Shown here: in pieces, positions 1 through 64,000 of the stretch
Numbering within the stretch: the first letter of the stretch is position 1
Layout: each line of letters begins with the position of its first letter
DNA from: an uncultured cyanobacterium
GTDB taxonomy: Bacteria > Cyanobacteriota > Cyanobacteriia > Cyanobacteriales > CAWUOF01
Reading direction: 5' to 3'
Assembly (NCBI GenBank): GCA_963744145.1
Contig: CAVUSO010000001.1
Location: 2,784,001-2,848,000, forward strand
DNA: 64,000 nucleotides
The notes under the pieces: generated by a model
The model's database searches: none
Told to the model about the DNA's origin: nothing
The model's input: only the letters and a program-made list of their open reading frames with translations
Position numbers and translations under genes: made by a program

Positions 1-1664
1 GATGATCCACTAGGTAAGGGGGGTAGGTTAAATTCCTGCTGGAAAGCTAAAAATGGGGATTCAGCCGAAGATGTGACCGTAGTGACTAATGTCCCAGGAA
101 TACTGTGGCTAATTTTGATTGACTCAGTAGCATTAATAGTAACACTTCCAGCATTACCACTCGCCAAGGTAGTAGCATTAATATCACCTCCATCTTGGAC
201 GATTAACTGGTCGGTATTAATGCTCAAGTTACCTGCATTACCACTACTCAAAGTGGTACTAGCGATCGCACTAGGTTCAAGTAAGATCGGTTCAATCCCA
301 CTGACTTGGATCTGTGCAGCATTCACCGTAATATCTCCAGCGTCACCTGTTCCTAAGGTTGATGATGAGACCGATCCTCCACCCAAAATTTGCAACTGAT
401 TGGTAGAAATAGTGATATTACCCGCATGACCAGGACCAAAGGTGGGAGTACCCAGAAAACTAAAAAATGCTGGATTGAGTGGAGAAACTCCGCTCACTAC
501 TATAGATTCAGAAGAGTTAATATTGAGGTTACCTCCGGTCGCAGGACCGAATGTGTCAATGCTGATAAATCCCCCATCTTGAACCAATAATTTTTTGGTA
601 TTGATGTTTAAGTCACCGATAAGTCCCTCGATCGTTAAACTGCTGATCGCACTCCGAATCCGTAAATCAGGTGCAGTTCCAATCACATCTACTTCTTTGG
701 AGGTATTGATATTTAGCTGACCTGCTGGTGTTAAACCTGTATTATAAATTAAAATTTGAGAACCGTCTGTAACCGAAATCAGCCCCCCTTCGACGGTAAT
801 CGAACCACCACCATCGCTTTTGCTGTATGCTGCGGCTAGTTGTGATAGCTTAATATCTCCGAAGGATGGTACTTGGGTATAGTCGAAACTCCATCCATTG
901 GGAACTGCATTGATGGTGACATTAACTGGTAGTACACCTGAAGTTCCAGATACACTACCTAATTCTATATGTCCTGATGGTGCGGAAACGGTGCCACCTG
1001 TTAAGGATATATTACCACCAATTAATGCCAGAGTGTTTCCTGGTGCTACCTGTAATCCGGTGATTTGATCTCCTCCTTCGGTTAAACCAAACGGTGAATT
1101 GGGATGGGTAAAGGTATGACCTGTACCATTAACATTAATGTCACCAGGATTTTGTCCGAACTGCAATCCCATAGGAACGCTGATGGTTAATAGAGGATTG
1201 CTTTGAGGATTGGTAGCACTAAAAGATGTGCGATCGCTAAATATTATCCTCTCTGCGGTTGTCGCTAAAAATGAACCCCCTATATTTAATCTCGCATTCG
1301 GACCAAAAATAATTCCCTTGGGATTGAGTAGAAACAGATTAGCTGTACCATTAGTTTGTAGCAATCCATTAATATTAGAACTGGAACTGCCCGTAACACG
1401 AGTAATAATATTTTGGATATCTAAAGCATTATTAAAAAATGCTGTATTACCAGTCGGAACAGAAAAATTTGCGAAACTATGAAATAAGTTGCCACCTGCT
1501 CGACTACCACCATTAATAGTAAGCGTACTACCATTATTATTAACTAGAGAATTTATTGGCAAAGTAGCATCCGGGACAATTTGACCGATCGTTTGACCAG
1601 TTGCACAAAGAAACGAGAAAAATAAACCACCAGCTATTGAGAATAAATAATTTTGTAATTGCAT
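1..1664 (-). CDS. Filamentous haemagglutinin N-terminal (TPS secretion domain) exoprotein, 5' part; continues beyond the window start
   Basis: Manual translation from the ATG at 1664 gives MQLQNYLFSIAGGLFFSFLCATGQTIGQIVPDATLPINS...GGNLFHSFANFSVP...NIITRVTGSSSSNINGLLQTNGTANLFLLNPKGIIFGPNARLNIGGSF. This is a signal peptide plus the typical cyanobacterial haemagglutination-activity domain. It is absent from the ORF track because there is no stop in the window. Confidence 0.9.
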   Translation of the reverse strand, partial: MQLQNYLFSIAGGLFFSFLCATGQTIGQIVPDATLPINSLVNNNGSTLTINGGSRAGGNLFHSFANFSVPTGNTAFFNNALDIQNIITRVTGSSSSNINGLLQTNGTANLFLLNPKGIIFGPNARLNIGGSFLATTAERIIFSDRTSFSATNPQSNPLLTISVPMGLQFGQNPGDINVNGTGHTFTHPNSPFGLTEGGDQITGLQVAPGNTLALIGGNISLTGGTVSAPSGHIELGSVSGTSGVLPVNVTINAVPNGWSFDYTQVPSFGDIKLSQLAAAYSKSDGGGSITVEGGLISVTDGSQILIYNTGLTPAGQLNINTSKEVDVIGTAPDLRIRSAISSLTIEGLIGDLNINTKKLLVQDGGFISIDTFGPATGGNLNINSSESIVVSGVSPLNPAFFSFLGTPTFGPGHAGNITISTNQLQILGGGSVSSSTLGTGDAGDITVNAAQIQVSGIEPILLEPSAIASTTLSSGNAGNLSINTDQLIVQDGGDINATTLASGNAGSVTINATESIKISHSIPGTLVTTVTSSAESPFLAFQQEFNLPPLPSGS

Positions 1665-1884
1665 ATTCAAACATAAGTTTTTTTTTTCAAATTATAGCTC
1701 AGGCTTTCAATCCTAAGAATAGGACTTTTGGCTATAATTTTGTTCAAAATTCCAATATTTTGGAGAGTTTTTAGTGCTTTTTTCAATAGACTCAGATTTA
1801 GAATTACACCATTTTTATTTCTTGAGCTGAATTAGCGAAGAAACGAACAGACAAGATAGGTGTTGCGATCGCACAGTTTCACAA

Positions 1885-1900
1885 TAAGTATAAATACTTA
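1885..1900. promoter_or_regulatory. Palindromic motif TAAGTATAAATACTTA (candidate regulator site)
   Basis: Arms TAAGTAT/ATACTTA are perfect. The same core recurs at 12398, 14682 and 46055. Confidence 0.4.
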
Positions 1901-2087
1901 GCAAATCTGATGATCGAGAAGCTTGACAACCAGCATAAATACCCAGATAATCATAATCATGGTGATTTGTGGATCTACTTTGCGATCAATTGGTAAAATA
2001 ATAGGTGCATTTCTTGAATTCAACTTTTGAAATGTAGTTTCTGTCACTTTTTTCTTTTTCCTGTCCTTAATTACTCAGGTTAATATA

Positions 2088-2267
2088 ATGCAACTAAAAC
2101 AAGAAATTCGCTGTCCCAACTGTGGTAGTCATGCTGAACGTCACTATGTTTCTAGTCGTCAAATTACCCAAACTCAGTGTCCGATGTGTGATTATTTAAT
2201 GGTTACTTGTTCTCAGACTGGTAAAGTGGTAGAAACTTATACTACGGGTATCTATGCTCATCACTAA
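2088..2267 (+). CDS. Small cyanobacterial Zn-ribbon protein (59 aa)
   Basis: MQLKQEIRCPNCGSHAERHY...TQCPMCDYLMVTCSQTGKVVETY has two CxxC pairs and resembles a conserved small cyanobacterial family. It is below the ORF-track length cut-off. Confidence 0.75.
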   Translation: MQLKQEIRCPNCGSHAERHYVSSRQITQTQCPMCDYLMVTCSQTGKVVETYTTGIYAHH

Positions 2268-2388
2268 GTAACCGTGGTGGAAAAGTATGTAGTTGTGTTC
2301 TGACTCCCAAAATCCAACTACATACGATATATGATAATTTTAGACAAGTTGAACCTCTGATTTTTTTTTAGATCATAAGGAACAAAAT

Positions 2389-2787
2389 ATGTTATGGCCT
2401 AGTCTAGTAACTGCGATCGCTTTGTTAGTATATTTAGTGATCATCATTAATGTCGGTCAAGCTAGAAGGAAATACAAAATTTTCCCTCCTGAAACCACAG
2501 GAGATCCTAATTTTGAGCGGGTTTTAAGAGTCCAACAAAACACCCTAGAACAGCTAATATTCTTTCTCCCTACCCTATGGTTATTTTCTAATTATGTTAG
2601 TCCATTATGGGGTGCAGGTATTGGTGCAGTTTGGATTATTGGTCGGATCGTTTATGCTTGGGGATATTATCAAGCTGCTGAGAAAAGAATAGTTGGTTTT
2701 GCGATCGGTAGTTTTAGCACCATCACCTTACTATTAGGTTCTCTGATCGGAATTACTTTATTACTGATCAACGAGTATCTGAGTTAA
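2389..2787 (+). CDS. MAPEG family membrane protein (glutathione metabolism)
   Basis: Motif [14 protein letters not shown], four hydrophobic helices and GRIVYAWGY. Confidence 0.9.
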
Positions 2788-3832
2788 CGATTCGAGTCGC
2801 TCTCAATTGTCCACAAGCAGCATCAGCTTCCAAACCACGGGAATAACGTACACTAACCGCAATATGATATTGCTGCAAAACTTGCATAAAAGCTTGAATC
2901 CGTTGGTGATGAGGACGTTGATAATCAGCTTCACCAATGGGATTATAGGGAATTAAATTGACATGACTTTGAAAACCCCGAACTAATTGGACTAATTCCT
3001 GAGCGTGTTCGGGGTAATCATTCACTTCAGCTAAGAGGATATATTCAAAGGTCAATCTTCTCCCAGTAAGTTTAACATATTCACGACATTCTGTGATTAA
3101 ATCTAATAAGTTATAAGCTCGGGCACTGGGAATTAATTGAGTTCTTAAAGTTTGGTTAGAAGCGTGTAAACTAACAGCTAGAGTAACTTGTAATTGATAT
3201 GCAGCTAACTGATGAATGCGATCGCGAATACCCACCGTCGAAATAGTTAAAGCTCGTTGACTAATCCCCACATCTTGATTTAAACATTTAACCGCAGTCA
3301 CGACATTTTCTAAATTGAGCAAGGGTTCCCCCATCCCCATAAAGACAACATGACTAACTCTTCGTTCAAATTGTTCTTGAACAGTTAAAACTTGATCAAC
3401 AATTTCATGAGTAGCTAAATTACGTTGAAAACCACCTTTCCCGGTAGCACAAAAATCACAACCCATGGGACAACCAACTTGGGTCGAGACACAAACCGTT
3501 AAGCGATCGTCCGTGGGAATTCCGACAGTTTCAATAATTTGTCCATCGGTCAATTTGAGTAAATACTTAACCGTCCCATCGGGAGCTGCGGCTTGATGGT
3601 ATAGAATTGATCTACCAATGGGGATACTTTCAACTATTGCTCTCCATGGTTTGGGAAATACGGTAATATCTCCTAGCGATCGGACACCTTTTTCATAAAT
3701 CCACTGGTGCAATTGTTTACCCCGATAGCTAGCTTGTCCCTGTTGTTGGACCCATTCCGTTAATTCTGGTAAGGTTAATCCTAATAAGGGGGTAAAAGAG
3801 GGATTTGGTTCTAGAGTAGATTTGGGTTGCAT
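2768..3832 (-). CDS. rlmN: 23S rRNA (A2503-C2)/tRNA methyltransferase RlmN
   Basis: Radical-SAM CxxxCxxC (GCPMGCDFC), VFMGMGEP and C-terminal AACGQL. Confidence 0.95.
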
Positions 3833-4122
3833 ATAATTGACCGACTAGAGGATCAATCATAACATCTTTTTTCGCTCTTAATCAGCCAGGGGAGTAATTA
3901 ATTACCAATCTAATCTTGAATTAGTTCAGATTTTCTCTCTTCTGAGATTAAATGATCACAACGCTTGGAAGGTTTTGAATGCGATCGCAGAAATTTTGAC
4001 AAGCTTGAATTTGGCTGATTTTTTAATAGTTCAATGGCTTGAGATCCAAGTTCTTGCAGATAGCGATCGAGTTCGTGCATAGGAGAACAGTCAAACAAAA
4101 AAGGGATTCTTAGATTATATCT

Positions 4123-4258
4123 CAATAGAGTTCAGTTAACCGTAGGGGCGAAGCATTCGGGCGACAATTTATGGTTCAAACCTGTAATATTATATCCGAA
4201 TGCTTCGCCCAGCCTTCGCCGAGATATCCAAAAAAAGATGGTAACTGAACCAAACCTG
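4123..4258. mobile_element. MITE, degenerate copy of the element at 45789-45922, with an internal REP-like hairpin
   Basis: Ends CAATAGAGTTCAGTTAA ... GTAACTGAACC and internal inverted repeat GGGCGAAGCATTCGG...CCGAATGCTTCGCCC. Orientation is opposite to the 45789 copy. Confidence 0.65.
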
Positions 4259-4284
4259 TTAATGTTATATCCGAATACTGATAC

Positions 4285-4611
4285 CTATGATCCCGTAACA
4301 TAGACAACTTGAGCAGTTCCTAAAATTTCTTGCCGACGAATCCAGTTGTGGCTTTGCTCAATCGATTTTTTGGTCAGTAAGTCAACCTCACGTCCTAGTA
4401 AAGTCTTCAGTTCACCTTTCATCCGCACCAGTTCTAAAAGTCCCCAAGGTGAATTGTCCTCAAAGCTTACCATTATATCTATGTCACTGTCCGGTCGAAA
4501 ATCATCCCGTAAAACCGAACCAAAAAAGGACATTTCGTTAATCTTCCATTTTTGGCAAAATTCGATCAGTGTCTGCTGAGGAAGCTGAATCCTCAATGGT
4601 TGCTTTAACAT
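4285..4611 (-). CDS. Minimal nucleotidyltransferase (MNT, MntA-like antitoxin); no intact HEPN partner downstream
   Basis: FFGSVLRDDFRPDSDIDIMV gives the GS..DxD motif; 108 aa. Confidence 0.88.
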   Translation of the reverse strand: MLKQPLRIQLPQQTLIEFCQKWKINEMSFFGSVLRDDFRPDSDIDIMVSFEDNSPWGLLELVRMKGELKTLLGREVDLLTKKSIEQSHNWIRRQEILGTAQVVYVTGS

Positions 4612-4694
4612 AATTTCTCCTGGTAATCACTTTAGTGCTGGGATCATCCACTAAAAAACTAGCCAATGCAGCGATCGCCGTAATCAATTATAAC

Positions 4695-5078
4695 TTAATG
4701 TTCATATATCTCAAGGGGTAAGTTATCTGGGTCTTTGAAAAAAGTAAAACGTTTACCTGTTAATTCATCAATTCTTACTGGTTCAACATTTACTCCTTTT
4801 GATTCTAAATAGGTAACAGTTTCTTCTACACTTTCTACTTCAAAAGCTAAATGTCTTAACCCACAATTTTCGGGACTATTTCTAGGAGCAGGAGATGGAA
4901 ATGAGAACAGTTCAATCATGTCATTATTTCCTACTCTTAAATCTAGTTTATATGAGTTTCTGTGTTCTCTAAAAGTCTCGTTAATTATGGAAAAACCGAG
5001 TATTTTAGTGTAAAAATCTTTAGATTTCTCATAATTAGAGCAAATAATAGCAATATGATGGATTTTTGCTGTTTTCAT
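4695..5078 (-). CDS. VOC/glyoxalase family protein (YaeR-like)
   Basis: IHHIAIICSNYEKSKDFY, GLRHLAFEV and FFKDPDNLPLEIYE. Confidence 0.9.
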   Translation of the reverse strand: MKTAKIHHIAIICSNYEKSKDFYTKILGFSIINETFREHRNSYKLDLRVGNNDMIELFSFPSPAPRNSPENCGLRHLAFEVESVEETVTYLESKGVNVEPVRIDELTGKRFTFFKDPDNLPLEIYEH

Positions 5079-5191
5079 GTTATTCTCCAGTTGTTCAAGT
5101 TAGGTAGTTACTTTAAACGCATAATTTGAGTTGTTCAAACCAAGTACAGACTATGACGTTTAAAGTATAGATTATGCCTTAATTATTGGCA

Positions 5192-5460
5192 TTATAAAAC
5201 AGAATGACTAAAATCCTGCCATTTTAACCAATCTAATGTCTGCCAACGCTCGTTGTCAATAGATATATCTTGCTGAGGAAGACAGAAATTAAGAGAATTA
5301 AAGCGTCCTTCTCCTGGACTAATGTATTCTTGTATTTTAGTTGCAATTCTTTTACTAGATCGAGGAGCAATGCTTAACTTAGTGGGATAAACAGTGACAA
5401 CATTCTGTAAACCGCAATTGTCAACAAAGTCTCCATTAGGACGAAAACCATTTCTCTTCG
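5192..5460 (-). pseudogene. Orphan 3' fragment of an unknown gene
   Basis: A stop-free frame of about 89 codons (PKRNGFRPNGDFVDNCGLQNVVTVYPTKLSI...WQDFSHSVL*) begins right at the HIP1 site at 5462, with no start codon in frame. Confidence 0.4.
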
Positions 5461-5501
5461 GCGATCGCCAATTTTATCAAGGAAATAAATAATTGCATAA
5501 A

Positions 5502-5718
5502 TCAGGACAATGATCTATTTCTATCCAAATCAATAAGGCGCTTAATGACTCGGACTACATCATATAATTCATTCTGTTGTGGGTTAACAATAGTAAATTT
5601 TTTTGATATCGCATACTGGCTTAATTGCCGATCAAGCTTGACAAATATATAATCTTCACCATTCATTATCATCCCTAAAGTAGGCATCTCCGGATGTGGA
5701 TTTGCCATCAGATAAGCT
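5502..5718 (-). pseudogene. 3' fragment of the restriction-endonuclease-like gene at 28709-29356
   Basis: Near-identical to the 3' end of 28709-29356 (AYLMANPHPEMP...IDLDRNRS); homology stops at about 5718. Confidence 0.85.
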
Positions 5719-5759
5719 GCTGCTAACAATTTCGACAATTAGTTTGATTGATTGACATA

Positions 5760-8129
5760 TTATATCATCGTGGGAATAAATTTGATAAACAGAGGACTTG
5801 TCCAAGCCTTAGCGTCATCGATCTGGCGACCTGATAGGTAAACTGGAACAAAGCCGTAGGAGTTAAACTGAGGCTCTAGGGTGAAACTACCACTCACATC
5901 GCGGGTCAGTGGATTTGCACTTAACCGCTCCACTGCGACAAACAGCTCTGTACCGTTCAAATCTTTACGCAGGATACCCTGTTCTAACAGAGTTTGACCT
6001 GTAAACTCCCAGCTAAACTCTGGACAATGAATGTAAGGATTTCTCTTGAGGGGACTACCTACCTTACTGTAGCTATTAATCTGCACGTCAAGCCGAAACT
6101 GTGCCTGGGATAGTTCAGAAAGTTCTAGTTCAATAGCATCAGAGTCCCCGTATGTATCTGAACGAAATTCTAGTTTTAGTGGTCCGGCTCGTCTGACATA
6201 CTCCTCTGGATGTGCTAACCCATAAGTCTGATATGCTTGAACTAGGGTATTGCGATATTGGAGTGAACCATGCCATTCAGCTGCGCGATAACGGTCTTTA
6301 ATGCGCGAACCTCCCCAACGCAGACGGATTTTATTAGAGGTATAACCTGTTTCTGATTGCAGATTTCGAGACCACAATACACCTTGGTCAGTATGCGCGG
6401 TAATTTCATCCCAGCCATTTGTGCCCAGGAATCTGTAGTGAATTGTAACTGCATCGGGGGCGGTAAATTCATCTCCCTGAATATGTGAATCAGACCAAAG
6501 TAGAGCAACGATGCGATCGCCTGTAGTAGCCCAAGTGTGTCGAGAACGTAAGGCATGATTAATTGCTGACTTAGTTAATGATGGCGCAATTATCCCTGTA
6601 ACTCCACCATTAACTCCAAAAACCGCAGTACCAGGAACTCCACCACCACAACGTCCGCGATGTTCGTCTCCGTTTGCTGACACACCTACTTTATACCCAC
6701 GACTGATGGCATCCTGATAGAACCAGGGAAAATGACCCCAAGCTGAACCAATTTCAATTAAGCGTTCCAGACGGGGATGGTGCCAGTCAAAAATAGCACG
6801 ACGTCCTCCTACATGGGGGATGAGTAAATGCTGCTCTGGTGCGTGAATATAGGCAGCCCAGAGACGATCTACGGGCCATGCTCCAGGGACTAATTGATTG
6901 CCCAACATACCTTCGTTCCATTCAAAGGAACGCACCTGTTTTCCCTGACGGTCGTATGGAAATAGCACCTCATCACCTAAAAAGATCACATTGCGATCGC
7001 CACCTGCTGCTGAGTTACCACACCATTCAGTACCGGGATAGCAAAGAAATTCTCCTTCCTGGGTTACCTCTCGACATAACAAGACATCCTGATGCCACTG
7101 TTTCTCGGTAATATTAAAATCATTTGCCGTATAACCAAGCACATCCAAACCAGCAACATCGCGACCATAGGCAAAGTTGTACTCTGTGCTATTAGTACCG
7201 ACCGTATTGTTGGAATGCACATGGAGGTCAGCAAAAAACGCCCGGGGATAGGTAAGATCGCTCTCTGCGGCGATCGAGATCTGCTCATTCTGCAACTCGG
7301 TTCCAATCAAAGTAGCCCGAAGTAATACTTCCTTAGCTACATCTAATGTCAGGTTGGTTTTAACCACTGCCCAACCCTGTGCTGGTAAATCCAGTTGTTG
7401 ATCTATAAAAGTATCACCTGTCAGTCTAATTTGCCCACCTAATCCCCAGCAGGTATTACCCCAAATATCTTCTGCTCGGATGCGGAGGGGGAAGGGAATT
7501 TCTGTCTTAACTAAACGAGGGCTGACGATCGCTAATTTTGCAGGGGGTCCTGGGATAATGTTAATCTTTATATCGCCAGGAATTTCTGCAAAGCGTGAGG
7601 TGCCGACCGGATCGACATAAGCTCGAAACCGAAAATCTTGCTCTACAAAAGTTTGAACTCGCGTTCCTGGTCCTCCAGCACGGCGATCGCCTAAGCGAAT
7701 GAAAATATGGTCTCCTGGTTTGAGATAACCATCAATAATATCTATAACAATTGCCTTTTGAAAGGGGCGCTCATGTCCTTTTTGGTCAAAATAAACCTGT
7801 AGGGATTGCACCGTTGCTTGACTTTCCCCTGGTAGAGTTGGACGAGCCTGATATTCAGTAGAGAGATAGTTTGCACCATCAGGAACTTCCGCTTGGAATA
7901 ATGCCCAGTCTGAGTAGAACTTGAATGTCACCTTGAGTCTGGCACCATCAGCAATACCAGAAGCACCTACCTCGTAGTCTAAAAGAATTTCCTGCCAACT
8001 TCCTGCCTCAATTTTGGTGGTTGAGCAGTGTAGGCGACCCAAAAACGGTAAATTACTGACATATTCTTCGTAACCTTGAGGATGGAAGTGTTCACCCAGT
8101 AATTGCTCTAGTGCTTCATTAGACATCAT
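5760..8129 (-). CDS. DUF3604-like putative metallohydrolase (PHP-like)
   Basis: DLHVHS, YPGTEW, LIPHVGGR, GDEHRGR and RHTWATTG, a His-rich PHP-type metal-binding pattern. GC content looks higher than in the flanks. Confidence 0.7.
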   Translation of the reverse strand: MMSNEALEQLLGEHFHPQGYEEYVSNLPFLGRLHCSTTKIEAGSWQEILLDYEVGASGIADGARLKVTFKFYSDWALFQAEVPDGANYLSTEYQARPTLPGESQATVQSLQVYFDQKGHERPFQKAIVIDIIDGYLKPGDHIFIRLGDRRAGGPGTRVQTFVEQDFRFRAYVDPVGTSRFAEIPGDIKINIIPGPPAKLAIVSPRLVKTEIPFPLRIRAEDIWGNTCWGLGGQIRLTGDTFIDQQLDLPAQGWAVVKTNLTLDVAKEVLLRATLIGTELQNEQISIAAESDLTYPRAFFADLHVHSNNTVGTNSTEYNFAYGRDVAGLDVLGYTANDFNITEKQWHQDVLLCREVTQEGEFLCYPGTEWCGNSAAGGDRNVIFLGDEVLFPYDRQGKQVRSFEWNEGMLGNQLVPGAWPVDRLWAAYIHAPEQHLLIPHVGGRRAIFDWHHPRLERLIEIGSAWGHFPWFYQDAISRGYKVGVSANGDEHRGRCGGGVPGTAVFGVNGGVTGIIAPSLTKSAINHALRSRHTWATTGDRIVALLWSDSHIQGDEFTAPDAVTIHYRFLGTNGWDEITAHTDQGVLWSRNLQSETGYTSNKIRLRWGGSRIKDRYRAAEWHGSLQYRNTLVQAYQTYGLAHPEEYVRRAGPLKLEFRSDTYGDSDAIELELSELSQAQFRLDVQINSYSKVGSPLKRNPYIHCPEFSWEFTGQTLLEQGILRKDLNGTELFVAVERLSANPLTRDVSGSFTLEPQFNSYGFVPVYLSGRQIDDAKAWTSPLFIKFIPTMI

Positions 8130-8178
8130 TCATGCTCCCTGGATTAGCTTGTTTTAATATACAAAGATCCCTCACTAT

Positions 8179-9246
8179 TTACTTAAGCAAAGCAGCATCC
8201 TCAGCTTTAACAGGTTTAGGAATCAGTTTGAGTTGAAAAAAAGTATCAGCTAGCTTTTGCTGTTCTGCCAAAACTTCAGCTTGAATTGGCTGTGCCCCAT
8301 AGCGTTTTTTTCGACTCTCTGCTAATTCCAGAGTTGCTACATCCACATTAATATGGGGAGACAAAAACTTCACAACTTCCTTCGGGTTACTGCGTGCCCA
8401 AGTTCCAACTTCCTGAACCTCTTCAATAAACTGCTTAACTAAATCAGGATTACTATTAGCAAAGCTGCGGGAAGCTAAGTAAAACTCTCGAAATTGCATT
8501 AATCCTTCACCATCTGTCAAAACACGAGCATTTGCTCCTATCTGTGCTGCTGCAAAGTAGGGGTCTGGTACTGCCATAGCATCTATACTGCCATGTTCAA
8601 AAGCACTCCGCGCATCTGGCGGCTGTAGATAGACAGGCTGAATATCCTCATACTTCAGCCCAACGGAAGCTAATGCTAGTATTGTCAGATATTGAGGACT
8701 AGAACCTTTGGCAAAGGATACTTTCTTCCCCTTCAAATCTACCAACTTCTGAATCGGTGAATCCTTTGGTACTAAAATAGCAATACTTTTTGGACCGGGT
8801 GGGGTATTGGCGATATATACTACATCAGTTCCTGCTGCCTGAGCAACTACGACTGGTGCATCCCCAGTCTGTACGATATCCAGAGCATTTGTGCCTAAAG
8901 CTTCCATTTGGGGTGGTCCGGAGGTAAACTCACTCCACTTGACTGAAGCATTTAGGGGCGCAAATCGCCTCTCCAATCCTCCCTTAAATTTGACCAAAAA
9001 CGTTATACCTGCTTTCTGATAGCCGATCCGCACAACTCGTCCTTTTGTGGTGTTGTGGTCAGCAGAGCAAGCAGAAATTATCAAACTCAGACATAACCCC
9101 AAAGAAAAAAGTAGTCTCATGGGTTTGAGGGATCTTTTAAGTGCTTTTTGTGCAACTGCTCCGAAACCTCTTGCCGTGAACCGATTTAAAAAACGAAAAA
9201 ATCCCACCCATTTAGTCATTATTGGTAATTGCTCAACAGATTTCAA
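8179..9246 (-). CDS. ssuA: Aliphatic sulfonate ABC transporter substrate-binding protein (true start may be 9120)
   Basis: VRIGYQK, WSEFTSGPPQMEAL, GDAPVVVAQAAG, DLKGKKVSFAKGSS, EQQKLADTFFQLKLIPK, and a lipobox-like ISAC. Confidence 0.85.
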   Translation of the reverse strand: MKSVEQLPIMTKWVGFFRFLNRFTARGFGAVAQKALKRSLKPMRLLFSLGLCLSLIISACSADHNTTKGRVVRIGYQKAGITFLVKFKGGLERRFAPLNASVKWSEFTSGPPQMEALGTNALDIVQTGDAPVVVAQAAGTDVVYIANTPPGPKSIAILVPKDSPIQKLVDLKGKKVSFAKGSSPQYLTILALASVGLKYEDIQPVYLQPPDARSAFEHGSIDAMAVPDPYFAAAQIGANARVLTDGEGLMQFREFYLASRSFANSNPDLVKQFIEEVQEVGTWARSNPKEVVKFLSPHINVDVATLELAESRKKRYGAQPIQAEVLAEQQKLADTFFQLKLIPKPVKAEDAALLK

Positions 9247-9406
9247 GCTATAATAATAGCAGGTTTGGATTTGTAGCGATCGCTTATAGATGTAGTTAAG
9301 ATGAGATCACTCTTGGCGCACCTACATACCGTTTGACAATTATTTAATTTCTATTCCTTAGCGATCGCGACGCCAAAGTTCTGTTTGTGATATTAGTTTT
9401 TTTCTG

Positions 9407-9949
9407 TTAAAATTGATGGTCGAAAGAAAAGTTGTGCGGATTTTTCAGAATAAAATTACTCCCTTCTTTGATTAAATCGCCTGTGCAGAAAATGGGTAAA
9501 CGTTCTTGATAAGCTTTGATGGCGAGAATATAATCTTGATCGGCAAGTTCAGTTTTAATTTTCCGCAGTTGATCAGCGACCAGACCAAGGAGAGTAATCT
9601 CTCCGCTTAGTTTGTCAGTGTTGGGGGTATGAATTTGCATGACAATTCCTTGTATAGTCGTGTTGGGAATAGGGGTCAAGATTTCACTTAAAATTTCAAA
9701 TTGAGAGCGATTTTCTACGTCTTCTAGAATTTGGATTACCTCACGGATGCGATCGACATAATCTCCGAGATTTTGGTATTTGGGCAGCAATATTTCAAAA
9801 TCTTCTCCTTCGGCTGCTGGCTGATGCCAAAGTGTAGCATTGTCTAAGAAAGGTTTATCTTCATTCCAGCCATGAATTTGTAAGTAATTTCTAAGTCGAT
9901 TTAGGTCTATTGTTTCGAGAGTTTGGCTATCTTTTATGGTAACTTTCAT
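9407..9949 (-). CDS. Hypothetical protein of the type usually found downstream of DUF4365 genes
   Basis: 180-aa ORF translationally coupled to the DUF4365 remnant (ATGA overlap at about 9946-9949). Confidence 0.65.
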   Translation of the reverse strand: MKVTIKDSQTLETIDLNRLRNYLQIHGWNEDKPFLDNATLWHQPAAEGEDFEILLPKYQNLGDYVDRIREVIQILEDVENRSQFEILSEILTPIPNTTIQGIVMQIHTPNTDKLSGEITLLGLVADQLRKIKTELADQDYILAIKAYQERLPIFCTGDLIKEGSNFILKNPHNFSFDHQF

Positions 9950-10165
9950 GGTTGCATTCCTTGGCTAACTCCCTCCATAATTGACTGAAGGGTAGGGACT
10001 GTAAATTGGTTGGTTCTGGGGATGGTAATAGTTCCCACCTTTAGCGGCTCCCCAATCTATGCTGTCATCATCTACAGAGGGTTTGTAAAGGGAATAGCCT
10101 GCTACCGTGGTGACAGCTTGCAGATAGGTGTTGCTGAATTGTTCTTTTTGTTGGTTAATGTCCAT
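9946..10165 (-). pseudogene. DUF4365-family (PD-(D/E)XK-like) gene with a large internal deletion and frameshift
   Basis: The N-terminus MDINQQKEQFSNTYLQAVTTVAGY...DDDSIDW is joined out of frame to the C-terminus TITIPRTNQFTVPTLQSIMGGVSQGMQP*. Confidence 0.7.
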
Positions 10166-10523
10166 TAACGAATCCTCTCTCTATTTACTATTTAGTAGAG
10201 GAAACATAAATTTAGTCTTCTATAATACTATATTATCAGCCAGATTGCTAATTTTTGCAAACGCCGCAGATCAAGTAGTTACCTTTTCTGCAAATTTATA
10301 ACAAACTGCAACTTCTTCGATCAAATATTCATTTGAGTCATACCTAAGCAAGATTATATCCCAAACGCCCCCACCTGATCTATTTCCCATTCCCTTAAGT
10401 TACGTTGCCCAATTCATCCCTTAGCTCCTCATCTCTCGTTAAAATTGTGAGTAGTTATAAAAATAAAGTTCGTAGTAGGGTCTTTAGACCCTCTTTTCCA
10501 CAGGTTTGTTTGAGCATCGGTTG

Positions 10524-10610
10524 ACCTCTCCCCCAACCCCTCTCCTAAGAGGAAAGGGGAGCAAAATTACTCCCCATTCCCTCGCAGGGAAGGGGGTTGG
10601 GGGGTTAGGT
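10524..10610. repeat. GC-rich nested inverted repeat (cyanobacterial dispersed hairpin repeat)
   Basis: ACCTCTCCCCCAACCCC...GGGGTTGGGGGTTAGGT outer arms, with inner hairpins CCCCTCTCCT-AAG-AGGAAAGGGG and TTCCCT-CGC-AGGGAA. Confidence 0.75.
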
Positions 10611-11097
10611 CTATAATTTAGAAGGTACAATAGCGGGAGATTTACGAGCTGTTTCTAAAGCCCAATTCACACAGTTAACAACATCTTTAAAATCGCAAAC
10701 TTTCACCTTACCTTCAGTAGTTAAATTAGTCTCTAACTGGGTTCTGAGAGTTTCATCCTCAACCATAAACGCGATCGTTACTTGATCTTGAGTAATCCGA
10801 TGGACAAGTGTTTTCACTCTCTCCATATCTTGGGGATTGGGTTGGTTTGGACTGGGTTCGTCATCTTGAATCGCGATCGTTACTGCTACCGGATTAAGAT
10901 TGTTCTGGGCTGCGTTCTTTTTGTAAAGTGTTTTGAATCCGTTCGCTAGAGTAAAATCAGAGAAGTACCGGGAATTTTATTCGCGATCGGGGATGGGACT
11001 GTGCTACGGTTGGGGTAGTAGGATCGACTCATAGTAGTTGCTCTGTTCATGCTATTACCCCTATATCGAAGATACCTGTAGCTGTTATGCAGAATAA

Positions 11098-11187
11098 TTA
11101 ACGCAAACCGGAACAAATAAAAGTAGCCCAGTAATAAGGTTGTACAAAGGGATAGGTTTCTTGACCATTTAAAATTTTTGGGACATC
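11098..11187 (-). pseudogene. Isolated C-terminal tail of a TPR-CHAT gene
   Basis: Reads ...QETYPFVQPYYWATFICSGLR*, matching the end of the CHAT proteins (QEFPFAEPFYWAAFICSGLR*). Confidence 0.8.
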
Positions 11188-11260
11188 CCTACAAGATTTA
11201 GGCAATGCAACATTTATGTTATGTTAGAGTAAATCTACAGCAAGCGCATAAACTTCAAAT

Positions 11261-11524
11261 ATGCTGAAGTACCTGACCATCGATGAAGCCCAAGAACAAC
11301 TGCTAGAACTAGCAGAACAGTTGACCAATCAGTGGGCGATCGTTACCAAAAATGAGCTGCCCGTCTTAGCAGTCATCAGCTACGATTTGCTTCTATCTAT
11401 ATTAGAAACTTTAGACATTCTTTCTGATCCTGAGTTTGCTAATCAGTTGCAGGAGAGCATAGCCCAAGCTGAACGAGGAGAAACAATAAGCTGGGAAGAA
11501 GCTAAAATAAAACTGGGACTATGA
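11261..11524 (+). CDS. Type II antitoxin, Phd/YefM family
   Basis: MLKYLTIDEAQEQL...AIVTKNELPVLAVIS...LETLDILSDP; overlaps the toxin start. Confidence 0.85.
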   Translation: MLKYLTIDEAQEQLLELAEQLTNQWAIVTKNELPVLAVISYDLLLSILETLDILSDPEFANQLQESIAQAERGETISWEEAKIKLGL

Positions 11525-11859
11525 CGACGAACGCACCAAACAATATCGAATACATCATTCAACTGACTCCCATTGCATTAACAATGTTAGCTGATGTAAA
11601 AGACCAGCGCGAATTGAAAGCATTGAGCAACCGTATTGATAAACTTAAGTCTGAACCAGAAAAACAAGGTAAACCTTTAGGAAATAAGCTACAAGGTTAT
11701 CGCAGTGTAAGGGCTGTGGGTCAGCGCTACCGCATTATCTACCGAGTTGAACAAGAAGAAGTAATAGTTTTTGTATTAGGAGTTGGTAGGCGTAAAGAAG
11801 GAGATAGAAATGATATTTATGCAGTAATGGAGCGATTACTAGGAGAAGGAATACAGTAA
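11521..11859 (+). CDS. Type II toxin, RelE/ParE family
   Basis: GKPLGNKLQGYRSVRAVGQRYRIIYRV...VFVLGVGRR. Confidence 0.88.
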   Translation: MTTNAPNNIEYIIQLTPIALTMLADVKDQRELKALSNRIDKLKSEPEKQGKPLGNKLQGYRSVRAVGQRYRIIYRVEQEEVIVFVLGVGRRKEGDRNDIYAVMERLLGEGIQ

Positions 11860-11924
11860 ATATTTGTCAAAATTTTCTTCCACGCGATCGCCAATTTTAT
11901 CAATGAAATAAATAATTGCATAAA

Positions 11925-12164
11925 TCAGGACGATGATCTATTTCTATACAAATCAATAATGCGCTTAATTACTCGCACTACATTATATAATTCATTCTGT
12001 TGTGGGTTAACAATAGTAAATTTTTTTGATATCGCAAATTTTTCTCCACAAATTTTAAACGGTGGGTCGCAAAATCTCAAGAGTTTTAATAGAGGAGAGT
12101 TGGATTTTTGTTGAGCTTCATTGAGGTTAGTAATGGCTTTGGCGATCGCAATAGTTTGAGACAT
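11925..12164 (-). pseudogene. Internally deleted copy of the gene at 28709-29356
   Basis: Same start (MSQTIAI.KAITNLNEAQQK), a middle piece (FCDPPFKI.GEKF) and the same end (AISKKFTIVNPQQNELY...), with two large deletions. Confidence 0.85.
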
Positions 12165-12571
12165 AATTGTTCAGGGTTTTGTTTTTGAATTTTAGCATCA
12201 AGATATCTCAGGTACAGATTCCGCCAAAACATCATTACCGTTATATGGCAAAATTAGACAAATAATTCCTGGAGAGCCAGCAATTCTCATTTTAAAAAAA
12301 ATAGAGTATTAATCCCGATTTGGGAATTGAAAATATAGTACAAAATAACCAGTTTTTCAGGCAGAGGCAATGGCTAAAAAACAATTGGGTCAATATCTAA
12401 GTATAAATACTCAATAGAATCGAGGATGGCCTGACAACGAACGAGGGAAATCCAGTTTGATAGTTCGGTTTTTAGAATAGGGAATTCAAGGAAAATAAAA
12501 ATTTATAATTGTGATCAGATGAGGTATAATCGGTGAGTTAAAAATCTGACAGCACGTTAAATTACTCAAAC

Positions 12572-13923
12572 ATGGCTCAAAAAGCAGCGACCCTAGAAAT
12601 CCCTGAATTAATCGAATTTTTACGTCAACAATTACATGACTTACCTGATGAAAGGAAACCTGGAAATAATACGAAATACCAGGTAGAAGATGCAGTGATG
12701 GCTGCATTTTCAATCTTTTTTACTCAGTCAGCATCTTTTTTAGACCATCAGCGGTTAATGAAAAGCAATAAAGGAAAAGATAACGCAGAAAGTTTATTTT
12801 CAATTAAGAAAATTCCCTGTGATAATCAAATCAGAAATTTGTTAGATCCGGTGCCAGCAGCTACTATATTTATGGCTTTTCAAGAAGTCTATGAATGGTT
12901 AAATAAAAACGGAGTTTTGAAAAAGTTTCTCTACTTAGATGAAGAAATTTTAATGGCTTTAGATGGCACCGAATATTTTTCATCACAGAAAATAAATTGT
13001 CCTCATTGTAACCGTCGTAATCATCGCAATGGAACTACCACCTATTTTCATAGCTGTGTTACACCTATTGTAGTTTCTCCTAATCAAAACCAAGTGATTA
13101 GTTTAGCGCCAGAATTTATTAAAAACCTGGATGGTCATCAAAAACAAGATTGTGAAAATGCGGCGGTTAAAAGATGGTTGAATAAGAATCATCAAAATAA
13201 ATATGGTTATCCTGTAACCCTTTTAGGGGATGACTTATATGCCCACCAACCTATTTGTGAATTAGCTCTAAAACAAGGATATAATTTTATTTTTGTTGGT
13301 CGAGAAACTTCGCATAAAACTTTATATGAATGGCTAGAGTTTTTAGAAAAAAGTGGAGAAGTTACTACCATTAAAAAGCCCCAATGGGATGGGCGAAAAA
13401 ATCTCCTGTATCGTTATCGCTATGCTAATAGAGTTCCCTTAAAAGATGAAGAATCAAGTCTCGAAGTTAATTGGTACGAAGTGACTGTTATTAATGAGGA
13501 AACACAGAAAATTATCTACCAAAATAATTGGATCACTAATCATAAAATCACTGAAAATAATATTGAAGAAATTGTCAAAGCTGGGCGCAGCAGATGGAAA
13601 GTTGAGAATGAAAGTAATAACGTTCTTAAAAATCACGGTTATAATTTAGAGCATAACTTTGGTCATGGTGAAAATCATTTGTGCGAGTTATTATTGTCTT
13701 TGAATTTACTAGCTTTTTTATTTCATACTGTTTTGGATTTAGTTAATTACATCTATCAAAAAGTTCGTGACCTATTAGTACGGGCGTATTGCCATACGCC
13801 CCTACTACTTTCTTTAAGGATATTCGGACCTTATTAAAATATTTATGGTTCAAAAATTGGTCAGATTTATTCTCATTTATTCTCACCGAGAATGTCCCAT
13901 TAAAAAAACTAAATTCTAGTTGA
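12572..13923 (+). pseudogene. DDE transposase, frameshifted near the C-terminus by a REP-like insertion
   Basis: ALDGTEYFSS, LLGDDLY and RWKVENE...LK motifs. The native tail TTFFKDIRTLLKYLWFKNWSDLF...* (stop 13921-13923) is out of frame after the hairpin at 13778-13805. Confidence 0.85.
13778..13805. repeat. Short REP-like palindrome GTACGGGCGTATTGCCATACGCCCCTAC
   Basis: Hairpin GGGCGTAT-TGCC-ATACGCCC; related copies at about 13952, 28630 and 34928. Confidence 0.8.
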
Positions 13924-14206
13924 AAAATATCAATATATTGAAAGAGGAAGGGTAGGGGCGTATTGCAATACGCCCGTACTTTTTTATCAAAAAAAACCTA
14001 AAAAATGGGTGAGAATTTCATCTGGATGTATCAGTTGAAATCGATTTTTCATGGACAAATTTCTGAAAACTTGTCTATCTTCAGCGTCGGATGATAATTA
14101 TCTGTCAAAAAATCATGCTTCGACACAAGTTCTCTATTTAAATAAGAGAATTTTCTCTGATTTTTTTCAAAATGAGAATTGCTGCTGGAGAGCGAGGAGA
14201 TTAGAA

Positions 14207-14617
14207 ATGGATGGCAAATGTCTTTGCGGTGCAATCACCGTCCGAACCCCAGACAAAAAGAGCATTGATGCCTGTCATTGCGGGATGTGTCGGCGATGGG
14301 GAGGCTGGCCCGTATTAGGTGTAGCTTGTGGCTCAGACCTACAGATAGACGGTGTTGAAAAACTAAAAGCGTATCAGTCCTCAGAATGGGCTCAAAGGGG
14401 TTTTTGTAGTGAATGTGGCACGCATATTTTCTACAAGTTGTTGCCTACCAATGAATATTTTGTCCCAGCAGGTTTGTTTCAGGATGGAATTGAGTTTGAG
14501 TTCAAGGAGCAAATCTTTATCGACCGGAAACCTAGTTACTATGAGTTTGCTAATCAAACATTGAATCTGACAGAAGCAGAAGTATTTGCCAAATTTATAC
14601 CAAGTGAAAAACTTTAA
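14207..14617 (+). CDS. GFA (glutathione-dependent formaldehyde-activating/CENP-V) family Zn protein
   Basis: MDGKCLCGAI...CHCGMCRRW...RGFCSECGT. The RBS GAGGAG precedes the ATG at 14207; the track's upstream extension lies inside the IS. Confidence 0.88.
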   Translation: MDGKCLCGAITVRTPDKKSIDACHCGMCRRWGGWPVLGVACGSDLQIDGVEKLKAYQSSEWAQRGFCSECGTHIFYKLLPTNEYFVPAGLFQDGIEFEFKEQIFIDRKPSYYEFANQTLNLTEAEVFAKFIPSEKL

Positions 14618-14654
14618 GGCCCAGGTTAAGTTCGGTCATTAATTTAATAATCCC

Positions 14655-16542
14655 TAAAACACCGATTCAGTAATAAAATACTGAGTATAAATACTTAAGA
14701 GATTTACCAGAAATAGGGCTGACTAAATTTAACTGGAATGTATAATCAAGACAGATTTTAACTGCGCTCGAATCAGGAATTAAGAAATAATGCGTCCCCA
14801 ACTCTGGAATATACCTGTAGATTTGTCACCACAAGAACAGAAAATAGTGTCCCGGATTAAAAGAGCAAAACTATTTATTTTTTTACGAGAAATCCGTCAC
14901 TTACTGTTTGATGAAGCCTTTCAAAAAGAACTAGCGTCTATGTATGCAGAGAGTCCAAAAGGGCATCCACCAGTACCTCCCGCACAACTAGCATTAGCGA
15001 CAATTTTACAAGCCTATACGGGTGGTAGAGATGCAGAAGCAATTGAAGCATCAATAATGGATAAAAGATGGCAATTGGTATTAGATTGCCTAGAATGCGA
15101 ACAAGCACCTTTTTGTCAAGCAACATTAGTAAGATTTAGACAAGCATTAATTATTCATCAACTAGACCGACGCTTAATCGAACGCACAATAGAACTAGCA
15201 AATCAAACGAAACAATTTGGGCATAGACAATTACGTGCAGCACTAGATTCAAGTCCTTTATGGGGAGCAGGAAAAGTAGAAGATACCTACAATTTATTGG
15301 GTCACACTCTAAAAAAAATGCTGAAGCTCATAGCACAACAACAGGGGAAGAGTTTGCGACAGATCGCAATTGATCTGGGACTAGAAATCTGTTTAGGTGC
15401 TTCTATAAAATCAGCCTTAGATTTAGATTGGGATGACCCGTCCCAAAGAAATCTAGCTTTAAAGATGCTCTTAGACAAGTTGGAGCAACTAGAACAGCAA
15501 CTAGAAAATCAACCAGAACTTCAAGAAAATCTGCTCATCAATGCCAATCTGAAAACAGCTGCTATGGTGAAAGAACAAAACGTGGTTCTAGATAGCAATG
15601 AGCAAGTAAAATTAGCTGAACAAGTAGCTCCCAATCGCCGCATTTCTGTAGAAGATGAAGAAATGCGTCATGGTCGCAAGAGTAAAAATCAACGGTTTAA
15701 TGGTTACAAACGTCATGTATTAAGAGATTTAGATTCAGGATTAGTTAGAGTTGTAGGCATTACTAAGCGCAAATGTTCCGGAAGCGTCAGTAACTGATGG
15801 TCATGTCTGCCGATTTAGCATCACAGCAGGTGCAGTTAGTAGAATTATATATTGACCGAGCATATCTGAGTAGTTCTTGGGTGAAAGAGCGGAGTGATGA
15901 ATTAACTATCTATTGTAAATCTTGGCCAGTAAAAAATGGGGGGAAATTTCCGAAAACCGCTTTTATTTTAGATTGGGAAACAGGAACTATTTGCTGTCCA
16001 AACCAAGTAATTATGCCATTTACTGTAGGGCAAAAAGTTCAATTTCCCGCCGCCGAATGTAGTGTTTGTCCTCAACAACAACGTTGCACTAGTAGTCAAA
16101 AAGGACGTAGTATTTCCCTTCATCCTGATGAGCAGTTATTCGCCGAATTACGAGAACGGCAATTGACCTCCTTCGGGCGGACTCAACTGCGAAAAAGAGT
16201 AGCTGTAGAACATAGTTTATCACATATTGGGCGGATTCAAGGAGACCAAGCTCGTTATTTTGGGATGCGGAAAAACTTATTTGATTTGCGACGTAGTGCT
16301 GTAGTTCATAACCTACATATTTTGGCGCGATTAGGAATAGATCACCAGAAGTCAGTTCACCGAGTCCCTCTCAAGTTTAATTAGGTTACATTTGTTTTCT
16401 GTCAGCATCAACTCTACCAATTTGCTTCAGATTTACTCAAAATCCTTTTCTTGGAAGATATTTGTTTTTTTGCGGAAACGCAATTACCGGATTAATATCC
16501 TCAGTATTTCTACTTATAATCTATTACTGAATCGGTGTTCTA
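14655..16542 (+). mobile_element. IS1182-family-like insertion sequence
   Basis: Terminal inverted repeats TAAAACACCGATTCAGTAATA (14655) and TATTACTGAATCGGTGTTCTA (ends 16542); no clear target duplication. Confidence 0.8.
14790..16384 (+). pseudogene. IS1182-like transposase split by frameshifts at about 15765-15800
   Basis: PPVPPAQLALATILQAY, ALDSSPL, GYKRH, YIDRAY and RVAVEH motifs. The linker ANVPEASVTD is in a third frame, consistent with two +1 shifts. Confidence 0.82.
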
Positions 16543-16585
16543 ATGCCTCCGGCACGCTACGCGATCGCCTTTTGGTATGGGATTT

Positions 16586-16780
16586 TTAAAGGAAAGAAAA
16601 TGGTTTTCCAGCAGCAAAGATTTGATCGGTGGTTAGTTCCAGATTTGGGAATGTGAGGGATTGGATGCGATCGCCTATTCTAAATGATTGTCGATGGTAA
16701 AGTTCACCTTGTAATATACATAAGGTCAGAGTAGGTTGTTTTGGGATGCCAATATATTCTCTACCACCAAGTCCGAGATT
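16586..16780 (-). pseudogene. 3' fragment of a Uma2-family endonuclease
   Basis: LGLGGREYIGIPKQPTLTLCILQGELY...GDRIQSLTFPNLELTTDQIF, a typical cyanobacterial Uma2 C-terminus; there is no 5' part. Confidence 0.7.
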
Positions 16781-16908
16781 GACATAATGCTAAAAAGTGC
16801 GATCGCTGCTCTGATCTCACTATTTATATTCTGCATCCTCAATTTTATCAACTGCGATCGCGAAACCCTTTAATGAAATAATCAAGGGAATAAAAATGAT
16901 TAATCTCA

Positions 16909-17352
16909 CTACAAAATCGTCAAATAAGTTTCGGTTGGACTGATGGGTAAGGGTTTTAAAGTTTGATTCTTCAAGTCTATTTCTAACCCCAAAGATTCCA
17001 AAGGAATTACTCCTAAAAGAGCATCTCTCCCTCCTGGTAACTCTAAACACTCAAAGGTTCCTTCCCGTTCAAACATTGATATGGTAGCATCTCGAAAGAT
17101 TCGGGCTTTACCAATACCCATTGCTGTAGCTACGTCCACTTCTTTAAGGAGTTTCAGTCCCAGCTTGGCGATCGCATCTGATGGTAAACACAAGGTTGTT
17201 GCTCCTGTATCTACTAAGATATTTTTGAGTGTGATTGAGCGAATTTGTTCTTGGGAAATTGTCCCATCTTCAGCTCTAATTTGGTCGGCTCGATTAATAA
17301 TTGTCAGCGTGGCAAAAACTTTTCCCATTTCTTGTTTACTTTGAATTGACAT
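16909..17352 (-). CDS. Retropepsin-like (clan AA) aspartic protease
   Basis: LVDTGATTLCLP catalytic motif and ALLGVIPLESLG; RBS AGGAGG upstream. Confidence 0.88.
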   Translation of the reverse strand: MSIQSKQEMGKVFATLTIINRADQIRAEDGTISQEQIRSITLKNILVDTGATTLCLPSDAIAKLGLKLLKEVDVATAMGIGKARIFRDATISMFEREGTFECLELPGGRDALLGVIPLESLGLEIDLKNQTLKPLPISPTETYLTIL

Positions 17353-17479
17353 TGGTTACCTCCTCCTTAAGAGTTGGAGTTTTATCTACTTTTATTATAA
17401 CTTCGCGGTGGTTATAAATATGATCGAGGCGATGAGAAGACAGTTCTTTTCAGGTAGATGAAGTCCAAACAACTACCCC

Positions 17480-17508
17480 TTGACTTTTTTATTTAATTGA
17501 CGTAGTAT
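17480..17508 (+). promoter_or_regulatory. Sigma70-type promoter candidate within a thrice-repeated ~215-bp element
   Basis: TTGACT-N17-TAGTAT. Paralogous copies are TTGACT-N17-TACCAT (28017) and TTGACT-N17-TACTAT (30487). Confidence 0.5.
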
Positions 17509-17703
17509 ATCATCATGGGGATCTGTATCGCCAAATAATATCAGTTTTGGCAGGGCAGATTATACCAATTCCAGTTAAACTTCAAGGAACAAACAAGGAT
17601 AACTATCAATCATTGAAAATGTATGATTGGCGTTCAACATGATCAAGTTACAATTTCAACCACCGAAAGATATAATTTCAGCTAGTTAGCGAGAGACAAT
17701 ATT

Positions 17704-17907
17704 ATGAACATTCGTCAAGAGTTTCTGAATGCGATCGCCGAACTTTCCGATGACAAATTAAAGCTACTATTAGATATAACACTTTCGTGGAAAAGTGAGA
17801 AAAAATTGTCTCCGCAGATACCTGGATCTCAAGCTTATCAAGATTGGCTAAGTGCGGAAAATGACATTTATGACGAACTATTTGCTGATGAACTTACAAA
17901 AAGGTGA
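17704..17907 (+). CDS. Putative antitoxin of the downstream PemK/MazF toxin
   Basis: Small acidic ORF (WLSAENDIYDELF) that overlaps the toxin start. Confidence 0.7.
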   Translation: MNIRQEFLNAIAELSDDKLKLLLDITLSWKSEKKLSPQIPGSQAYQDWLSAENDIYDELFADELTKR

Positions 17908-18253
17908 TCTGGTTTTGGCTCAAGTGCCAATGCCTTCTACTCAATTAACACAATTTAAACGCCGTCCGGCTGTGATTGTTTCAGCAAACTATCTCAACGA
18001 AATTCTTGACGATGTGATGGTTGTACCTTGTACTTCTCAAACTAATCGGACTTTAACTAGAACGCAATATTTAATTACCGGAGATGAAATTGCTGCTTGT
18101 GGAATCAGAGTAGAATCTGTGGTAAGATGCGAGTCAATTTTAACACTAAATAAGCCTATGATTCTTAGGAAACTGGGTCGGCTTTCAGAGTCAGCAATAA
18201 ATCAAATAGATAGTTATTTATTGATTGCTTTAGAATTAGCAAGAATTGATTAA
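17888..18253 (+). CDS. PemK/MazF family toxin
   Basis: MNLQKGDLVLAQVP...FKRRPAVIVS...VMVVPCTS...SVVRCESILTL. Confidence 0.88.
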   Translation: MNLQKGDLVLAQVPMPSTQLTQFKRRPAVIVSANYLNEILDDVMVVPCTSQTNRTLTRTQYLITGDEIAACGIRVESVVRCESILTLNKPMILRKLGRLSESAINQIDSYLLIALELARID

Positions 18254-18436
18254 TATATGAACAAAAATTCCAAGATATTTTAATGTTAATTTTTCTCATT
18301 TCATATTAACGCAAACCAGAACAGACGAGTGAAAGCAAAAACTATGGCGATCGCCACATTAGCAAAATCAAAACCACTCTAAGAACCAGTCCATTAATCG
18401 CGATCGACCACCATCAACATAACATAAATATCGATT

Positions 18437-18507
18437 GTAGGGGCGAAGCATTCCGGCAGATCAATTAAAGGTTAAAACCAGCAAATTATGACCGGAATGC
18501 TTCGCCC
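18437..18507. repeat. REP-like long hairpin (identical copy at 30727-30797)
   Basis: GTAG-GGGCGAAGCATTCCGG ... CCGGAATGCTTCGCCC, downstream of the CHAT gene stop; may also act as a terminator. Confidence 0.8.
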
Positions 18508-18570
18508 TTCTTCTCTGGCTTCCTCATGATTCCCCCTCAATAATTCAGAAATCATTATTTTTGTCAGATA

Positions 18571-21500
18571 TTAACGCAAACCAGAACAGATAAAAGCAGC
18601 CCAATAAAAAGGTTCGGCAAAGGGAAATTCTTGGCGGCATAAAAATTTCAGGTTTTCGGTTATTTTGTAAACCTTTTCGCCGATCTTATTCCACTCTTTA
18701 TATTCTTCATCCCATTGTTGATACTCTGGTGTTCCTTTAACTAATTTTTTGCGATTTTTATCAGCATTCTTGAGCTTTTCTGCTACTTGTTGCCGTTGCT
18801 TTTGTAAATAAGTTTCAAGTTCAGATTTGTACTCAGTATCTAGAGTTGTTCCTGGTAGGGTGCGAAGTTTGATTTGCGCTTGTTGGAGTGCTTCAGGACG
18901 ATTTAAACCTTGTTGGCGATACTGATAATAAAAGATGGAAAATAAGGCAGTAGCTAAATCATTGACTGCCCACAATGTACTAACTACACTCCGCGCACCA
19001 GCACATAAAAAGCCAGTGGCAATAGTTAAAATATCATCTGTTATTGAGGGAATCCCTAAATTTGTCTCGCAACAAGAAAGAAAAACATCAGAAAGATCAG
19101 GTAATTTCCACCCTGGTGTAAGAAGTTGTCCTAATGTAATACTACCATCACCCAGTATTAATTTAGATTCTAAAGGATTATCTAAACGAGATGTAGCATG
19201 ATGGCTCAAATGCAAAACTTGGACTTCCTTGGCAAGTTGGCGAAAGTTATGGATAGTAGCTCTCTTTCTACCTTTTAGGCGCTGATGGTCAGGAATATTA
19301 TAGATTTTTGCAATTTTTTCCCCTTCAAACAATGCACATTGAAGCGTATCATCAGCATCTTCTACAGTACCATAATTAATTTTAGCAAGTGGTGGACGTT
19401 GTTGGCAATATTGCAAAATTTGACAACTAGGAATATAACGCAAGTAGAAGCAATCAGCTAAATATTCAGTTAAGTATTGAGTCGGGAAAGTTAAAGGTAA
19501 AGCGGCAAATGGTATTTGATGCCAAAATAGGTGCGGAATGATAATCAGTTCTTCAATGTCACTGAGATAATTTTTCACTAGGGTTGTTAGCTGTAGTTTT
19601 TCAGCTAATTGCTGCAAAAGCTCAGAGATTTTTTTATACCAAATTCCATCTCTTGCCTTGTTTAAATAAGGAATTAGCCATTGGTCAACGACTAACTCGC
19701 GTAAAGTTTGATAGCCAAATCCTATACAAGTGTGCAGTTGTGGTGATTTGTCTTTGTAGATGATGAAAATGTGGGTGTCTTCGTCAGTAGTGAAGAAATT
19801 AAGAATAGCAGTATGAGGTTGGTCTATAAGTTGCTGAATGGTAGCAAAATCTAACGGTTCTACTTGAATACCTCCAGATAAAACCGGGTCTAAACGACGG
19901 ATTTGTTCCCAGATTTGTTGTTTTTGTGCTTCCAAGCTTTCGATGTTTACGGTAACAGTTTCTATTACAGCGCGAGTGAGAATTAAACTACCTTTATTTG
20001 TTTGCTCATTTCTAGATTCAGAGTCACTTTGGAAACGTTTCCGTTCAGTATCAATTTGTGCTTGTAGCTCATCGTATTGTTGCAAATATTCCTGAATTTG
20101 GAAAGGAATTTCGCCATCTGAGTAGAGATCATTACTTGCTATTAAATCGACCAGACGTTTAGAACGAGATCGCTCTACATATTCTATGGCTTTGTCAAGA
20201 TTGCTGATATTGATGTAGGATTGAATTATCTTTTCGTAAACATCAATTGAGTCGGCTAAAATCTGTTGACGACTAGTATCAGTAGTTGACCAACTGCGGC
20301 TGATTTCGACAGCAATAATAGCCTGTTCGTATCCCTCAATAGCAATATCCCACCAACCTTCTGTGAATGCCAGATTGCCGAGATTTATACCAGATGTCAG
20401 ACAACCTAGAGGTAGAGTCGTGGGAGTGCGAAATTCTAAGGCTAATTGGAAACAACGAATCGCCGCATCGATATTCTCCGCCCGGTTGCCCGTGATTTTG
20501 GACCTGTAGGCAGTTCCCAGATTATTTTGAGTCATCGCCCATTGTTCGGGGAAATCGGCCCAGGTATAGATAGCTAAAGCCAGTTGATAAGCAGCGATCG
20601 CCGCATCAAGATTCTCAGCTCGGTTGCCCGTGATTTTGTCAGAGTAGGCAGTTCCCAGATTATTTTGAATCATGGCCCATTGTTCGGGGAAATCGGCCCG
20701 GGTATAGACAGCTAAAGCCAGTTGAAAAGCAGCGATCGCGGCATCAATATTTTCCCCCCGGTTGCCCGTGATTTTGTCCCTGTAGGCAGTTCCCAGATTA
20801 TTTTGAGTCATGGCCCAGTCTTCGGGAAAATCGGCCCGGGTATAGACAGCTAAAGCCAGTTGATAAGCAGCGATCGCCGCATCAATATTCTCCGCCCGGT
20901 TGCCCGTAATTTTTTCCCTGTAGGCATTTCCCAGATTATTTTGAGTCATGGCCCAGTCTTCGGGAAAATCGGCCCGGGTATAGACAGCTAAAGCCAGTTG
21001 AAAAGCAGCGATCGCCGCATCAATATTCTCCGCCCGGTTGCCCGTAATTTTTTCCCTGTAGGCATTTCCCAGATTATTTTGAGTCATCGCCCATTGTTCG
21101 GGGAAATCGGCCCGGGTATAGACAGCTAAAGCCAGTTGATAAGCAGTGATCGCCACATCAATATTCTCAGCTCGGCTCCCCGTGATTTTGTTAGAGTAGG
21201 CATTTCCCAGATTATTTTGAGTCAGGGCCGATTGTTCGGGGAAATCAGCCCGGGTTCTGACAGCTAAAGCCAGGTGATAAGCAGCGATCGCCGCATCAAT
21301 ATTCTCCGCCCGGTTCCCCGTGATTTTGAACCAGTAGGCAGCTCCCAGATTATTTTGAGTCATGGCCCAGTCTTCGGGAAAATCGGCCCGGGTATAGACA
21401 GCTAAAGCCAGTTGATAAGCAGCGATCGCCGCATCAATATTTTCCGCCCGGTTCCCCGTGATTTTGTCCCTGTAGGCATTTCCCAGATTATTTTGAGTCA

Positions 21501-22914
21501 TGGCCCAGTCTTCGGGAAAATCGGCCCGGGTATAGACAGCTAAAGCCAGTTGATAAGCAGTGATCGCCGCATCAATATTCTCAGCTCGGCTCCCCGTGAT
21601 TTTGTTAGAGTAGGCATTTCCCAGATTATTTTGAGTCATCGCCCATTGTTCGGGGAAATCGGCACGGGTTCTGACAGCTAAAGCCAGTTGATAAGCAGTG
21701 ATCGCCGCATCAATATTCTCAGCTCGGTTCCCCGTGATTTTGTTAGAGTAGGCATTTCCCAGATTATTTTGAGTCATCGCCCAGTCTTCAGGGAAATCGG
21801 CACGGGTTCTGACAGCTAAAGCCAGGTGATAAGCAGCGATCGCGGCATCAATATTCTCAGCTCGGTTCCCCGTGATTTTGTCAGAGTAGGCAGTTCCCAG
21901 ATTATTTTGAGTCATTGCCCAGTCTTCAGGGAAATCGGCATGGGTGTAGACAGCTAAAGCCAGTTGATAAGCAGCGATCGCGGCATCAATATTCTCCGCC
22001 CGGTTCCCCGTGATTTTGCCCCTGTAGGCAGTTCCCAGATTATTTTGAGTCATGGCCCAGTCTTCAGGGAAATCGTCACGAGTATAGACAGCTAAAGCCA
22101 GTTGATAAGCAGCGATCGCTTTTTCTAAATTCTCTGCTCTATTTCCTCTTAGTCTATCGCTATAAGTATTGCCAAGACTGTTTTGCAAACCTGCCCATTG
22201 TTCTGGAAAATTTTCACGATTGTATATATTTAAAGCAAGGTTATAGGAAACAATGGCATTTTCTAAATTCTCGCCTCTTTCGCGCATTATCTTACTATTA
22301 TAAGCCCTACCTAAATTTATTTGACAATTAGCCCACTCCATCGGGTAAGATTGTTGATTAAAAATAATCATTGCTGTTTTATATGATGCGATCGCAATCT
22401 CTAAATTATTAGCTTTAATCCCGAGCGGAAACTGTTGAATTAAATTTCCAAAATAACACAGTATTGATGCTAAAAATTCTGCTTCATCGGATCTTATTTC
22501 AGTTAAAGTAGAACTACCCCATGTTTGTAGAACTACCTCAAATTGAGCATTAAGCTTATCTATATTCGACACTAAAATTGGATAAACAACTTGTGGATCT
22601 CCATTACTATGAGAGACAGTTTGTAAAACCTGTAGTAAAAAAGTTAAATTATCTTCACTTAAACTATCTTCTGACTTAGTAGCTAATGGTTTTTCCAGTA
22701 AATCCGATATTTCATTGGCAAGCCTTTGCAAAAAGCTTGCTGAATTTTTATCTCCATTTTCTGTTAATTTTTCTGCTACTTGTACTAGAATTTGAACTAA
22801 TTTAACATCAATGAGTTCTTGGTGAGCATTCAAAAGCCCTGCTTCTTCTCCGCTTGGACAACTTAGCAGTGCATTGACCAGATTAAGATAAGCATTTAGA
22901 TTCTGCTCATCCAT
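18571..22914 (-). CDS. TPR-repeat CHAT (caspase-like) protease, paralog A (12 near-identical 46-aa repeats)
   Basis: CHAT dyad motifs VLHLSHHA and VFLSCCET, plus GARSVVSTLWAV and YWAAF; TPR-like repeats WAMTQNNLGxAY. Confidence 0.92.
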   Translation of the reverse strand: MDEQNLNAYLNLVNALLSCPSGEEAGLLNAHQELIDVKLVQILVQVAEKLTENGDKNSASFLQRLANEISDLLEKPLATKSEDSLSEDNLTFLLQVLQTVSHSNGDPQVVYPILVSNIDKLNAQFEVVLQTWGSSTLTEIRSDEAEFLASILCYFGNLIQQFPLGIKANNLEIAIASYKTAMIIFNQQSYPMEWANCQINLGRAYNSKIMRERGENLENAIVSYNLALNIYNRENFPEQWAGLQNSLGNTYSDRLRGNRAENLEKAIAAYQLALAVYTRDDFPEDWAMTQNNLGTAYRGKITGNRAENIDAAIAAYQLALAVYTHADFPEDWAMTQNNLGTAYSDKITGNRAENIDAAIAAYHLALAVRTRADFPEDWAMTQNNLGNAYSNKITGNRAENIDAAITAYQLALAVRTRADFPEQWAMTQNNLGNAYSNKITGSRAENIDAAITAYQLALAVYTRADFPEDWAMTQNNLGNAYRDKITGNRAENIDAAIAAYQLALAVYTRADFPEDWAMTQNNLGAAYWFKITGNRAENIDAAIAAYHLALAVRTRADFPEQSALTQNNLGNAYSNKITGSRAENIDVAITAYQLALAVYTRADFPEQWAMTQNNLGNAYREKITGNRAENIDAAIAAFQLALAVYTRADFPEDWAMTQNNLGNAYREKITGNRAENIDAAIAAYQLALAVYTRADFPEDWAMTQNNLGTAYRDKITGNRGENIDAAIAAFQLALAVYTRADFPEQWAMIQNNLGTAYSDKITGNRAENLDAAIAAYQLALAIYTWADFPEQWAMTQNNLGTAYRSKITGNRAENIDAAIRCFQLALEFRTPTTLPLGCLTSGINLGNLAFTEGWWDIAIEGYEQAIIAVEISRSWSTTDTSRQQILADSIDVYEKIIQSYINISNLDKAIEYVERSRSKRLVDLIASNDLYSDGEIPFQIQEYLQQYDELQAQIDTERKRFQSDSESRNEQTNKGSLILTRAVIETVTVNIESLEAQKQQIWEQIRRLDPVLSGGIQVEPLDFATIQQLIDQPHTAILNFFTTDEDTHIFIIYKDKSPQLHTCIGFGYQTLRELVVDQWLIPYLNKARDGIWYKKISELLQQLAEKLQLTTLVKNYLSDIEELIIIPHLFWHQIPFAALPLTFPTQYLTEYLADCFYLRYIPSCQILQYCQQRPPLAKINYGTVEDADDTLQCALFEGEKIAKIYNIPDHQRLKGRKRATIHNFRQLAKEVQVLHLSHHATSRLDNPLESKLILGDGSITLGQLLTPGWKLPDLSDVFLSCCETNLGIPSITDDILTIATGFLCAGARSVVSTLWAVNDLATALFSIFYYQYRQQGLNRPEALQQAQIKLRTLPGTTLDTEYKSELETYLQKQRQQVAEKLKNADKNRKKLVKGTPEYQQWDEEYKEWNKIGEKVYKITENLKFLCRQEFPFAEPFYWAAFICSGLR
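20419..22074 (-). repeat. Intragenic tandem array, 12 x 138 bp
   Basis: The period is 138 nt (e.g. ATTATTTTGA at 20521 and 20659); most units carry a HIP1 site or a one-base variant of it. Confidence 0.95.
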
Positions 22915-22957
22915 TGTTTTTGATGCTCACTTATGCTATTAACAAAATTTGACTTCC

Positions 22958-23764
22958 TTAACTTATATCCCAAAAGTTCCAAAGAATGATCGCAATTAAG
23001 AAAAACTGTAACCAGTACAATTTTACCTTAGCTACTAGATTTTTGTTTTTGATACCTCGATTAAAAAAAGAACTAACAGTGCCAACTTTTACCACCAATT
23101 TTTCTGATATTTCAGCCCAAGTATATCCATCTAACCACAACAGAGTTATTTTCTGTAAAGTAATATCCTGACGTTTTTTCATCGGCTTCCCAAAAATATT
23201 CTCAGGATTCTCCACAACTATTTCTCTGAGTTTTTCTACAAAATCAGGCTCATTTTGCTCGTAAGTCAATTGGTCTAAGTAAGTGATTTCTGATTCTTCA
23301 GCATCCCCCGATTTACCGTTGCTAATTGGTTTGTCGGCTGAAACTAGGATATCTGTAATTGGTTTCCCATTCTCAGTTCTCTTATGAATACCACGATGAT
23401 CATTACAGGCATCGATATTTTTTTTAGACTGAATAAACCTCGCCCAGTTTAAAATATCTCCCTTTTCAGGATCAAATTGCTTCCGCCGAATAATTTGGAC
23501 AACTGCCAAGTCGGTTTCTTGCTTAGTGTCCTCCGAAATTTGACGGTACTCACTGGTCGATAATCCAGATGGATGCTTTGGCTTTGAAAGCTGTCCAGTT
23601 TGTCTGAATTCTGAAAGCAGTTGAGTCAAAGCCCGCTCTCCCTCGAAACTTTTAGGTTCATGTCTTTGGGCATCCAGGGCTAGCCTATTAAAGTAGTCGT
23701 TCTGTCCAGCTTCAGTGGACTTTTCATTTGGCTCAGGAGATGACTGCTTGTCCTTGTCAACCAT
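22958..23764 (-). CDS. Cyanobacterial sigma-70/ECF-like protein upstream of the TPR-CHAT gene
   Basis: LALDAQRH...RALTQLL, FDPEKGDILNW, and a C-terminal HTH (GYTWAEISEKLVVKVGTVSSFFNR). Confidence 0.65.
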   Translation of the reverse strand: MVDKDKQSSPEPNEKSTEAGQNDYFNRLALDAQRHEPKSFEGERALTQLLSEFRQTGQLSKPKHPSGLSTSEYRQISEDTKQETDLAVVQIIRRKQFDPEKGDILNWARFIQSKKNIDACNDHRGIHKRTENGKPITDILVSADKPISNGKSGDAEESEITYLDQLTYEQNEPDFVEKLREIVVENPENIFGKPMKKRQDITLQKITLLWLDGYTWAEISEKLVVKVGTVSSFFNRGIKNKNLVAKVKLYWLQFFLIAIILWNFWDIS

Positions 23765-24159
23765 AAATAAACACTCCGTTAAGAGTATAAGTTTATATAA
23801 ATCACTGAGAAGATATCAACTTCCTAAAGACCCCTCGGTTTTCCGTAGAAAAGCTAAACGGGTTTTGATGGGAGAAGTAACCAGACGTTCTAAGTTAGAG
23901 TGGTGGGGCACTCTAAGCGAAACTGTAACGGTCTGGTTGGTTATTTATCTAGAAATATTGCTAAAGTTCTGCAAGTGCCTGAATTTTTTTTGAAATTCAA
24001 CAATTCGATCAGAGTCAAAATAGCTGGAATTGTTATCCTATAACGTTTTGAGATATCTTAAACCTGATTGGGAGTTTCTTTTCTTAAGCACATTGAACCA
24101 TTTGGACTCCTTTTTAGCAAGGTTTAGTGATTTTTCTCAAATGTCTTTGCTTGATAATT

Positions 24160-26658
24160 TTAAACTCTTCCTCTTTCTCTCTCCCTATCTCTCTGAGCAA
24201 TCTGGATTTGCATCCGATTATATAAATCAACTTGAGGATCGGAATGGCTAACGCAAGCAACTAAGGCATAACGTTGTATTTCGATATCATCTGGCTTGGC
24301 CCATTTACGATTACAACTCACAACCAGGATCATATTTCCTTTATCATAGTTTGTAGACCTAGATGAAATTTCTACTTGCCCTCTTTGGATTGTTCCTTTC
24401 TTACGAATACTTGAGCCTGGAGACAATTTAACTTCAATACCCGCTTTATATTTTTTCTTTAACTTTTGTTTTGTATTATCTGTGGACTCATCAGGAGAAC
24501 TTGTTTTGCTAGTAGTTTCATAAGCCTTCCTAACAATTTCACGATCGATTCCTTTAAACAGATCGAATTCCATTGTGACTCCTAGATATGAGTCTCCGCG
24601 AGTTGGGCGAGTTGGCGGATCAAATGCCAAGGTAATTGATAATATACGAGTGCCTTTTATTGTAAAAAATTCCGGTGGCAACTGGGGGATTTCGTAAATA
24701 TGAAAATATCCTACTTTGATGGAAATATTATCTTCTGATAGCACAACGTAGTTTTCAGCAGAATACATGGCACGTTCTAAGTTAGCTTGCCCATATCCAT
24801 AGATTTTTAACTGGTTTTTAATTTGTTTATTTGGAGATTTCTTACCTTTACATTGAAATTCGGGCGGAATTTCTTGAGGAAGAGCCGCAGAGTTGACAAT
24901 AAGTGCCCGAATGAGGTTAGAACTAGCATCTGGATATTTGGTAAAAAGTTGAGCAGCAATGTTAGCCACACGAGGAGCTGCAAAGCTTGTACCACTACAA
25001 ATATCGAATAATGAATTGGAGTAATCTTTGGATAAAGTTAAAATAGAGACACCTGCTATATTATCTGAAAGTATATTAGTTTTAGGTAACCCTAAATTTT
25101 CTCGATAACTAAGATCCAATGCTAAATCTCCACCAAAATCTACAACATCGGGCTTAATCATTCCATCAACTCCAAAACCAGTTCTAGTAAAGGGAGATGG
25201 GTATCCTGGTAGTTTGGCGATCGCTTGACGACGAACATCAGAAGGTTCTGTAATACTACCACGACCAAGTGATAAAGAACCTACGGTTAATGCAATTGCT
25301 GAAGTTGCTGGATCGATGATTTGGGCGCTCGGATTCAGCAGATAATTTGGATAATCAGTTCGTAGTTGCTCATTTGATTGTACCTCTTCATGAAAAGCAT
25401 TTCCCGCTGAAATCACAAAAACAATATTTTTATGTTTGTAGTTATAAGCAATTTCATCTATTTTTGCAGCTAGGCGAAACTGCTTCAGTCCATCTCGATA
25501 AATTTGGTCAGCATTACCTAGGGAGATATTGATGATTTTACAATTAGGATACTGTTCAACAAAAGCACGAATAGCTCGATCCAGTTGATTTTCTACAAGC
25601 AGATCCTCATCATATTTATTATCCTCGTTTGTTACACGGGCAGAAAATAGCCAAGCTGTGGGATCGAATGAACGCTGTTTTATGCAATTTTCAACATCTC
25701 CATAGATAGCAATTCCAGCCACATTAGTACCATGTCCGTTTACATCGTCAGGACCGCCTTGGATGATTTCCTGTGTTGGATCTGGGAATACTTCAGCTTC
25801 ACCCAAGACTGGAGCAATCAACGGATGACCACGTTGTACACCAGAATCAATAACAAGAATGCCGCAATTATCTTCAGGTGGGGGAATAATTTCTGGAAAA
25901 TCAGAAATTGGTAGATTATAATCAGCATTTCTTTCAAATGCAGGTTGGGGAGGGCGATCTATTTCTTTAACAATTTCTTCTTGCAGCAAAAGCTCTAAAA
26001 CTTCCTGGGTGACTTTAATTCTAGCAATACACAGATATTCACCTATGTAGCGATCGCTCATTTTCATGGAAGCAGTATCATTTGATAAACTTTCTAGCAC
26101 TTCAGCAATATCATCTAAATATTTTTTCATTTCTCGGCGATCGCCTGTGTGCCAAAGTTCCAAATCTAAGGCAGCAACTTCATCTGCTTGTACAGGCTTT
26201 AAGCGTAACAACTGACCAATCCGATCTTCAGGTTCGAGAGGAACTAGCATCTCAATTGCCCCTAATTGTTCGTATTTAGGACCTGGTTTAATCTGACTGT
26301 AATTTTCTAACCGCTTCCTGAATTCTGTTAGTTCAATGTCCGATGAAAATACCACAATGACTTTATCAGGTTCATGCGCTAGAACATTTAGTTCTATTTG
26401 ATTTACCAAGTTATCTGAAAAAGAATCTTTTTCAGCAATTTTTAGCTTGAAAATCAATTTTGGGTCAAGACGGAAAAGACTAGACTTTTTCTTATTTTCC
26501 TCAACCAAGACAGATATTTGATCTAATAAATGTTTCCCATGTTGAGCTACATCAGGACGGTTTTTACCACCAAAACCTGAAGGCGATCGTCGCTGTGATT
26601 CAATCTCTATTACTCTCGGTAATTTCAAGTGATCAAACTTATTTACCATTATGTTCAA
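24160..26658 (-). CDS. ietS: S8 subtilase, IetS-like toxin/effector
   Basis: Catalytic triad VIDSG, NGHGTNVAG and SGTSFAAP, plus IKPDVVDFGGD and YGYG; immediately follows an AAA ATPase. Confidence 0.8.
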   Translation of the reverse strand: MNIMVNKFDHLKLPRVIEIESQRRSPSGFGGKNRPDVAQHGKHLLDQISVLVEENKKKSSLFRLDPKLIFKLKIAEKDSFSDNLVNQIELNVLAHEPDKVIVVFSSDIELTEFRKRLENYSQIKPGPKYEQLGAIEMLVPLEPEDRIGQLLRLKPVQADEVAALDLELWHTGDRREMKKYLDDIAEVLESLSNDTASMKMSDRYIGEYLCIARIKVTQEVLELLLQEEIVKEIDRPPQPAFERNADYNLPISDFPEIIPPPEDNCGILVIDSGVQRGHPLIAPVLGEAEVFPDPTQEIIQGGPDDVNGHGTNVAGIAIYGDVENCIKQRSFDPTAWLFSARVTNEDNKYDEDLLVENQLDRAIRAFVEQYPNCKIINISLGNADQIYRDGLKQFRLAAKIDEIAYNYKHKNIVFVISAGNAFHEEVQSNEQLRTDYPNYLLNPSAQIIDPATSAIALTVGSLSLGRGSITEPSDVRRQAIAKLPGYPSPFTRTGFGVDGMIKPDVVDFGGDLALDLSYRENLGLPKTNILSDNIAGVSILTLSKDYSNSLFDICSGTSFAAPRVANIAAQLFTKYPDASSNLIRALIVNSAALPQEIPPEFQCKGKKSPNKQIKNQLKIYGYGQANLERAMYSAENYVVLSEDNISIKVGYFHIYEIPQLPPEFFTIKGTRILSITLAFDPPTRPTRGDSYLGVTMEFDLFKGIDREIVRKAYETTSKTSSPDESTDNTKQKLKKKYKAGIEVKLSPGSSIRKKGTIQRGQVEISSRSTNYDKGNMILVVSCNRKWAKPDDIEIQRYALVACVSHSDPQVDLYNRMQIQIAQRDRERERGRV

Positions 26659-26667
26659 CGTAGATGA

Positions 26668-27678
26668 TCATTTTGACTTTGCTATGATACTTTGTCTTTC
26701 TAAAAAACGGGCGATCGCTACCTCTAAATCATCAGCAGCCAAAGTCCGTTCACCTCGCAGGATCACAGCTTTAATTGCATCAGAGCAGATTCTCTCTAGA
26801 TCTGCTCCAGTAGCATTTTCCAGCCGAGCAGCAAATATAGATAAATCAATACCACTATAGCGGATAGCTGATAAATAACGACTCAAAATAGTCGTCCGTA
26901 GTTCAAATGACGGGTGATCAAAGAAAATCACTTCATCAAATCTTCGCCAAACTGCACTGTCCAATAGTTGCTCATGATTAGTAGTCGCAATGAATACACT
27001 TTGATTATTGGTATTATCGATCAACTGTAACAAACTATTCACTAGGCGCTTTACTTCACCGTGTTCATTTAAGTTATCTCGCTCGCGGGCTATAGCATCA
27101 AACTCATCAAACAAAACCAGCCATTCACCTTTTTCAATGTAGGTAAAAATTTTCTGAAGATTCGTTGCAGTTTGACCCAAGTAAGAAGAGAATACTGCTG
27201 TTAGGTTCACATAAACCAGGGGAAGTCCCAAATAACTAGAAAGGATTTTTGCTGTTTGAGTTTTTCCACATCCAGGTGGACCGCAGAAAAGCAATTTGTT
27301 TTTGGGTTTCAGATTATATGCTGCAATGATATCTTGTTTACGGTTTTCTAGGACAATTTCTTGGAGGACATCAAAAATTTTTTCATTCAGCACAATCCGA
27401 TCCCAAGTCAGATCAAATCGTTTCACATCAAGCAAAGTAAGTCCAGTATCCTTGTCTTTAGGAGGATCAGGAAATTGGTTCAGGGGATTGGAGTTAGTAG
27501 CTAGCGGTTTTGTAGATACATTTCCATTATGAAGCAACTTTTCTAAATCTCTAGCAAGTAAGACATGATTTTTATTTCTTTCTTCTTCAATTATTTCCAT
27601 AGCGGCAGCCAAAAACTCTTCTCTATCGTTATGAGAGAAGCTTTTGAAGAGTTTTCTAAGGATTTCACCACGCGCCAT
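26668..27678 (-). CDS. ietA: AAA ATPase, IetA-like
   Basis: Walker A GPPGCGKT, SSYLGQT, Walker B LFDEFDA, GEVKRLVNSLLQ and LDSAVWRRFD. Confidence 0.8.
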   Translation of the reverse strand: MARGEILRKLFKSFSHNDREEFLAAAMEIIEEERNKNHVLLARDLEKLLHNGNVSTKPLATNSNPLNQFPDPPKDKDTGLTLLDVKRFDLTWDRIVLNEKIFDVLQEIVLENRKQDIIAAYNLKPKNKLLFCGPPGCGKTQTAKILSSYLGLPLVYVNLTAVFSSYLGQTATNLQKIFTYIEKGEWLVLFDEFDAIARERDNLNEHGEVKRLVNSLLQLIDNTNNQSVFIATTNHEQLLDSAVWRRFDEVIFFDHPSFELRTTILSRYLSAIRYSGIDLSIFAARLENATGADLERICSDAIKAVILRGERTLAADDLEVAIARFLERQSIIAKSK

Positions 27679-27838
27679 ATTTATAATTGGATTTAACTAT
27701 TCAGCAGACTTAATTCATTATACTGTATTTTTCCTAAATAGTCAAATATACTGATTTATTTTACAGCGCAAATATCCTATTAATATTCATAATATAGCAT
27801 TAGTAAATATCAATTTATCGATCTATATTCTGTTGATA

Positions 27839-27955
27839 TTAACGCCAACCAGAATAGATGAATGTAGTCCAATAGAAAGGTTATGTAAATGAGTTGTTTT
27901 GTAGATGCGATCGCTTTTTTCTCACCCTATTTATATGCTGCATCCCAAACTTGAC
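27839..27955 (-). pseudogene. Degenerate C-terminal tail of a TPR-CHAT gene
   Basis: PFYWTTFIYSGWR* preceded by decayed WDAAYK...DRIYKT (compare WDEEYK...EKVYKI in the intact genes). Confidence 0.7.
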
Positions 27956-28203
27956 CAACGGCGATCGCGGTGATGAGAAGAGAGCTGTTTTCAGGTAGAT
28001 TAAGTCCAAAACCCCCTTGACTTTTTTGGTGAATTGACATACCATATAATCATGGGAATCTGTGCAGCCCAATAATATCGGTTTTGACCAGGTAAATTAT
28101 ATCCATTCCAGCTAAACTTCGAGCAACAAACAAGGATAAATATCAATTATTGAAAACGGGTAATTGGCGATCAACATTAGTAATAAAACTACTGGGATAA
28201 ATC

Positions 28204-28473
28204 ATGGAAACTTTACTATTAGCAATTATAATTATATTGCAGATTGTGTTAATTGTTCTAATTATAAACCGTGATTACCACCTTTTACCAGAAAGTTTAG
28301 GTATTCCAGGGGACTCTCAAATTTCACAAGCAACAACCCAGAAACCAAGGGAAAGTCCAAAGAATTTATGGGATAACCCACTACCAGCATCAGCAGAGTT
28401 AAAGTTGACCGTTGCCGAATTTAAGAATAGTTATGATCGGAGTGAATCGTGGGATGGAGATTTTGTAGCCTGA
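28204..28473 (+). CDS. Hypothetical protein with an N-terminal transmembrane helix (possibly truncated)
   Basis: METLLLAIIIILQIVLIVLII hydrophobic segment; lies downstream of the repeated promoter-like element. Confidence 0.45.
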   Translation: METLLLAIIIILQIVLIVLIINRDYHLLPESLGIPGDSQISQATTQKPRESPKNLWDNPLPASAELKLTVAEFKNSYDRSESWDGDFVA

Positions 28474-28597
28474 AAAATTCTCCTACTCTACAAAGAGAAG
28501 AGTTTGACTGTGGGGATGAAGAAATTAATCACTATGAGAATTATCAATTTAGTGAAAGCAAAAACTCTGGCGATCGCCAAATTTATCAAGGAAATAA

Positions 28598-28687
28598 GGC
28601 GTTGCTTAATCAGGGTATGAAAATCAATCGGGGCGTATGCCATACGCCCCTACAAATTATTTATTCATACCGTAAATCAGCAACGCC
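28598..28687. mobile_element. 90-bp MITE with a nested REP-like hairpin
   Basis: Ends GGCGTTGCT...AGCAACGCC with an imperfect 8-bp duplication GGAAATAA/GGCAATAA. The paralogous site at about 5481 is empty (GGAAATAAATAATTGC). Confidence 0.8.
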
Positions 28688-28708
28688 GGCAATAAATAAT
28701 TGCATAAA

Positions 28709-29356
28709 TCAGGACGATGATCTATTTCTATCCAAATCAATAAGGCGCTTAATTACTCGCACTACATCATATAATTCATTCTGTTGTGGGTTAACAATAG
28801 TAAATTTTTTTGATATTGCATACAGACCTAATTGCCGATCAAGCTTGACAAATATATAATCTTCACCATTCATTATCATCCCCAAAATAGGCATCTCCGG
28901 GTGTGGATTTGCCATCATATAAGCTAAAGTTTGGGGTAATGCTTGTAAAACACTAAAGCTATATTGTTTAGCTTCTATTAATACAACCCACAATAAGTTT
29001 TTGATCACCAATGTATCAATAAATCCTTCTAATATAGTGTCCCCATTTTCAATCTCTATTTTGACAAATTTTTCTCCACGAATTTTAAACGGTGGGTCGC
29101 AAAATCCCAAGAGTTCTAATAGAGGAGATAGGATAATAATGTTAACTGTGGCTTCAAGAATAAAACCATCGGCTGCATAATAGAGGTAGCGATTTTTGAG
29201 GCGATCGAGGGAGTTTTTTTCTGTCTCGGTGAGTTCAGGTAAATCATTTAGCCATTCGGTGAAGAATTGAGGCTCATTTGTTTGAGTAATGTTGAATTTT
29301 TGTTGAGCTTCATTGAGGTTAGTAATAGCTTTGGTGATGGCAATAGTTTGAGACAT
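28709..29356 (-). CDS. Restriction endonuclease-like (type I HsdR N-terminal-like PD-(D/E)XK) protein
   Basis: EATVNIIILSPLL, EGFIDTLV, VVLIEAK and ALPQTLAYM; a common stand-alone cyanobacterial family. Confidence 0.8.
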   Translation of the reverse strand: MSQTIAITKAITNLNEAQQKFNITQTNEPQFFTEWLNDLPELTETEKNSLDRLKNRYLYYAADGFILEATVNIIILSPLLELLGFCDPPFKIRGEKFVKIEIENGDTILEGFIDTLVIKNLLWVVLIEAKQYSFSVLQALPQTLAYMMANPHPEMPILGMIMNGEDYIFVKLDRQLGLYAISKKFTIVNPQQNELYDVVRVIKRLIDLDRNRSSS

Positions 29357-29442
29357 AATTGTTCAGGATTTTGTTTGGGAATTTTAGCGTCAAGATATTT
29401 CAGCTATATTTTAAGCTGCTTCAAATAGAGACTTTCCGAAAG

Positions 29443-29697
29443 CTAACCACCAGTTAATCCCAGTCTAGCTCGTACTTCCGCTGCTGAAATGGTTTTTGTT
29501 TGTTGTCCGCGATCGCCCAGAAACGCCATCAATTCTTGATTCTGACGAGTTAGTTCAATTTCTTGATCAAAGTTATTAATCTCGGCTAGAATAAACTCTA
29601 AACCATCCTCTGTTTGCAGAATTAGGTTTTGTTGTCTAGCTTCTATCAGGAGCGCAATCAGGGCTGTTGAGTCAAGTGGTACATTAATAATCTTCAT
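29443..29697 (-). CDS. Putative antitoxin whose upstream toxin is truncated
   Basis: 84-aa ORF ending TISAAEVRARLGL; coupled (ATGA) to an upstream remnant ...KIEVVGFKKHNKLYIRGKEFEL* at about 29694-29790. Confidence 0.6.
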   Translation of the reverse strand: MKIINVPLDSTALIALLIEARQQNLILQTEDGLEFILAEINNFDQEIELTRQNQELMAFLGDRGQQTKTISAAEVRARLGLTGG

Positions 29698-29915
29698 AAT
29701 TCAAATTCTTTCCCCCGGATATAAAGTTTGTTGTGTTTCTTAAAACCTACAACTTCAATCTTGTCTTTGTTTGATAGTTTTAAGTATGGCATCAGGCTAA
29801 AAAGTACGATCGCTGCTCTGATCTCACTATTGATATTCTTCATCCTCAATTTTATCAACTGCGATCGCGAAACCCTTTAATGAAATAATCAAGGGAATAA
29901 AAATGATCAATCTCA

Positions 29916-30359
29916 CTACAAAATCGTCAAATAAGTTTCGGTTGGACTGATGGGTAAGGGTTTTAAAGTTTGATTCTTCAAGTCTATTTCTAACCCCAAA
30001 GATTCCAAAGGAATTACTCCTAAAAGAGCATCTCTCCCTCCTGGTAACTCTAAACACTCAAAGGTTCCTTCCCGCTCAAACATTGAGATTTTGGCATCTT
30101 GGAAAATTCGGGCTTTACCAATACCCATTGCTGTAGCTACGTCCACTTCTTTAAGGAGTTTCAGTCCCAGCTTGGCGATCGCATCTGCTGGTAAACACAA
30201 GGTTGTTGCTCCTGTATCTACTAAGACATTTTTGAGTGTGATTGAGCGAATTTGTTCTTGGGAAATTGTCCCATCTTCAGCTCTAATTTGGTCGGCTCGA
30301 TTAATAATTGTCAGCGTGGCAAAAACTTTTCCCATTTCTTGTTTACTTTGAATTGGCAT
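29916..30359 (-). CDS. Retropepsin-like aspartic protease (near-identical paralog of 16909-17352)
   Basis: LVDTGATTLCLP; only a few residues differ from copy A. Confidence 0.88.
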   Translation of the reverse strand: MPIQSKQEMGKVFATLTIINRADQIRAEDGTISQEQIRSITLKNVLVDTGATTLCLPADAIAKLGLKLLKEVDVATAMGIGKARIFQDAKISMFEREGTFECLELPGGRDALLGVIPLESLGLEIDLKNQTLKPLPISPTETYLTIL

Positions 30360-30860
30360 TGGTTACCTCCTCCTTAAGAGTTGGAGTTTTGTCTACTTTT
30401 ATTATAACTTCGCAACGGTTAGAAATGCGATCGCGGCGATGAGAAGACAGCTCTTTTCGGGTAGGTGAAGTCCAAAAAAACACCCCTTGACTTTTTTGTT
30501 TAATTGACATACTATATCATCATGGGAATCTGTGTCGCCCAATAATATCGGTTTTGGCAAGGTAAATTATACCAATTCCAGCTAAACTTCGAGCAACAAA
30601 CAAGGGTAAATATCAATTATTGAAAACAGGTGATTGGCGATCGCCACATTAGCAAAATCAAAACCACTCTAAGAACCAGTCCATTAATCGCGATCGACCA
30701 CCATCAACATAACATAAATATCGACTGTAGGGGCGAAGCATTCCGGCAGATCAATTAAAGGTTAAAACCAGCAAATTATGACCGGAATGCTTCGCCCTTC
30801 TTCTCTGGCTTCCTCATGATTACCCCTAAATAATTCAGAAATCATTATTTTTGTCAGATC

Positions 30861-33800
30861 TTAACGCAAACCAGAACAGATAAAAGCAGCCCAATAAAAA
30901 GGTGAGGCAAAGGGAAATTCTTGGCGGCATAAAATTTTCAGGTTTTGGGTTATTTGGTAAACCTTTTCGCCGATCTTATTCCACTCTTTATATTCTTCAT
31001 CCCATTGTTGATACTCAGGTGTTCCTTTAACTAATCTTTTGCGATTTTGATCAGCATTCTTGAGCTTTTCTGCTACTTGTTGCCGTTGCTTTTGTAAATA
31101 AGTTTCGAGTTCAGATTTGTACTCAGTATCTAGAGTTGTTCCTGGTAGGGTGCGAAGTTTGATTTGCGCTTGTTGGAGTGCTTCAGGACGATTTAAACCT
31201 TGTTGGCGATACTGATAATAAAAGATGGAAAATAAGGCAGTAGCTAAATCATCGACTGACCACAAGGTACTGACCACACTTCGCGCTCCAGCACATAAAA
31301 AGCCAGTTGATAATGATAAAATATCATCAGTAATCTGAGCTAAAGCGAGGTGCGTTTCGCAACAGGAAAGAAACAGATCAGAGAGATGAGGAAGTCGAAA
31401 ACCGGGGGTCATTATTTGACCTAAAGTAATATTACCATCGGCAAGTATGAGCCGGGATTCTAAGGGACTATCCAATCGTGATGAAGCGTGATGGCTCGAA
31501 TGTAATACTTGCACTTGTTTAGCCAGTTGGCGATAATTGCTCACGGTAGCTTGACTGCGACCTTTTAAGCGTTGATTTTCTGGAATCTGGTATAAATTAG
31601 CGATTTTTTCGCATTCAAATTCTACACTGGGTAATGTGCCATCGGGGTTTTCTACTAGACCATAATTAATTTTAGAAAGTTGGGGACGTTGTTGGCAATA
31701 TTGCAATATTTGACTACTGGGAACATAGCGAATGCGGAATTGATCACCTAAGTGTGGGGTTGAGATTATTTCACTTTCTCTGTGCAGAGAGTTACTTTGA
31801 ATGGGCAGAGTTAAAGGTAAGGCAGCGAAAGGAATTTGATGCCAAAATAGGTGCGGAATGATCATCAATTCCTCAATGTCACTTAGATAAGTTTTCACTA
31901 AGGTGGTGAGTTGCAGTTTTTCCGCTAATTGCTCCAAAAATTCCGAGATTTTTTCATACCAAGTTCTGTCTTTTTTCCTATTCTGGTAGGAAGTTAGCCA
32001 CTCGTCAATAACTAACTCGCGCAAAGTTTGATAGCCAAATCCTTTACAAGTATGTAATTGGGGTGATTGATCTTTGTAGATGATAAAAATGTGAGTGTCG
32101 TTGTGAGTAATAAAGAAATTGAGAATAGCTGTATGAGGTTGTTCGATCAGTTGCTGGATGGTGGCAAAATCTAGAGGTTCGACTTGAATTCCTCCAGCTA
32201 AAACCGGGTCTAAACGGCGGATTTGTTCCCAGACTTGTTGTTTTTGTGCTTCCAAGCTTTCGATATTTACAGTAACAGTTTCTACTACATCACGAGTGAG
32301 AGCAAAACTACCTTTATTGGTTTGCTCGTTCCTAGATTCAGAGTCACCTTGGAAACGTTTTCGTTCAGCATCAATTTGTGCTTGTAGATCATCGTATTGT
32401 TGCAAATATTCCTGCACTTGAAGAGGAATTTCACCTGCTGAGTAGAGGTCATTACTTGCCATTAAATCGACTAGACGTTTAGAACGCGATCGATCTACAT
32501 ATTCAATGGCTTTGTCAATGTTGCCGATATTGATGTAGGATTGAATAATGTTTTCATAAACGTAAATTGAGTCAGCTAAAATCTGTTGACGACTAGCATC
32601 AGTAGTTGACCAACTGCGGATTTTTTCGACAGCAATAATGGCTAATTCGTATCCCTCAATAGCAATATCCCACCAACCTTCTTTGAATGCCAGATCGCCG
32701 AGATTTCGGCCAGATTGGAGACAATCTAATGGTAGAGTGGTAGGAGTACGAAATTCTAAAGCTAATCGGAAACAACGAATCGCCGCATCAATATTCTCCG
32801 CCCGGTTCCCCGTGATTTTGAACCAGTAGGCATTTCCCAGATTATTTTGAGTCATAGCCCATTGTTCGGGGAAATCGGCCCGGGTTAAGACAGCTAAAGC
32901 CAGGTGATAAGCAGCGATCGCCGCATCAATATTCTCCCCCCGGTTCCCCGTGATTTTGGACCTGTAGGCAAGTCCCAGATTAGTTTGAGTATGTGCCCAA
33001 TATTCAGGGAAATCAGCCCGGGTTCTGACTTCTAAAGCCAGTTGAAAAGCAGCGATCGCCGCATCAATATTCTCCCCCCGGTTCCCCGTGATTTTGTCCC
33101 TGTAGGCATTTCCCAGATTATTTTGAGTATGTGCCCATTGTTCGGGGAAATCGGCCCGGGTTCTGACAGCTAAAGCCAGGTGATAAGCAGCGATCGCCGC
33201 ATCAATATTCTCCCCCCGGTTCCCCGTGATTTTGGACCTGTAGGCAAGTCCCAGATTATTTTGAGTTATGGCCCATTGTTCCGGGAAATCGGGCCGGGTT
33301 AAGACAGCTAAAGCCAGTTGAAAAGCAGCGATCGCCGCATCAAGATTCTCCGCCTGGTTCCCCGTGATTTTGAACCAGTAGGCATTTCCCAGATTATTTT
33401 GAGTCATAGCCCAGTCTTCGGGGAAATCGGCCCGGGTTCTGACTTCTAAAGCCAGTTGATAAGCAGCGATCGCCGCATCAATATTCTCCGCCCGGTTCCC
33501 CGTGATTTTGACACAGTAGGCATTTCCCAGATTATTTTGAGTCATAGCCCAGTCTTCGGGGAAATCGGCCCGGGTTAAGACAGCTAAAGCCAGTTGACAA
33601 GCAGTGATCGCCGCATCAATATTCTCCGCCCGGTTCCCCGTGATTTTGGACCTGTAGGCATTTCCCAGATTATTTTGAGTTGTTGCCCATTGTTCGGGGA
33701 AATCGGCCCGGGTTAAGACAGCTAAAGCCAGTTGATAAGCAGCGATCGCCGCATCAATATTCTCCGCTCGGTTCCCCGTGATTTTGTAATAGTAGGTATT

Positions 33801-34280
33801 TCCCAGATTATTTTGAGTTTTTGCCCAGTCTTGAGGAAATTTATCGGGAGTGAAAATAGTTAAAATTAATTCGTAACCAATTATCGCAATTTCTAGGTTA
33901 CTAGCCCTGTTTCCTAAAGGAAACTGTTGAATTAAATTACTGAAATTTCTAAAAACTCTTGCAATATATGGAGCTTGTTCTGGTGCAACTTGCGAGAGAA
34001 TATTTTTAGCCCAATTTGGATACAATTGAACTAAGGTCTGATTGAGTTTATCTCGGTTAGCAGCAATGATGGGATAGACGACTTGTGGGTTGCCATTACT
34101 TTTAGAAGTTGCTTGCAATACTTCACGCAAAAATATAGTATACTTTTCTGGTGATCCTCTGGATGAGGTATTGCCCAGATAAGCGGCTATTTGCTGTGCC
34201 AACTTAGTTAAAAATCTTGTGAGACACTCAAGTAAGGCTTGAATTAAATTGAGATAGTCTTGTCGGCGTTCTTTGTCCAT
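30861..34280 (-). CDS. TPR-repeat CHAT (caspase-like) protease, paralog B (8 near-identical 46-aa repeats)
   Basis: VLHSSHHA, LFLSCCET, GARSVVSTLWSV and YWAAF; same repeat unit as paralog A. Confidence 0.92.
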   Translation of the reverse strand: MDKERRQDYLNLIQALLECLTRFLTKLAQQIAAYLGNTSSRGSPEKYTIFLREVLQATSKSNGNPQVVYPIIAANRDKLNQTLVQLYPNWAKNILSQVAPEQAPYIARVFRNFSNLIQQFPLGNRASNLEIAIIGYELILTIFTPDKFPQDWAKTQNNLGNTYYYKITGNRAENIDAAIAAYQLALAVLTRADFPEQWATTQNNLGNAYRSKITGNRAENIDAAITACQLALAVLTRADFPEDWAMTQNNLGNAYCVKITGNRAENIDAAIAAYQLALEVRTRADFPEDWAMTQNNLGNAYWFKITGNQAENLDAAIAAFQLALAVLTRPDFPEQWAITQNNLGLAYRSKITGNRGENIDAAIAAYHLALAVRTRADFPEQWAHTQNNLGNAYRDKITGNRGENIDAAIAAFQLALEVRTRADFPEYWAHTQTNLGLAYRSKITGNRGENIDAAIAAYHLALAVLTRADFPEQWAMTQNNLGNAYWFKITGNRAENIDAAIRCFRLALEFRTPTTLPLDCLQSGRNLGDLAFKEGWWDIAIEGYELAIIAVEKIRSWSTTDASRQQILADSIYVYENIIQSYINIGNIDKAIEYVDRSRSKRLVDLMASNDLYSAGEIPLQVQEYLQQYDDLQAQIDAERKRFQGDSESRNEQTNKGSFALTRDVVETVTVNIESLEAQKQQVWEQIRRLDPVLAGGIQVEPLDFATIQQLIEQPHTAILNFFITHNDTHIFIIYKDQSPQLHTCKGFGYQTLRELVIDEWLTSYQNRKKDRTWYEKISEFLEQLAEKLQLTTLVKTYLSDIEELMIIPHLFWHQIPFAALPLTLPIQSNSLHRESEIISTPHLGDQFRIRYVPSSQILQYCQQRPQLSKINYGLVENPDGTLPSVEFECEKIANLYQIPENQRLKGRSQATVSNYRQLAKQVQVLHSSHHASSRLDSPLESRLILADGNITLGQIMTPGFRLPHLSDLFLSCCETHLALAQITDDILSLSTGFLCAGARSVVSTLWSVDDLATALFSIFYYQYRQQGLNRPEALQQAQIKLRTLPGTTLDTEYKSELETYLQKQRQQVAEKLKNADQNRKRLVKGTPEYQQWDEEYKEWNKIGEKVYQITQNLKILCRQEFPFASPFYWAAFICSGLR
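32739..33842 (-). repeat. Intragenic tandem array, 8 x 138 bp
   Basis: Eight NNLG/TNLG-containing 46-aa units in the translation. Confidence 0.95.
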
Positions 34281-34370
34281 TCTTATGTTTCCTTGTTCTA
34301 CTAAATAATTAAAATAAAAATTACTGCTTACTAAACTTTACAAACGGCAATCCTAACATTTACAATAATA

Positions 34371-34427
34371 GAAATGCGATCGCGGTCATTAGAAATACGA
34401 TCGCGGTAATTGGAAATGCGATCGCGG
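34371..34427. repeat. 21-bp tandem repeat (x3) built around HIP1
   Basis: GAAATGCGATCGCGGTCATTA / GAAATACGATCGCGGTAATTG / GAAATGCGATCGCGG. Confidence 0.8.
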
Positions 34428-34490
34428 ATAAAATTCGACTGCCCTTCGACTGCGCTCAGGGCACAGACAGGGCAAACTTAGAGAGGTCTA

Positions 34491-35309
34491 TTAATCTGAG
34501 TCATCATCACCCCAAATTTCATCTAACTTGTCTAGCAACTCTTCTGCTAAATCTTGCAGGTCACTTTTGTCGGAATCATCAAACTCTCCTTTATCCATAA
34601 TAGATGTTCCACCTCGGGAAACAAGACCTTTTTCTGTGGGTAGATAACTAGCTAAAAAATCCCCACCAGCATAGCGTCGCTCGTATTTGTCATGGGTGCG
34701 ATATATTCGTTCCAATTGAGCAGCAATCTCTGAAATTGGCTGATCTGCTAATCTTTCCCTCACTTTAATTGCTATTTCGTCCTCACTTTGCAAAAAAATC
34801 TGTGCTGATTCTAAGCGATCGATATAATCAATGAATGTTTCGATTGGTTGAAGACTAGCAATTTCTATTTCTTCTGGTGGTGCGTCTGGATCTATAGTTG
34901 GAGAAAATCCTAACAACTGCACTTCATGTACGGGTGTATCGCCATACGCCCCTTCTGGGAATTGAACACCAATATAGGCAATTCTATCTTCAGTTACCTC
35001 GATCGGTAGAGAAATAACAGTTTCTCCTGGTAAAACCGGACGACATTCTAATTTCCCCAAATTGGGAATCACCAAATCAGCTACATCCAGGATAGCGCGA
35101 ATCCCAGGATGCCAACTTTCACCTTGATTTAAGTCTGTGTCTATTTCCATCCACTCCAGAAAATTATGCACCATATAGACTGCCAAGGTGTTAAAATAAA
35201 CTCGTTTACCTTTTGCTGGGGTGGCTTGTTCTGAGGCAAATTTACGCGCTATTTCCTGATATTGTTGAGGAATAGCAATAGTTAGAAAGGAATTTTCTCT
35301 GGTATTCAT
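34491..35309 (-). CDS. DUF1822 family protein
   Basis: KGKRVYFNTLAVYMVHNFL, DVADLVIPNLGKLECRPV, EDRIAYIGVQF and VQLLGF. Confidence 0.88.
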   Translation of the reverse strand: MNTRENSFLTIAIPQQYQEIARKFASEQATPAKGKRVYFNTLAVYMVHNFLEWMEIDTDLNQGESWHPGIRAILDVADLVIPNLGKLECRPVLPGETVISLPIEVTEDRIAYIGVQFPEGAYGDTPVHEVQLLGFSPTIDPDAPPEEIEIASLQPIETFIDYIDRLESAQIFLQSEDEIAIKVRERLADQPISEIAAQLERIYRTHDKYERRYAGGDFLASYLPTEKGLVSRGGTSIMDKGEFDDSDKSDLQDLAEELLDKLDEIWGDDDSD

Positions 35310-35311
35310 TT

Positions 35312-36142
35312 TTATTGATCCTGTTGGTATCCAAAATTTTTAGCAATCTCTCTCAGAAGAGGTAAACATCTTCTTTTCCAGTGGGAATTGAGAGCTTGGT
35401 AGTTCACATTAAATTCCTTGGCAATATCAGATAGCTTGTCTGGTGGATCTTTTAATTGTAATCTTTTGGCTAGTTCTTGACAGTTAGCGTTAGGGTGTTC
35501 TCTAGGATGACAACTTTGCAGTTCTCCTTCTGGATCTTCCTCTATATACTGCCACAACCTTTGACCAATTTGTTGTGTTTCTTGTTTAATTAGCACATCT
35601 ATACCCGTGGGCTTTTCTGTCGGAACTGTACCTATATAAGTCTCTCCATTTTCACTGGGAAGAGGAACATCTAGAGACAAAGGCTGAATTTTAAAACGGC
35701 GGTAGAGATCAATGATTTTAAACTTGAGAATTTTATTGAACCACGTAACAAAATCTCTGATTATTTCCAAACTAGCATCATTGATATCCAAGTTTCTCTT
35801 TTGGACAAACTTACGGAGATGGCGATCGCTAATTTTTGCTTTTTCTTGATCGCTAATTTTTACTTTGTCTAAAGAAATAGCTTCGAGAGCATCATTGAAA
35901 GCCTCTTGGTAGTTAATTCGTTGGTCGGCTGAGTGGTATATACCTGGAAGTTGCGGGATCAGCGTTAATAGCCCATTCATAGCCTGGTTTTGCTCTGGAC
36001 TACCATTTTGATAGGTAAGCACCTCTTCAATCCGTTGGCGGAGTTGTTCATTCATGCGAGCATTTATGAAAAAAGGTATGCTTTCCATATTATCAAGAAA
36101 GCATCCCTCACTTGCGACTTTACCCATTTTCTTAAGCTGCAT
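35312..36142 (-). CDS. Cyanobacterial sigma-70/ECF-like protein (start may be at about 36055)
   Basis: FVTWFNKILKFKIIDLYR, IEEDPEGELQSCH, and the HTH LSDIAKEFNVNYQALNSHWKRRCLPLL; the type commonly paired with DUF1822. Confidence 0.78.
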   Translation of the reverse strand: MQLKKMGKVASEGCFLDNMESIPFFINARMNEQLRQRIEEVLTYQNGSPEQNQAMNGLLTLIPQLPGIYHSADQRINYQEAFNDALEAISLDKVKISDQEKAKISDRHLRKFVQKRNLDINDASLEIIRDFVTWFNKILKFKIIDLYRRFKIQPLSLDVPLPSENGETYIGTVPTEKPTGIDVLIKQETQQIGQRLWQYIEEDPEGELQSCHPREHPNANCQELAKRLQLKDPPDKLSDIAKEFNVNYQALNSHWKRRCLPLLREIAKNFGYQQDQ

Positions 36143-36428
36143 CGCCTAAATCGCCTCCAGGTTGCTGATTTTCCTCTTTCCAGTTGCGATTCCCTTCCTC
36201 ATACGGTTGCTGGGCTGCAATTAGATCCTGCTCACATTGTTTAATTTGCGTCCCATAACGGTAAGCGATCATCTTTAAATCTTCTGTTAAAACCTCTTCC
36301 AACTCAGCACTCTGATCTTGGACCCATTGCTGACGTACTGATGGGACAAGATGTGGCCAGCGATCGACCATTTGCCAGAGATAAAGTTGATATTCATCAT
36401 TATGATCAGACTGGTTGAAATTCATCAT
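36132..36428 (-). CDS. Hypothetical protein heading the sigma/DUF1822/CHAT cluster
   Basis: 98-aa ORF on the same strand, directly upstream of the sigma-like gene. Confidence 0.5.
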   Translation of the reverse strand: MMNFNQSDHNDEYQLYLWQMVDRWPHLVPSVRQQWVQDQSAELEEVLTEDLKMIAYRYGTQIKQCEQDLIAAQQPYEEGNRNWKEENQQPGGDLGDAA

Positions 36429-36515
36429 TGCTTGGGTTGTTTTGTGCTTACAACCTTTAGTCGTTCAAGTGGTGAGAAATTATGCAACTTTTTTTTGAAT
36501 GTGGGACAGGATGCC

Positions 36516-36561
36516 CTATAGTTCAGTTAAGAGTATTTTGGGGGATATGGGCGAAGAAGAG
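36516..36561. mobile_element. Half copy (left end) of the 45789-45922 MITE
   Basis: CTATAGTTCAGTTAAGAGTATTTTGGGGGATATGGGCGAAGAAG versus ATACAGTTCAGTTAAGAATATTTTTGGGGATATCGGCAGAAGAAG. Confidence 0.6.
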
Positions 36562-36732
36562 TTTACCCGCTCGCGGAATCAAAGGGTAGTTGAATGGGGC
36601 GATCGCGTAGCGTACCGTAGACATCAGCATTCGGATTTAACATTACAACGGATTCGGTGGTTCATGAAGTACAGTAAGATTTGGCACGAATAGCGATAAG
36701 TTAAAGTTAATTGTGATTGATCTGTGTTGGTT

Positions 36733-36975
36733 GGGCGGGTTTATGATGTTGATCTATTTGTGTCAGAATTAACTGGTGAACCCGCCCCTACAAATCCTGG
36801 TTTATTGTCATCATAAATTCATTGACAATACATTTTTATGATCTCGTAGGGGCGGGTTCACCGCTGAATTTGCCACACACAAATAACTCTTGTGCCGAGC
36901 GCTTGCCCTGAGTTTATCCTGAGCGTAGCCGAAGGGCGTAGTCGAAGGGTAGTCGAGGTATTGATGAACCCGCCC
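36733..36975. repeat. Cluster of REP-like inverted repeats
   Basis: GGGCGGGTTT...AACCCGCCCCTAC and GTAGGGGCGGGTTCA...TGAACCCGCCC, with a nested CCTGAGCGTAGCCGAAGG repeat; a related repeat is at about 34434-34475. Confidence 0.75.
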
Positions 36976-37155
36976 TGCCTCACAGATCACCTTGATGAAC
37001 TCTTGTGTCGAGCCTAATCGAGACATCACTCATCTGGCATTACAGACAATATTGCTATACTTCATAAACAGGTCATAGGTTGTAAACCCGCTCAACCAAA
37101 CGAGATAACTGACTGTACTTCATCAACGGGTCATCCGCTGTAACTGACCTGAAAA

Positions 37156-38607
37156 TTACCCATTTTTTACATCAACATAAATATATTTACCATACTGTTT
37201 AAATTCATCATCTTTATCCAATAAATTTCGGATAGCTTGACGAAGTTCTTTAGCTGGTAATAGACAATCACGCTCGTAATCACTTAAGGTTAAATTCAGA
37301 TCAGGGTACAAAATCTTGAGAAAACCTGCGGCTGATTTAATAATAGCATTTTCATCTCGAATATTGACTGTCTTTTTATCAAAATTAGTATGTTCGATCG
37401 CATATTGTTTAAATTGATTTTCTTGGCGTAAAGATAGCAAGACTTCACCAAAAAAATCCATCTTCAATCCAATTTGAGATGCGATCATATCTTTCTGGAA
37501 TTTGGGAATTTTCCATCCAGGGATAATTCCAGCAAAGCGATCTAAAAAAGCTGTTTCATCCAAAAATTTAGGCAGTGTGGAAAGTAAATTGTTTTCATTA
37601 AAGGGGAGTAGCTGTTCGTTTAATTCGATATTAGCGAGCATGACAAAAGAGCAGTCACTCGCAATATCTTCATATCCTCCCCGATTATAACGACCATTAG
37701 CAAGATAATTTTTTAGTGGACCAATCATTTCACTGGGGTTGTCAAACCTCAGACTCTGAACTTCATCTAGAATTACTGCATCATAACATCCTAGTAAACC
37801 TGTTTCTTTGGTTTTACCATTAAAAAAAAGTACCGCTGGTCCAATTTTTCCGCCACTTACCAATTTGATTTTGTTACTGATATTTTCAAAAAAAAAGCTT
37901 TTACCTGTTCCTTTGGGAGCTAACTCCCAAAGATGGTAATTTGGTTCTACTAATGGTAATAGTCGAGCTAGCACCCAGGTTTTTGCGTCGTAAGTATAAT
38001 CGGGATGCTCTGGATTAAAACCCATTGAACAAAATATTAAATCTCGCCATTCTTCACTACGGAAACGTGAGCGATAATTCGCATATTCTTTCAAATCTAC
38101 ACTAGAACATTGGAATGGATCAAAATCCATTACTTGGATTTTGCCATCATTGTTCATAGTTAAACTTATTTTGCCCCAAATCCCTTGACGGAGTAACCGT
38201 TCATAACGTTCAACTAGATCCTTAGAAATCCGACAGTCATCAAAACTTAAAATAGGAATAGATGCTACGGGTTCGGGAATTTCTTCTTTGGATTTTTGTA
38301 ATTTTACTCGAACTTGCATTGCGGCAATTATTTTAATTACTTCTCCCTGGGTTAGACGGTATTTGAAAACTTCTTTATCGTTTTTGCGTGGGAAAGCTTT
38401 TTGAATAAAATTATCTATTTTTTCCTGTTCATTTGGGCTGAGTTTCCCAGTTCCTGGTACAATTTTATCGAGTAGCCATTCAGCTACGAAACTTGGTACT
38501 CCCGTAGCTGTTAGACCACTAGAAGGTAAGCGAGTTTTATCTATACTCAGAGAGCCAAAAACATCGCGAACAAGAGTGTTGTTATATATTGATTCAGGTA
38601 AATTCAT
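37156..38607 (-). CDS. brxL: BREX BrxL-like AAA+ protein (no C-terminal Lon protease domain)
   Basis: VPSFVAEWLL, RLLPLVEPNY, Walker A ELAPKGTGKS, Walker B VILDEVQ and AFLDRFAGIIPGWKIPK; 483 aa. Confidence 0.85.
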   Translation of the reverse strand: MNLPESIYNNTLVRDVFGSLSIDKTRLPSSGLTATGVPSFVAEWLLDKIVPGTGKLSPNEQEKIDNFIQKAFPRKNDKEVFKYRLTQGEVIKIIAAMQVRVKLQKSKEEIPEPVASIPILSFDDCRISKDLVERYERLLRQGIWGKISLTMNNDGKIQVMDFDPFQCSSVDLKEYANYRSRFRSEEWRDLIFCSMGFNPEHPDYTYDAKTWVLARLLPLVEPNYHLWELAPKGTGKSFFFENISNKIKLVSGGKIGPAVLFFNGKTKETGLLGCYDAVILDEVQSLRFDNPSEMIGPLKNYLANGRYNRGGYEDIASDCSFVMLANIELNEQLLPFNENNLLSTLPKFLDETAFLDRFAGIIPGWKIPKFQKDMIASQIGLKMDFFGEVLLSLRQENQFKQYAIEHTNFDKKTVNIRDENAIIKSAAGFLKILYPDLNLTLSDYERDCLLPAKELRQAIRNLLDKDDEFKQYGKYIYVDVKNG

Positions 38608-40798
38608 CGATATTTAATCTACTTTGGAAAATTCGATTGATCGTAATAGAAGATGTAGGTTCTAGTGAACAAATCCCTAGTTCGGTGTGATTAAAACGAA
38701 ATTGCAACTTACCAGAGAGAAATAGCTGCTTTTCCCTTTGGGAAATTGGCAATTCGGGCCAATTCGCAATTTCTAGGTCTAAGGTAATTTTATCCTGAGC
38801 TGTAATTTCCGCATCAAGATATTTTCCTGCTTTCAAATTCGGTAATTCATTGATATATAAATAAAGGTCTGTAATGGACACGGAGTTGGGATTATCAATA
38901 GTAATTTTTAAGGTTCCTGTTTCGTTGGGTTTACCCTCTCCAGAACAAATAATAATAATTGGGTATCGCTCTACCAAAAGACTCAGTACCGAGACTCCCA
39001 CGACGACTTCTTCCGGAAATAATCCACCATGAGTTCCTATTGCTGATCCATCCGTGGTGTTGAACGAACCTAAACAAGCAGCATCTCTAACTATACTAAC
39101 ATCATGGGGGAGACTAAAGCGACCAGATTCTAAGACAATAAATCTTGGATCATTAGTTTTTCCGATCGCCATTCTACCTTTTGTAGTTATCTCTTGTGGA
39201 GCATCCTTAAGGGTTTCTACTGGACCAATCATTTGTCCATGATCGCTGGAGATCACTATTTTTAAGTTTTCCGGATTAGGGTGTCGTTTGAGACAATATC
39301 CTATTTGTTTAGCAATACCTTCTAAGGTATGGGGACGTTGAACCTGATCAAGATTTTGCCAGTTACGTTCACTATGGTAAATATCATCAAGTTGATTTGT
39401 ATCCCAGCAATAAAGCTGATGAGCATTTTGCTGCAAATCTTGATCAAGATGGTGACGTTGTTTGTCTGTGTAACGTTTACCAATTCCGATTAGAGAAAAA
39501 GCTTTGTTAATTTCCATATTCCAAGATTCATGATCGGGAAGTAATTGAGAGTAAAGACTCCATTTTGCGTATTCCGTTTTAGTTGGCAAAATGCTGAATC
39601 TCCCAGAAATATCTGTGGTAATTTTTAAATTGTTTTCCTCGGTCAATATTTTGAGCAATTCTTGGTGATCTAGCCATCCTAATCCATCAATTACTACCCA
39701 AAAAACAGGATTTTTTTGACAAAGTTCTTTGACTAGATAGGTAACATTGTAGTTTAATGTTGAATGACTAACTGAATCTAGTTTTAATTCTGGGTAATGT
39801 TTAAATAGCCACTCTAGAAAGGTATTTGCTAGACGATCACTTAATCTTTGTCCAATCGGAGATTTTTTGATAGCGATCTCCCACTTACGGAATGGTAAAT
39901 AACTTTTTGTTACCCATTCTAGTACATCTGAGACACTGGTTTCTAGTGCTAGAGGTTGTGGTTGAGATGGTGGTTGTTGATTATTTAAGTCTATCCGCTG
40001 TTGGAAATTCAGGTAAGCAGAAATTTTGGCGATCCTTTCTTTGGTAATCCAGGCTGTTTTTTTGGTTAAGATATTACTAGCGATCGCTGCAATTCGTTTT
40101 ATTCCTGGTTGCTCATGGGGAACGATCGCATCTAAAATTCCTCCTTGAGTTTTGAGGATCTGAGCATTCCAAAAATTGTCAAATTCTGAGGCTAAAATAT
40201 CAGGAATTTCCCGAGGATAAACCGGAAGTTCTTTAATTGGTGGTTCTAATAAACCCAACCACTGTTTGAGAAAAATAAGTTTATCATTGGTCTGGTAATA
40301 ACTAGCTAGTTCTAGATTTAATGATTGAATTTTATTTTGCCAAACTTGCTCAAAAAATTGGTATTTTGATGGTACTTGTATAGATAACCATCGACTTAAA
40401 TGCTCAATTGATGGTGGTTCAAACCACAAATTATCACTATCGGTGGTTATTTCTGATAGAAGATGAGCGATCGCATTATCTACCGGATAAGGCTCAAGTT
40501 CTATCACTAACTCTAAGATTTGTTTATCATCCCATTCTGACGGTAAAGGTAAGGGGTTAAATATTGATGCTAATTTCAACCGAGGGTGTTGTTTTTCTTC
40601 AACGATCGCATCAGTTTTGTCCCAAATGTACAGCCATTCACGAGTCCAATCACACAGTAATTTACCTTGAATCCAGTAAGCGCAGTTATCCTGAAAAAAG
40701 AATTTTAACCATTCTACTTCTGTAGTAATGGGAATATAACCATCAGGGATTTGATAGAGTCTAGTTGGATCTAAAATAACAGATTTAACCCTCGCCAT
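38594..40798 (-). CDS. pglZ: PglZ-domain (alkaline-phosphatase superfamily) protein
   Basis: VVIDGLGW, SILPTKTEYAK, VISSDHG and THGGLFPEEVVV. Confidence 0.85.
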   Translation of the reverse strand: MARVKSVILDPTRLYQIPDGYIPITTEVEWLKFFFQDNCAYWIQGKLLCDWTREWLYIWDKTDAIVEEKQHPRLKLASIFNPLPLPSEWDDKQILELVIELEPYPVDNAIAHLLSEITTDSDNLWFEPPSIEHLSRWLSIQVPSKYQFFEQVWQNKIQSLNLELASYYQTNDKLIFLKQWLGLLEPPIKELPVYPREIPDILASEFDNFWNAQILKTQGGILDAIVPHEQPGIKRIAAIASNILTKKTAWITKERIAKISAYLNFQQRIDLNNQQPPSQPQPLALETSVSDVLEWVTKSYLPFRKWEIAIKKSPIGQRLSDRLANTFLEWLFKHYPELKLDSVSHSTLNYNVTYLVKELCQKNPVFWVVIDGLGWLDHQELLKILTEENNLKITTDISGRFSILPTKTEYAKWSLYSQLLPDHESWNMEINKAFSLIGIGKRYTDKQRHHLDQDLQQNAHQLYCWDTNQLDDIYHSERNWQNLDQVQRPHTLEGIAKQIGYCLKRHPNPENLKIVISSDHGQMIGPVETLKDAPQEITTKGRMAIGKTNDPRFIVLESGRFSLPHDVSIVRDAACLGSFNTTDGSAIGTHGGLFPEEVVVGVSVLSLLVERYPIIIICSGEGKPNETGTLKITIDNPNSVSITDLYLYINELPNLKAGKYLDAEITAQDKITLDLEIANWPELPISQREKQLFLSGKLQFRFNHTELGICSLEPTSSITINRIFQSRLNIDEFT

Positions 40799-40815
40799 AA
40801 ATCAATCAAAACCCC

Positions 40816-43800
40816 TTAATTTGGCAAATATTCTTTGAGTAGCTCATAGACACTGAGTTTTTCTTCAGGTGGGAGTTTATCAAACAGCTCAATTATTTGA
40901 TTAGCTCGATTTTCTTTTTTCTTTTCTTCACTTTCTTCCTGTATTTTTTGATTATCTGGATTATAATGTGAAGGATTTGTTCTTACTTTTCCTTGACTTA
41001 CTTGACTAATTGGTTGTGATATATTAGCATTATCTTGCAGTTTTCTTAACTCTTCTATTCTTTGATGAACAACTTTTTGAGAATCATTTAATTTTTCAAT
41101 TAAATAAGCTAAATTTGGAATTTTCTTAATATATTCAAGATATTGTTTTAATTCAACTTCATAAGCACCACAATCTTTTTCTGTATTTAGAAATTTAGCG
41201 CGTTGAGTTAATTGGTTAATAATTAGCTCAATTTTACCCATTACCATTTCTAAAGCTTTAGATTGGCGATCGCGTTGCTGCTGACTGGGAGTGACATTAA
41301 TAGTTCCTGAAATCAGTACAATTGCTGGGGGTTGACCTAGGGATCTGTAAATATTTACTAATTCCGCAATTCCAGAATTAGGGTCTAGAGTTTCTGCTTT
41401 TTTTATGGATTTAAACCATGTGTCAATTTTTTTTATTCCATCTTGTAGTTGTTTTTGCTTTTCCTTAATTTCACTAATTTTTTGGCTATCAGTATTTCCT
41501 AGCTTTAAAAAAACATCAATCTGGTCAATATACTTTTCGGCACTATCGAAATCTACAGAATCGGGAATTTCTGGATAGGGAGACGGTTGACGACGAATTA
41601 ATTCAGGTTTAGTCGTCAGTATCCATTTGTTCACAAACTCTTTCGGTTTATCAAGGATATTCGTATTTGCCCAATCATTGATTGGTTTTATTTGTATTGA
41701 AATTTGCTCGGTTTTATTTTGAGCAATTCCAAAACGCCCTCTTAAATAAATTTCATTACGGTGATAAGCAAGCCATGCGGTAAAAAGGATAGTAAAGGTA
41801 AACTCGTTATAACCATAGGGTGGACTGGATAATTTATCCCAAATTGTAGCAATATAAACCGATTTTTCCTCATATTTACTACCCAATTTAGTCATTTTGG
41901 AAATTTCATCCCAAGCGGAGCGAACTTTCTGATTATTTGGCTCTTGGACTAAATATTTTTTAGAGGTTTTTTTGAGCAATCCCCAAGCAGAAACAAAAAT
42001 CGGGTCAATTAAGTTATTGTACTCTTTACCAGGTAAATTTTCAGATAAAGTATCTAGTAAAAGCTGTTTAGCAACAAATCCGAGAATTTTTGTTCCCGAT
42101 GAACTTTTTAGTGCGATCTTATCTATTTTTTCAACAGGTGGAACCAGTGAGTAAAGTTCTTGTAATAAAGCGCTAACCAGACGTTCTGGTTTTTTCCGGT
42201 CAGCTAAAGGTAGTTTTTGACTACCATAACTATGATAAGTACAGTTGTCAAAAATCTTTTTCAATCCTTGGTCTATTTGCTGTTGGATCTGTTCTGTAAA
42301 TTGGGAAAAAGCTTCACCATAGTTTTGCTTTTGGGCTGAAGTTTTCTCATTCAACTTATCCCGCTTGAGCAGCAAATGAGCAATATCCATAGCTCCTTGC
42401 TGAGGAATTGCTACAGAGATTTGAGAACGGATAGAAGATTCGATCAGTAGTTGATCAATTTCGTCACGAAGTGGTTTTAATTCTGTTTCTGTTTCTGCCA
42501 AAACATAAGCAAATATGCCTTTTGCTGGGGTTTCTTGTAAAGTTTTATCTCTTAATAAAGCTTTTTGAAATCCATTAATCGAATAGATTTTATACTCAAA
42601 TTGCCACTCATCGCTAATTAATTTGTTTTGGTCTACAAATTCCATAGCAGTAATTGTAGTCGCTTTGAAATATTCTTCTAGATGTTCTCGGCAATAAATT
42701 AAAACTTGATCAATGGTAGGCTTTTTTCTATTATAATATTTATCTTCTGCTAGTTCCTTGTCTATTTCTTGCTCTAGGTCTAGAATACTAAATCCGGAGT
42801 AGAAACTATAGGTGTTATTAGCAAGTTTGTATATAGCTCGTCTATTATTACAAAGTTGGTCGAGAGCAATTTTAACTTTCATTTCCGATAAACCAGTTAA
42901 AACACTCAATATCTCTTCATGTTTTTCACCGTCTGGTTTAGTTAGTTTGCTACCACTAATATAAAATAAGAAGATGGCTTTTAACAAGGTAATTTCTTCA
43001 CTTGAAGCTGCTCCAATTACTGAATCAAAAGCTTTTTTATAATCTGTGTATTTGGAGTGATTAGAAAAATTATCAATAAAAGCGTCAACCAGTACCACTG
43101 GACGAATATAGTTGAGTTTTCCTTCGATTTCTACTGGCTCATTTTGAATAAAGTTTCTGACATCATACTTAACAAACTGAATCGCTGTACGTCCTTGGGT
43201 AAAGTCCAAATTACAAAGCAGATAAGCGGTGAGAGGATGGAGGGGAAAACATTTGGAAGCAAAATCATGATGGAATTTTTTAAAATCCCTTTTTCCTTCG
43301 CGATAAAAGGTAATTCGTTTCTCACAAGCAGTTCTACTTTCATCTAATAAAGTGCTATTCCATCGATCGCGAAACTCTTCCCAAACTGTGGGATTTTCCT
43401 GAACAATTAACTTAGAAAAAACTAACTCTAAACTAGAAACAGGTTCATAGGTACTGCGACTCAATTCCAGCCGAGAAATTAATTTTTTGTAACTTTCTAT
43501 TTCTTTAAAATTGCGGGGAACTGCGGCTGCATTTGATGGTTTAATTTGAGTGAAACTGATCAGGGCAATTCGTCCCTTGTGGTTTTCACAAAAATTAGTT
43601 ATATTTTGCAAAGCCATTCCTCCCGCTGTTGCAGGGTTGCTTGCCCAATTTTGTAGATAAGCATTAAGTTCATCTAACAAAATTAAAATCCCTGCAAACT
43701 GGGGATTTTTTCCAGAGCAAAGCTTTTTGAGCAAATCTTCAAGAATATCCTCTAAGTCTAAATTTGCTTCAAAATTAATTGCATATCCACCGATCGTAAA

Positions 43801-44475
43801 TTGACGACTAATATCGATGACTGTAGGAATAACGTGATAGTTATCATGTCGCAATAACTCAATCATCGATTCGATATCACCATAAGGATTGTCGATCTTT
43901 TTTAAATATTTTTCAGCTATTGCAAGCTGTTCAGTATCCAGTCTTTCCAAAAATTGTAGGGGTTCACTGCAAAATCGCTGGGCAATAGAACCACTCACTC
44001 CTTCCGTTTCTAGGGTTTGACGTAAAGAGCGCAGAAAATTCTGTTTCAGATCACCGCGATCGCCACTTAAACAGATCACTAAATGTTTTGGATTTCGTTG
44101 TTTATAAGCTTGTAAATCTGCTAAAATTGCCGGATATTCAGAAGTAGCTAACCGGATTTGCTCTAAAGTTCCCTGCACTTCTTTACTTTCATAAGGCTGT
44201 TTAAAAAAGTTGGCCAGGACTAACCCAAAGTGAGATTTTCCTTTGCCATAGTCTTGAACTAAGAGGTGAACATTTGGCTCATTTTGACTATGGTAACTAC
44301 GCCGGACAGCATCAAGAACTCCCACCGTCGATGATTTTAGATTTTTCTGATCATAATTAAACACAAATCCTTGACAAAGCTTTAAATTTTTCTCCTGATC
44401 TGCGATCATATCGAAATTGACAGCATCAGCTAATAGGGCAGTTTCATTAATTCGGACTAAATTATTTAGTTTCAT
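40816..44475 (-). CDS. BrxC/SspC-like large P-loop ATPase
   Basis: Walker A variant QDYGKGKSH, Walker B LILLDEL, CFPLHPLTAYLL and LSSPPYG; coiled-coil C-terminus; 1219 aa. Confidence 0.8.
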   Translation of the reverse strand: MKLNNLVRINETALLADAVNFDMIADQEKNLKLCQGFVFNYDQKNLKSSTVGVLDAVRRSYHSQNEPNVHLLVQDYGKGKSHFGLVLANFFKQPYESKEVQGTLEQIRLATSEYPAILADLQAYKQRNPKHLVICLSGDRGDLKQNFLRSLRQTLETEGVSGSIAQRFCSEPLQFLERLDTEQLAIAEKYLKKIDNPYGDIESMIELLRHDNYHVIPTVIDISRQFTIGGYAINFEANLDLEDILEDLLKKLCSGKNPQFAGILILLDELNAYLQNWASNPATAGGMALQNITNFCENHKGRIALISFTQIKPSNAAAVPRNFKEIESYKKLISRLELSRSTYEPVSSLELVFSKLIVQENPTVWEEFRDRWNSTLLDESRTACEKRITFYREGKRDFKKFHHDFASKCFPLHPLTAYLLCNLDFTQGRTAIQFVKYDVRNFIQNEPVEIEGKLNYIRPVVLVDAFIDNFSNHSKYTDYKKAFDSVIGAASSEEITLLKAIFLFYISGSKLTKPDGEKHEEILSVLTGLSEMKVKIALDQLCNNRRAIYKLANNTYSFYSGFSILDLEQEIDKELAEDKYYNRKKPTIDQVLIYCREHLEEYFKATTITAMEFVDQNKLISDEWQFEYKIYSINGFQKALLRDKTLQETPAKGIFAYVLAETETELKPLRDEIDQLLIESSIRSQISVAIPQQGAMDIAHLLLKRDKLNEKTSAQKQNYGEAFSQFTEQIQQQIDQGLKKIFDNCTYHSYGSQKLPLADRKKPERLVSALLQELYSLVPPVEKIDKIALKSSSGTKILGFVAKQLLLDTLSENLPGKEYNNLIDPIFVSAWGLLKKTSKKYLVQEPNNQKVRSAWDEISKMTKLGSKYEEKSVYIATIWDKLSSPPYGYNEFTFTILFTAWLAYHRNEIYLRGRFGIAQNKTEQISIQIKPINDWANTNILDKPKEFVNKWILTTKPELIRRQPSPYPEIPDSVDFDSAEKYIDQIDVFLKLGNTDSQKISEIKEKQKQLQDGIKKIDTWFKSIKKAETLDPNSGIAELVNIYRSLGQPPAIVLISGTINVTPSQQQRDRQSKALEMVMGKIELIINQLTQRAKFLNTEKDCGAYEVELKQYLEYIKKIPNLAYLIEKLNDSQKVVHQRIEELRKLQDNANISQPISQVSQGKVRTNPSHYNPDNQKIQEESEEKKKENRANQIIELFDKLPPEEKLSVYELLKEYLPN

Positions 44476-44499
44476 TTGATGGACCTGATTATCAATAAA

Positions 44500-44928
44500 T
44501 TAAATATGAAAAACTCGCTGACGCGGCCAATTTAGTGGTAGAACTTTAGCTGGCAACAAAATCCAAAGCACTGCTTCTAAATGTCGCAGTTCTGATAATT
44601 TTTGCCAAAACAATTCCATCGGAAATGTAGATTGAACAGATAAATAAGTAATCAGATAATCTAACTTTTCCAGAATTATCGTTCTATTATAGTTGGTTGC
44701 ACAGATTGAGCGAATAGCATTAAATTCTTCGTCTAAGCGCTGATGAAGCACCAAAAATTGGTGAGAGCTGAGACGAGTGAGTAAGTTTTGCCGATAGCTA
44801 ACCCGTATAGCTTTATTATCACATAAAAGAGACAATAAATCTACCTCCGTAGGATTGTCCCATAGCAAAAGATGGGGACGATCCTCTGGTTTTGCGTCTG
44901 GAAGTTTCAGATTAGGGTTGATTTGCAT
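44500..44928 (-). CDS. Small hypothetical protein, possibly a degenerate P-loop protein (BrxB/BrxF-like by size and position)
   Basis: 142 aa; overlaps the DUF4007 stop and precedes the ATPase; IILEKLDYL resembles a decayed Walker B. Confidence 0.55.
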   Translation of the reverse strand: MQINPNLKLPDAKPEDRPHLLLWDNPTEVDLLSLLCDNKAIRVSYRQNLLTRLSSHQFLVLHQRLDEEFNAIRSICATNYNRTIILEKLDYLITYLSVQSTFPMELFWQKLSELRHLEAVLWILLPAKVLPLNWPRQRVFHI

Positions 44929-45745
44929 AAGCTTTTTCTAGAAGAGTCAGAGAGTTATCCCACCGACGTACTATTTGAAAAGGGGGAACTGTGCGACGCT
45001 GTTCAATCAGTCCATAGGCTTCCAAATTGTTAAAATGCTCTTGTAAATCATCGGTGCTAATTCCTAAAATAGTCGTTAGTCCCATTGGTTGATCGACAAC
45101 CGCTTTAGTTAACACTGAAGTTTGGGTTTTAAAGTCCCGTTCCCAAAGTTGGGCAAGAAAATAACCGATCATATAAACATTGGGAAGATTAGCGTTACCT
45201 GTTTGATATGTATCATTTTTATTTAATTCAATAAAACGACAAGATGCTAAGGCTTGAGTTTCTGTATAAGCTCGCAAAATATATTTCAATCTTTCTGTAA
45301 TTATTTTTTTAGTTTCTTCAAAAACTGTGGTACTATTTTCGATCAGTTCATTCATAGTAAACTGACGATGCTGTGGTAAAAAACTATGGACAAAATAACA
45401 CCATCCTCCCCAATCAGCCGGATTTTTTGGTAATTGTTTCATGTTTCGTTCCCCAAAACTCAAATAAAAGTGCATCAACCAGTCTGTAATGTTTGTCTGT
45501 AAAAATGAATCTAGTCTTAACACTATTTTACCTTCTGGGGTTGGTCGATTATCTTGAATTAACCCTGCTCGAATTGCCCAGCTTTTGATCTGTCCAACTT
45601 TTGCATTACCTAAACTGGTTCTCTGCATTAAGTTTTCTAAAGTATCATTTAAACCTTTTTCCTCTGTAGCTGTCTGAAGAATTCTGCGGATTTCTTCTTT
45701 TTTGAGAGCGAAATTTCCGTGAAAGTGCATTTTCAAGTTAGCCAT
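44912..45745 (-). CDS. DUF4007 family protein (SspB/BrxA-related)
   Basis: From the ATG at 45745: FHGNFAL, LGNAKVGQIKSWAIRAGLI and TPEGKIVLRLDSFLQTNITDWLMHFYL. The track's extension to 45877 runs through a MITE. Confidence 0.75.
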   Translation of the reverse strand: MANLKMHFHGNFALKKEEIRRILQTATEEKGLNDTLENLMQRTSLGNAKVGQIKSWAIRAGLIQDNRPTPEGKIVLRLDSFLQTNITDWLMHFYLSFGERNMKQLPKNPADWGGWCYFVHSFLPQHRQFTMNELIENSTTVFEETKKIITERLKYILRAYTETQALASCRFIELNKNDTYQTGNANLPNVYMIGYFLAQLWERDFKTQTSVLTKAVVDQPMGLTTILGISTDDLQEHFNNLEAYGLIEQRRTVPPFQIVRRWDNSLTLLEKAYANQP

Positions 45746-45788
45746 AATTATTTGCCGTCTAAATATGTAGATCACTACTATTATATTC

Positions 45789-45922
45789 CAATACAGTTCA
45801 GTTAAGAATATTTTTGGGGATATCGGCAGAAGAAGGGTGAAGCATTCGGATACAATATTACTGGTTTGATCGCTCAATTATCGCCCGAATGCTTCACCCC
45901 TACATTTAACTGAACCGTATTG
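45789..45922. mobile_element. 134-bp MITE with 17-bp TIRs and a perfect 10-bp target duplication
   Basis: TIRs CAATACAGTTCAGTTAA / TTAACTGAACCGTATTG; direct repeat TATTATATTC at 45779-45788 and 45923-45932; internal hairpin GGGTGAAGCATTCGG...CCGAATGCTTCACCC. Confidence 0.92.
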
Positions 45923-46267
45923 TATTATATTCTATTTTTAGTTCTAGCGATCGTTTTCTCTGCCACTTGTTAATATGATCTAATCCAAAGTATCGCAAGT
46001 AACTGAATCACTGGTATGGGGAACCTAAATGAAACATGAACAGAATTTTATCTTTAAGTATAAATACTCAAACTAGAACAATGAGAGAGTGCTTTGCTAG
46101 TTAAGCGCACCATCTTAAATCACTTATAGACAAAATCTGATCTTGAAAGCTAGCAGTTCTAGGCATAAAATAGTTAAGAAACAAAAAAACAGTACAAAAG
46201 ATTGTTTAGGATAATCCTTGCTGTTCTTATAGTTTAGCTTGATTTCGGCTAATGATTAAAACTTGGA

Positions 46268-49200
46268 GTGCCTACCAATATGGACAGTATTATAGACTAC
46301 CAACTAACTGAAAAAATCTACGAAAGTCCTAATTCAATAGTTTATCGAGGCACTGACCAACTCAATAAACAACCAATTATTCTGAAAATTCTTCAGGAAA
46401 ATTACCCTACTCCATCAGAACTAATCCGATATAAACAGGAATATGAAATTACTCGTTGTTTCCATGCCGATCGCATTATTAAAACCTCCGGATTACAGCG
46501 ATATAAGAATAGTTTAATCATCATTTTAGAGGACTTTGGTGGTAAATCTTTAGACCGATTAATATCCGAATACCAGTTTAGCTTAGAAGAAACTCTCACT
46601 ATTGCTATTAAGATTACAGAGGGTTTAGTTGCGATTCATTCTGCTAACATTATCCACAAAGATATTAACCCTAGCAATATAGTCTATAATCCAGAAACTG
46701 GACAACTGAAAATTATTGATTTTGGAATTTCTACCCGTTTATCCCAGGAAAATCAGACAATTAATCATATCAATCAATTAGAAGGAACCTTAGCTTATAT
46801 TGCGCCAGAGCAAACTGGTAGAATGAACCGAGGAATAGATTACCGTAGTGATTTTTATGCTCTGGGTGTCACATTCTATCAAATATTGACCCATCAATTA
46901 CCGTTTCCAACCCATGACCCGATGGAATTAGTCCATTGTCAGATCGCGCAACATCCAAAAAGACCTGATGAACTAATCTCGTCAATTCCCTTAACATTAT
47001 CCAATATCGTCATCAAATTGTTAGCTAAAACTCCAGAGGAACGATACCAAAGTGCTTGGGGAATTAAAGCTGATTTAGAAACCTGTCTGCACCAATTAAA
47101 AACTTTCGGAGAAATTTCTCAATTTTCTTTAGGAAACCAGGATATTTCCAATAAGTTTCATATTTCTCAAAAACTCTACGGTCGAGAACAGGAAATCACT
47201 CAACTATTAAATTCCTTTAAACGAGTTAGTCAAGGTACTACAGAGATGATGCTGGTTTCTGGTTATTCAGGAATCGGTAAATCTGTTTTGGTCAATGAAA
47301 TTCACAAACCGATTACTAAACAACGAGGATATTTTATTAATGGCAAATTTGACCAGTTGCAGAGGGATATTCCCTATGCAGCAATTACTCAGGCTTTTCA
47401 AGATCTAATTCGTCAACTTCTGAGTGAACCGGAATCAATCCTAGAAACTTGGAAAGAGAAAATATTATCAGCATTGGGGAATAATGGTCAAATTATCATT
47501 GATATTATCCCTGGTCTGGAAAAAATTATCGGTAAACAGCCGGAAGTTGAACAACTAGGAGCAAAAGAAACTCAAAATCGGTTCAAATTATTATTTGAAA
47601 AATTTATCGGCGTTTTTAGTCAAAAAGAACACCCCTTAGTTATCTTCCTCGATGATTTACAGTGGGCAAATCTACCATCTTTAAATTTAATTGAGGGATT
47701 AATAACTAATGCTAATCAGCAATATTTATTGATGATCGGAGCATATCGCGATAATGAAGTTAGTCCTGTTCATCCTTTAATGCACACCTTAGCACAACTT
47801 AGAAAGGTAGAAGCTACAGTCAATCAAATTATCCTACAACCATTAAAAATCAGCCAGATTAACTTATTAATTGCTGATACCTTAAGTTGCTCAATAGAAG
47901 ATGCAAAACCTTTAGCAGAGCTAGTAGCCAAAAAAACTGGTGGTAATCCTTTTTTTGTCAACCAATTACTCCAAACATTGTACCAAGAAAACCTCTTAGT
48001 ATTTAATCCGCCACAATTTTTAATAGCTCAGGGAGAAAATAAAGAGAAATTTTGGCAGTGGGATATTGACCAAATTGAAAAAATCGGCATAACTGATAAT
48101 GTAGTTGATTTAATGGTTAGGAAAATTGGAAAGCTGGATGAAAACACCCAGAATATTTTAAAATTAGCTGCTTGTATTGGCAACCAATTTAATTTAGAAA
48201 TTCTTGCTGTTGTTAATCGAAAATCTCAAATATTTACTGCTCAAGAACTACAACCAGCACTTGCTGAAGGATTGATTGTTCCCCTAAATAATGACTATAA
48301 ATTACCCTTGCTATGGAGTCAGGAGGAAATATCAAGTGAAAGCTCATCTGTTTTTATTCCCAAATATCCTGAGTCTATTCCCTATAAATTTTTACATGAC
48401 CGAGTCCAGCAAGCTGCTTATATTCTCATTAGAGAAGAAGAGAAAAAAGTTGTTCATCTGCAAATAGGTCGTCTGCTACTGAAAAATACTCAAGCAGATA
48501 AATTAGAAGAAAATCTTTTTCAAATTACTAATCAACTTAACGAAGGAGCAGAGTTAACTACTGACCAATTAGAGCGAGATGAGTTAGCTATATTAAATCT
48601 TAAAGCTGGTAAAAAATCTAAAGCATCAACCGCCTATAAACCAGCTCTCAGATATTTGGAAACTGGCTTAAGTCTATTAGCATTTAATAGCTGGAATGAC
48701 CAATATAAATTGACCTGGGAATTACAGATAGAGACTTTAGAACTGCTTTACTTAAATACTAAATTTAAGGAATTTGAAGAGCGAGCAGAAATGCTGCTGG
48801 AACAAGCAAAAGAGATCCTTGATCAAGCTAAGGTAACTCAGTTAAAAATAATATACTGTTATACAATATTTAAGCCTGATCAGGCAATAGATATCGCCCT
48901 TAAAGCTGTCCTAGAACTGGGAATAAATATCTCTCAGGAATCCAGTGACATCGAAAAGAGAATTGAGCAACAACAAGAATTTATTCTATCATTTTTGCAA
49001 TCAAAAAAGATTGAGGATTTAGCTGATTTACCGCTCATGACCGATCAAACTAAAATAGCTGCAACCTCAATCTTACACCGGATTCTTACAGCTACAAATA
49101 CAACAAATTTTTCTTTATATATTGAGGTAATGTTTACCATACTTAATCTCTATATCAGCTCTGGAAATTCTCCTAACGCAGCTTGTATATATGCTACTTA

Positions 49201-52200
49201 TGGAGCGATTTTGTGTACTGTAAAAAAATATATTAATTATGGTAATCAATTTGGAAAACTGTCTTTCAAGCTACTAGAAAAATTTAATACTCCTAAATTA
49301 GAGCCTGTGATTATACATTTATATTATGGAGGTATTTGGTTTTGGCAAGAACATCTCAGGAATATCGTTGCACATAATCACTTAATACATGGATGGAAAA
49401 CCGGGATAGATGCAGGAGAAAATGAATATACTTCTTATCTAGCCCTAAGTTATTGCTTAATCAAGTTTTTCGGTGGATATGATTTGGCAGATGTTGAACA
49501 AGATGTAAAAAAATATTCTAATTTTATCAAAAATTTAAACCAACAATATTCTCTATATGCTATAGAAACAATTGATAAAATAGTAACTAATTTCTTGATG
49601 ATAAACAAGGAAAAAGGTTTAATTATTGGTAATTCTAGAGAAGAGGAGGAAACATATTTAAAGATTTGGAATCAAGCTAATAACGTCTGGCTAATGTTTT
49701 TTGTATTTTTTGGTAAAACAATTTATTTTTATTATTTTAAAGATTATATTAATGCTTATGCTAACAGAATTAATGCCGAAAAACATATCCAAGCTATTGG
49801 CTCCTATTTAATAATGCCCCAGCATAATTTCTATTCATCCCTTTCTGATCTTGCTTATTATAATTATTGTGATGGAAAAAGGCAAAAAGAATTAATTGAT
49901 CAAGTAGACAGAAATCAGGAAAGTATGAAAATATGGGCTAACTATTGTCCAGCAAATTTTCAACATAAATACGATTTGGTTGCGGCTGAAAAAGCCCGAA
50001 TTTTAAACCAAAATTGGCAAGCTGAAGACCTTTATGAAAGAGCAATTCAAGGTGCTAAACAATATCAATTTATTCAAGAAGAAGCTCTAGCTTATGAACG
50101 AGCAGCAGAATTTTACTTTTCTATTGACCGAAAAGAAATTGGTCAGTTATATCTGAGAAATTCCCACCATTGTTACACTAGCTGGGGTGCTAAAGCCAAA
50201 ATTAAACAATTGGAGGACGAATATCCACAATATTTTGTAGGAGTAACCAACTCAGAGACAACTAAAAATCTTTCTACGACGATCTCTATTCCTGGTAATG
50301 ATGGAAAATTCCTCGATTTAACGACCGTCATTAAAGCATCCCAAGCTCTAACTGGGGAAATTATGCTCGATAAATTGCTAGCAACCTTGATGAAAACCAT
50401 GATCGAGAATGCAGCTGCTCAAAAAGGTTTTCTGCTGTTACCATCCCAAACTGATCCTGATCACGAAGATTATCAGTGGGCGATCGCAGCGATCGCGACA
50501 GTTAATCCTAATGAGGTGACTACACTACAATCTATTCCCATCGATACAATAGATCCTTCCACCCAAACCCCGTTCCTCTCAACTACAATCATCAATTATG
50601 TGATTAACAGTCAAGAAAATGTAGTTCTTCATGATGCTACCAATCAGGGACAATTTACTCGCGATCGCTATATTATTACCACCCAACCCAAATCTATTCT
50701 CTGCACTCCTCTACTCAATCAAGGAAAACTGAGTGCTATTTTATATTTAGAAAATAACCTCACCACCGAAGCATTTACACCCGAGCGAATTGAAGTTTTA
50801 AATATCCTTTGTAGCCAAGCCGTTATTTCGATTAAGAATGCCCAATATTATCAACAATTAACCGCATTAAATGTAAATTTGCAAGCTGAAATTATTGAAC
50901 GTCAAAAAGCAGAAGATGCCTTAGCTGAGTCCAACCGCAACCTAGAAATTAAAGTCGAAGAACGAACAGTTGAACTCAAGGAAGCAAAGGAAATTGCCGA
51001 TGATGCTAATCGAGCCAAAAGCGAATTTTTATCGAACATGAGTCATGAACTAAGAACTCCTCTCAATGGGATTTTAGGATATGCTCAAATCCTCCAACGC
51101 TCAAAAATAATCCCAGCAGAAGAACTACACCAGATTAACGTTATTCACCAGTGTGGTTCCCATTTATTAACCCTCATAGACGACATTTTAGATTTAGCCA
51201 AAATTGAAGCTCGAAAAATGGAACTCATGCCAACCGATTTTGATTTTTCTAATTTTTTGCAAGGAATAGCAGAAATTGGCAAAATTAGAGCTGAACAAAA
51301 AGGGATTTCTTTCATTTTTCAAACTACATCAGAACTACCTCAAGGCATCAATACTGATCAGAAAAGATTACGACAAGTGCTAATTAACTTAATCAGTAAT
51401 GCGATTAAATTTACTGACATCGGTGGAGTAATTTTTAAAGTTGAAAGAATTAGGACTGAACAAAAATTAATCCCATCTCCAAGCTCGAAAATTCGGTTTC
51501 AAATTGAGGATACTGGAATTGGCATGAGTCCGGAGCAATTAGAAAAGATATTTTTACCTTTTGAACAGGTGAGTGATCAGCAACGAAAAATAGAAGGAAC
51601 TGGACTAGGATTGACAATTAGTCAAAAAATTGCGGAAATAATGGGTGGTACAATTAAGGTGAAAAGTCAGTTAGATCAAGGGAGTGTTTTTTGGCTAGAT
51701 TTAGATTTGTCTGAAGTCCAGGGATGGAACCAAACAGCCATCACCTGGTCTCAAAGACAGATAATTAGCTTTAAAGGGACTAGACGGAAAATTCTAGTCG
51801 TCGATGACCGATGGGAGAATCGCTCTATGATGATTAATTTACTCAAACCAATTGGCTTTGAAATTGCTGAAGCAACGAACGGTCAGGAGGGTTTAGCCCA
51901 AACCCAAGGATTTCAGCCAGATTTAATTATCCTTGACTTGCTGATGCCCGTCCTAGATGGTTTTGAGATGATTCGACAATTGAGACGCTCCGTTGAATTC
52001 AAGCAGGTGCTGATCATTGCTTCCTCTGCTAGTGTCTACGCAAGCGATCGCGATCAAAGTCTAGCAGTAGGAGCCAATGATTTTCTTTCCAAACCAGTCC
52101 AGATCGATGAACTATTCAAGCAACTACAGAAACATTTGCAAATTGAGTGGGTTTACGAAGAAGTAGCAAAATCTAGCTTGCTCGCTTCCCCCCTAAGATG

Positions 52201-52423
52201 TAATAATGCTCTCATCATACCTCCCATAGAAGAGCTTACTATGTTATTTAATCTAGCCAAAAGAGGACGCATTAAAGGAATTTTGGAGCAAGCCGATAAA
52301 ATTGAACAAGTAGATGAAAGCTTTGCTTTATTTACTGAGCGGATTCGTCAGTTAGCTAAAGGATTTAAACTACCTGAGCTTCAGGAATTTATTAAACAAT
52401 CTATAAACAACCTTAATGGTTGA
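46268..52423 (+). CDS. Hybrid Ser/Thr kinase - AAA ATPase - GAF - histidine kinase - receiver protein (HstK-like)
   Basis: IIHKDINPSN, IDFG, GYSGIGKS, FLDDLQW, GAF LYLENN, H-box MSHELRTPLN, NLISNAIKF, GTGLGL and receiver ILDLLMP. Confidence 0.93.
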   Translation: MPTNMDSIIDYQLTEKIYESPNSIVYRGTDQLNKQPIILKILQENYPTPSELIRYKQEYEITRCFHADRIIKTSGLQRYKNSLIIILEDFGGKSLDRLISEYQFSLEETLTIAIKITEGLVAIHSANIIHKDINPSNIVYNPETGQLKIIDFGISTRLSQENQTINHINQLEGTLAYIAPEQTGRMNRGIDYRSDFYALGVTFYQILTHQLPFPTHDPMELVHCQIAQHPKRPDELISSIPLTLSNIVIKLLAKTPEERYQSAWGIKADLETCLHQLKTFGEISQFSLGNQDISNKFHISQKLYGREQEITQLLNSFKRVSQGTTEMMLVSGYSGIGKSVLVNEIHKPITKQRGYFINGKFDQLQRDIPYAAITQAFQDLIRQLLSEPESILETWKEKILSALGNNGQIIIDIIPGLEKIIGKQPEVEQLGAKETQNRFKLLFEKFIGVFSQKEHPLVIFLDDLQWANLPSLNLIEGLITNANQQYLLMIGAYRDNEVSPVHPLMHTLAQLRKVEATVNQIILQPLKISQINLLIADTLSCSIEDAKPLAELVAKKTGGNPFFVNQLLQTLYQENLLVFNPPQFLIAQGENKEKFWQWDIDQIEKIGITDNVVDLMVRKIGKLDENTQNILKLAACIGNQFNLEILAVVNRKSQIFTAQELQPALAEGLIVPLNNDYKLPLLWSQEEISSESSSVFIPKYPESIPYKFLHDRVQQAAYILIREEEKKVVHLQIGRLLLKNTQADKLEENLFQITNQLNEGAELTTDQLERDELAILNLKAGKKSKASTAYKPALRYLETGLSLLAFNSWNDQYKLTWELQIETLELLYLNTKFKEFEERAEMLLEQAKEILDQAKVTQLKIIYCYTIFKPDQAIDIALKAVLELGINISQESSDIEKRIEQQQEFILSFLQSKKIEDLADLPLMTDQTKIAATSILHRILTATNTTNFSLYIEVMFTILNLYISSGNSPNAACIYATYGAILCTVKKYINYGNQFGKLSFKLLEKFNTPKLEPVIIHLYYGGIWFWQEHLRNIVAHNHLIHGWKTGIDAGENEYTSYLALSYCLIKFFGGYDLADVEQDVKKYSNFIKNLNQQYSLYAIETIDKIVTNFLMINKEKGLIIGNSREEEETYLKIWNQANNVWLMFFVFFGKTIYFYYFKDYINAYANRINAEKHIQAIGSYLIMPQHNFYSSLSDLAYYNYCDGKRQKELIDQVDRNQESMKIWANYCPANFQHKYDLVAAEKARILNQNWQAEDLYERAIQGAKQYQFIQEEALAYERAAEFYFSIDRKEIGQLYLRNSHHCYTSWGAKAKIKQLEDEYPQYFVGVTNSETTKNLSTTISIPGNDGKFLDLTTVIKASQALTGEIMLDKLLATLMKTMIENAAAQKGFLLLPSQTDPDHEDYQWAIAAIATVNPNEVTTLQSIPIDTIDPSTQTPFLSTTIINYVINSQENVVLHDATNQGQFTRDRYIITTQPKSILCTPLLNQGKLSAILYLENNLTTEAFTPERIEVLNILCSQAVISIKNAQYYQQLTALNVNLQAEIIERQKAEDALAESNRNLEIKVEERTVELKEAKEIADDANRAKSEFLSNMSHELRTPLNGILGYAQILQRSKIIPAEELHQINVIHQCGSHLLTLIDDILDLAKIEARKMELMPTDFDFSNFLQGIAEIGKIRAEQKGISFIFQTTSELPQGINTDQKRLRQVLINLISNAIKFTDIGGVIFKVERIRTEQKLIPSPSSKIRFQIEDTGIGMSPEQLEKIFLPFEQVSDQQRKIEGTGLGLTISQKIAEIMGGTIKVKSQLDQGSVFWLDLDLSEVQGWNQTAITWSQRQIISFKGTRRKILVVDDRWENRSMMINLLKPIGFEIAEATNGQEGLAQTQGFQPDLIILDLLMPVLDGFEMIRQLRRSVEFKQVLIIASSASVYASDRDQSLAVGANDFLSKPVQIDELFKQLQKHLQIEWVYEEVAKSSLLASPLRCNNALIIPPIEELTMLFNLAKRGRIKGILEQADKIEQVDESFALFTERIRQLAKGFKLPELQEFIKQSINNLNG

Positions 52424-53441
52424 AAATCATATGCTCGACAGCCCAAATAATGCCCTAATTTTAATTATTGATGATAATCCAAACAATTTGGAAGTTATAT
52501 TTAATATTTTAACTCAATCTGGCTTTGAAATTGCTGTAGCTGTTAGCGGTGAAAGTGCAATTGAACAGATCAAAGAAGAATTACCAGACCTGATTTTATT
52601 GGATGTGCTAATGTCAGGAATTGATGGATTTGAAACCTGTAAACTTCTCAAGTCAGATCCATTGACTCAGGACATTCCCATCATTTTTATGACTGTTCTT
52701 ACCGACCCGATCAGCAGAGTTAAAGGTCTGTCTTTGGGTGCTGTGGATTACATCACTAAACCTTTCTCAGAAGAAGAAGTTTTAGCCCGGATCAAGGTGC
52801 ATTTAAAGCTAAGATTTTTCATGAAAAGCCTAGCCGAAAAAAATCTGCGCCTCAATGAAGAAATCACTAAGTGTCAAATTGTAGAAACAGCTCTTCAAAC
52901 AGCTCTTCAGGAGTTAGAAAAATTTGCTGCTTTAGATGGTTTAACTCAAGTAGCAAATCGTCGTCGATTTGATCAATATCTTGCTCAAAAATGGTATCAA
53001 ATGGAGCAAGAGCAGAAACCTTTATCCTTAATTTTAGCCGATGTAGATGATTTTAAACGCTATAACGATACCTATGGTCATTTAGCTGGTGATGATTGTT
53101 TGCGTACTATTGCCCAATCCATTAGTCTTACCCTCAAATGTCCTGATCATTTGGTAGCTCGTTTTGGTGGAGAAGAATTTGCCATAATTCTTCCTGACAC
53201 TCATTCCCAAGGAGCTGTTTCTGTTGCAGAAATGATTCGCACAAATGTGCAAAAACTTCAAATTATTCATAGTCAATCATCCGTGAGCGAATATATTAGT
53301 TTGAGTCTGGGTGTTGCTAGTTTGTTTCCTAGTTCTGAAAACTCCCCTCGTATCCTCATTAATTTAGCCGATCGCGCTCTTTATACTGCTAAAAGAAAGG
53401 GAAAAAATCTGGTGCATCTATTCACCTCATTAACCGATTGA
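52416..53441 (+). CDS. Response regulator / diguanylate cyclase (REC-GGDEF)
   Basis: LIIDD, LLDVLM, DGLTQVANRRRF, ARFGGEEF and ADRALYTAK. Confidence 0.92.
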   Translation: MVENHMLDSPNNALILIIDDNPNNLEVIFNILTQSGFEIAVAVSGESAIEQIKEELPDLILLDVLMSGIDGFETCKLLKSDPLTQDIPIIFMTVLTDPISRVKGLSLGAVDYITKPFSEEEVLARIKVHLKLRFFMKSLAEKNLRLNEEITKCQIVETALQTALQELEKFAALDGLTQVANRRRFDQYLAQKWYQMEQEQKPLSLILADVDDFKRYNDTYGHLAGDDCLRTIAQSISLTLKCPDHLVARFGGEEFAIILPDTHSQGAVSVAEMIRTNVQKLQIIHSQSSVSEYISLSLGVASLFPSSENSPRILINLADRALYTAKRKGKNLVHLFTSLTD

Positions 53442-53453
53442 TGGTAGGGAACG

Positions 53454-54479
53454 TTAGTACCGAATTCGCGGATCAATATAAGCATTTAAGATATCAATCA
53501 GAATACTAGCAATGACTACGATCGCGGCAAAAAACACAACTATTCCTTGCACGGTAGGATAATCTCGTAAAGAAATTGCTTCATACAATCGATTACCTAA
53601 GCCGGGCCAAGAAAATGTTACTTCGGTTAAAACTGCTCCACCTAATAGAGATGCTGTTGTCAATCCTAATACTGTAATTACTGGAATTAAGGCATTTTTT
53701 AAAGCATGAGACCAGAGAATCTTCATCTCTGTAATCCCACGGGCTCTGGCTGCTTCGACATAATCGGAGGAGAGGGTTTGTTTCAAGTTTACTCGCACAA
53801 TCCGCTCAAAAATGCCACTAATTAGTAGTCCTAATGTGAAACTTGGTAAAGCTAGATGATATAGTGCTGTGAAAAATTGGTCTAAATTACCATTCAGAAG
53901 ACTATCGATCGTATATAGACCGGTCGGTCCATCTGGAGGAGGAGGACTAATGGGGAAGCGACTACCGATCGGAAACCATCTTAATTGAACTGAGAAAATT
54001 AATTGTAACAGCATTCCCGCCCAAAACATCGGTAAGGCATAAGTAATAATTCCAAATAAACGTCCACCAACATCAAAAATAGTATTTGGACGGGAAGCAG
54101 ATAGAGATCCAACAGAAATCCCAATTACTAAAGCGATCGCCATACTAAATATAGTCAATTCTAAAGTTGCGGGAAAGTTGTCCTGAATTATTTGCCAAAC
54201 TGTCTGTCCTTGGGTCGCAATTGAGGTGCCTAAGTTTAACTTTAGTAACTCTCCCATATATCTTAAATATTGCCACCATAAAGGACCTGATAATCCTAAT
54301 TGCTCTCGTAAAGCATCTTTAGCACTTACAGGAGCTTTAGGACCTAAAATTGCATCGATCGGATCACCTGGTGTCGCTCTCATCAGCAAAAATACTAAGG
54401 TGGTAATTGTCCAGAGCATTAATGGTGCTAGGAGCAGACGACTAAGTAGGTAAAATTGGAGTGATTTAGACCGAGACAT
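53454..54479 (-). CDS. Peptide/nickel ABC transporter permease (DppB/OppB-like)
   Basis: PGDP, FPATLEL, EAA loop DYVEAARARG and DPRIRY. Confidence 0.92.
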   Translation of the reverse strand: MSRSKSLQFYLLSRLLLAPLMLWTITTLVFLLMRATPGDPIDAILGPKAPVSAKDALREQLGLSGPLWWQYLRYMGELLKLNLGTSIATQGQTVWQIIQDNFPATLELTIFSMAIALVIGISVGSLSASRPNTIFDVGGRLFGIITYALPMFWAGMLLQLIFSVQLRWFPIGSRFPISPPPPDGPTGLYTIDSLLNGNLDQFFTALYHLALPSFTLGLLISGIFERIVRVNLKQTLSSDYVEAARARGITEMKILWSHALKNALIPVITVLGLTTASLLGGAVLTEVTFSWPGLGNRLYEAISLRDYPTVQGIVVFFAAIVVIASILIDILNAYIDPRIRY

Positions 54480-54481
54480 AT

Positions 54482-56125
54482 TTAACCTTTAGTTTTCTGA
54501 ATTTTCCAGAAAGGAAATTGTTGGGTTGGTTCGATTTTTACTCCCTGGATTCCCTTCTTCACAAAAACATAGTCCTGATCCTGCCATAATGGAATATAGG
54601 GTACATCTTTGGCTGCTAGCTCTTGCAGTTCTCCAAAAATAGGTTGACGTTCCTCCTGGTTTTTTGCTGTCCGTTCTTGTTTAATTAGTTGATTAGCCCG
54701 ATCGCTATAATAAAAAGAGCCTTGACTTTGACTTTCTCCTTCTTCACAACCGGAATCTGGTTTTCCTTTTGCACAACCCAGAAAGGGATTGAGATAATCA
54801 TCAATATCAAAATAGTCAGGACTCCAATCCAGTAGCACCATGGGATAAATTCCCTTACTGAGATTTTGAAAAATAGTTGCACCTTCAACGTTATTGAGTT
54901 CTAGCTGTAAAATCCCGTCTAATCTTTGTTGAGCTAGCATTTTTAAGGTAGTGGCAATTTGACTCCTTTTTGCTGAACCTGTTGCATACCAAATTTGCAG
55001 TTTTAAAGGATTTTCTTTGGAATATCCAGCTTGAGTCAAAATTTCTTTAGCTTTGCTGAAATTAGCATCTCCATAAATAGTTTGGAAAGTCGGTTTATAA
55101 GCAGCAATGTTAGTAGGGATTAAACTATAAAGAGGTTCACCTTGTCCTTGGAGCGCTCTCTCATTCAGTAACCGACGATCTATCATCGTGGCGATCGCTT
55201 GTCTAACTTCTAATTTATCCAAGGGTTTAGACTTAATATTTAGCGTTAAATAATTGATCGAACTACTTTTAGCCGTAATTACTTCTATTCCCATCGTCGC
55301 GGCATTTTTCTGTAAGCTACTAATTTGATCGGCATCTAAAGATTGGTAGGCAATATCTATTTTTCCGGTCTGAAAAGAGTTAAATAGATTAGCCGCACTA
55401 GATAATACCTGAAGATCAATTCCTTTATTATTAGGTTTTTCTCCCCAATATTGCTCAAATACTTCTAACCGGAGCGAGTCAGTATTATATTTAGCTAATT
55501 TATAAGGTCCTGTACCGATAAATGTATCAGGTTTAAATTTACCCGCACCAATTTCATAAGCTTTGGGAGAAACAGCACAAGCACCGGAAAATGTTAACAT
55601 AGCTGGAAAAGCAGCAAAAGGTTGTTTGAGTTTGATGGTTAATTCATATTTTCCACTTGGCTCGACTGAAGCAATAATATCACCGAGTAAATAAGCTGGA
55701 CGTCCACCATTTTTAATAAAACGTTGCAAGGAAAATGCCATTGCTTTAGCATCAAAGGGGGTGTTGTCGTGAAATAATACACCTTGGCGTAAAGGAATAG
55801 TATAAGTTAAACCATCTTCACTGATTTTTGGTAGTGCTGTCGCTAGTTGGGGTTTTAGTTCAGTTGTACCGGGAGAATAGGTATAGAGCCGATCGCCCAG
55901 ATTATACAAGAGGTTGAGTGGGGCAATTTCATTAGCATCTGCTGGATCGACAGTACGAATTTTCAGCGTTGTCCCGATGGTAATGCGATCGCTGTTGGAA
56001 TTAGATCCACTTTCTGTTGCTGGTTTTTTACTACAGCTACTAGCTAAAACTGAGCAAATCAAAAATAAACTCAAAAATTTTCCCATCAATGACCATCTTT
56101 TGTTTGCCAGTTCTTGCCCACTCAT
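54482..56125 (-). CDS. Peptide/nickel ABC transporter substrate-binding protein (family 5)
   Basis: Lipoprotein signal (LASSC), DGLTYTIPLRQGVLFHD and IGTGPYKL. Confidence 0.92.
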   Translation of the reverse strand: MSGQELANKRWSLMGKFLSLFLICSVLASSCSKKPATESGSNSNSDRITIGTTLKIRTVDPADANEIAPLNLLYNLGDRLYTYSPGTTELKPQLATALPKISEDGLTYTIPLRQGVLFHDNTPFDAKAMAFSLQRFIKNGGRPAYLLGDIIASVEPSGKYELTIKLKQPFAAFPAMLTFSGACAVSPKAYEIGAGKFKPDTFIGTGPYKLAKYNTDSLRLEVFEQYWGEKPNNKGIDLQVLSSAANLFNSFQTGKIDIAYQSLDADQISSLQKNAATMGIEVITAKSSSINYLTLNIKSKPLDKLEVRQAIATMIDRRLLNERALQGQGEPLYSLIPTNIAAYKPTFQTIYGDANFSKAKEILTQAGYSKENPLKLQIWYATGSAKRSQIATTLKMLAQQRLDGILQLELNNVEGATIFQNLSKGIYPMVLLDWSPDYFDIDDYLNPFLGCAKGKPDSGCEEGESQSQGSFYYSDRANQLIKQERTAKNQEERQPIFGELQELAAKDVPYIPLWQDQDYVFVKKGIQGVKIEPTQQFPFWKIQKTKG

Positions 56126-56181
56126 TCACAATTTCCTCAACGATTTCAGCCCAATTTACCATATAGTTGGGCAATTTAAGC

Positions 56182-57381
56182 TCAATCTAAATTATCTAAA
56201 AATTGCGCTAAAGAATCTACTGTCAAAGCGACTTCAACCAAATTTTCTAATTGATTCACCTCAAGTAACTGTAATTGTTGTTCTACTTCTGGAGAAACTG
56301 GTCCAAAACGCTTAGTCAGTAATCTTAACAATGGTCGTAATGCTCCTTGGATTTGAGCAGTTAATAAAAGCTGTTCAGCAGATTGTGCCCTTTGTTCTGC
56401 CATTTCGACCTGTTTTTTAGCCGATTGAGCTTCTTGTTCTGCCATTTCGACTTGTTTTTTAGCCGATTGAGCTTCTTGTTCTGCCATTTCGACTTGTTTT
56501 TTAGCCGATTGAGCTTCTTGTTCTGCCATTTCGGCCTGTTTTTTAGCTAATTGAGCTTCTTGTTCTGCTATTTGGGCTTTTTGTTCAGCACTTTGAGCTT
56601 TTTGTTCAGCACTTTGAGCTTTTTGTTCAGCACTTTGAGCTTTTTGTTCAGCCATTTGGACTTGTTGTGCTGCTATTTGGGCTTGTTGTACTGCGATTTG
56701 AGCTTGTTGAGTGGCAAATTCTGCTTGTTGTTGAGCAAGTTCTTCTGGTAATAAAATCAGATTGTGATTTTCGTCATAAAACCTTGCCCAGAATGCAGTT
56801 TCTCTCAAGATTGTTCCTTCCCAAGTTCCCAACCACAAACCTAATTTGTGAGACCACAGCCAACCTTTTTCATTTGGCTCTAAGGGCTGATAGGTTTGAT
56901 GGTCATCTAAACGCCATCCCCTGAGCGAATTAGGGTTAAATGGGTTATAAACAAAATATTCTGGTGTACGGAAAGTTTGCTCGTAAATATCCTTTTTTTC
57001 ACCTAAATCTATGGCGCTAGTCGAAGGTGACATTAATTCCACAATTACATCTGGATAGCGACCATTTTCTTCCCACACTACCCAACCTTGACGGTCAGTT
57101 CTACCATCGACATTCAAAACTACAAAAAAGTCGAGCCGGCGAAAATCTCGATTTTTTACTTGGGCGCTACTATAGTAAAGAAACATATTTCCCCCCGCAA
57201 AATAATCATTACGGTTGGCTAATGCGGTAATCATGGAATGAATGAGTACATTCATCGCAATCCGGTGACGATTAGTTTCCAAGGGTTCACCATCATCAAA
57301 AATCAAATCTGTCGGTGGGGTAGGATATTCCCAATCAACGACCGCTGTACTTGGCAATATTGCTGTTACTTCTGTAGTCAT
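56182..57381 (-). CDS. Uma2 family endonuclease with a coiled-coil repeat region and DUF4351-like tail
   Basis: YFAGGNMFLYY, WVVWEENGRYPDVIVELMSPST and PEYFVYNP; tail RLLTKRFG...LENLVEVAL. Confidence 0.88.
   Translation of the reverse strand: MTTEVTAILPSTAVVDWEYPTPPTDLIFDDGEPLETNRHRIAMNVLIHSMITALANRNDYFAGGNMFLYYSSAQVKNRDFRRLDFFVVLNVDGRTDRQGWVVWEENGRYPDVIVELMSPSTSAIDLGEKKDIYEQTFRTPEYFVYNPFNPNSLRGWRLDDHQTYQPLEPNEKGWLWSHKLGLWLGTWEGTILRETAFWARFYDENHNLILLPEELAQQQAEFATQQAQIAVQQAQIAAQQVQMAEQKAQSAEQKAQSAEQKAQSAEQKAQIAEQEAQLAKKQAEMAEQEAQSAKKQVEMAEQEAQSAKKQVEMAEQEAQSAKKQVEMAEQRAQSAEQLLLTAQIQGALRPLLRLLTKRFGPVSPEVEQQLQLLEVNQLENLVEVALTVDSLAQFLDNLD
56390..56720 (-). repeat. 21-bp/42-bp coding tandem repeats (heptads)
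   Basis: AQSAEQK repeats and EMAEQEAQSAKKQV repeats. Confidence 0.9.
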
Positions 57382-57399
57382 GGTTAATTCTACCTTTGG

Positions 57400-57822
57400 T
57401 TATTCAGTTTCTTGTTTTAATAAGCGATCGTACAGTAATTTTAGTTTTGCTTTTGTATCTGCTGGCGATCGCGGTAGAGGAATTTCCAGATTTGGCCAAG
57501 TCAGTAGATCATGACAAGGACAGCATTTTGGTGGCATTCCTCTAGTATGTAAGGGAATTGGCATGGTGCAAAGAACACAAGGATCAATTTCCCAATCAGC
57601 ACTCAGTAACTGGGTGATCGTTGTCTCTGTTCCTTCTAGATAACAGTCTCCTGATTCAATTGCTACAATTTTCTGCCAACAATCTTCAAATTCCTGACTA
57701 TAACGATCGTCTTTTAATATTGGTTTCGGTAGTAAAGATTCGTGATTTTTACCAATTACAATTCTTTTTCCTAACTGAAACCAATAGGCTAAATATTTTC
57801 TTACTTCTTGTTCTGATGCCAT
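57400..57822 (-). CDS. Conserved cyanobacterial hypothetical protein (Cys-containing)
   Basis: YLAYWFQLGK, YSQEFEDCWQ, CYLEGT and CxxC motifs. Confidence 0.8.
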   Translation of the reverse strand: MASEQEVRKYLAYWFQLGKRIVIGKNHESLLPKPILKDDRYSQEFEDCWQKIVAIESGDCYLEGTETTITQLLSADWEIDPCVLCTMPIPLHTRGMPPKCCPCHDLLTWPNLEIPLPRSPADTKAKLKLLYDRLLKQETE

Positions 57823-58030
57823 ATCAACTTAGAGCAATAGTTAAATTTTTGTTAAATTACCCTTTTTATTCTCGGATTAGATGTATTTTCGTTAAATTTA
57901 TTTCATTCTACTTCCATCAGTTTCGATCAAGAGATCATTGATGGGAAAAAGGGTTTGGTCTATTTCTATGCTATCTCTGATGAATTAAGAGTGAGTGAAT
58001 CAAAAGATGGAAATATTGTAAAGTTTTATA

Positions 58031-58588
58031 TTAATTGGCGGGAAATTTGGTCAATAGAGGAAAGCCCAGGTCACTCAGATTGAGAATATGACCTCCTAGA
58101 ACTAGATAAACCGGATTGGCGATCGCCCCAAGATGACGCACTAATGTACCCAAGCGATCGCGAAATAACCGACCAATCGGTACAGCCGGAACCAGACCCC
58201 ACCCAGTTTCTTCAGCTACAAAAATCACCAGATCGGCATTCGTCTCTTGTAAACTAGCTAAAAACGAACTTAGGGTCTGAGTCCAAATAGTTTCATCTTG
58301 TGCTAATAAATTAGTCACCCAAGTACCTAAAGAATCCACCAATAAACAGTGATGTTGATCAGAATTGCGAATTGTAGTTGCTAGATCCACAGGGACATCA
58401 AGAGTGACCCATTCCCTTGGTCGTCGTTGCTGGTGTTGTTCAATCCGCTGTTTCCACTCCAAATCATGGGGATCAATTGTAGCAGTAGCCACATAAATCA
58501 CTGGTTTACCAGACTGGAGGGCTAAATTTTCAGCCCATTCACTTTTACCAGACCGTGATGGTCCTGTTACTAAAATTAATTGAGTCAT
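58031..58588 (-). CDS. cobU: Bifunctional adenosylcobinamide kinase / adenosylcobinamide-phosphate guanylyltransferase
   Basis: LVTGPSRSGKSEWAE, YVATA, RIEQHQQRRP, LLVDSLGTW, EETGWG and GRLFRDRLG. Confidence 0.93.
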   Translation of the reverse strand: MTQLILVTGPSRSGKSEWAENLALQSGKPVIYVATATIDPHDLEWKQRIEQHQQRRPREWVTLDVPVDLATTIRNSDQHHCLLVDSLGTWVTNLLAQDETIWTQTLSSFLASLQETNADLVIFVAEETGWGLVPAVPIGRLFRDRLGTLVRHLGAIANPVYLVLGGHILNLSDLGFPLLTKFPAN

Positions 58589-58688
58589 TCTGCCTAAACG
58601 GCTTACAGATAATTGATCTAAATATTTCTACTGGTAAAATTATACAGTACACTCAAAATTAGAGCAGGTTTTTTCAATTGTAGTTGCA

Positions 58689-59456
58689 ATGACTTATTGT
58701 CTTGGCATTATTTCTCGTTATGGTTTGGTAATGGCAGGTGACTCTCGCACCAATGCCGGAGTAGATTATATTTCTAGCTACAAGAAAATTTTCGATTTTT
58801 CTTGTCCAAATGAACGGATAATTATCCTATGTACATCGGGAAATCTATCCATCACCCAAGCTGTGATCAATGGTATCCGCAAAGACCTCAAAAATTATGA
58901 GGAGATTAATCTCCATAACATCCACAGTATGTATGAGGTAGCTCGTTATATTGGGGGAAAATGTCGCACCATCCAAGAACAAGACCGTTCCTGGTTAAAA
59001 CAGGATGGTATAGATGTTCACTGTAGCTTTCTAGTTGGGGGTCAAATTAAAGGTGAAGAAACAGAACTTTACTTAGTTTATAGTCAAGGTAATTGTATTC
59101 AAGCCACCAAAGAAACACCTTTTTTACAAATAGGTGAAACTAAATATGGCAAACCGATTTTAGATCGTAGTCTTAATTTCGATACTACTTTAGATACTGC
59201 TGCTAAATGTGCTTTACTTTCCATCGACTCGACCATGAAATCAAATATTTCCGTCGGACCGCCAATTAATCTGATCATGTACGAAACTGACACTTTTAAT
59301 ATCAGATATCATTTACGTCTACGTCTAGGAGATCCCTATTTAGCCAAAATCCGCAAGTGGTGGGAAGCTCATCTAAAAGAAATTTTTGAACAAATGCCTA
59401 ATATTGACTGGGAAAATCGGATTGGTGATGTAGAACAAGATATTTTGATCGATTAA
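58689..59456 (+). CDS. Proteasome-type protease (Anbu)
   Basis: N-terminal MTYC (Ntn Thr), DSRTNAGVD, SGNLSITQ, QIGETKYGKPILDR and DSTMKSNISVGPP. Confidence 0.92.
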   Translation: MTYCLGIISRYGLVMAGDSRTNAGVDYISSYKKIFDFSCPNERIIILCTSGNLSITQAVINGIRKDLKNYEEINLHNIHSMYEVARYIGGKCRTIQEQDRSWLKQDGIDVHCSFLVGGQIKGEETELYLVYSQGNCIQATKETPFLQIGETKYGKPILDRSLNFDTTLDTAAKCALLSIDSTMKSNISVGPPINLIMYETDTFNIRYHLRLRLGDPYLAKIRKWWEAHLKEIFEQMPNIDWENRIGDVEQDILID

Positions 59457-59526
59457 ATTCCCGCCCAACTAAAAATATGCTTTGGTAATTATCCGCTCCT
59501 AGATTAATTACTGATTACCGATAGGA

Positions 59527-60972
59527 TTATTTCTTCAGAGGTTGCTCACTAGGTGAAATTCTCCCTCTCGGTTCAGCCAGTGTCGTCATTAATGGATCAC
59601 CAATAGTCGTAATTTTCCAAGGTGCTGATTCTAGGTGACGAGCTGCTAACAGGAAAGGAAAGTAATCATCCATTCTTTTGGCAATTACATCTGGTGGAAC
59701 GAAAGCATCTAAATAAGGTTCATGGACACTACCAACGTAGAGATATGCACCATTTTCTAACCAACGTCCGGCGATCGTATTAGGATCATCAGGATTAGCA
59801 GCAGAGAAACTATGCAGGAAGTGAATCGCTGCGGGAAAACGAAGTTTAGGAATATCATCTACATGAGCTTGACCATCACCAAGATCAAAGTAATCTTTAC
59901 TCCCCTTAGTGTTAACAAATATCAGATCAAATTTCCATTTTTGAGTGAGTAAACTGCGCCAATTGCTAACTCCTGCTTCTGGACGCTGAATTAAATTAAC
60001 CCTTAAACCTTGTTCGCTAAATAGACTTTCTGCGGTAGTCATTTCATAATTTTGCCATTTACCTTCATGGGGATAGCTATCATAAAGTAGGGCACTTTGA
60101 ACATCAAGAAATATCGAACACATGGCCTGATAAACAGCACGAGCAGTGGTCCCATAAATCCAACCAACTACCGCCCAGCGATCGCCATTTTCGTTACGAG
60201 CTAAACCATCTGTTACGGCTAAATCTTCACGGTGATTAAGAGGATTTTGATACTTAGCTGCTAACTGACCAACAATAGTCACCGTATCAATCGTATCACC
60301 TAGACTGCTGTAAAAATAACCCGTTTTTTCTACTGCCTGTTCTACGGTGGTAGTTAAATTTTGCCATTGTTCTAAATTTAGACTATCATTAGGTAAACCA
60401 AAATGGTCTTTTAACAAAACTAGAGGTTGACCCCAATAAGCGGCCAAAGCCACTGCTGCTGGCCAGCTTGGATCTTTTTCCCAAGTCATGACTACTCCGG
60501 GTGGGTCCCAACCAAGTTTTTGCCATCCTTCTTCGAGTGAGCCGAAATCAGTTGCATCCCAAGCTTTAGCAATAGCAATTCGGAGAGCAGAAAACAAATT
60601 ATCATCAGTAGGCAAAGTTTTTTTCACTGTAGGTAAACGTACTACTTCAGCCGGTTGAAATCGTTCAATAAATATTGGTGTATATACTGGATCGTCAACT
60701 AAAATTGGCCATCTGCCGGCCAGACTCCACCCTTGAATCGCGGCTAAAAAGGTGGCTTCATCGGGAACGATCACGACACGGTTGACCGTGGGAATCCTAG
60801 CACGTAACCCAGCAACACGATGGCCAACTTGACTTGGCCAAGCTTCGAGTTGAGATAATTTTGATAAGGAAAATGGTGATTTGAAATATTCATCTACTGT
60901 TAATAAAGCGCTAAATAGGAGAGAGAGAATCATCACTAACAATATCAATCCAAAAAACCACCGTCTTCCCAT
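59527..60972 (-). CDS. Conserved hypothetical exported/membrane-anchored protein
   Basis: 481-aa ORF with an N-terminal TM/signal; C-terminal GAYLYVGSVHEPYL...IGDPL. Confidence 0.75.
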   Translation of the reverse strand: MGRRWFFGLILLVMILSLLFSALLTVDEYFKSPFSLSKLSQLEAWPSQVGHRVAGLRARIPTVNRVVIVPDEATFLAAIQGWSLAGRWPILVDDPVYTPIFIERFQPAEVVRLPTVKKTLPTDDNLFSALRIAIAKAWDATDFGSLEEGWQKLGWDPPGVVMTWEKDPSWPAAVALAAYWGQPLVLLKDHFGLPNDSLNLEQWQNLTTTVEQAVEKTGYFYSSLGDTIDTVTIVGQLAAKYQNPLNHREDLAVTDGLARNENGDRWAVVGWIYGTTARAVYQAMCSIFLDVQSALLYDSYPHEGKWQNYEMTTAESLFSEQGLRVNLIQRPEAGVSNWRSLLTQKWKFDLIFVNTKGSKDYFDLGDGQAHVDDIPKLRFPAAIHFLHSFSAANPDDPNTIAGRWLENGAYLYVGSVHEPYLDAFVPPDVIAKRMDDYFPFLLAARHLESAPWKITTIGDPLMTTLAEPRGRISPSEQPLKK

Positions 60973-61137
60973 GTCTAGTTCTCAGCTATAGTTAAAGGAA
61001 TAATGATCAGACAAAAGTATATTTGATGACTATTGAACAGGGGGAAGAACTAGGTTTTACCTCAGTCAAGTAAGCGATCGCTTGATCACACAAAAGGCAA
61101 GGCTAAAATAATTAAGCAACTATTTTGCATATCCCTT

Positions 61138-64000
61138 ATGTCCCATCCTTTCCCCTCTGCACAGGAGCATCAGCTCACCAACCACAATCAAAACACAATT
61201 CGGATTCGCGGTGCTAGACAACATAATTTAAAAAATATTGACCTAGAATTGCCCCGGGATCAGCTGATTGTTTTTACTGGTGTTTCCGGTTCTGGTAAAT
61301 CTTCCCTCGCGTTCGATACCATTTTTGCTGAAGGTCAACGTCGCTATGTAGAATCCCTCAGTGCTTATGCTAGACAATTTTTGGGACAACTAGATAAACC
61401 GGATGTGGATACGATTGAGGGGTTAAGTCCAGCGATCGCGATTGACCAAAAATCTACCTCCCATAATCCTCGCTCTACTGTGGGGACAGTGACCGAAATT
61501 TATGATTATCTCCGTTTACTGTTTGGACGAGCTGGTGAACCTCATTGTCCGATTTGCGATCGCTTGATTGCACCTCAAACTATTGATGAAATGTGCGATC
61601 GGCTGATGGAACTTCCTGATGGGACTCGGTTTCAAATTCTTTCTCCTGTGGTTCGGGGGAAAAAGGGTACTCACCAAAAATTACTTTCTTCTCTAGTGAG
61701 TGAAGGTTTTGTTCGGGTGAGAATCAATGGGGAAATTAGACAATTAGCGGATGTAATTGAGTTAGATAAAAATCATACTCATCGGATTGAAATTGTCATT
61801 GATAGACTGATCAAAAAATCCAATCTGCCCGAACGTTTATGTGATTCTCTTACGACTTGTTTACGTCATTCTCAGGGAATCGCTGTGATTGATATTTTGC
61901 CAGATTCAGATCCAGAAAATCAAGAAAAATATAGCACAAAAACGCCACTTGAGTCAACTGATTTAGCACCAGAATTACCAAAAGAATTAATATTTTCAGA
62001 AAATTTTGCCTGTCCAGAACATGGAGCAGTAATGGAAGAATTATCTCCGCGTTTATTTTCCTTTAATTCTCCCTATGGTGCTTGTCTGAACTGTCATGGA
62101 TTAGGAAATTTGCGAACTTTTTCCCCAGATTTAGTAGTACCAGATCCCACCGCACCAGTATACTGTGCGATCGCACCTTGGTCAGAAAAAGATAACTCCT
62201 ATTATATTTCTATTCTTGATAGTCTCGGTCAAGCTTATGGCTTTGATCTTAATACTTCTTGGCAAAAACTAACTCCTGTCCAGCGTCAAGCGATTCTCTA
62301 TGGTGCAGAAAAACCAATTTGGATGGAAGATCGAGATGATTATCGACGTTATGCTGGAGTGATCAATATTTTACAGCGGCAATATGATGAAACTGCGTCA
62401 GAAGTTCAAAAACAAAAATTAGAACCATTTTTAATTGATCAAGCTTGCGAAGTTTGTCAAGGAAAGCGTCTGAAACCATCAGCATTTGCTGTGCGGTTAG
62501 GACAATATAATATTTTGGATCTGACGACAGTTTCAATTAGTGAATGTCGCAAGAGAATTGATAATTTAAAATTAAGCGATCGGCAAATTCAAATCGGGGA
62601 AATGGCTTTCAAAGAAATCCGCGATCGATTACAATTTTTACTTGATGTCGGGTTAGATTACCTGACCCTTGATCGTCCCGCAATGACTCTTTCTGGAGGT
62701 GAAGCACAAAGGATTCGACTAGCAACTCAAATCGGTTCTGGTTTAACAGGAGTATTATACGTTTTAGATGAACCTAGTATTGGTTTACATCAAAAAGATA
62801 ACCAGCGATTACTGAATACTTTAATGAAATTGCGAGATTTAGGTAATACCCTAATCGTCGTCGAACATGATGAAGAAACTATTCGAGCAGCTAACCATAT
62901 TGTTGATATCGGTCCTGGTGCTGGAGTACATGGAGGTGAAATTGTTGCTCAAGGAAATTTAGACAGATTACTAGCTACGGAAAATTCCCTTACAGGTGCT
63001 TACTTATCAAGAAAAATAGTAATTGAAACTCCCTCAACCCGGAGAAATGGTAACGGAAAATACCTATTGCTCAAAAATTGTCATCGTAATAATTTAAAAC
63101 ATATTGATGTCAAAATTCGTCTCGGTACACTTGCTTGTATTACGGGTGTTTCTGGTTCTGGTAAATCTACCTTAATTAATGAGTTACTATACCCAGCTTT
63201 ACAACATCAATTTAGCCGTAAAGTTCCTTTTCCGACCGAAATAGATGGAATTGATGGACTAAATAGTATTGATAAAGCAATTATTATTGATCAATCTCCC
63301 ATCGGTCGTACTCCTCGTTCTAATCCTGCTACTTATACAGGAGTATTTGATATTATCCGTAATATATTTGCTAGTACAATTGAAGCTAAAGCTAGAGGTT
63401 ATAAACAGGGACAATTTTCCTTTAATGTCAAAGGAGGACGCTGTGAAGCTTGTGGTGGACAAGGGGTAAATGTGATTTCCATGAACTTTCTTCCGGATGT
63501 ATATGTTCAGTGTGAAGTTTGTAAAGGCGATCGCTATAATCGAGAAACCCTACAAGTAAAATATAAAGGGAAATCGATTTCTGAAGTTTTGAATATGACA
63601 GTAGAAGAAAGCTTAGAATTTTTTAAAAATATTCCTAGAGCTGCAACCCGATTAGAAACTTTAGTAGATGTGGGGTTAGGATATGTACGTTTAGGACAAA
63701 CTGCACCAACCCTATCCGGAGGTGAAGCACAAAGGGTAAAATTAGCATCGGAATTATCTCGTCGTGCTACCGGAAAGACTCTTTATTTAATTGATGAACC
63801 GACCACAGGGTTATCCTTTTACGATGTACATAAATTGTTGAATGTGTTACAGCGATTAGTAGACAAAGGTAATTCAATTATCATTATTGAGCATAATTTA
63901 GATGTAATTCGTTGTGCTGATTGGGTGGTGGATTTAGGACCAGAAGGTGGAGATCAGGGAGGAGAAGTAATTGCGATCGGCACCCCAGAACAAATCGCCG
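61138..64000 (+). CDS. uvrA: Excinuclease ABC subunit A, runs off the window end
   Basis: Manual translation: IRIRGARQHNLKNID, TGVSGSGKSSLAFDTIFAEGQRRYVESLS, LSGGEAQR twice, and Zn-finger CxxC motifs. Confidence 0.97.
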   Translation, partial: MSHPFPSAQEHQLTNHNQNTIRIRGARQHNLKNIDLELPRDQLIVFTGVSGSGKSSLAFDTIFAEGQRRYVESLSAYARQFLGQLDKPDVDTIEGLSPAIAIDQKSTSHNPRSTVGTVTEIYDYLRLLFGRAGEPHCPICDRLIAPQTIDEMCDRLMELPDGTRFQILSPVVRGKKGTHQKLLSSLVSEGFVRVRINGEIRQLADVIELDKNHTHRIEIVIDRLIKKSNLPERLCDSLTTCLRHSQGIAVIDILPDSDPENQEKYSTKTPLESTDLAPELPKELIFSENFACPEHGAVMEELSPRLFSFNSPYGACLNCHGLGNLRTFSPDLVVPDPTAPVYCAIAPWSEKDNSYYISILDSLGQAYGFDLNTSWQKLTPVQRQAILYGAEKPIWMEDRDDYRRYAGVINILQRQYDETASEVQKQKLEPFLIDQACEVCQGKRLKPSAFAVRLGQYNILDLTTVSISECRKRIDNLKLSDRQIQIGEMAFKEIRDRLQFLLDVGLDYLTLDRPAMTLSGGEAQRIRLATQIGSGLTGVLYVLDEPSIGLHQKDNQRLLNTLMKLRDLGNTLIVVEHDEETIRAANHIVDIGPGAGVHGGEIVAQGNLDRLLATENSLTGAYLSRKIVIETPSTRRNGNGKYLLLKNCHRNNLKHIDVKIRLGTLACITGVSGSGKSTLINELLYPALQHQFSRKVPFPTEIDGIDGLNSIDKAIIIDQSPIGRTPRSNPATYTGVFDIIRNIFASTIEAKARGYKQGQFSFNVKGGRCEACGGQGVNVISMNFLPDVYVQCEVCKGDRYNRETLQVKYKGKSISEVLNMTVEESLEFFKNIPRAATRLETLVDVGLGYVRLGQTAPTLSGGEAQRVKLASELSRRATGKTLYLIDEPTTGLSFYDVHKLLNVLQRLVDKGNSIIIIEHNLDVIRCADWVVDLGPEGGDQGGEVIAIGTPEQIA

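Follow-up and report, generated by a model that had tools for sequence, protein, structure and literature searches.

Type-4 BREX, the phosphorothioate-based form of BREX, consists of brxP-brxC-pglZ-brxL, and DNA phosphorothioation (PT) is single-stranded in ssp systems and double-stranded in dnd systems. We know of no PglZ or BrxL in any of the PT-dependent restriction modules DndFGH, PbeABCD, SspE and SspFGH. According to the sections of PMC12839542 on type 4, these systems use DUF4007 and a BrxC/SspC-type ATPase, their BrxL normally carries no C-terminal extension (section 19) and a cysteine desulfurase is associated in 56% of type-4 taxa (section 34); section 7 of PMC12914056 reports that PglZ and BrxL are dispensable for PT writing in Bacteroides salyersiae, while BrxP and BrxC are needed. 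For type-1 BREX, a BrxB:BrxC:PglZ core complex is documented in passages of PMC13326643. The dnd- and ssp-linked islands of cyanobacteria are already known from Yuan et al. (2026; PMC12914056), who mention 'sspBCDB-brxCZL' and 'dndBCD-brxCZL' islands in passing, and the passages on the islands in sections 6 and 12 of that paper contain no description of a small gene, of a stand-alone form or of a slot between sspD and a desulfurase.

We have analysed a five-gene cassette of an uncultured cyanobacterium that, by gene content, is apparently of the same family as the islands in that brief mention, and our census of relatives recovers both island types; unlike them, the present cassette is a stand-alone one, with the ssp operon of its genome 1.2 Mb away and the dnd operon 1.7 Mb away. 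It shares with type-4 BREX the DUF4007 protein and the short BrxL and probably also PglZ and an ATPase of the BrxC/SspC type, with a desulfurase linked in its relatives, and differs in the lack of a BrxP PAPS-reductase domain, in a separate DUF4007 gene, in an extra BrxB-like small gene, in a PglZ of 33 bits against the BREX-4 cut-off of 140 bits and in an ATPase that fits SspC models better than BrxC. The gene order is colinear with that of type-1 BREX, brxA-brxB-brxC-(pglX)-pglZ-brxL, minus pglX, and the structural classes appear to be shared, with PglZ, BrxL and a large ATPase beside a protein of BrxA-like fold (Z 10.2) and a small, inactive P-loop protein that resembles BrxB (Z 6.3). PglX and the Lon-like domain of BrxL are absent, and at the sequence level any similarity to BrxA, BrxB and BrxC of type 1 is marginal or cannot be detected. 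As for the Ssp system (SspABCD), the link of SspD and SspA to SspB/SspC is missing at the cassette, and a complete set lies 1.2 Mb away. The family takes the same position by PT-writing genes as DndFGH, PbeABCD, SspE and SspFGH, although the components are unrelated. Judging from sequence, the five genes appear to be the core of a defence system of the BREX type that lacks a writer, with components most like those of type-4 BREX and Ssp, and our best reading, to which we assign a probability of about 0.55, is that they form a type-4-BREX-like restriction arm relying on PT written in trans.

Organization of the locus

The ORF listing of the window, i.e., the whole stretch of 64,000 nt that was analysed, contains five co-oriented, intact ORFs on the minus strand between positions 37156 and 45745, which extend in gene order over 45745..44912, 44928..44500, 44475..40816, 40798..38594 and 38607..37156. 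The first ORF starts with ATG at 45745, with TTG at 45877 as the alternative. Their junctions are, in the same order, a 17-nt overlap, gaps of 24 and 17 nt and a 14-nt overlap, and translational coupling of the five genes is kept. A MITE-like inverted-repeat element without assigned strand is located 5' of the operon (45782..45929; arms 45782-45805 and 45906-45929) and has 370 blastn hits across the genome, of which 271 are at least 80 nt long. Directly 3' of brxL is a composite of genome-abundant repeats, likewise without strand (36700..37155; 360 blastn hits in the genome), which includes an inverted repeat (36767-36791 and 36846-36870) and a 72-aa ORF with no family match in Pfam, PADLOC and NCBIfam profile searches. 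Because of their high copy number, these flanking repeats are uninformative on mobility specifically. The layout described in the earlier note, namely five intact co-oriented ORFs with these overlaps and gaps and with repeats on either side, is borne out by the ORF listing and by blastn.

Assignment of the five proteins

The first gene (44912..45745, minus strand) encodes a 277-aa DUF4007 protein which, on the basis of profiles and a structural model, is a predicted BrxA-like tandem HTH/winged-helix DNA-binding protein with the SspB fold. It matches Pfam DUF4007 (PF13182) with 35.4 bits (cut-off 27) and PADLOC SspB at 7e-10, and it keeps every column invariant in 28 DUF4007 sequences. In VIA-align, its AlphaFold model (pLDDT 92.3) gives Z 21.1 with 263 residues aligned against the SspB crystal structure 6juf_B, a likeness of overall fold only, and Z 10.2 with 179 residues aligned against BrxA 7zge_A; Foldseek finds SspB at E 4.5e-9. 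The match to 6juf_B supports the placement of DUF4007 in the SspB family by the earlier note, and identity to the canonical SspB of the genome is only 23% over 183 aa. Dimer-interface and metal-site residues of the SspB nickase have reportedly been described by Xiong et al. in 2020.

The second gene (44500..44928, minus strand), listed simply as a small ORF by the earlier note, is present, and the model and alignment suggest more than this, namely a conserved protein of 142 aa whose alpha/beta fold is like that of P-loop NTPases and which lacks Walker A; we propose it as a BrxB-like adaptor. No Pfam or NCBIfam family matches it, and the motif G....GK[ST] is absent. The best VIA-align matches of its model (pLDDT 89.6) are AAA+ domains with Z from 7.5 to 5; the BrxB chain 9zll_G gives Z 6.3, with 131 of the 142 residues aligned across the whole 189-aa chain, a value tied with many generic AAA+ domains, and there is no sequence-level match to BrxB. 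Its relatives form an alignment (A2) of 30 sequences with a mean column identity of 48%, every invariant column of which is kept here. The family is small: in a set of 1.84 billion proteins it has no more than 33 representatives at E<=1e-3, and 26 of these are stand-alone proteins of 130-170 aa. The protein seems most like BrxB, to which its position and fold class fit, and the assignment is a weak one.

The third gene (40816..44475, minus strand) encodes a 1219-aa protein with a short helical C-terminal region, assigned by PADLOC and motifs as a divergent SspC/BrxC-like ATPase. PADLOC SspC matches it at 6.3e-26 in partial-length matches and BrxC only at 0.0027, and no Pfam family matches; the P-loop GKGKS is at residue 79 and the Walker B motif LILLDE at 264. 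Similarity to the canonical SspC of the genome is only local (29% over 73 aa). Related ATPases, from 31 loci with the frame intact up to pglZ, are 1319-1815 aa long, the present one being the shortest seen, and the length difference sits in a very variable helical stretch rich in Q, E, L, K and R.

PglZ (38594..40798, minus strand), a 734-aa protein assigned to the alkaline-phosphatase superfamily by PADLOC and invariant columns, matches PDLC02549 at 1.9e-21 over residues 19-699, i.e., in full length, and is the single PglZ match of the genome. It stays below the cut-offs of the curated models, with 22.6 bits for Pfam PglZ (25) and 33.2 bits for NCBIfam BREX_PglZ_4 (140). The columns invariant across 24 homologues, including D371, T406, T408, D466, D471, H475, H520 and H590, are all kept. 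Fusions of PglZ with a NERD nuclease and with kinases occur in many relatives.

The last gene (37156..38607, minus strand) encodes a short BrxL of 483 aa, in which profiles define an N-terminal DNA-binding region (BrxL_N, 85.6 bits) and an MCM-like AAA+ domain (BrxL_ATPase, 338.7 bits) with no Lon/HKD extension. It scores 443.8 bits with TIGR02688, the 449-position short BrxL model (cut-off 329.3), and 2.8e-133 with the 482-aa BrxL model of PADLOC; Walker A (GTGKS) is at residue 233, and a Walker-B-like stretch (ILDE) can be read from the sequence. The absence of a Lon domain, pointed out by the earlier note, holds in family searches, but it is no peculiarity, since this is the norm of type-4 BREX in the relevant section of PMC12839542 and the short form has an NCBIfam model of its own, TIGR02688, which the protein matches. 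The catalytic motifs of PglZ and the NTP-binding motifs of the ATPase and BrxL are all intact.

Search for DNA-marking genes at the locus and in the genome

Family searches found no methyltransferase, PAPS-reductase or cysteine-desulfurase domain in the five proteins, and PF01507 and PADLOC BrxP, SspD and DndC have no match in these or the flanking ORFs. The PP-loop motif SGGKDS is absent from all five and was found in the positive controls, SspD and DndC of the same genome. Among the other scanned ORFs of at least 200 aa in the window there is no DNA methyltransferase domain and no PglX methyltransferase, and neither the SspD PAPS reductase nor the SspA cysteine desulfurase is within the window. 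The family searches and motif scan agree with the earlier note that the locus has no modification gene, and they detected no writer domain hidden in one of the five proteins, which it had named as a ground for refutation.

Elsewhere, the genome has sspBCD at G000:C1:4039931-4045231, with a cysteine desulfurase at 4053972-4055141, 1.2 Mb from the cassette, and dndCDE at 4504471-4508497, 1.7 Mb from it. These writers are canonical (SspB 1e-124, SspC E 0, SspD 2e-111, DndC 5e-193, with DndD and DndE also present), the desulfurase shares 65% identity with the island type, compared with approximately 39% for the other paralogues, and the three PF01507 matches of the genome are all outside the cassette locus. 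The mark written in trans by PT genes located elsewhere, one option of the earlier note, is thus favoured, while nothing points to host methylation, its GATC/HIP1 option. The usual slot from sspD to the desulfurase in the ssp island is occupied by a different cassette and an IS110 transposase; because the present cassette is intact elsewhere, at a third site, it is not a simple deletion derivative.

Conservation and genomic context of related cassettes

Of the 401 genomes sampled from the phylum, 9 (with this genome counted) contain PglZ relatives, in an identical gene order in all, and the protein library has 154 clusters at E<=1e-10, for which every given source name is cyanobacterial. The full five-gene order is present in 55 of 79 fetched loci. 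Both flanks are informative in 40 of the full loci; in 31 of these, PT genes (sspD, dndE/dndD/dndC or cysteine desulfurase) adjoin the cassette, and nine are stand-alone loci like this one. The upstream neighbour is sspD in 12 loci and dndE in 16, and in the 68 loci informative downstream a cysteine desulfurase is within 2 kb in 27, and 18 have dndD/dndC; these counts place the cassette either in the interval from sspD to the desulfurase or in that from dndD to dndE. The other ground for refutation named by the earlier note, a PAPS reductase as a routine neighbour in homologous loci, is thus what most loci show, with PT genes beside the cassette; its corollary, that this copy is a deletion derivative, does not hold in the simple form. 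A GmrSD/SspE-like or HNH_4 protein is found beside the cassette in some relatives.

The seven 'alone' rows of the PglZ tree need at least 4-5 changes, and stand-alone copies thus recur and appear to have arisen several times. The dnd-embedded form needs two changes and is essentially one Nostocales clade, so that it counts as about one event. DndC is present in all nine cassette genomes, which says little given that 110 of the 129 genomes sampled from the order encode it; SspD was found in only four of the nine, one copy having stops, so that no single writer is universal. A DndC-sized PAPS reductase is located elsewhere in all five stand-alone genomes tested.

Defence genes also cluster for reasons besides shared function, and a modification-independent BREX-like system, which senses the invader by a feature other than a missing mark and whose PT neighbours reflect such clustering, would account for the nine stand-alone loci and this window, for the repeated origin of that state and for the surroundings of the stand-alone loci (of eight examined, seven have mostly unassigned or ordinary metabolic genes around them, and an HNH_4 gene precedes the eighth); the variable helical stretch of the ATPase and the fusions to PglZ are also typical invader-sensing features. 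However, the cassette has been inserted inside the modification operons of two different systems, in 15 loci of several lineages the desulfurase gene follows brxL in close coupling, after 3-21 nt, and at least one PT writer is present in every cassette genome examined (9/9 and 5/5 sets). We therefore regard this explanation as quite unlikely and, with PT genes beside the cassette in 31 of the 40 loci, as the less likely of the two options raised by the earlier note.

We have also considered whether the cassette is a functionless remnant, parted from its ssp/dnd partners and yet to accumulate disruptions. The shortest ATPase of the family, the mobile-looking flanking repeats, the occupied ssp slot and the decayed copies known elsewhere (L022, with only brxL and a pglZ containing TAA; L019, with a broken brxL; L049, with frameshifts) are in line with this. 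Against it, the five frames are all open and of full length compared with homologues, the invariant columns of the PglZ, small-protein and DUF4007 sequences are all kept, and so is the coupling between genes, which makes a remnant very unlikely.

Proposed mode of action

For the restriction arm that we prefer, the link of the cassette family to PT and to phage defence is argued from synteny and homology. The SspB-fold protein and the ATPase would bind and scan DNA, and the inactive small P-loop protein may couple the ATPase to PglZ in a B:C:Z-type complex, as BrxB does in type-1 BREX. PglZ, aided by the MCM-like BrxL, would then act on DNA without the host mark, which would be PT from the distant sspBCD with its cysteine desulfurase and/or from dndCDE.

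The cassette may instead take part in writing. As a split type-4 BREX, an unfused equivalent of BrxP plus BrxC, its SspB-like and SspC-like proteins would use the distant SspD or DndC to write PT of their own specificity, and PglZ and BrxL would restrict unmarked DNA. The DUF4007 protein is predicted to have a full SspB fold, and in the ssp-linked relatives sspD is directly 5' of its gene and the desulfurase directly 3' of brxL, which reads as sspD-sspB'-...-sspC'-pglZ-brxL-sspA; section 7 of PMC12914056 likens BrxP to an SspD-SspB fusion and has BrxP and BrxC sufficient for PT writing. The same section, however, reports that exchanging BrxC/SspC for heterologous counterparts did not bring PT back in B. 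salyersiae. Furthermore, canonical sspC adjoins sspD in the ssp islands (for example L033, L054, L067, L070 and L095), and canonical sspB is presumably past the fetched flank, so that modification seems complete without the cassette; SspD has no match in the dnd-embedded loci or in their genomes (G152, G032, G312 and G390), where DndC would need to work with a partner pair foreign to it. This split system is, in our view, unlikely.

A further reading, which we put forward tentatively as a possibility, is a writer-agnostic BREX effector arm, a portable brxA'-brxB'-brxC'-pglZ-brxL that docks into an ssp or dnd operon or acts from a distance, reading a backbone-sulfur mark written by others. If true, a BREX-type system with its reader separate from its writer would have been shown for the first time, and there would be an explanation for the many members of the order that have dndCDE with no adjacent restriction partner of the dndFGH type detected.

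Structure of the Cassette and Its Surroundings

The cassette consists of five minus-strand ORFs (45745..44912, 44928..44500, 44475..40816, 40798..38594 and 38607..37156 of the window), all of them intact, and the junctions described in the earlier note were re-derived exactly (in transcription order, an overlap of 17 nt, gaps of 24 and 17 nt, and an overlap of 14 nt). The repeats that the note had seen on both sides are real: the MITE-like element upstream of the operon (45782-45929) and the small-repeat stretch downstream of it (36700-37155) gave 370 and 360 blastn matches, respectively, in the 7.7-Mb genome, and are therefore too common genome-wide to indicate mobility. A foreign origin was also sought in base composition without a clear signal, because the GC content of the operon (0.32-0.38) is not distinct from that of the neighboring kinase gene, which is just as low.

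This divergent neighbor (46268-52423) encodes a Ser/Thr kinase of 2051 aa with AAA_16, GAF, HisKA, HATPase and receiver domains, whose matches to the PADLOC model PD-T4-6 look like generic kinase-domain similarity; it has 23 matches at E<=1e-100 in this genome alone. An empty-site or synteny test of cassette insertion by means of this gene was dropped because 20 relatives contained no close orthologue (best, 69% identical). Elsewhere in the window, two paralogous sets (18571-23764 and 30861-36142) are each led by a large TPR + CHAT protein (1447 and 1139 aa), with proteins of about 270 aa behind it; the one after the second set matches DUF1822. An AAA ATPase is paired with an S8 subtilase at 24160-27678. 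Since these sets and this pair look like conflict-system genes, the cassette may sit in a defense-rich region.

Assignment of the Five Proteins

The first protein matched DUF4007 in Pfam (35.4 bits) and SspB both in PADLOC (7e-10) and in Foldseek (E 4.5e-9). Its AlphaFold model (pLDDT 92.3) was superposed on the SspB crystal structure 6juf_B with Z 21.1 (263 residues aligned) and on BrxA 7zge_A with Z 10.2 (179 residues aligned); the structural resemblance between SspB and BrxA is already reported in the available text of PMC9240713.

The second protein (142 aa) has no family in Pfam or NCBIfam and is kept in relatives (alignment A2: 30 sequences, mean column identity of 48%). A profile search of 1.84 billion representatives gave only 33 relatives, nearly all of them either free-standing proteins with about 130-170 aa or fragments shorter than that, and a sequence link to BrxB or to PglZ N-termini was rejected, as a PDB sequence search gave no credible match (best E 0.096, unrelated proteins). 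Its model (pLDDT 89.6) has an alpha/beta fold resembling P-loop NTPases, without a Walker A motif, and the structural comparison matched it best to AAA+ domains, at Z 7.5 to 5. Chain G (189 aa) of 9zll, the Acinetobacter BrxC-N:BrxB:PglZ-N complex, which from its length we take to be BrxB, aligned with 131 of the 142 residues over the whole chain at Z 6.3; this value is tied with those of generic AAA+ matches, so that the BrxB reading, drawn from fold class and gene position, is a weak one, and the protein is called BrxB-like in this sense.

The third protein (1219 aa) belongs to no Pfam family; in PADLOC it matched SspC with 6.3e-26 and BrxC with only 0.0027, and it retains the P-loop GKGKS and the Walker B motif LLDE. 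The length of this ATPase ranges from 1219 aa in the window up to about 1815 aa among relatives because a Q/E/L/K/R-rich helical stretch varies strongly (C-terminal part, 40816-41300 in the window; relatives L017, L020 and L023), and a conserved motif, NQI..LF..LP....LYE.L..YL, follows this stretch at the C-terminus.

The fourth protein gave a full-length match (1.9e-21) to PglZ in PADLOC, lies under the curated Pfam and NCBIfam cut-offs, and has alkaline-phosphatase-type catalytic columns that are invariant in 24 homologues. Many relatives have a PglZ with an N-terminal extension of 750-850 aa that contains a NERD nuclease domain and two protein-kinase stretches, an arrangement like that of PglW in type-2 BREX (e.g., 1588 aa at L025:7475-12241 and 1487 aa at L059:7724-12187), and about 14 loci with an intact ATPase frame show a gap of corresponding size, roughly 2.3-3.8 kb, ahead of the PglZ match; the window PglZ (734 aa) is without the extension.

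The fifth protein scored 443.8 bits with TIGR02688, whose cut-off is 329.3, and is a short BrxL. The earlier note had singled out a protease-less BrxL; its shortness holds, but it is ordinary rather than unusual, since BrxL of type-4 BREX has no C-terminal extension according to the available text of PMC12839542. The gene order of the cassette is BrxA-like, BrxB-like, BrxC-like, PglZ and BrxL, which is the type-1 BREX order minus pglX; the core complex of type-1 BREX is described as BrxB, BrxC and PglZ in the accessible part of PMC13326643.

Search for a Modification Domain

The absence of a modification gene from the cassette, as claimed in the earlier note, was borne out: no methyltransferase, PAPS-reductase or desulfurase domain was detected in any of the five with Pfam, PADLOC or NCBIfam. 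Six longer ATPase homologues, whose extra length is the Q/E/L-rich helical stretch, likewise gave no modification domain in Pfam and PADLOC. The PP-loop motif SGGKDS is present in SspD and DndC of this genome and in 0 of the 5 cassette proteins. A hidden modification domain was rejected on the basis of the family scans, and the first two proteins have the folds of a DNA-binding protein and of an inactive P-loop protein, respectively. PAPS-fused relatives of the DUF4007 protein were also looked for among longer forms, which gave one 582-aa protein with DUF4007 only, though this is weak evidence. Among the other window ORFs of >=200 aa, those that were scanned contained no DNA methyltransferase.

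Phosphorothioation Genes in the Genome

The earlier note had considered a mark written by DNA phosphorothioation (PT) genes elsewhere, and the genome search did find such writers. In genome coordinates (contig C1), PADLOC assigned SspB (1e-124), SspC (E 0) and SspD (2e-111) at C1:4039931-4045231 and DndC (5e-193), DndD and DndE at C1:4504471-4508497, and a cysteine desulfurase of the island type lies at C1:4053972-4055141 (65% identical to that type; other paralogues about 39% or less). PF01507 has three matches in the genome, namely SspD, DndC and a 249-aa frame that, from its size and score, is probably of the assimilatory CysH type.

Relatives carry a BREX-like cassette in the slot between sspD and the desulfurase. 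In this genome that slot (G000:C1:4045279-4053444, L103:280-8445) contains two GHKL proteins of 592 and 610 aa (HATPase_c_3), an ORF of 119 aa, a ResIII/DEAD helicase of 542 aa, a PLD-like protein of 297 aa and an IS110 transposase. Its PADLOC matches, to MzaB, PbeA and DrmC, were all weak, and its contents are possibly another PT-linked restriction cassette. The dnd site is also empty of a cassette, since dndCDE is contiguous, and the window cassette, the sole PglZ locus of the genome, occupies a third site. A reading of this copy as an orphaned remnant appears very unlikely, its frames and catalytic columns being preserved.

Related Loci and Their Neighborhoods

Nine of the 401 genomes sampled from the phylum, this one among them, encode PglZ relatives (45-53% identity), with the same gene order in all. 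A large protein library contained 154 clusters of relatives at E<=1e-10; where a source name is given, it is mostly "hypothetical protein", and the named organisms are all cyanobacteria. A scan for related loci with the single PglZ protein as query gave none, and with alignment A1 it gave 79, whose titles are nearly all cyanobacterial apart from one Acidobacteriaceae MAG and a few of "uncultured bacterium". Their neighborhoods were surveyed by tblastn with the five cassette proteins and this genome's SspB/C/D, DndC/D/E, two desulfurases, an HNH protein and a GmrSD protein.

The complete five-gene order is present in 55 of the 79 loci; near-duplicates (many Nostoc MAGs) and four duplicate loci mean that these counts are not independent events. 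Forty full loci were informative on both sides (>=900 nt upstream and >=1300 nt downstream), and PT genes adjoin the cassette in 31 and are absent from view in nine. The earlier note had allowed that a PAPS reductase might routinely lie next to the cassette in homologous loci, and this is so; its accompanying suggestion, that this copy would then be a deletion derivative, does not hold, this being an intact, relocated cassette. The upstream side of the 40 loci has sspD in 12, dndE in 16 and neither in 12. Of all loci, 68 were informative downstream, and this side has a cysteine desulfurase within 2 kb in 27 (anywhere in view, 31), dndD/dndC in 18 and neither in 19, and the spacing from brxL to the desulfurase is 3-21 nt in 15 loci. 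The commonest arrangements are sspC-sspD-(GmrSD or HNH)-[cassette]-desulfurase and dndE(-)-[cassette, +]-dndD(-)-dndC(-).

A 460-aa HTH_3 + HNH_4 protein is encoded directly upstream of the cassette in several relatives (L017:1104-2486, L020:17666-19063); its gene replaces the DUF4007 gene in L020 and L057 and adjoins partial sspD matches in L094 and L096. A partial homologue, 74% identical over 231 aa, lies far from the window at G000:C1:253642-254334.

A quick maximum-likelihood tree of PglZ (LG+G4) comprised 66 rows, i.e., 65 loci and the window; 14 of the 79 loci were omitted for a PglZ match of <650 residues or, in L051, an internal stop. The ssp- or desulfurase-linked state is dispersed over the entire tree, and the dnd-embedded state, with 16 rows and 2 changes, is in essence limited to a single nested clade of Nostocales. 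Stand-alone cassettes, which make up 7 rows including the window, need 5 changes, of which at least 4 are forced by starred branches. The row closest to the window, L024, shares 56% identity with it and comes from a contig that breaks off upstream. In Pfam, the genes flanking eight stand-alone loci are for the most part unassigned or belong to ordinary metabolism, for example dxr and a leuA-like gene; L038 has an unlinked type-I hsdM/S pair 2.7 kb off, and in L032 an HNH_4 gene immediately precedes the cassette. Five stand-alone genomes were tested for PAPS reductases at other sites; each encodes one of DndC size, and in one of them there is an SspD-sized one in addition.

Interpretation and Significance

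In the available text of Rakesh and Krishnan (PMC12839542), type-4 BREX is defined by PglZ, BrxL, a BrxC/SspC ATPase, a PAPS reductase and DUF4007, the last two of which are often fused as BrxP; of the 457 taxa surveyed there, 406 have the reductase, 442 have DUF4007 and 255 have a cysteine desulfurase. Yuan et al., in the accessible part of PMC12914056, report that BrxP and BrxC write PT, PglZ and BrxL being dispensable for writing, and mention cyanobacterial "dndBCD-brxCZL" and "sspBCDB-brxCZL" islands. The island types themselves are therefore in the literature; beyond this paper and a review, our search on SspB/PglZ or phosphorothioation/BrxL in cyanobacteria found nothing further. New here are the colinear BrxA-like/BrxB-like anatomy, the logic of the slot, and the repeated occurrence of cassettes that stand alone with the writers located in trans.

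With SspB- and SspC-like proteins of its own, the cassette might be part of a split writer that borrows SspD or DndC. We regard this as unlikely; the modification genes look complete without the cassette in both linked forms, with sspC and sspD upstream and the desulfurase downstream, or with dndCDE. In the ssp form, the sulfur-donating enzyme appears to be co-transcribed behind brxL, a coupling that would be expected if expression of the restriction arm must never outrun modification. The most economical reading, to which we give a probability of roughly 0.55, is that the cassette is a restriction arm that here would depend on PT written in trans, and thus the borrowed mark of the earlier note is the favored interpretation. 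Its other proposal, a modification-independent system, which would then be merely clustered with PT genes, agrees with the stand-alone loci and is rated quite unlikely in view of the PT genes beside most full loci that are informative on both sides.

Several points stand against dependence on PT in trans. Of the 9 cassette genomes, only 4 have SspD, and one of these copies contains stops; the dnd-embedded form counts roughly as one event; and the BrxB assignment is weak. DndC is common in the order anyway (110 of the 129 genomes sampled, against 4 of the 271 remaining genomes of the phylum sample), and its co-occurrence is therefore uninformative as a test of PT dependence. SspD-like matches were also seen in 17 genomes of family f35 (small genomes of 1.7-2.3 Mb), up to 6 in each.

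The cassette bears on how BREX distinguishes the host's own DNA from foreign DNA and how restriction is coordinated with modification. The contents of the sspD-sspA gap suggest an exchangeable slot for restriction cassettes, and a likely role can be assigned to a family mostly annotated as hypothetical in cyanobacteria. A natural writer-less BREX core would be a clean system to part reading from writing, and because the family is seen between sspD and the desulfurase, between dndD and dndE, and alone in several lineages, it could show whether effectors of the PglZ/BrxL type use a PT mark from unlinked genes.
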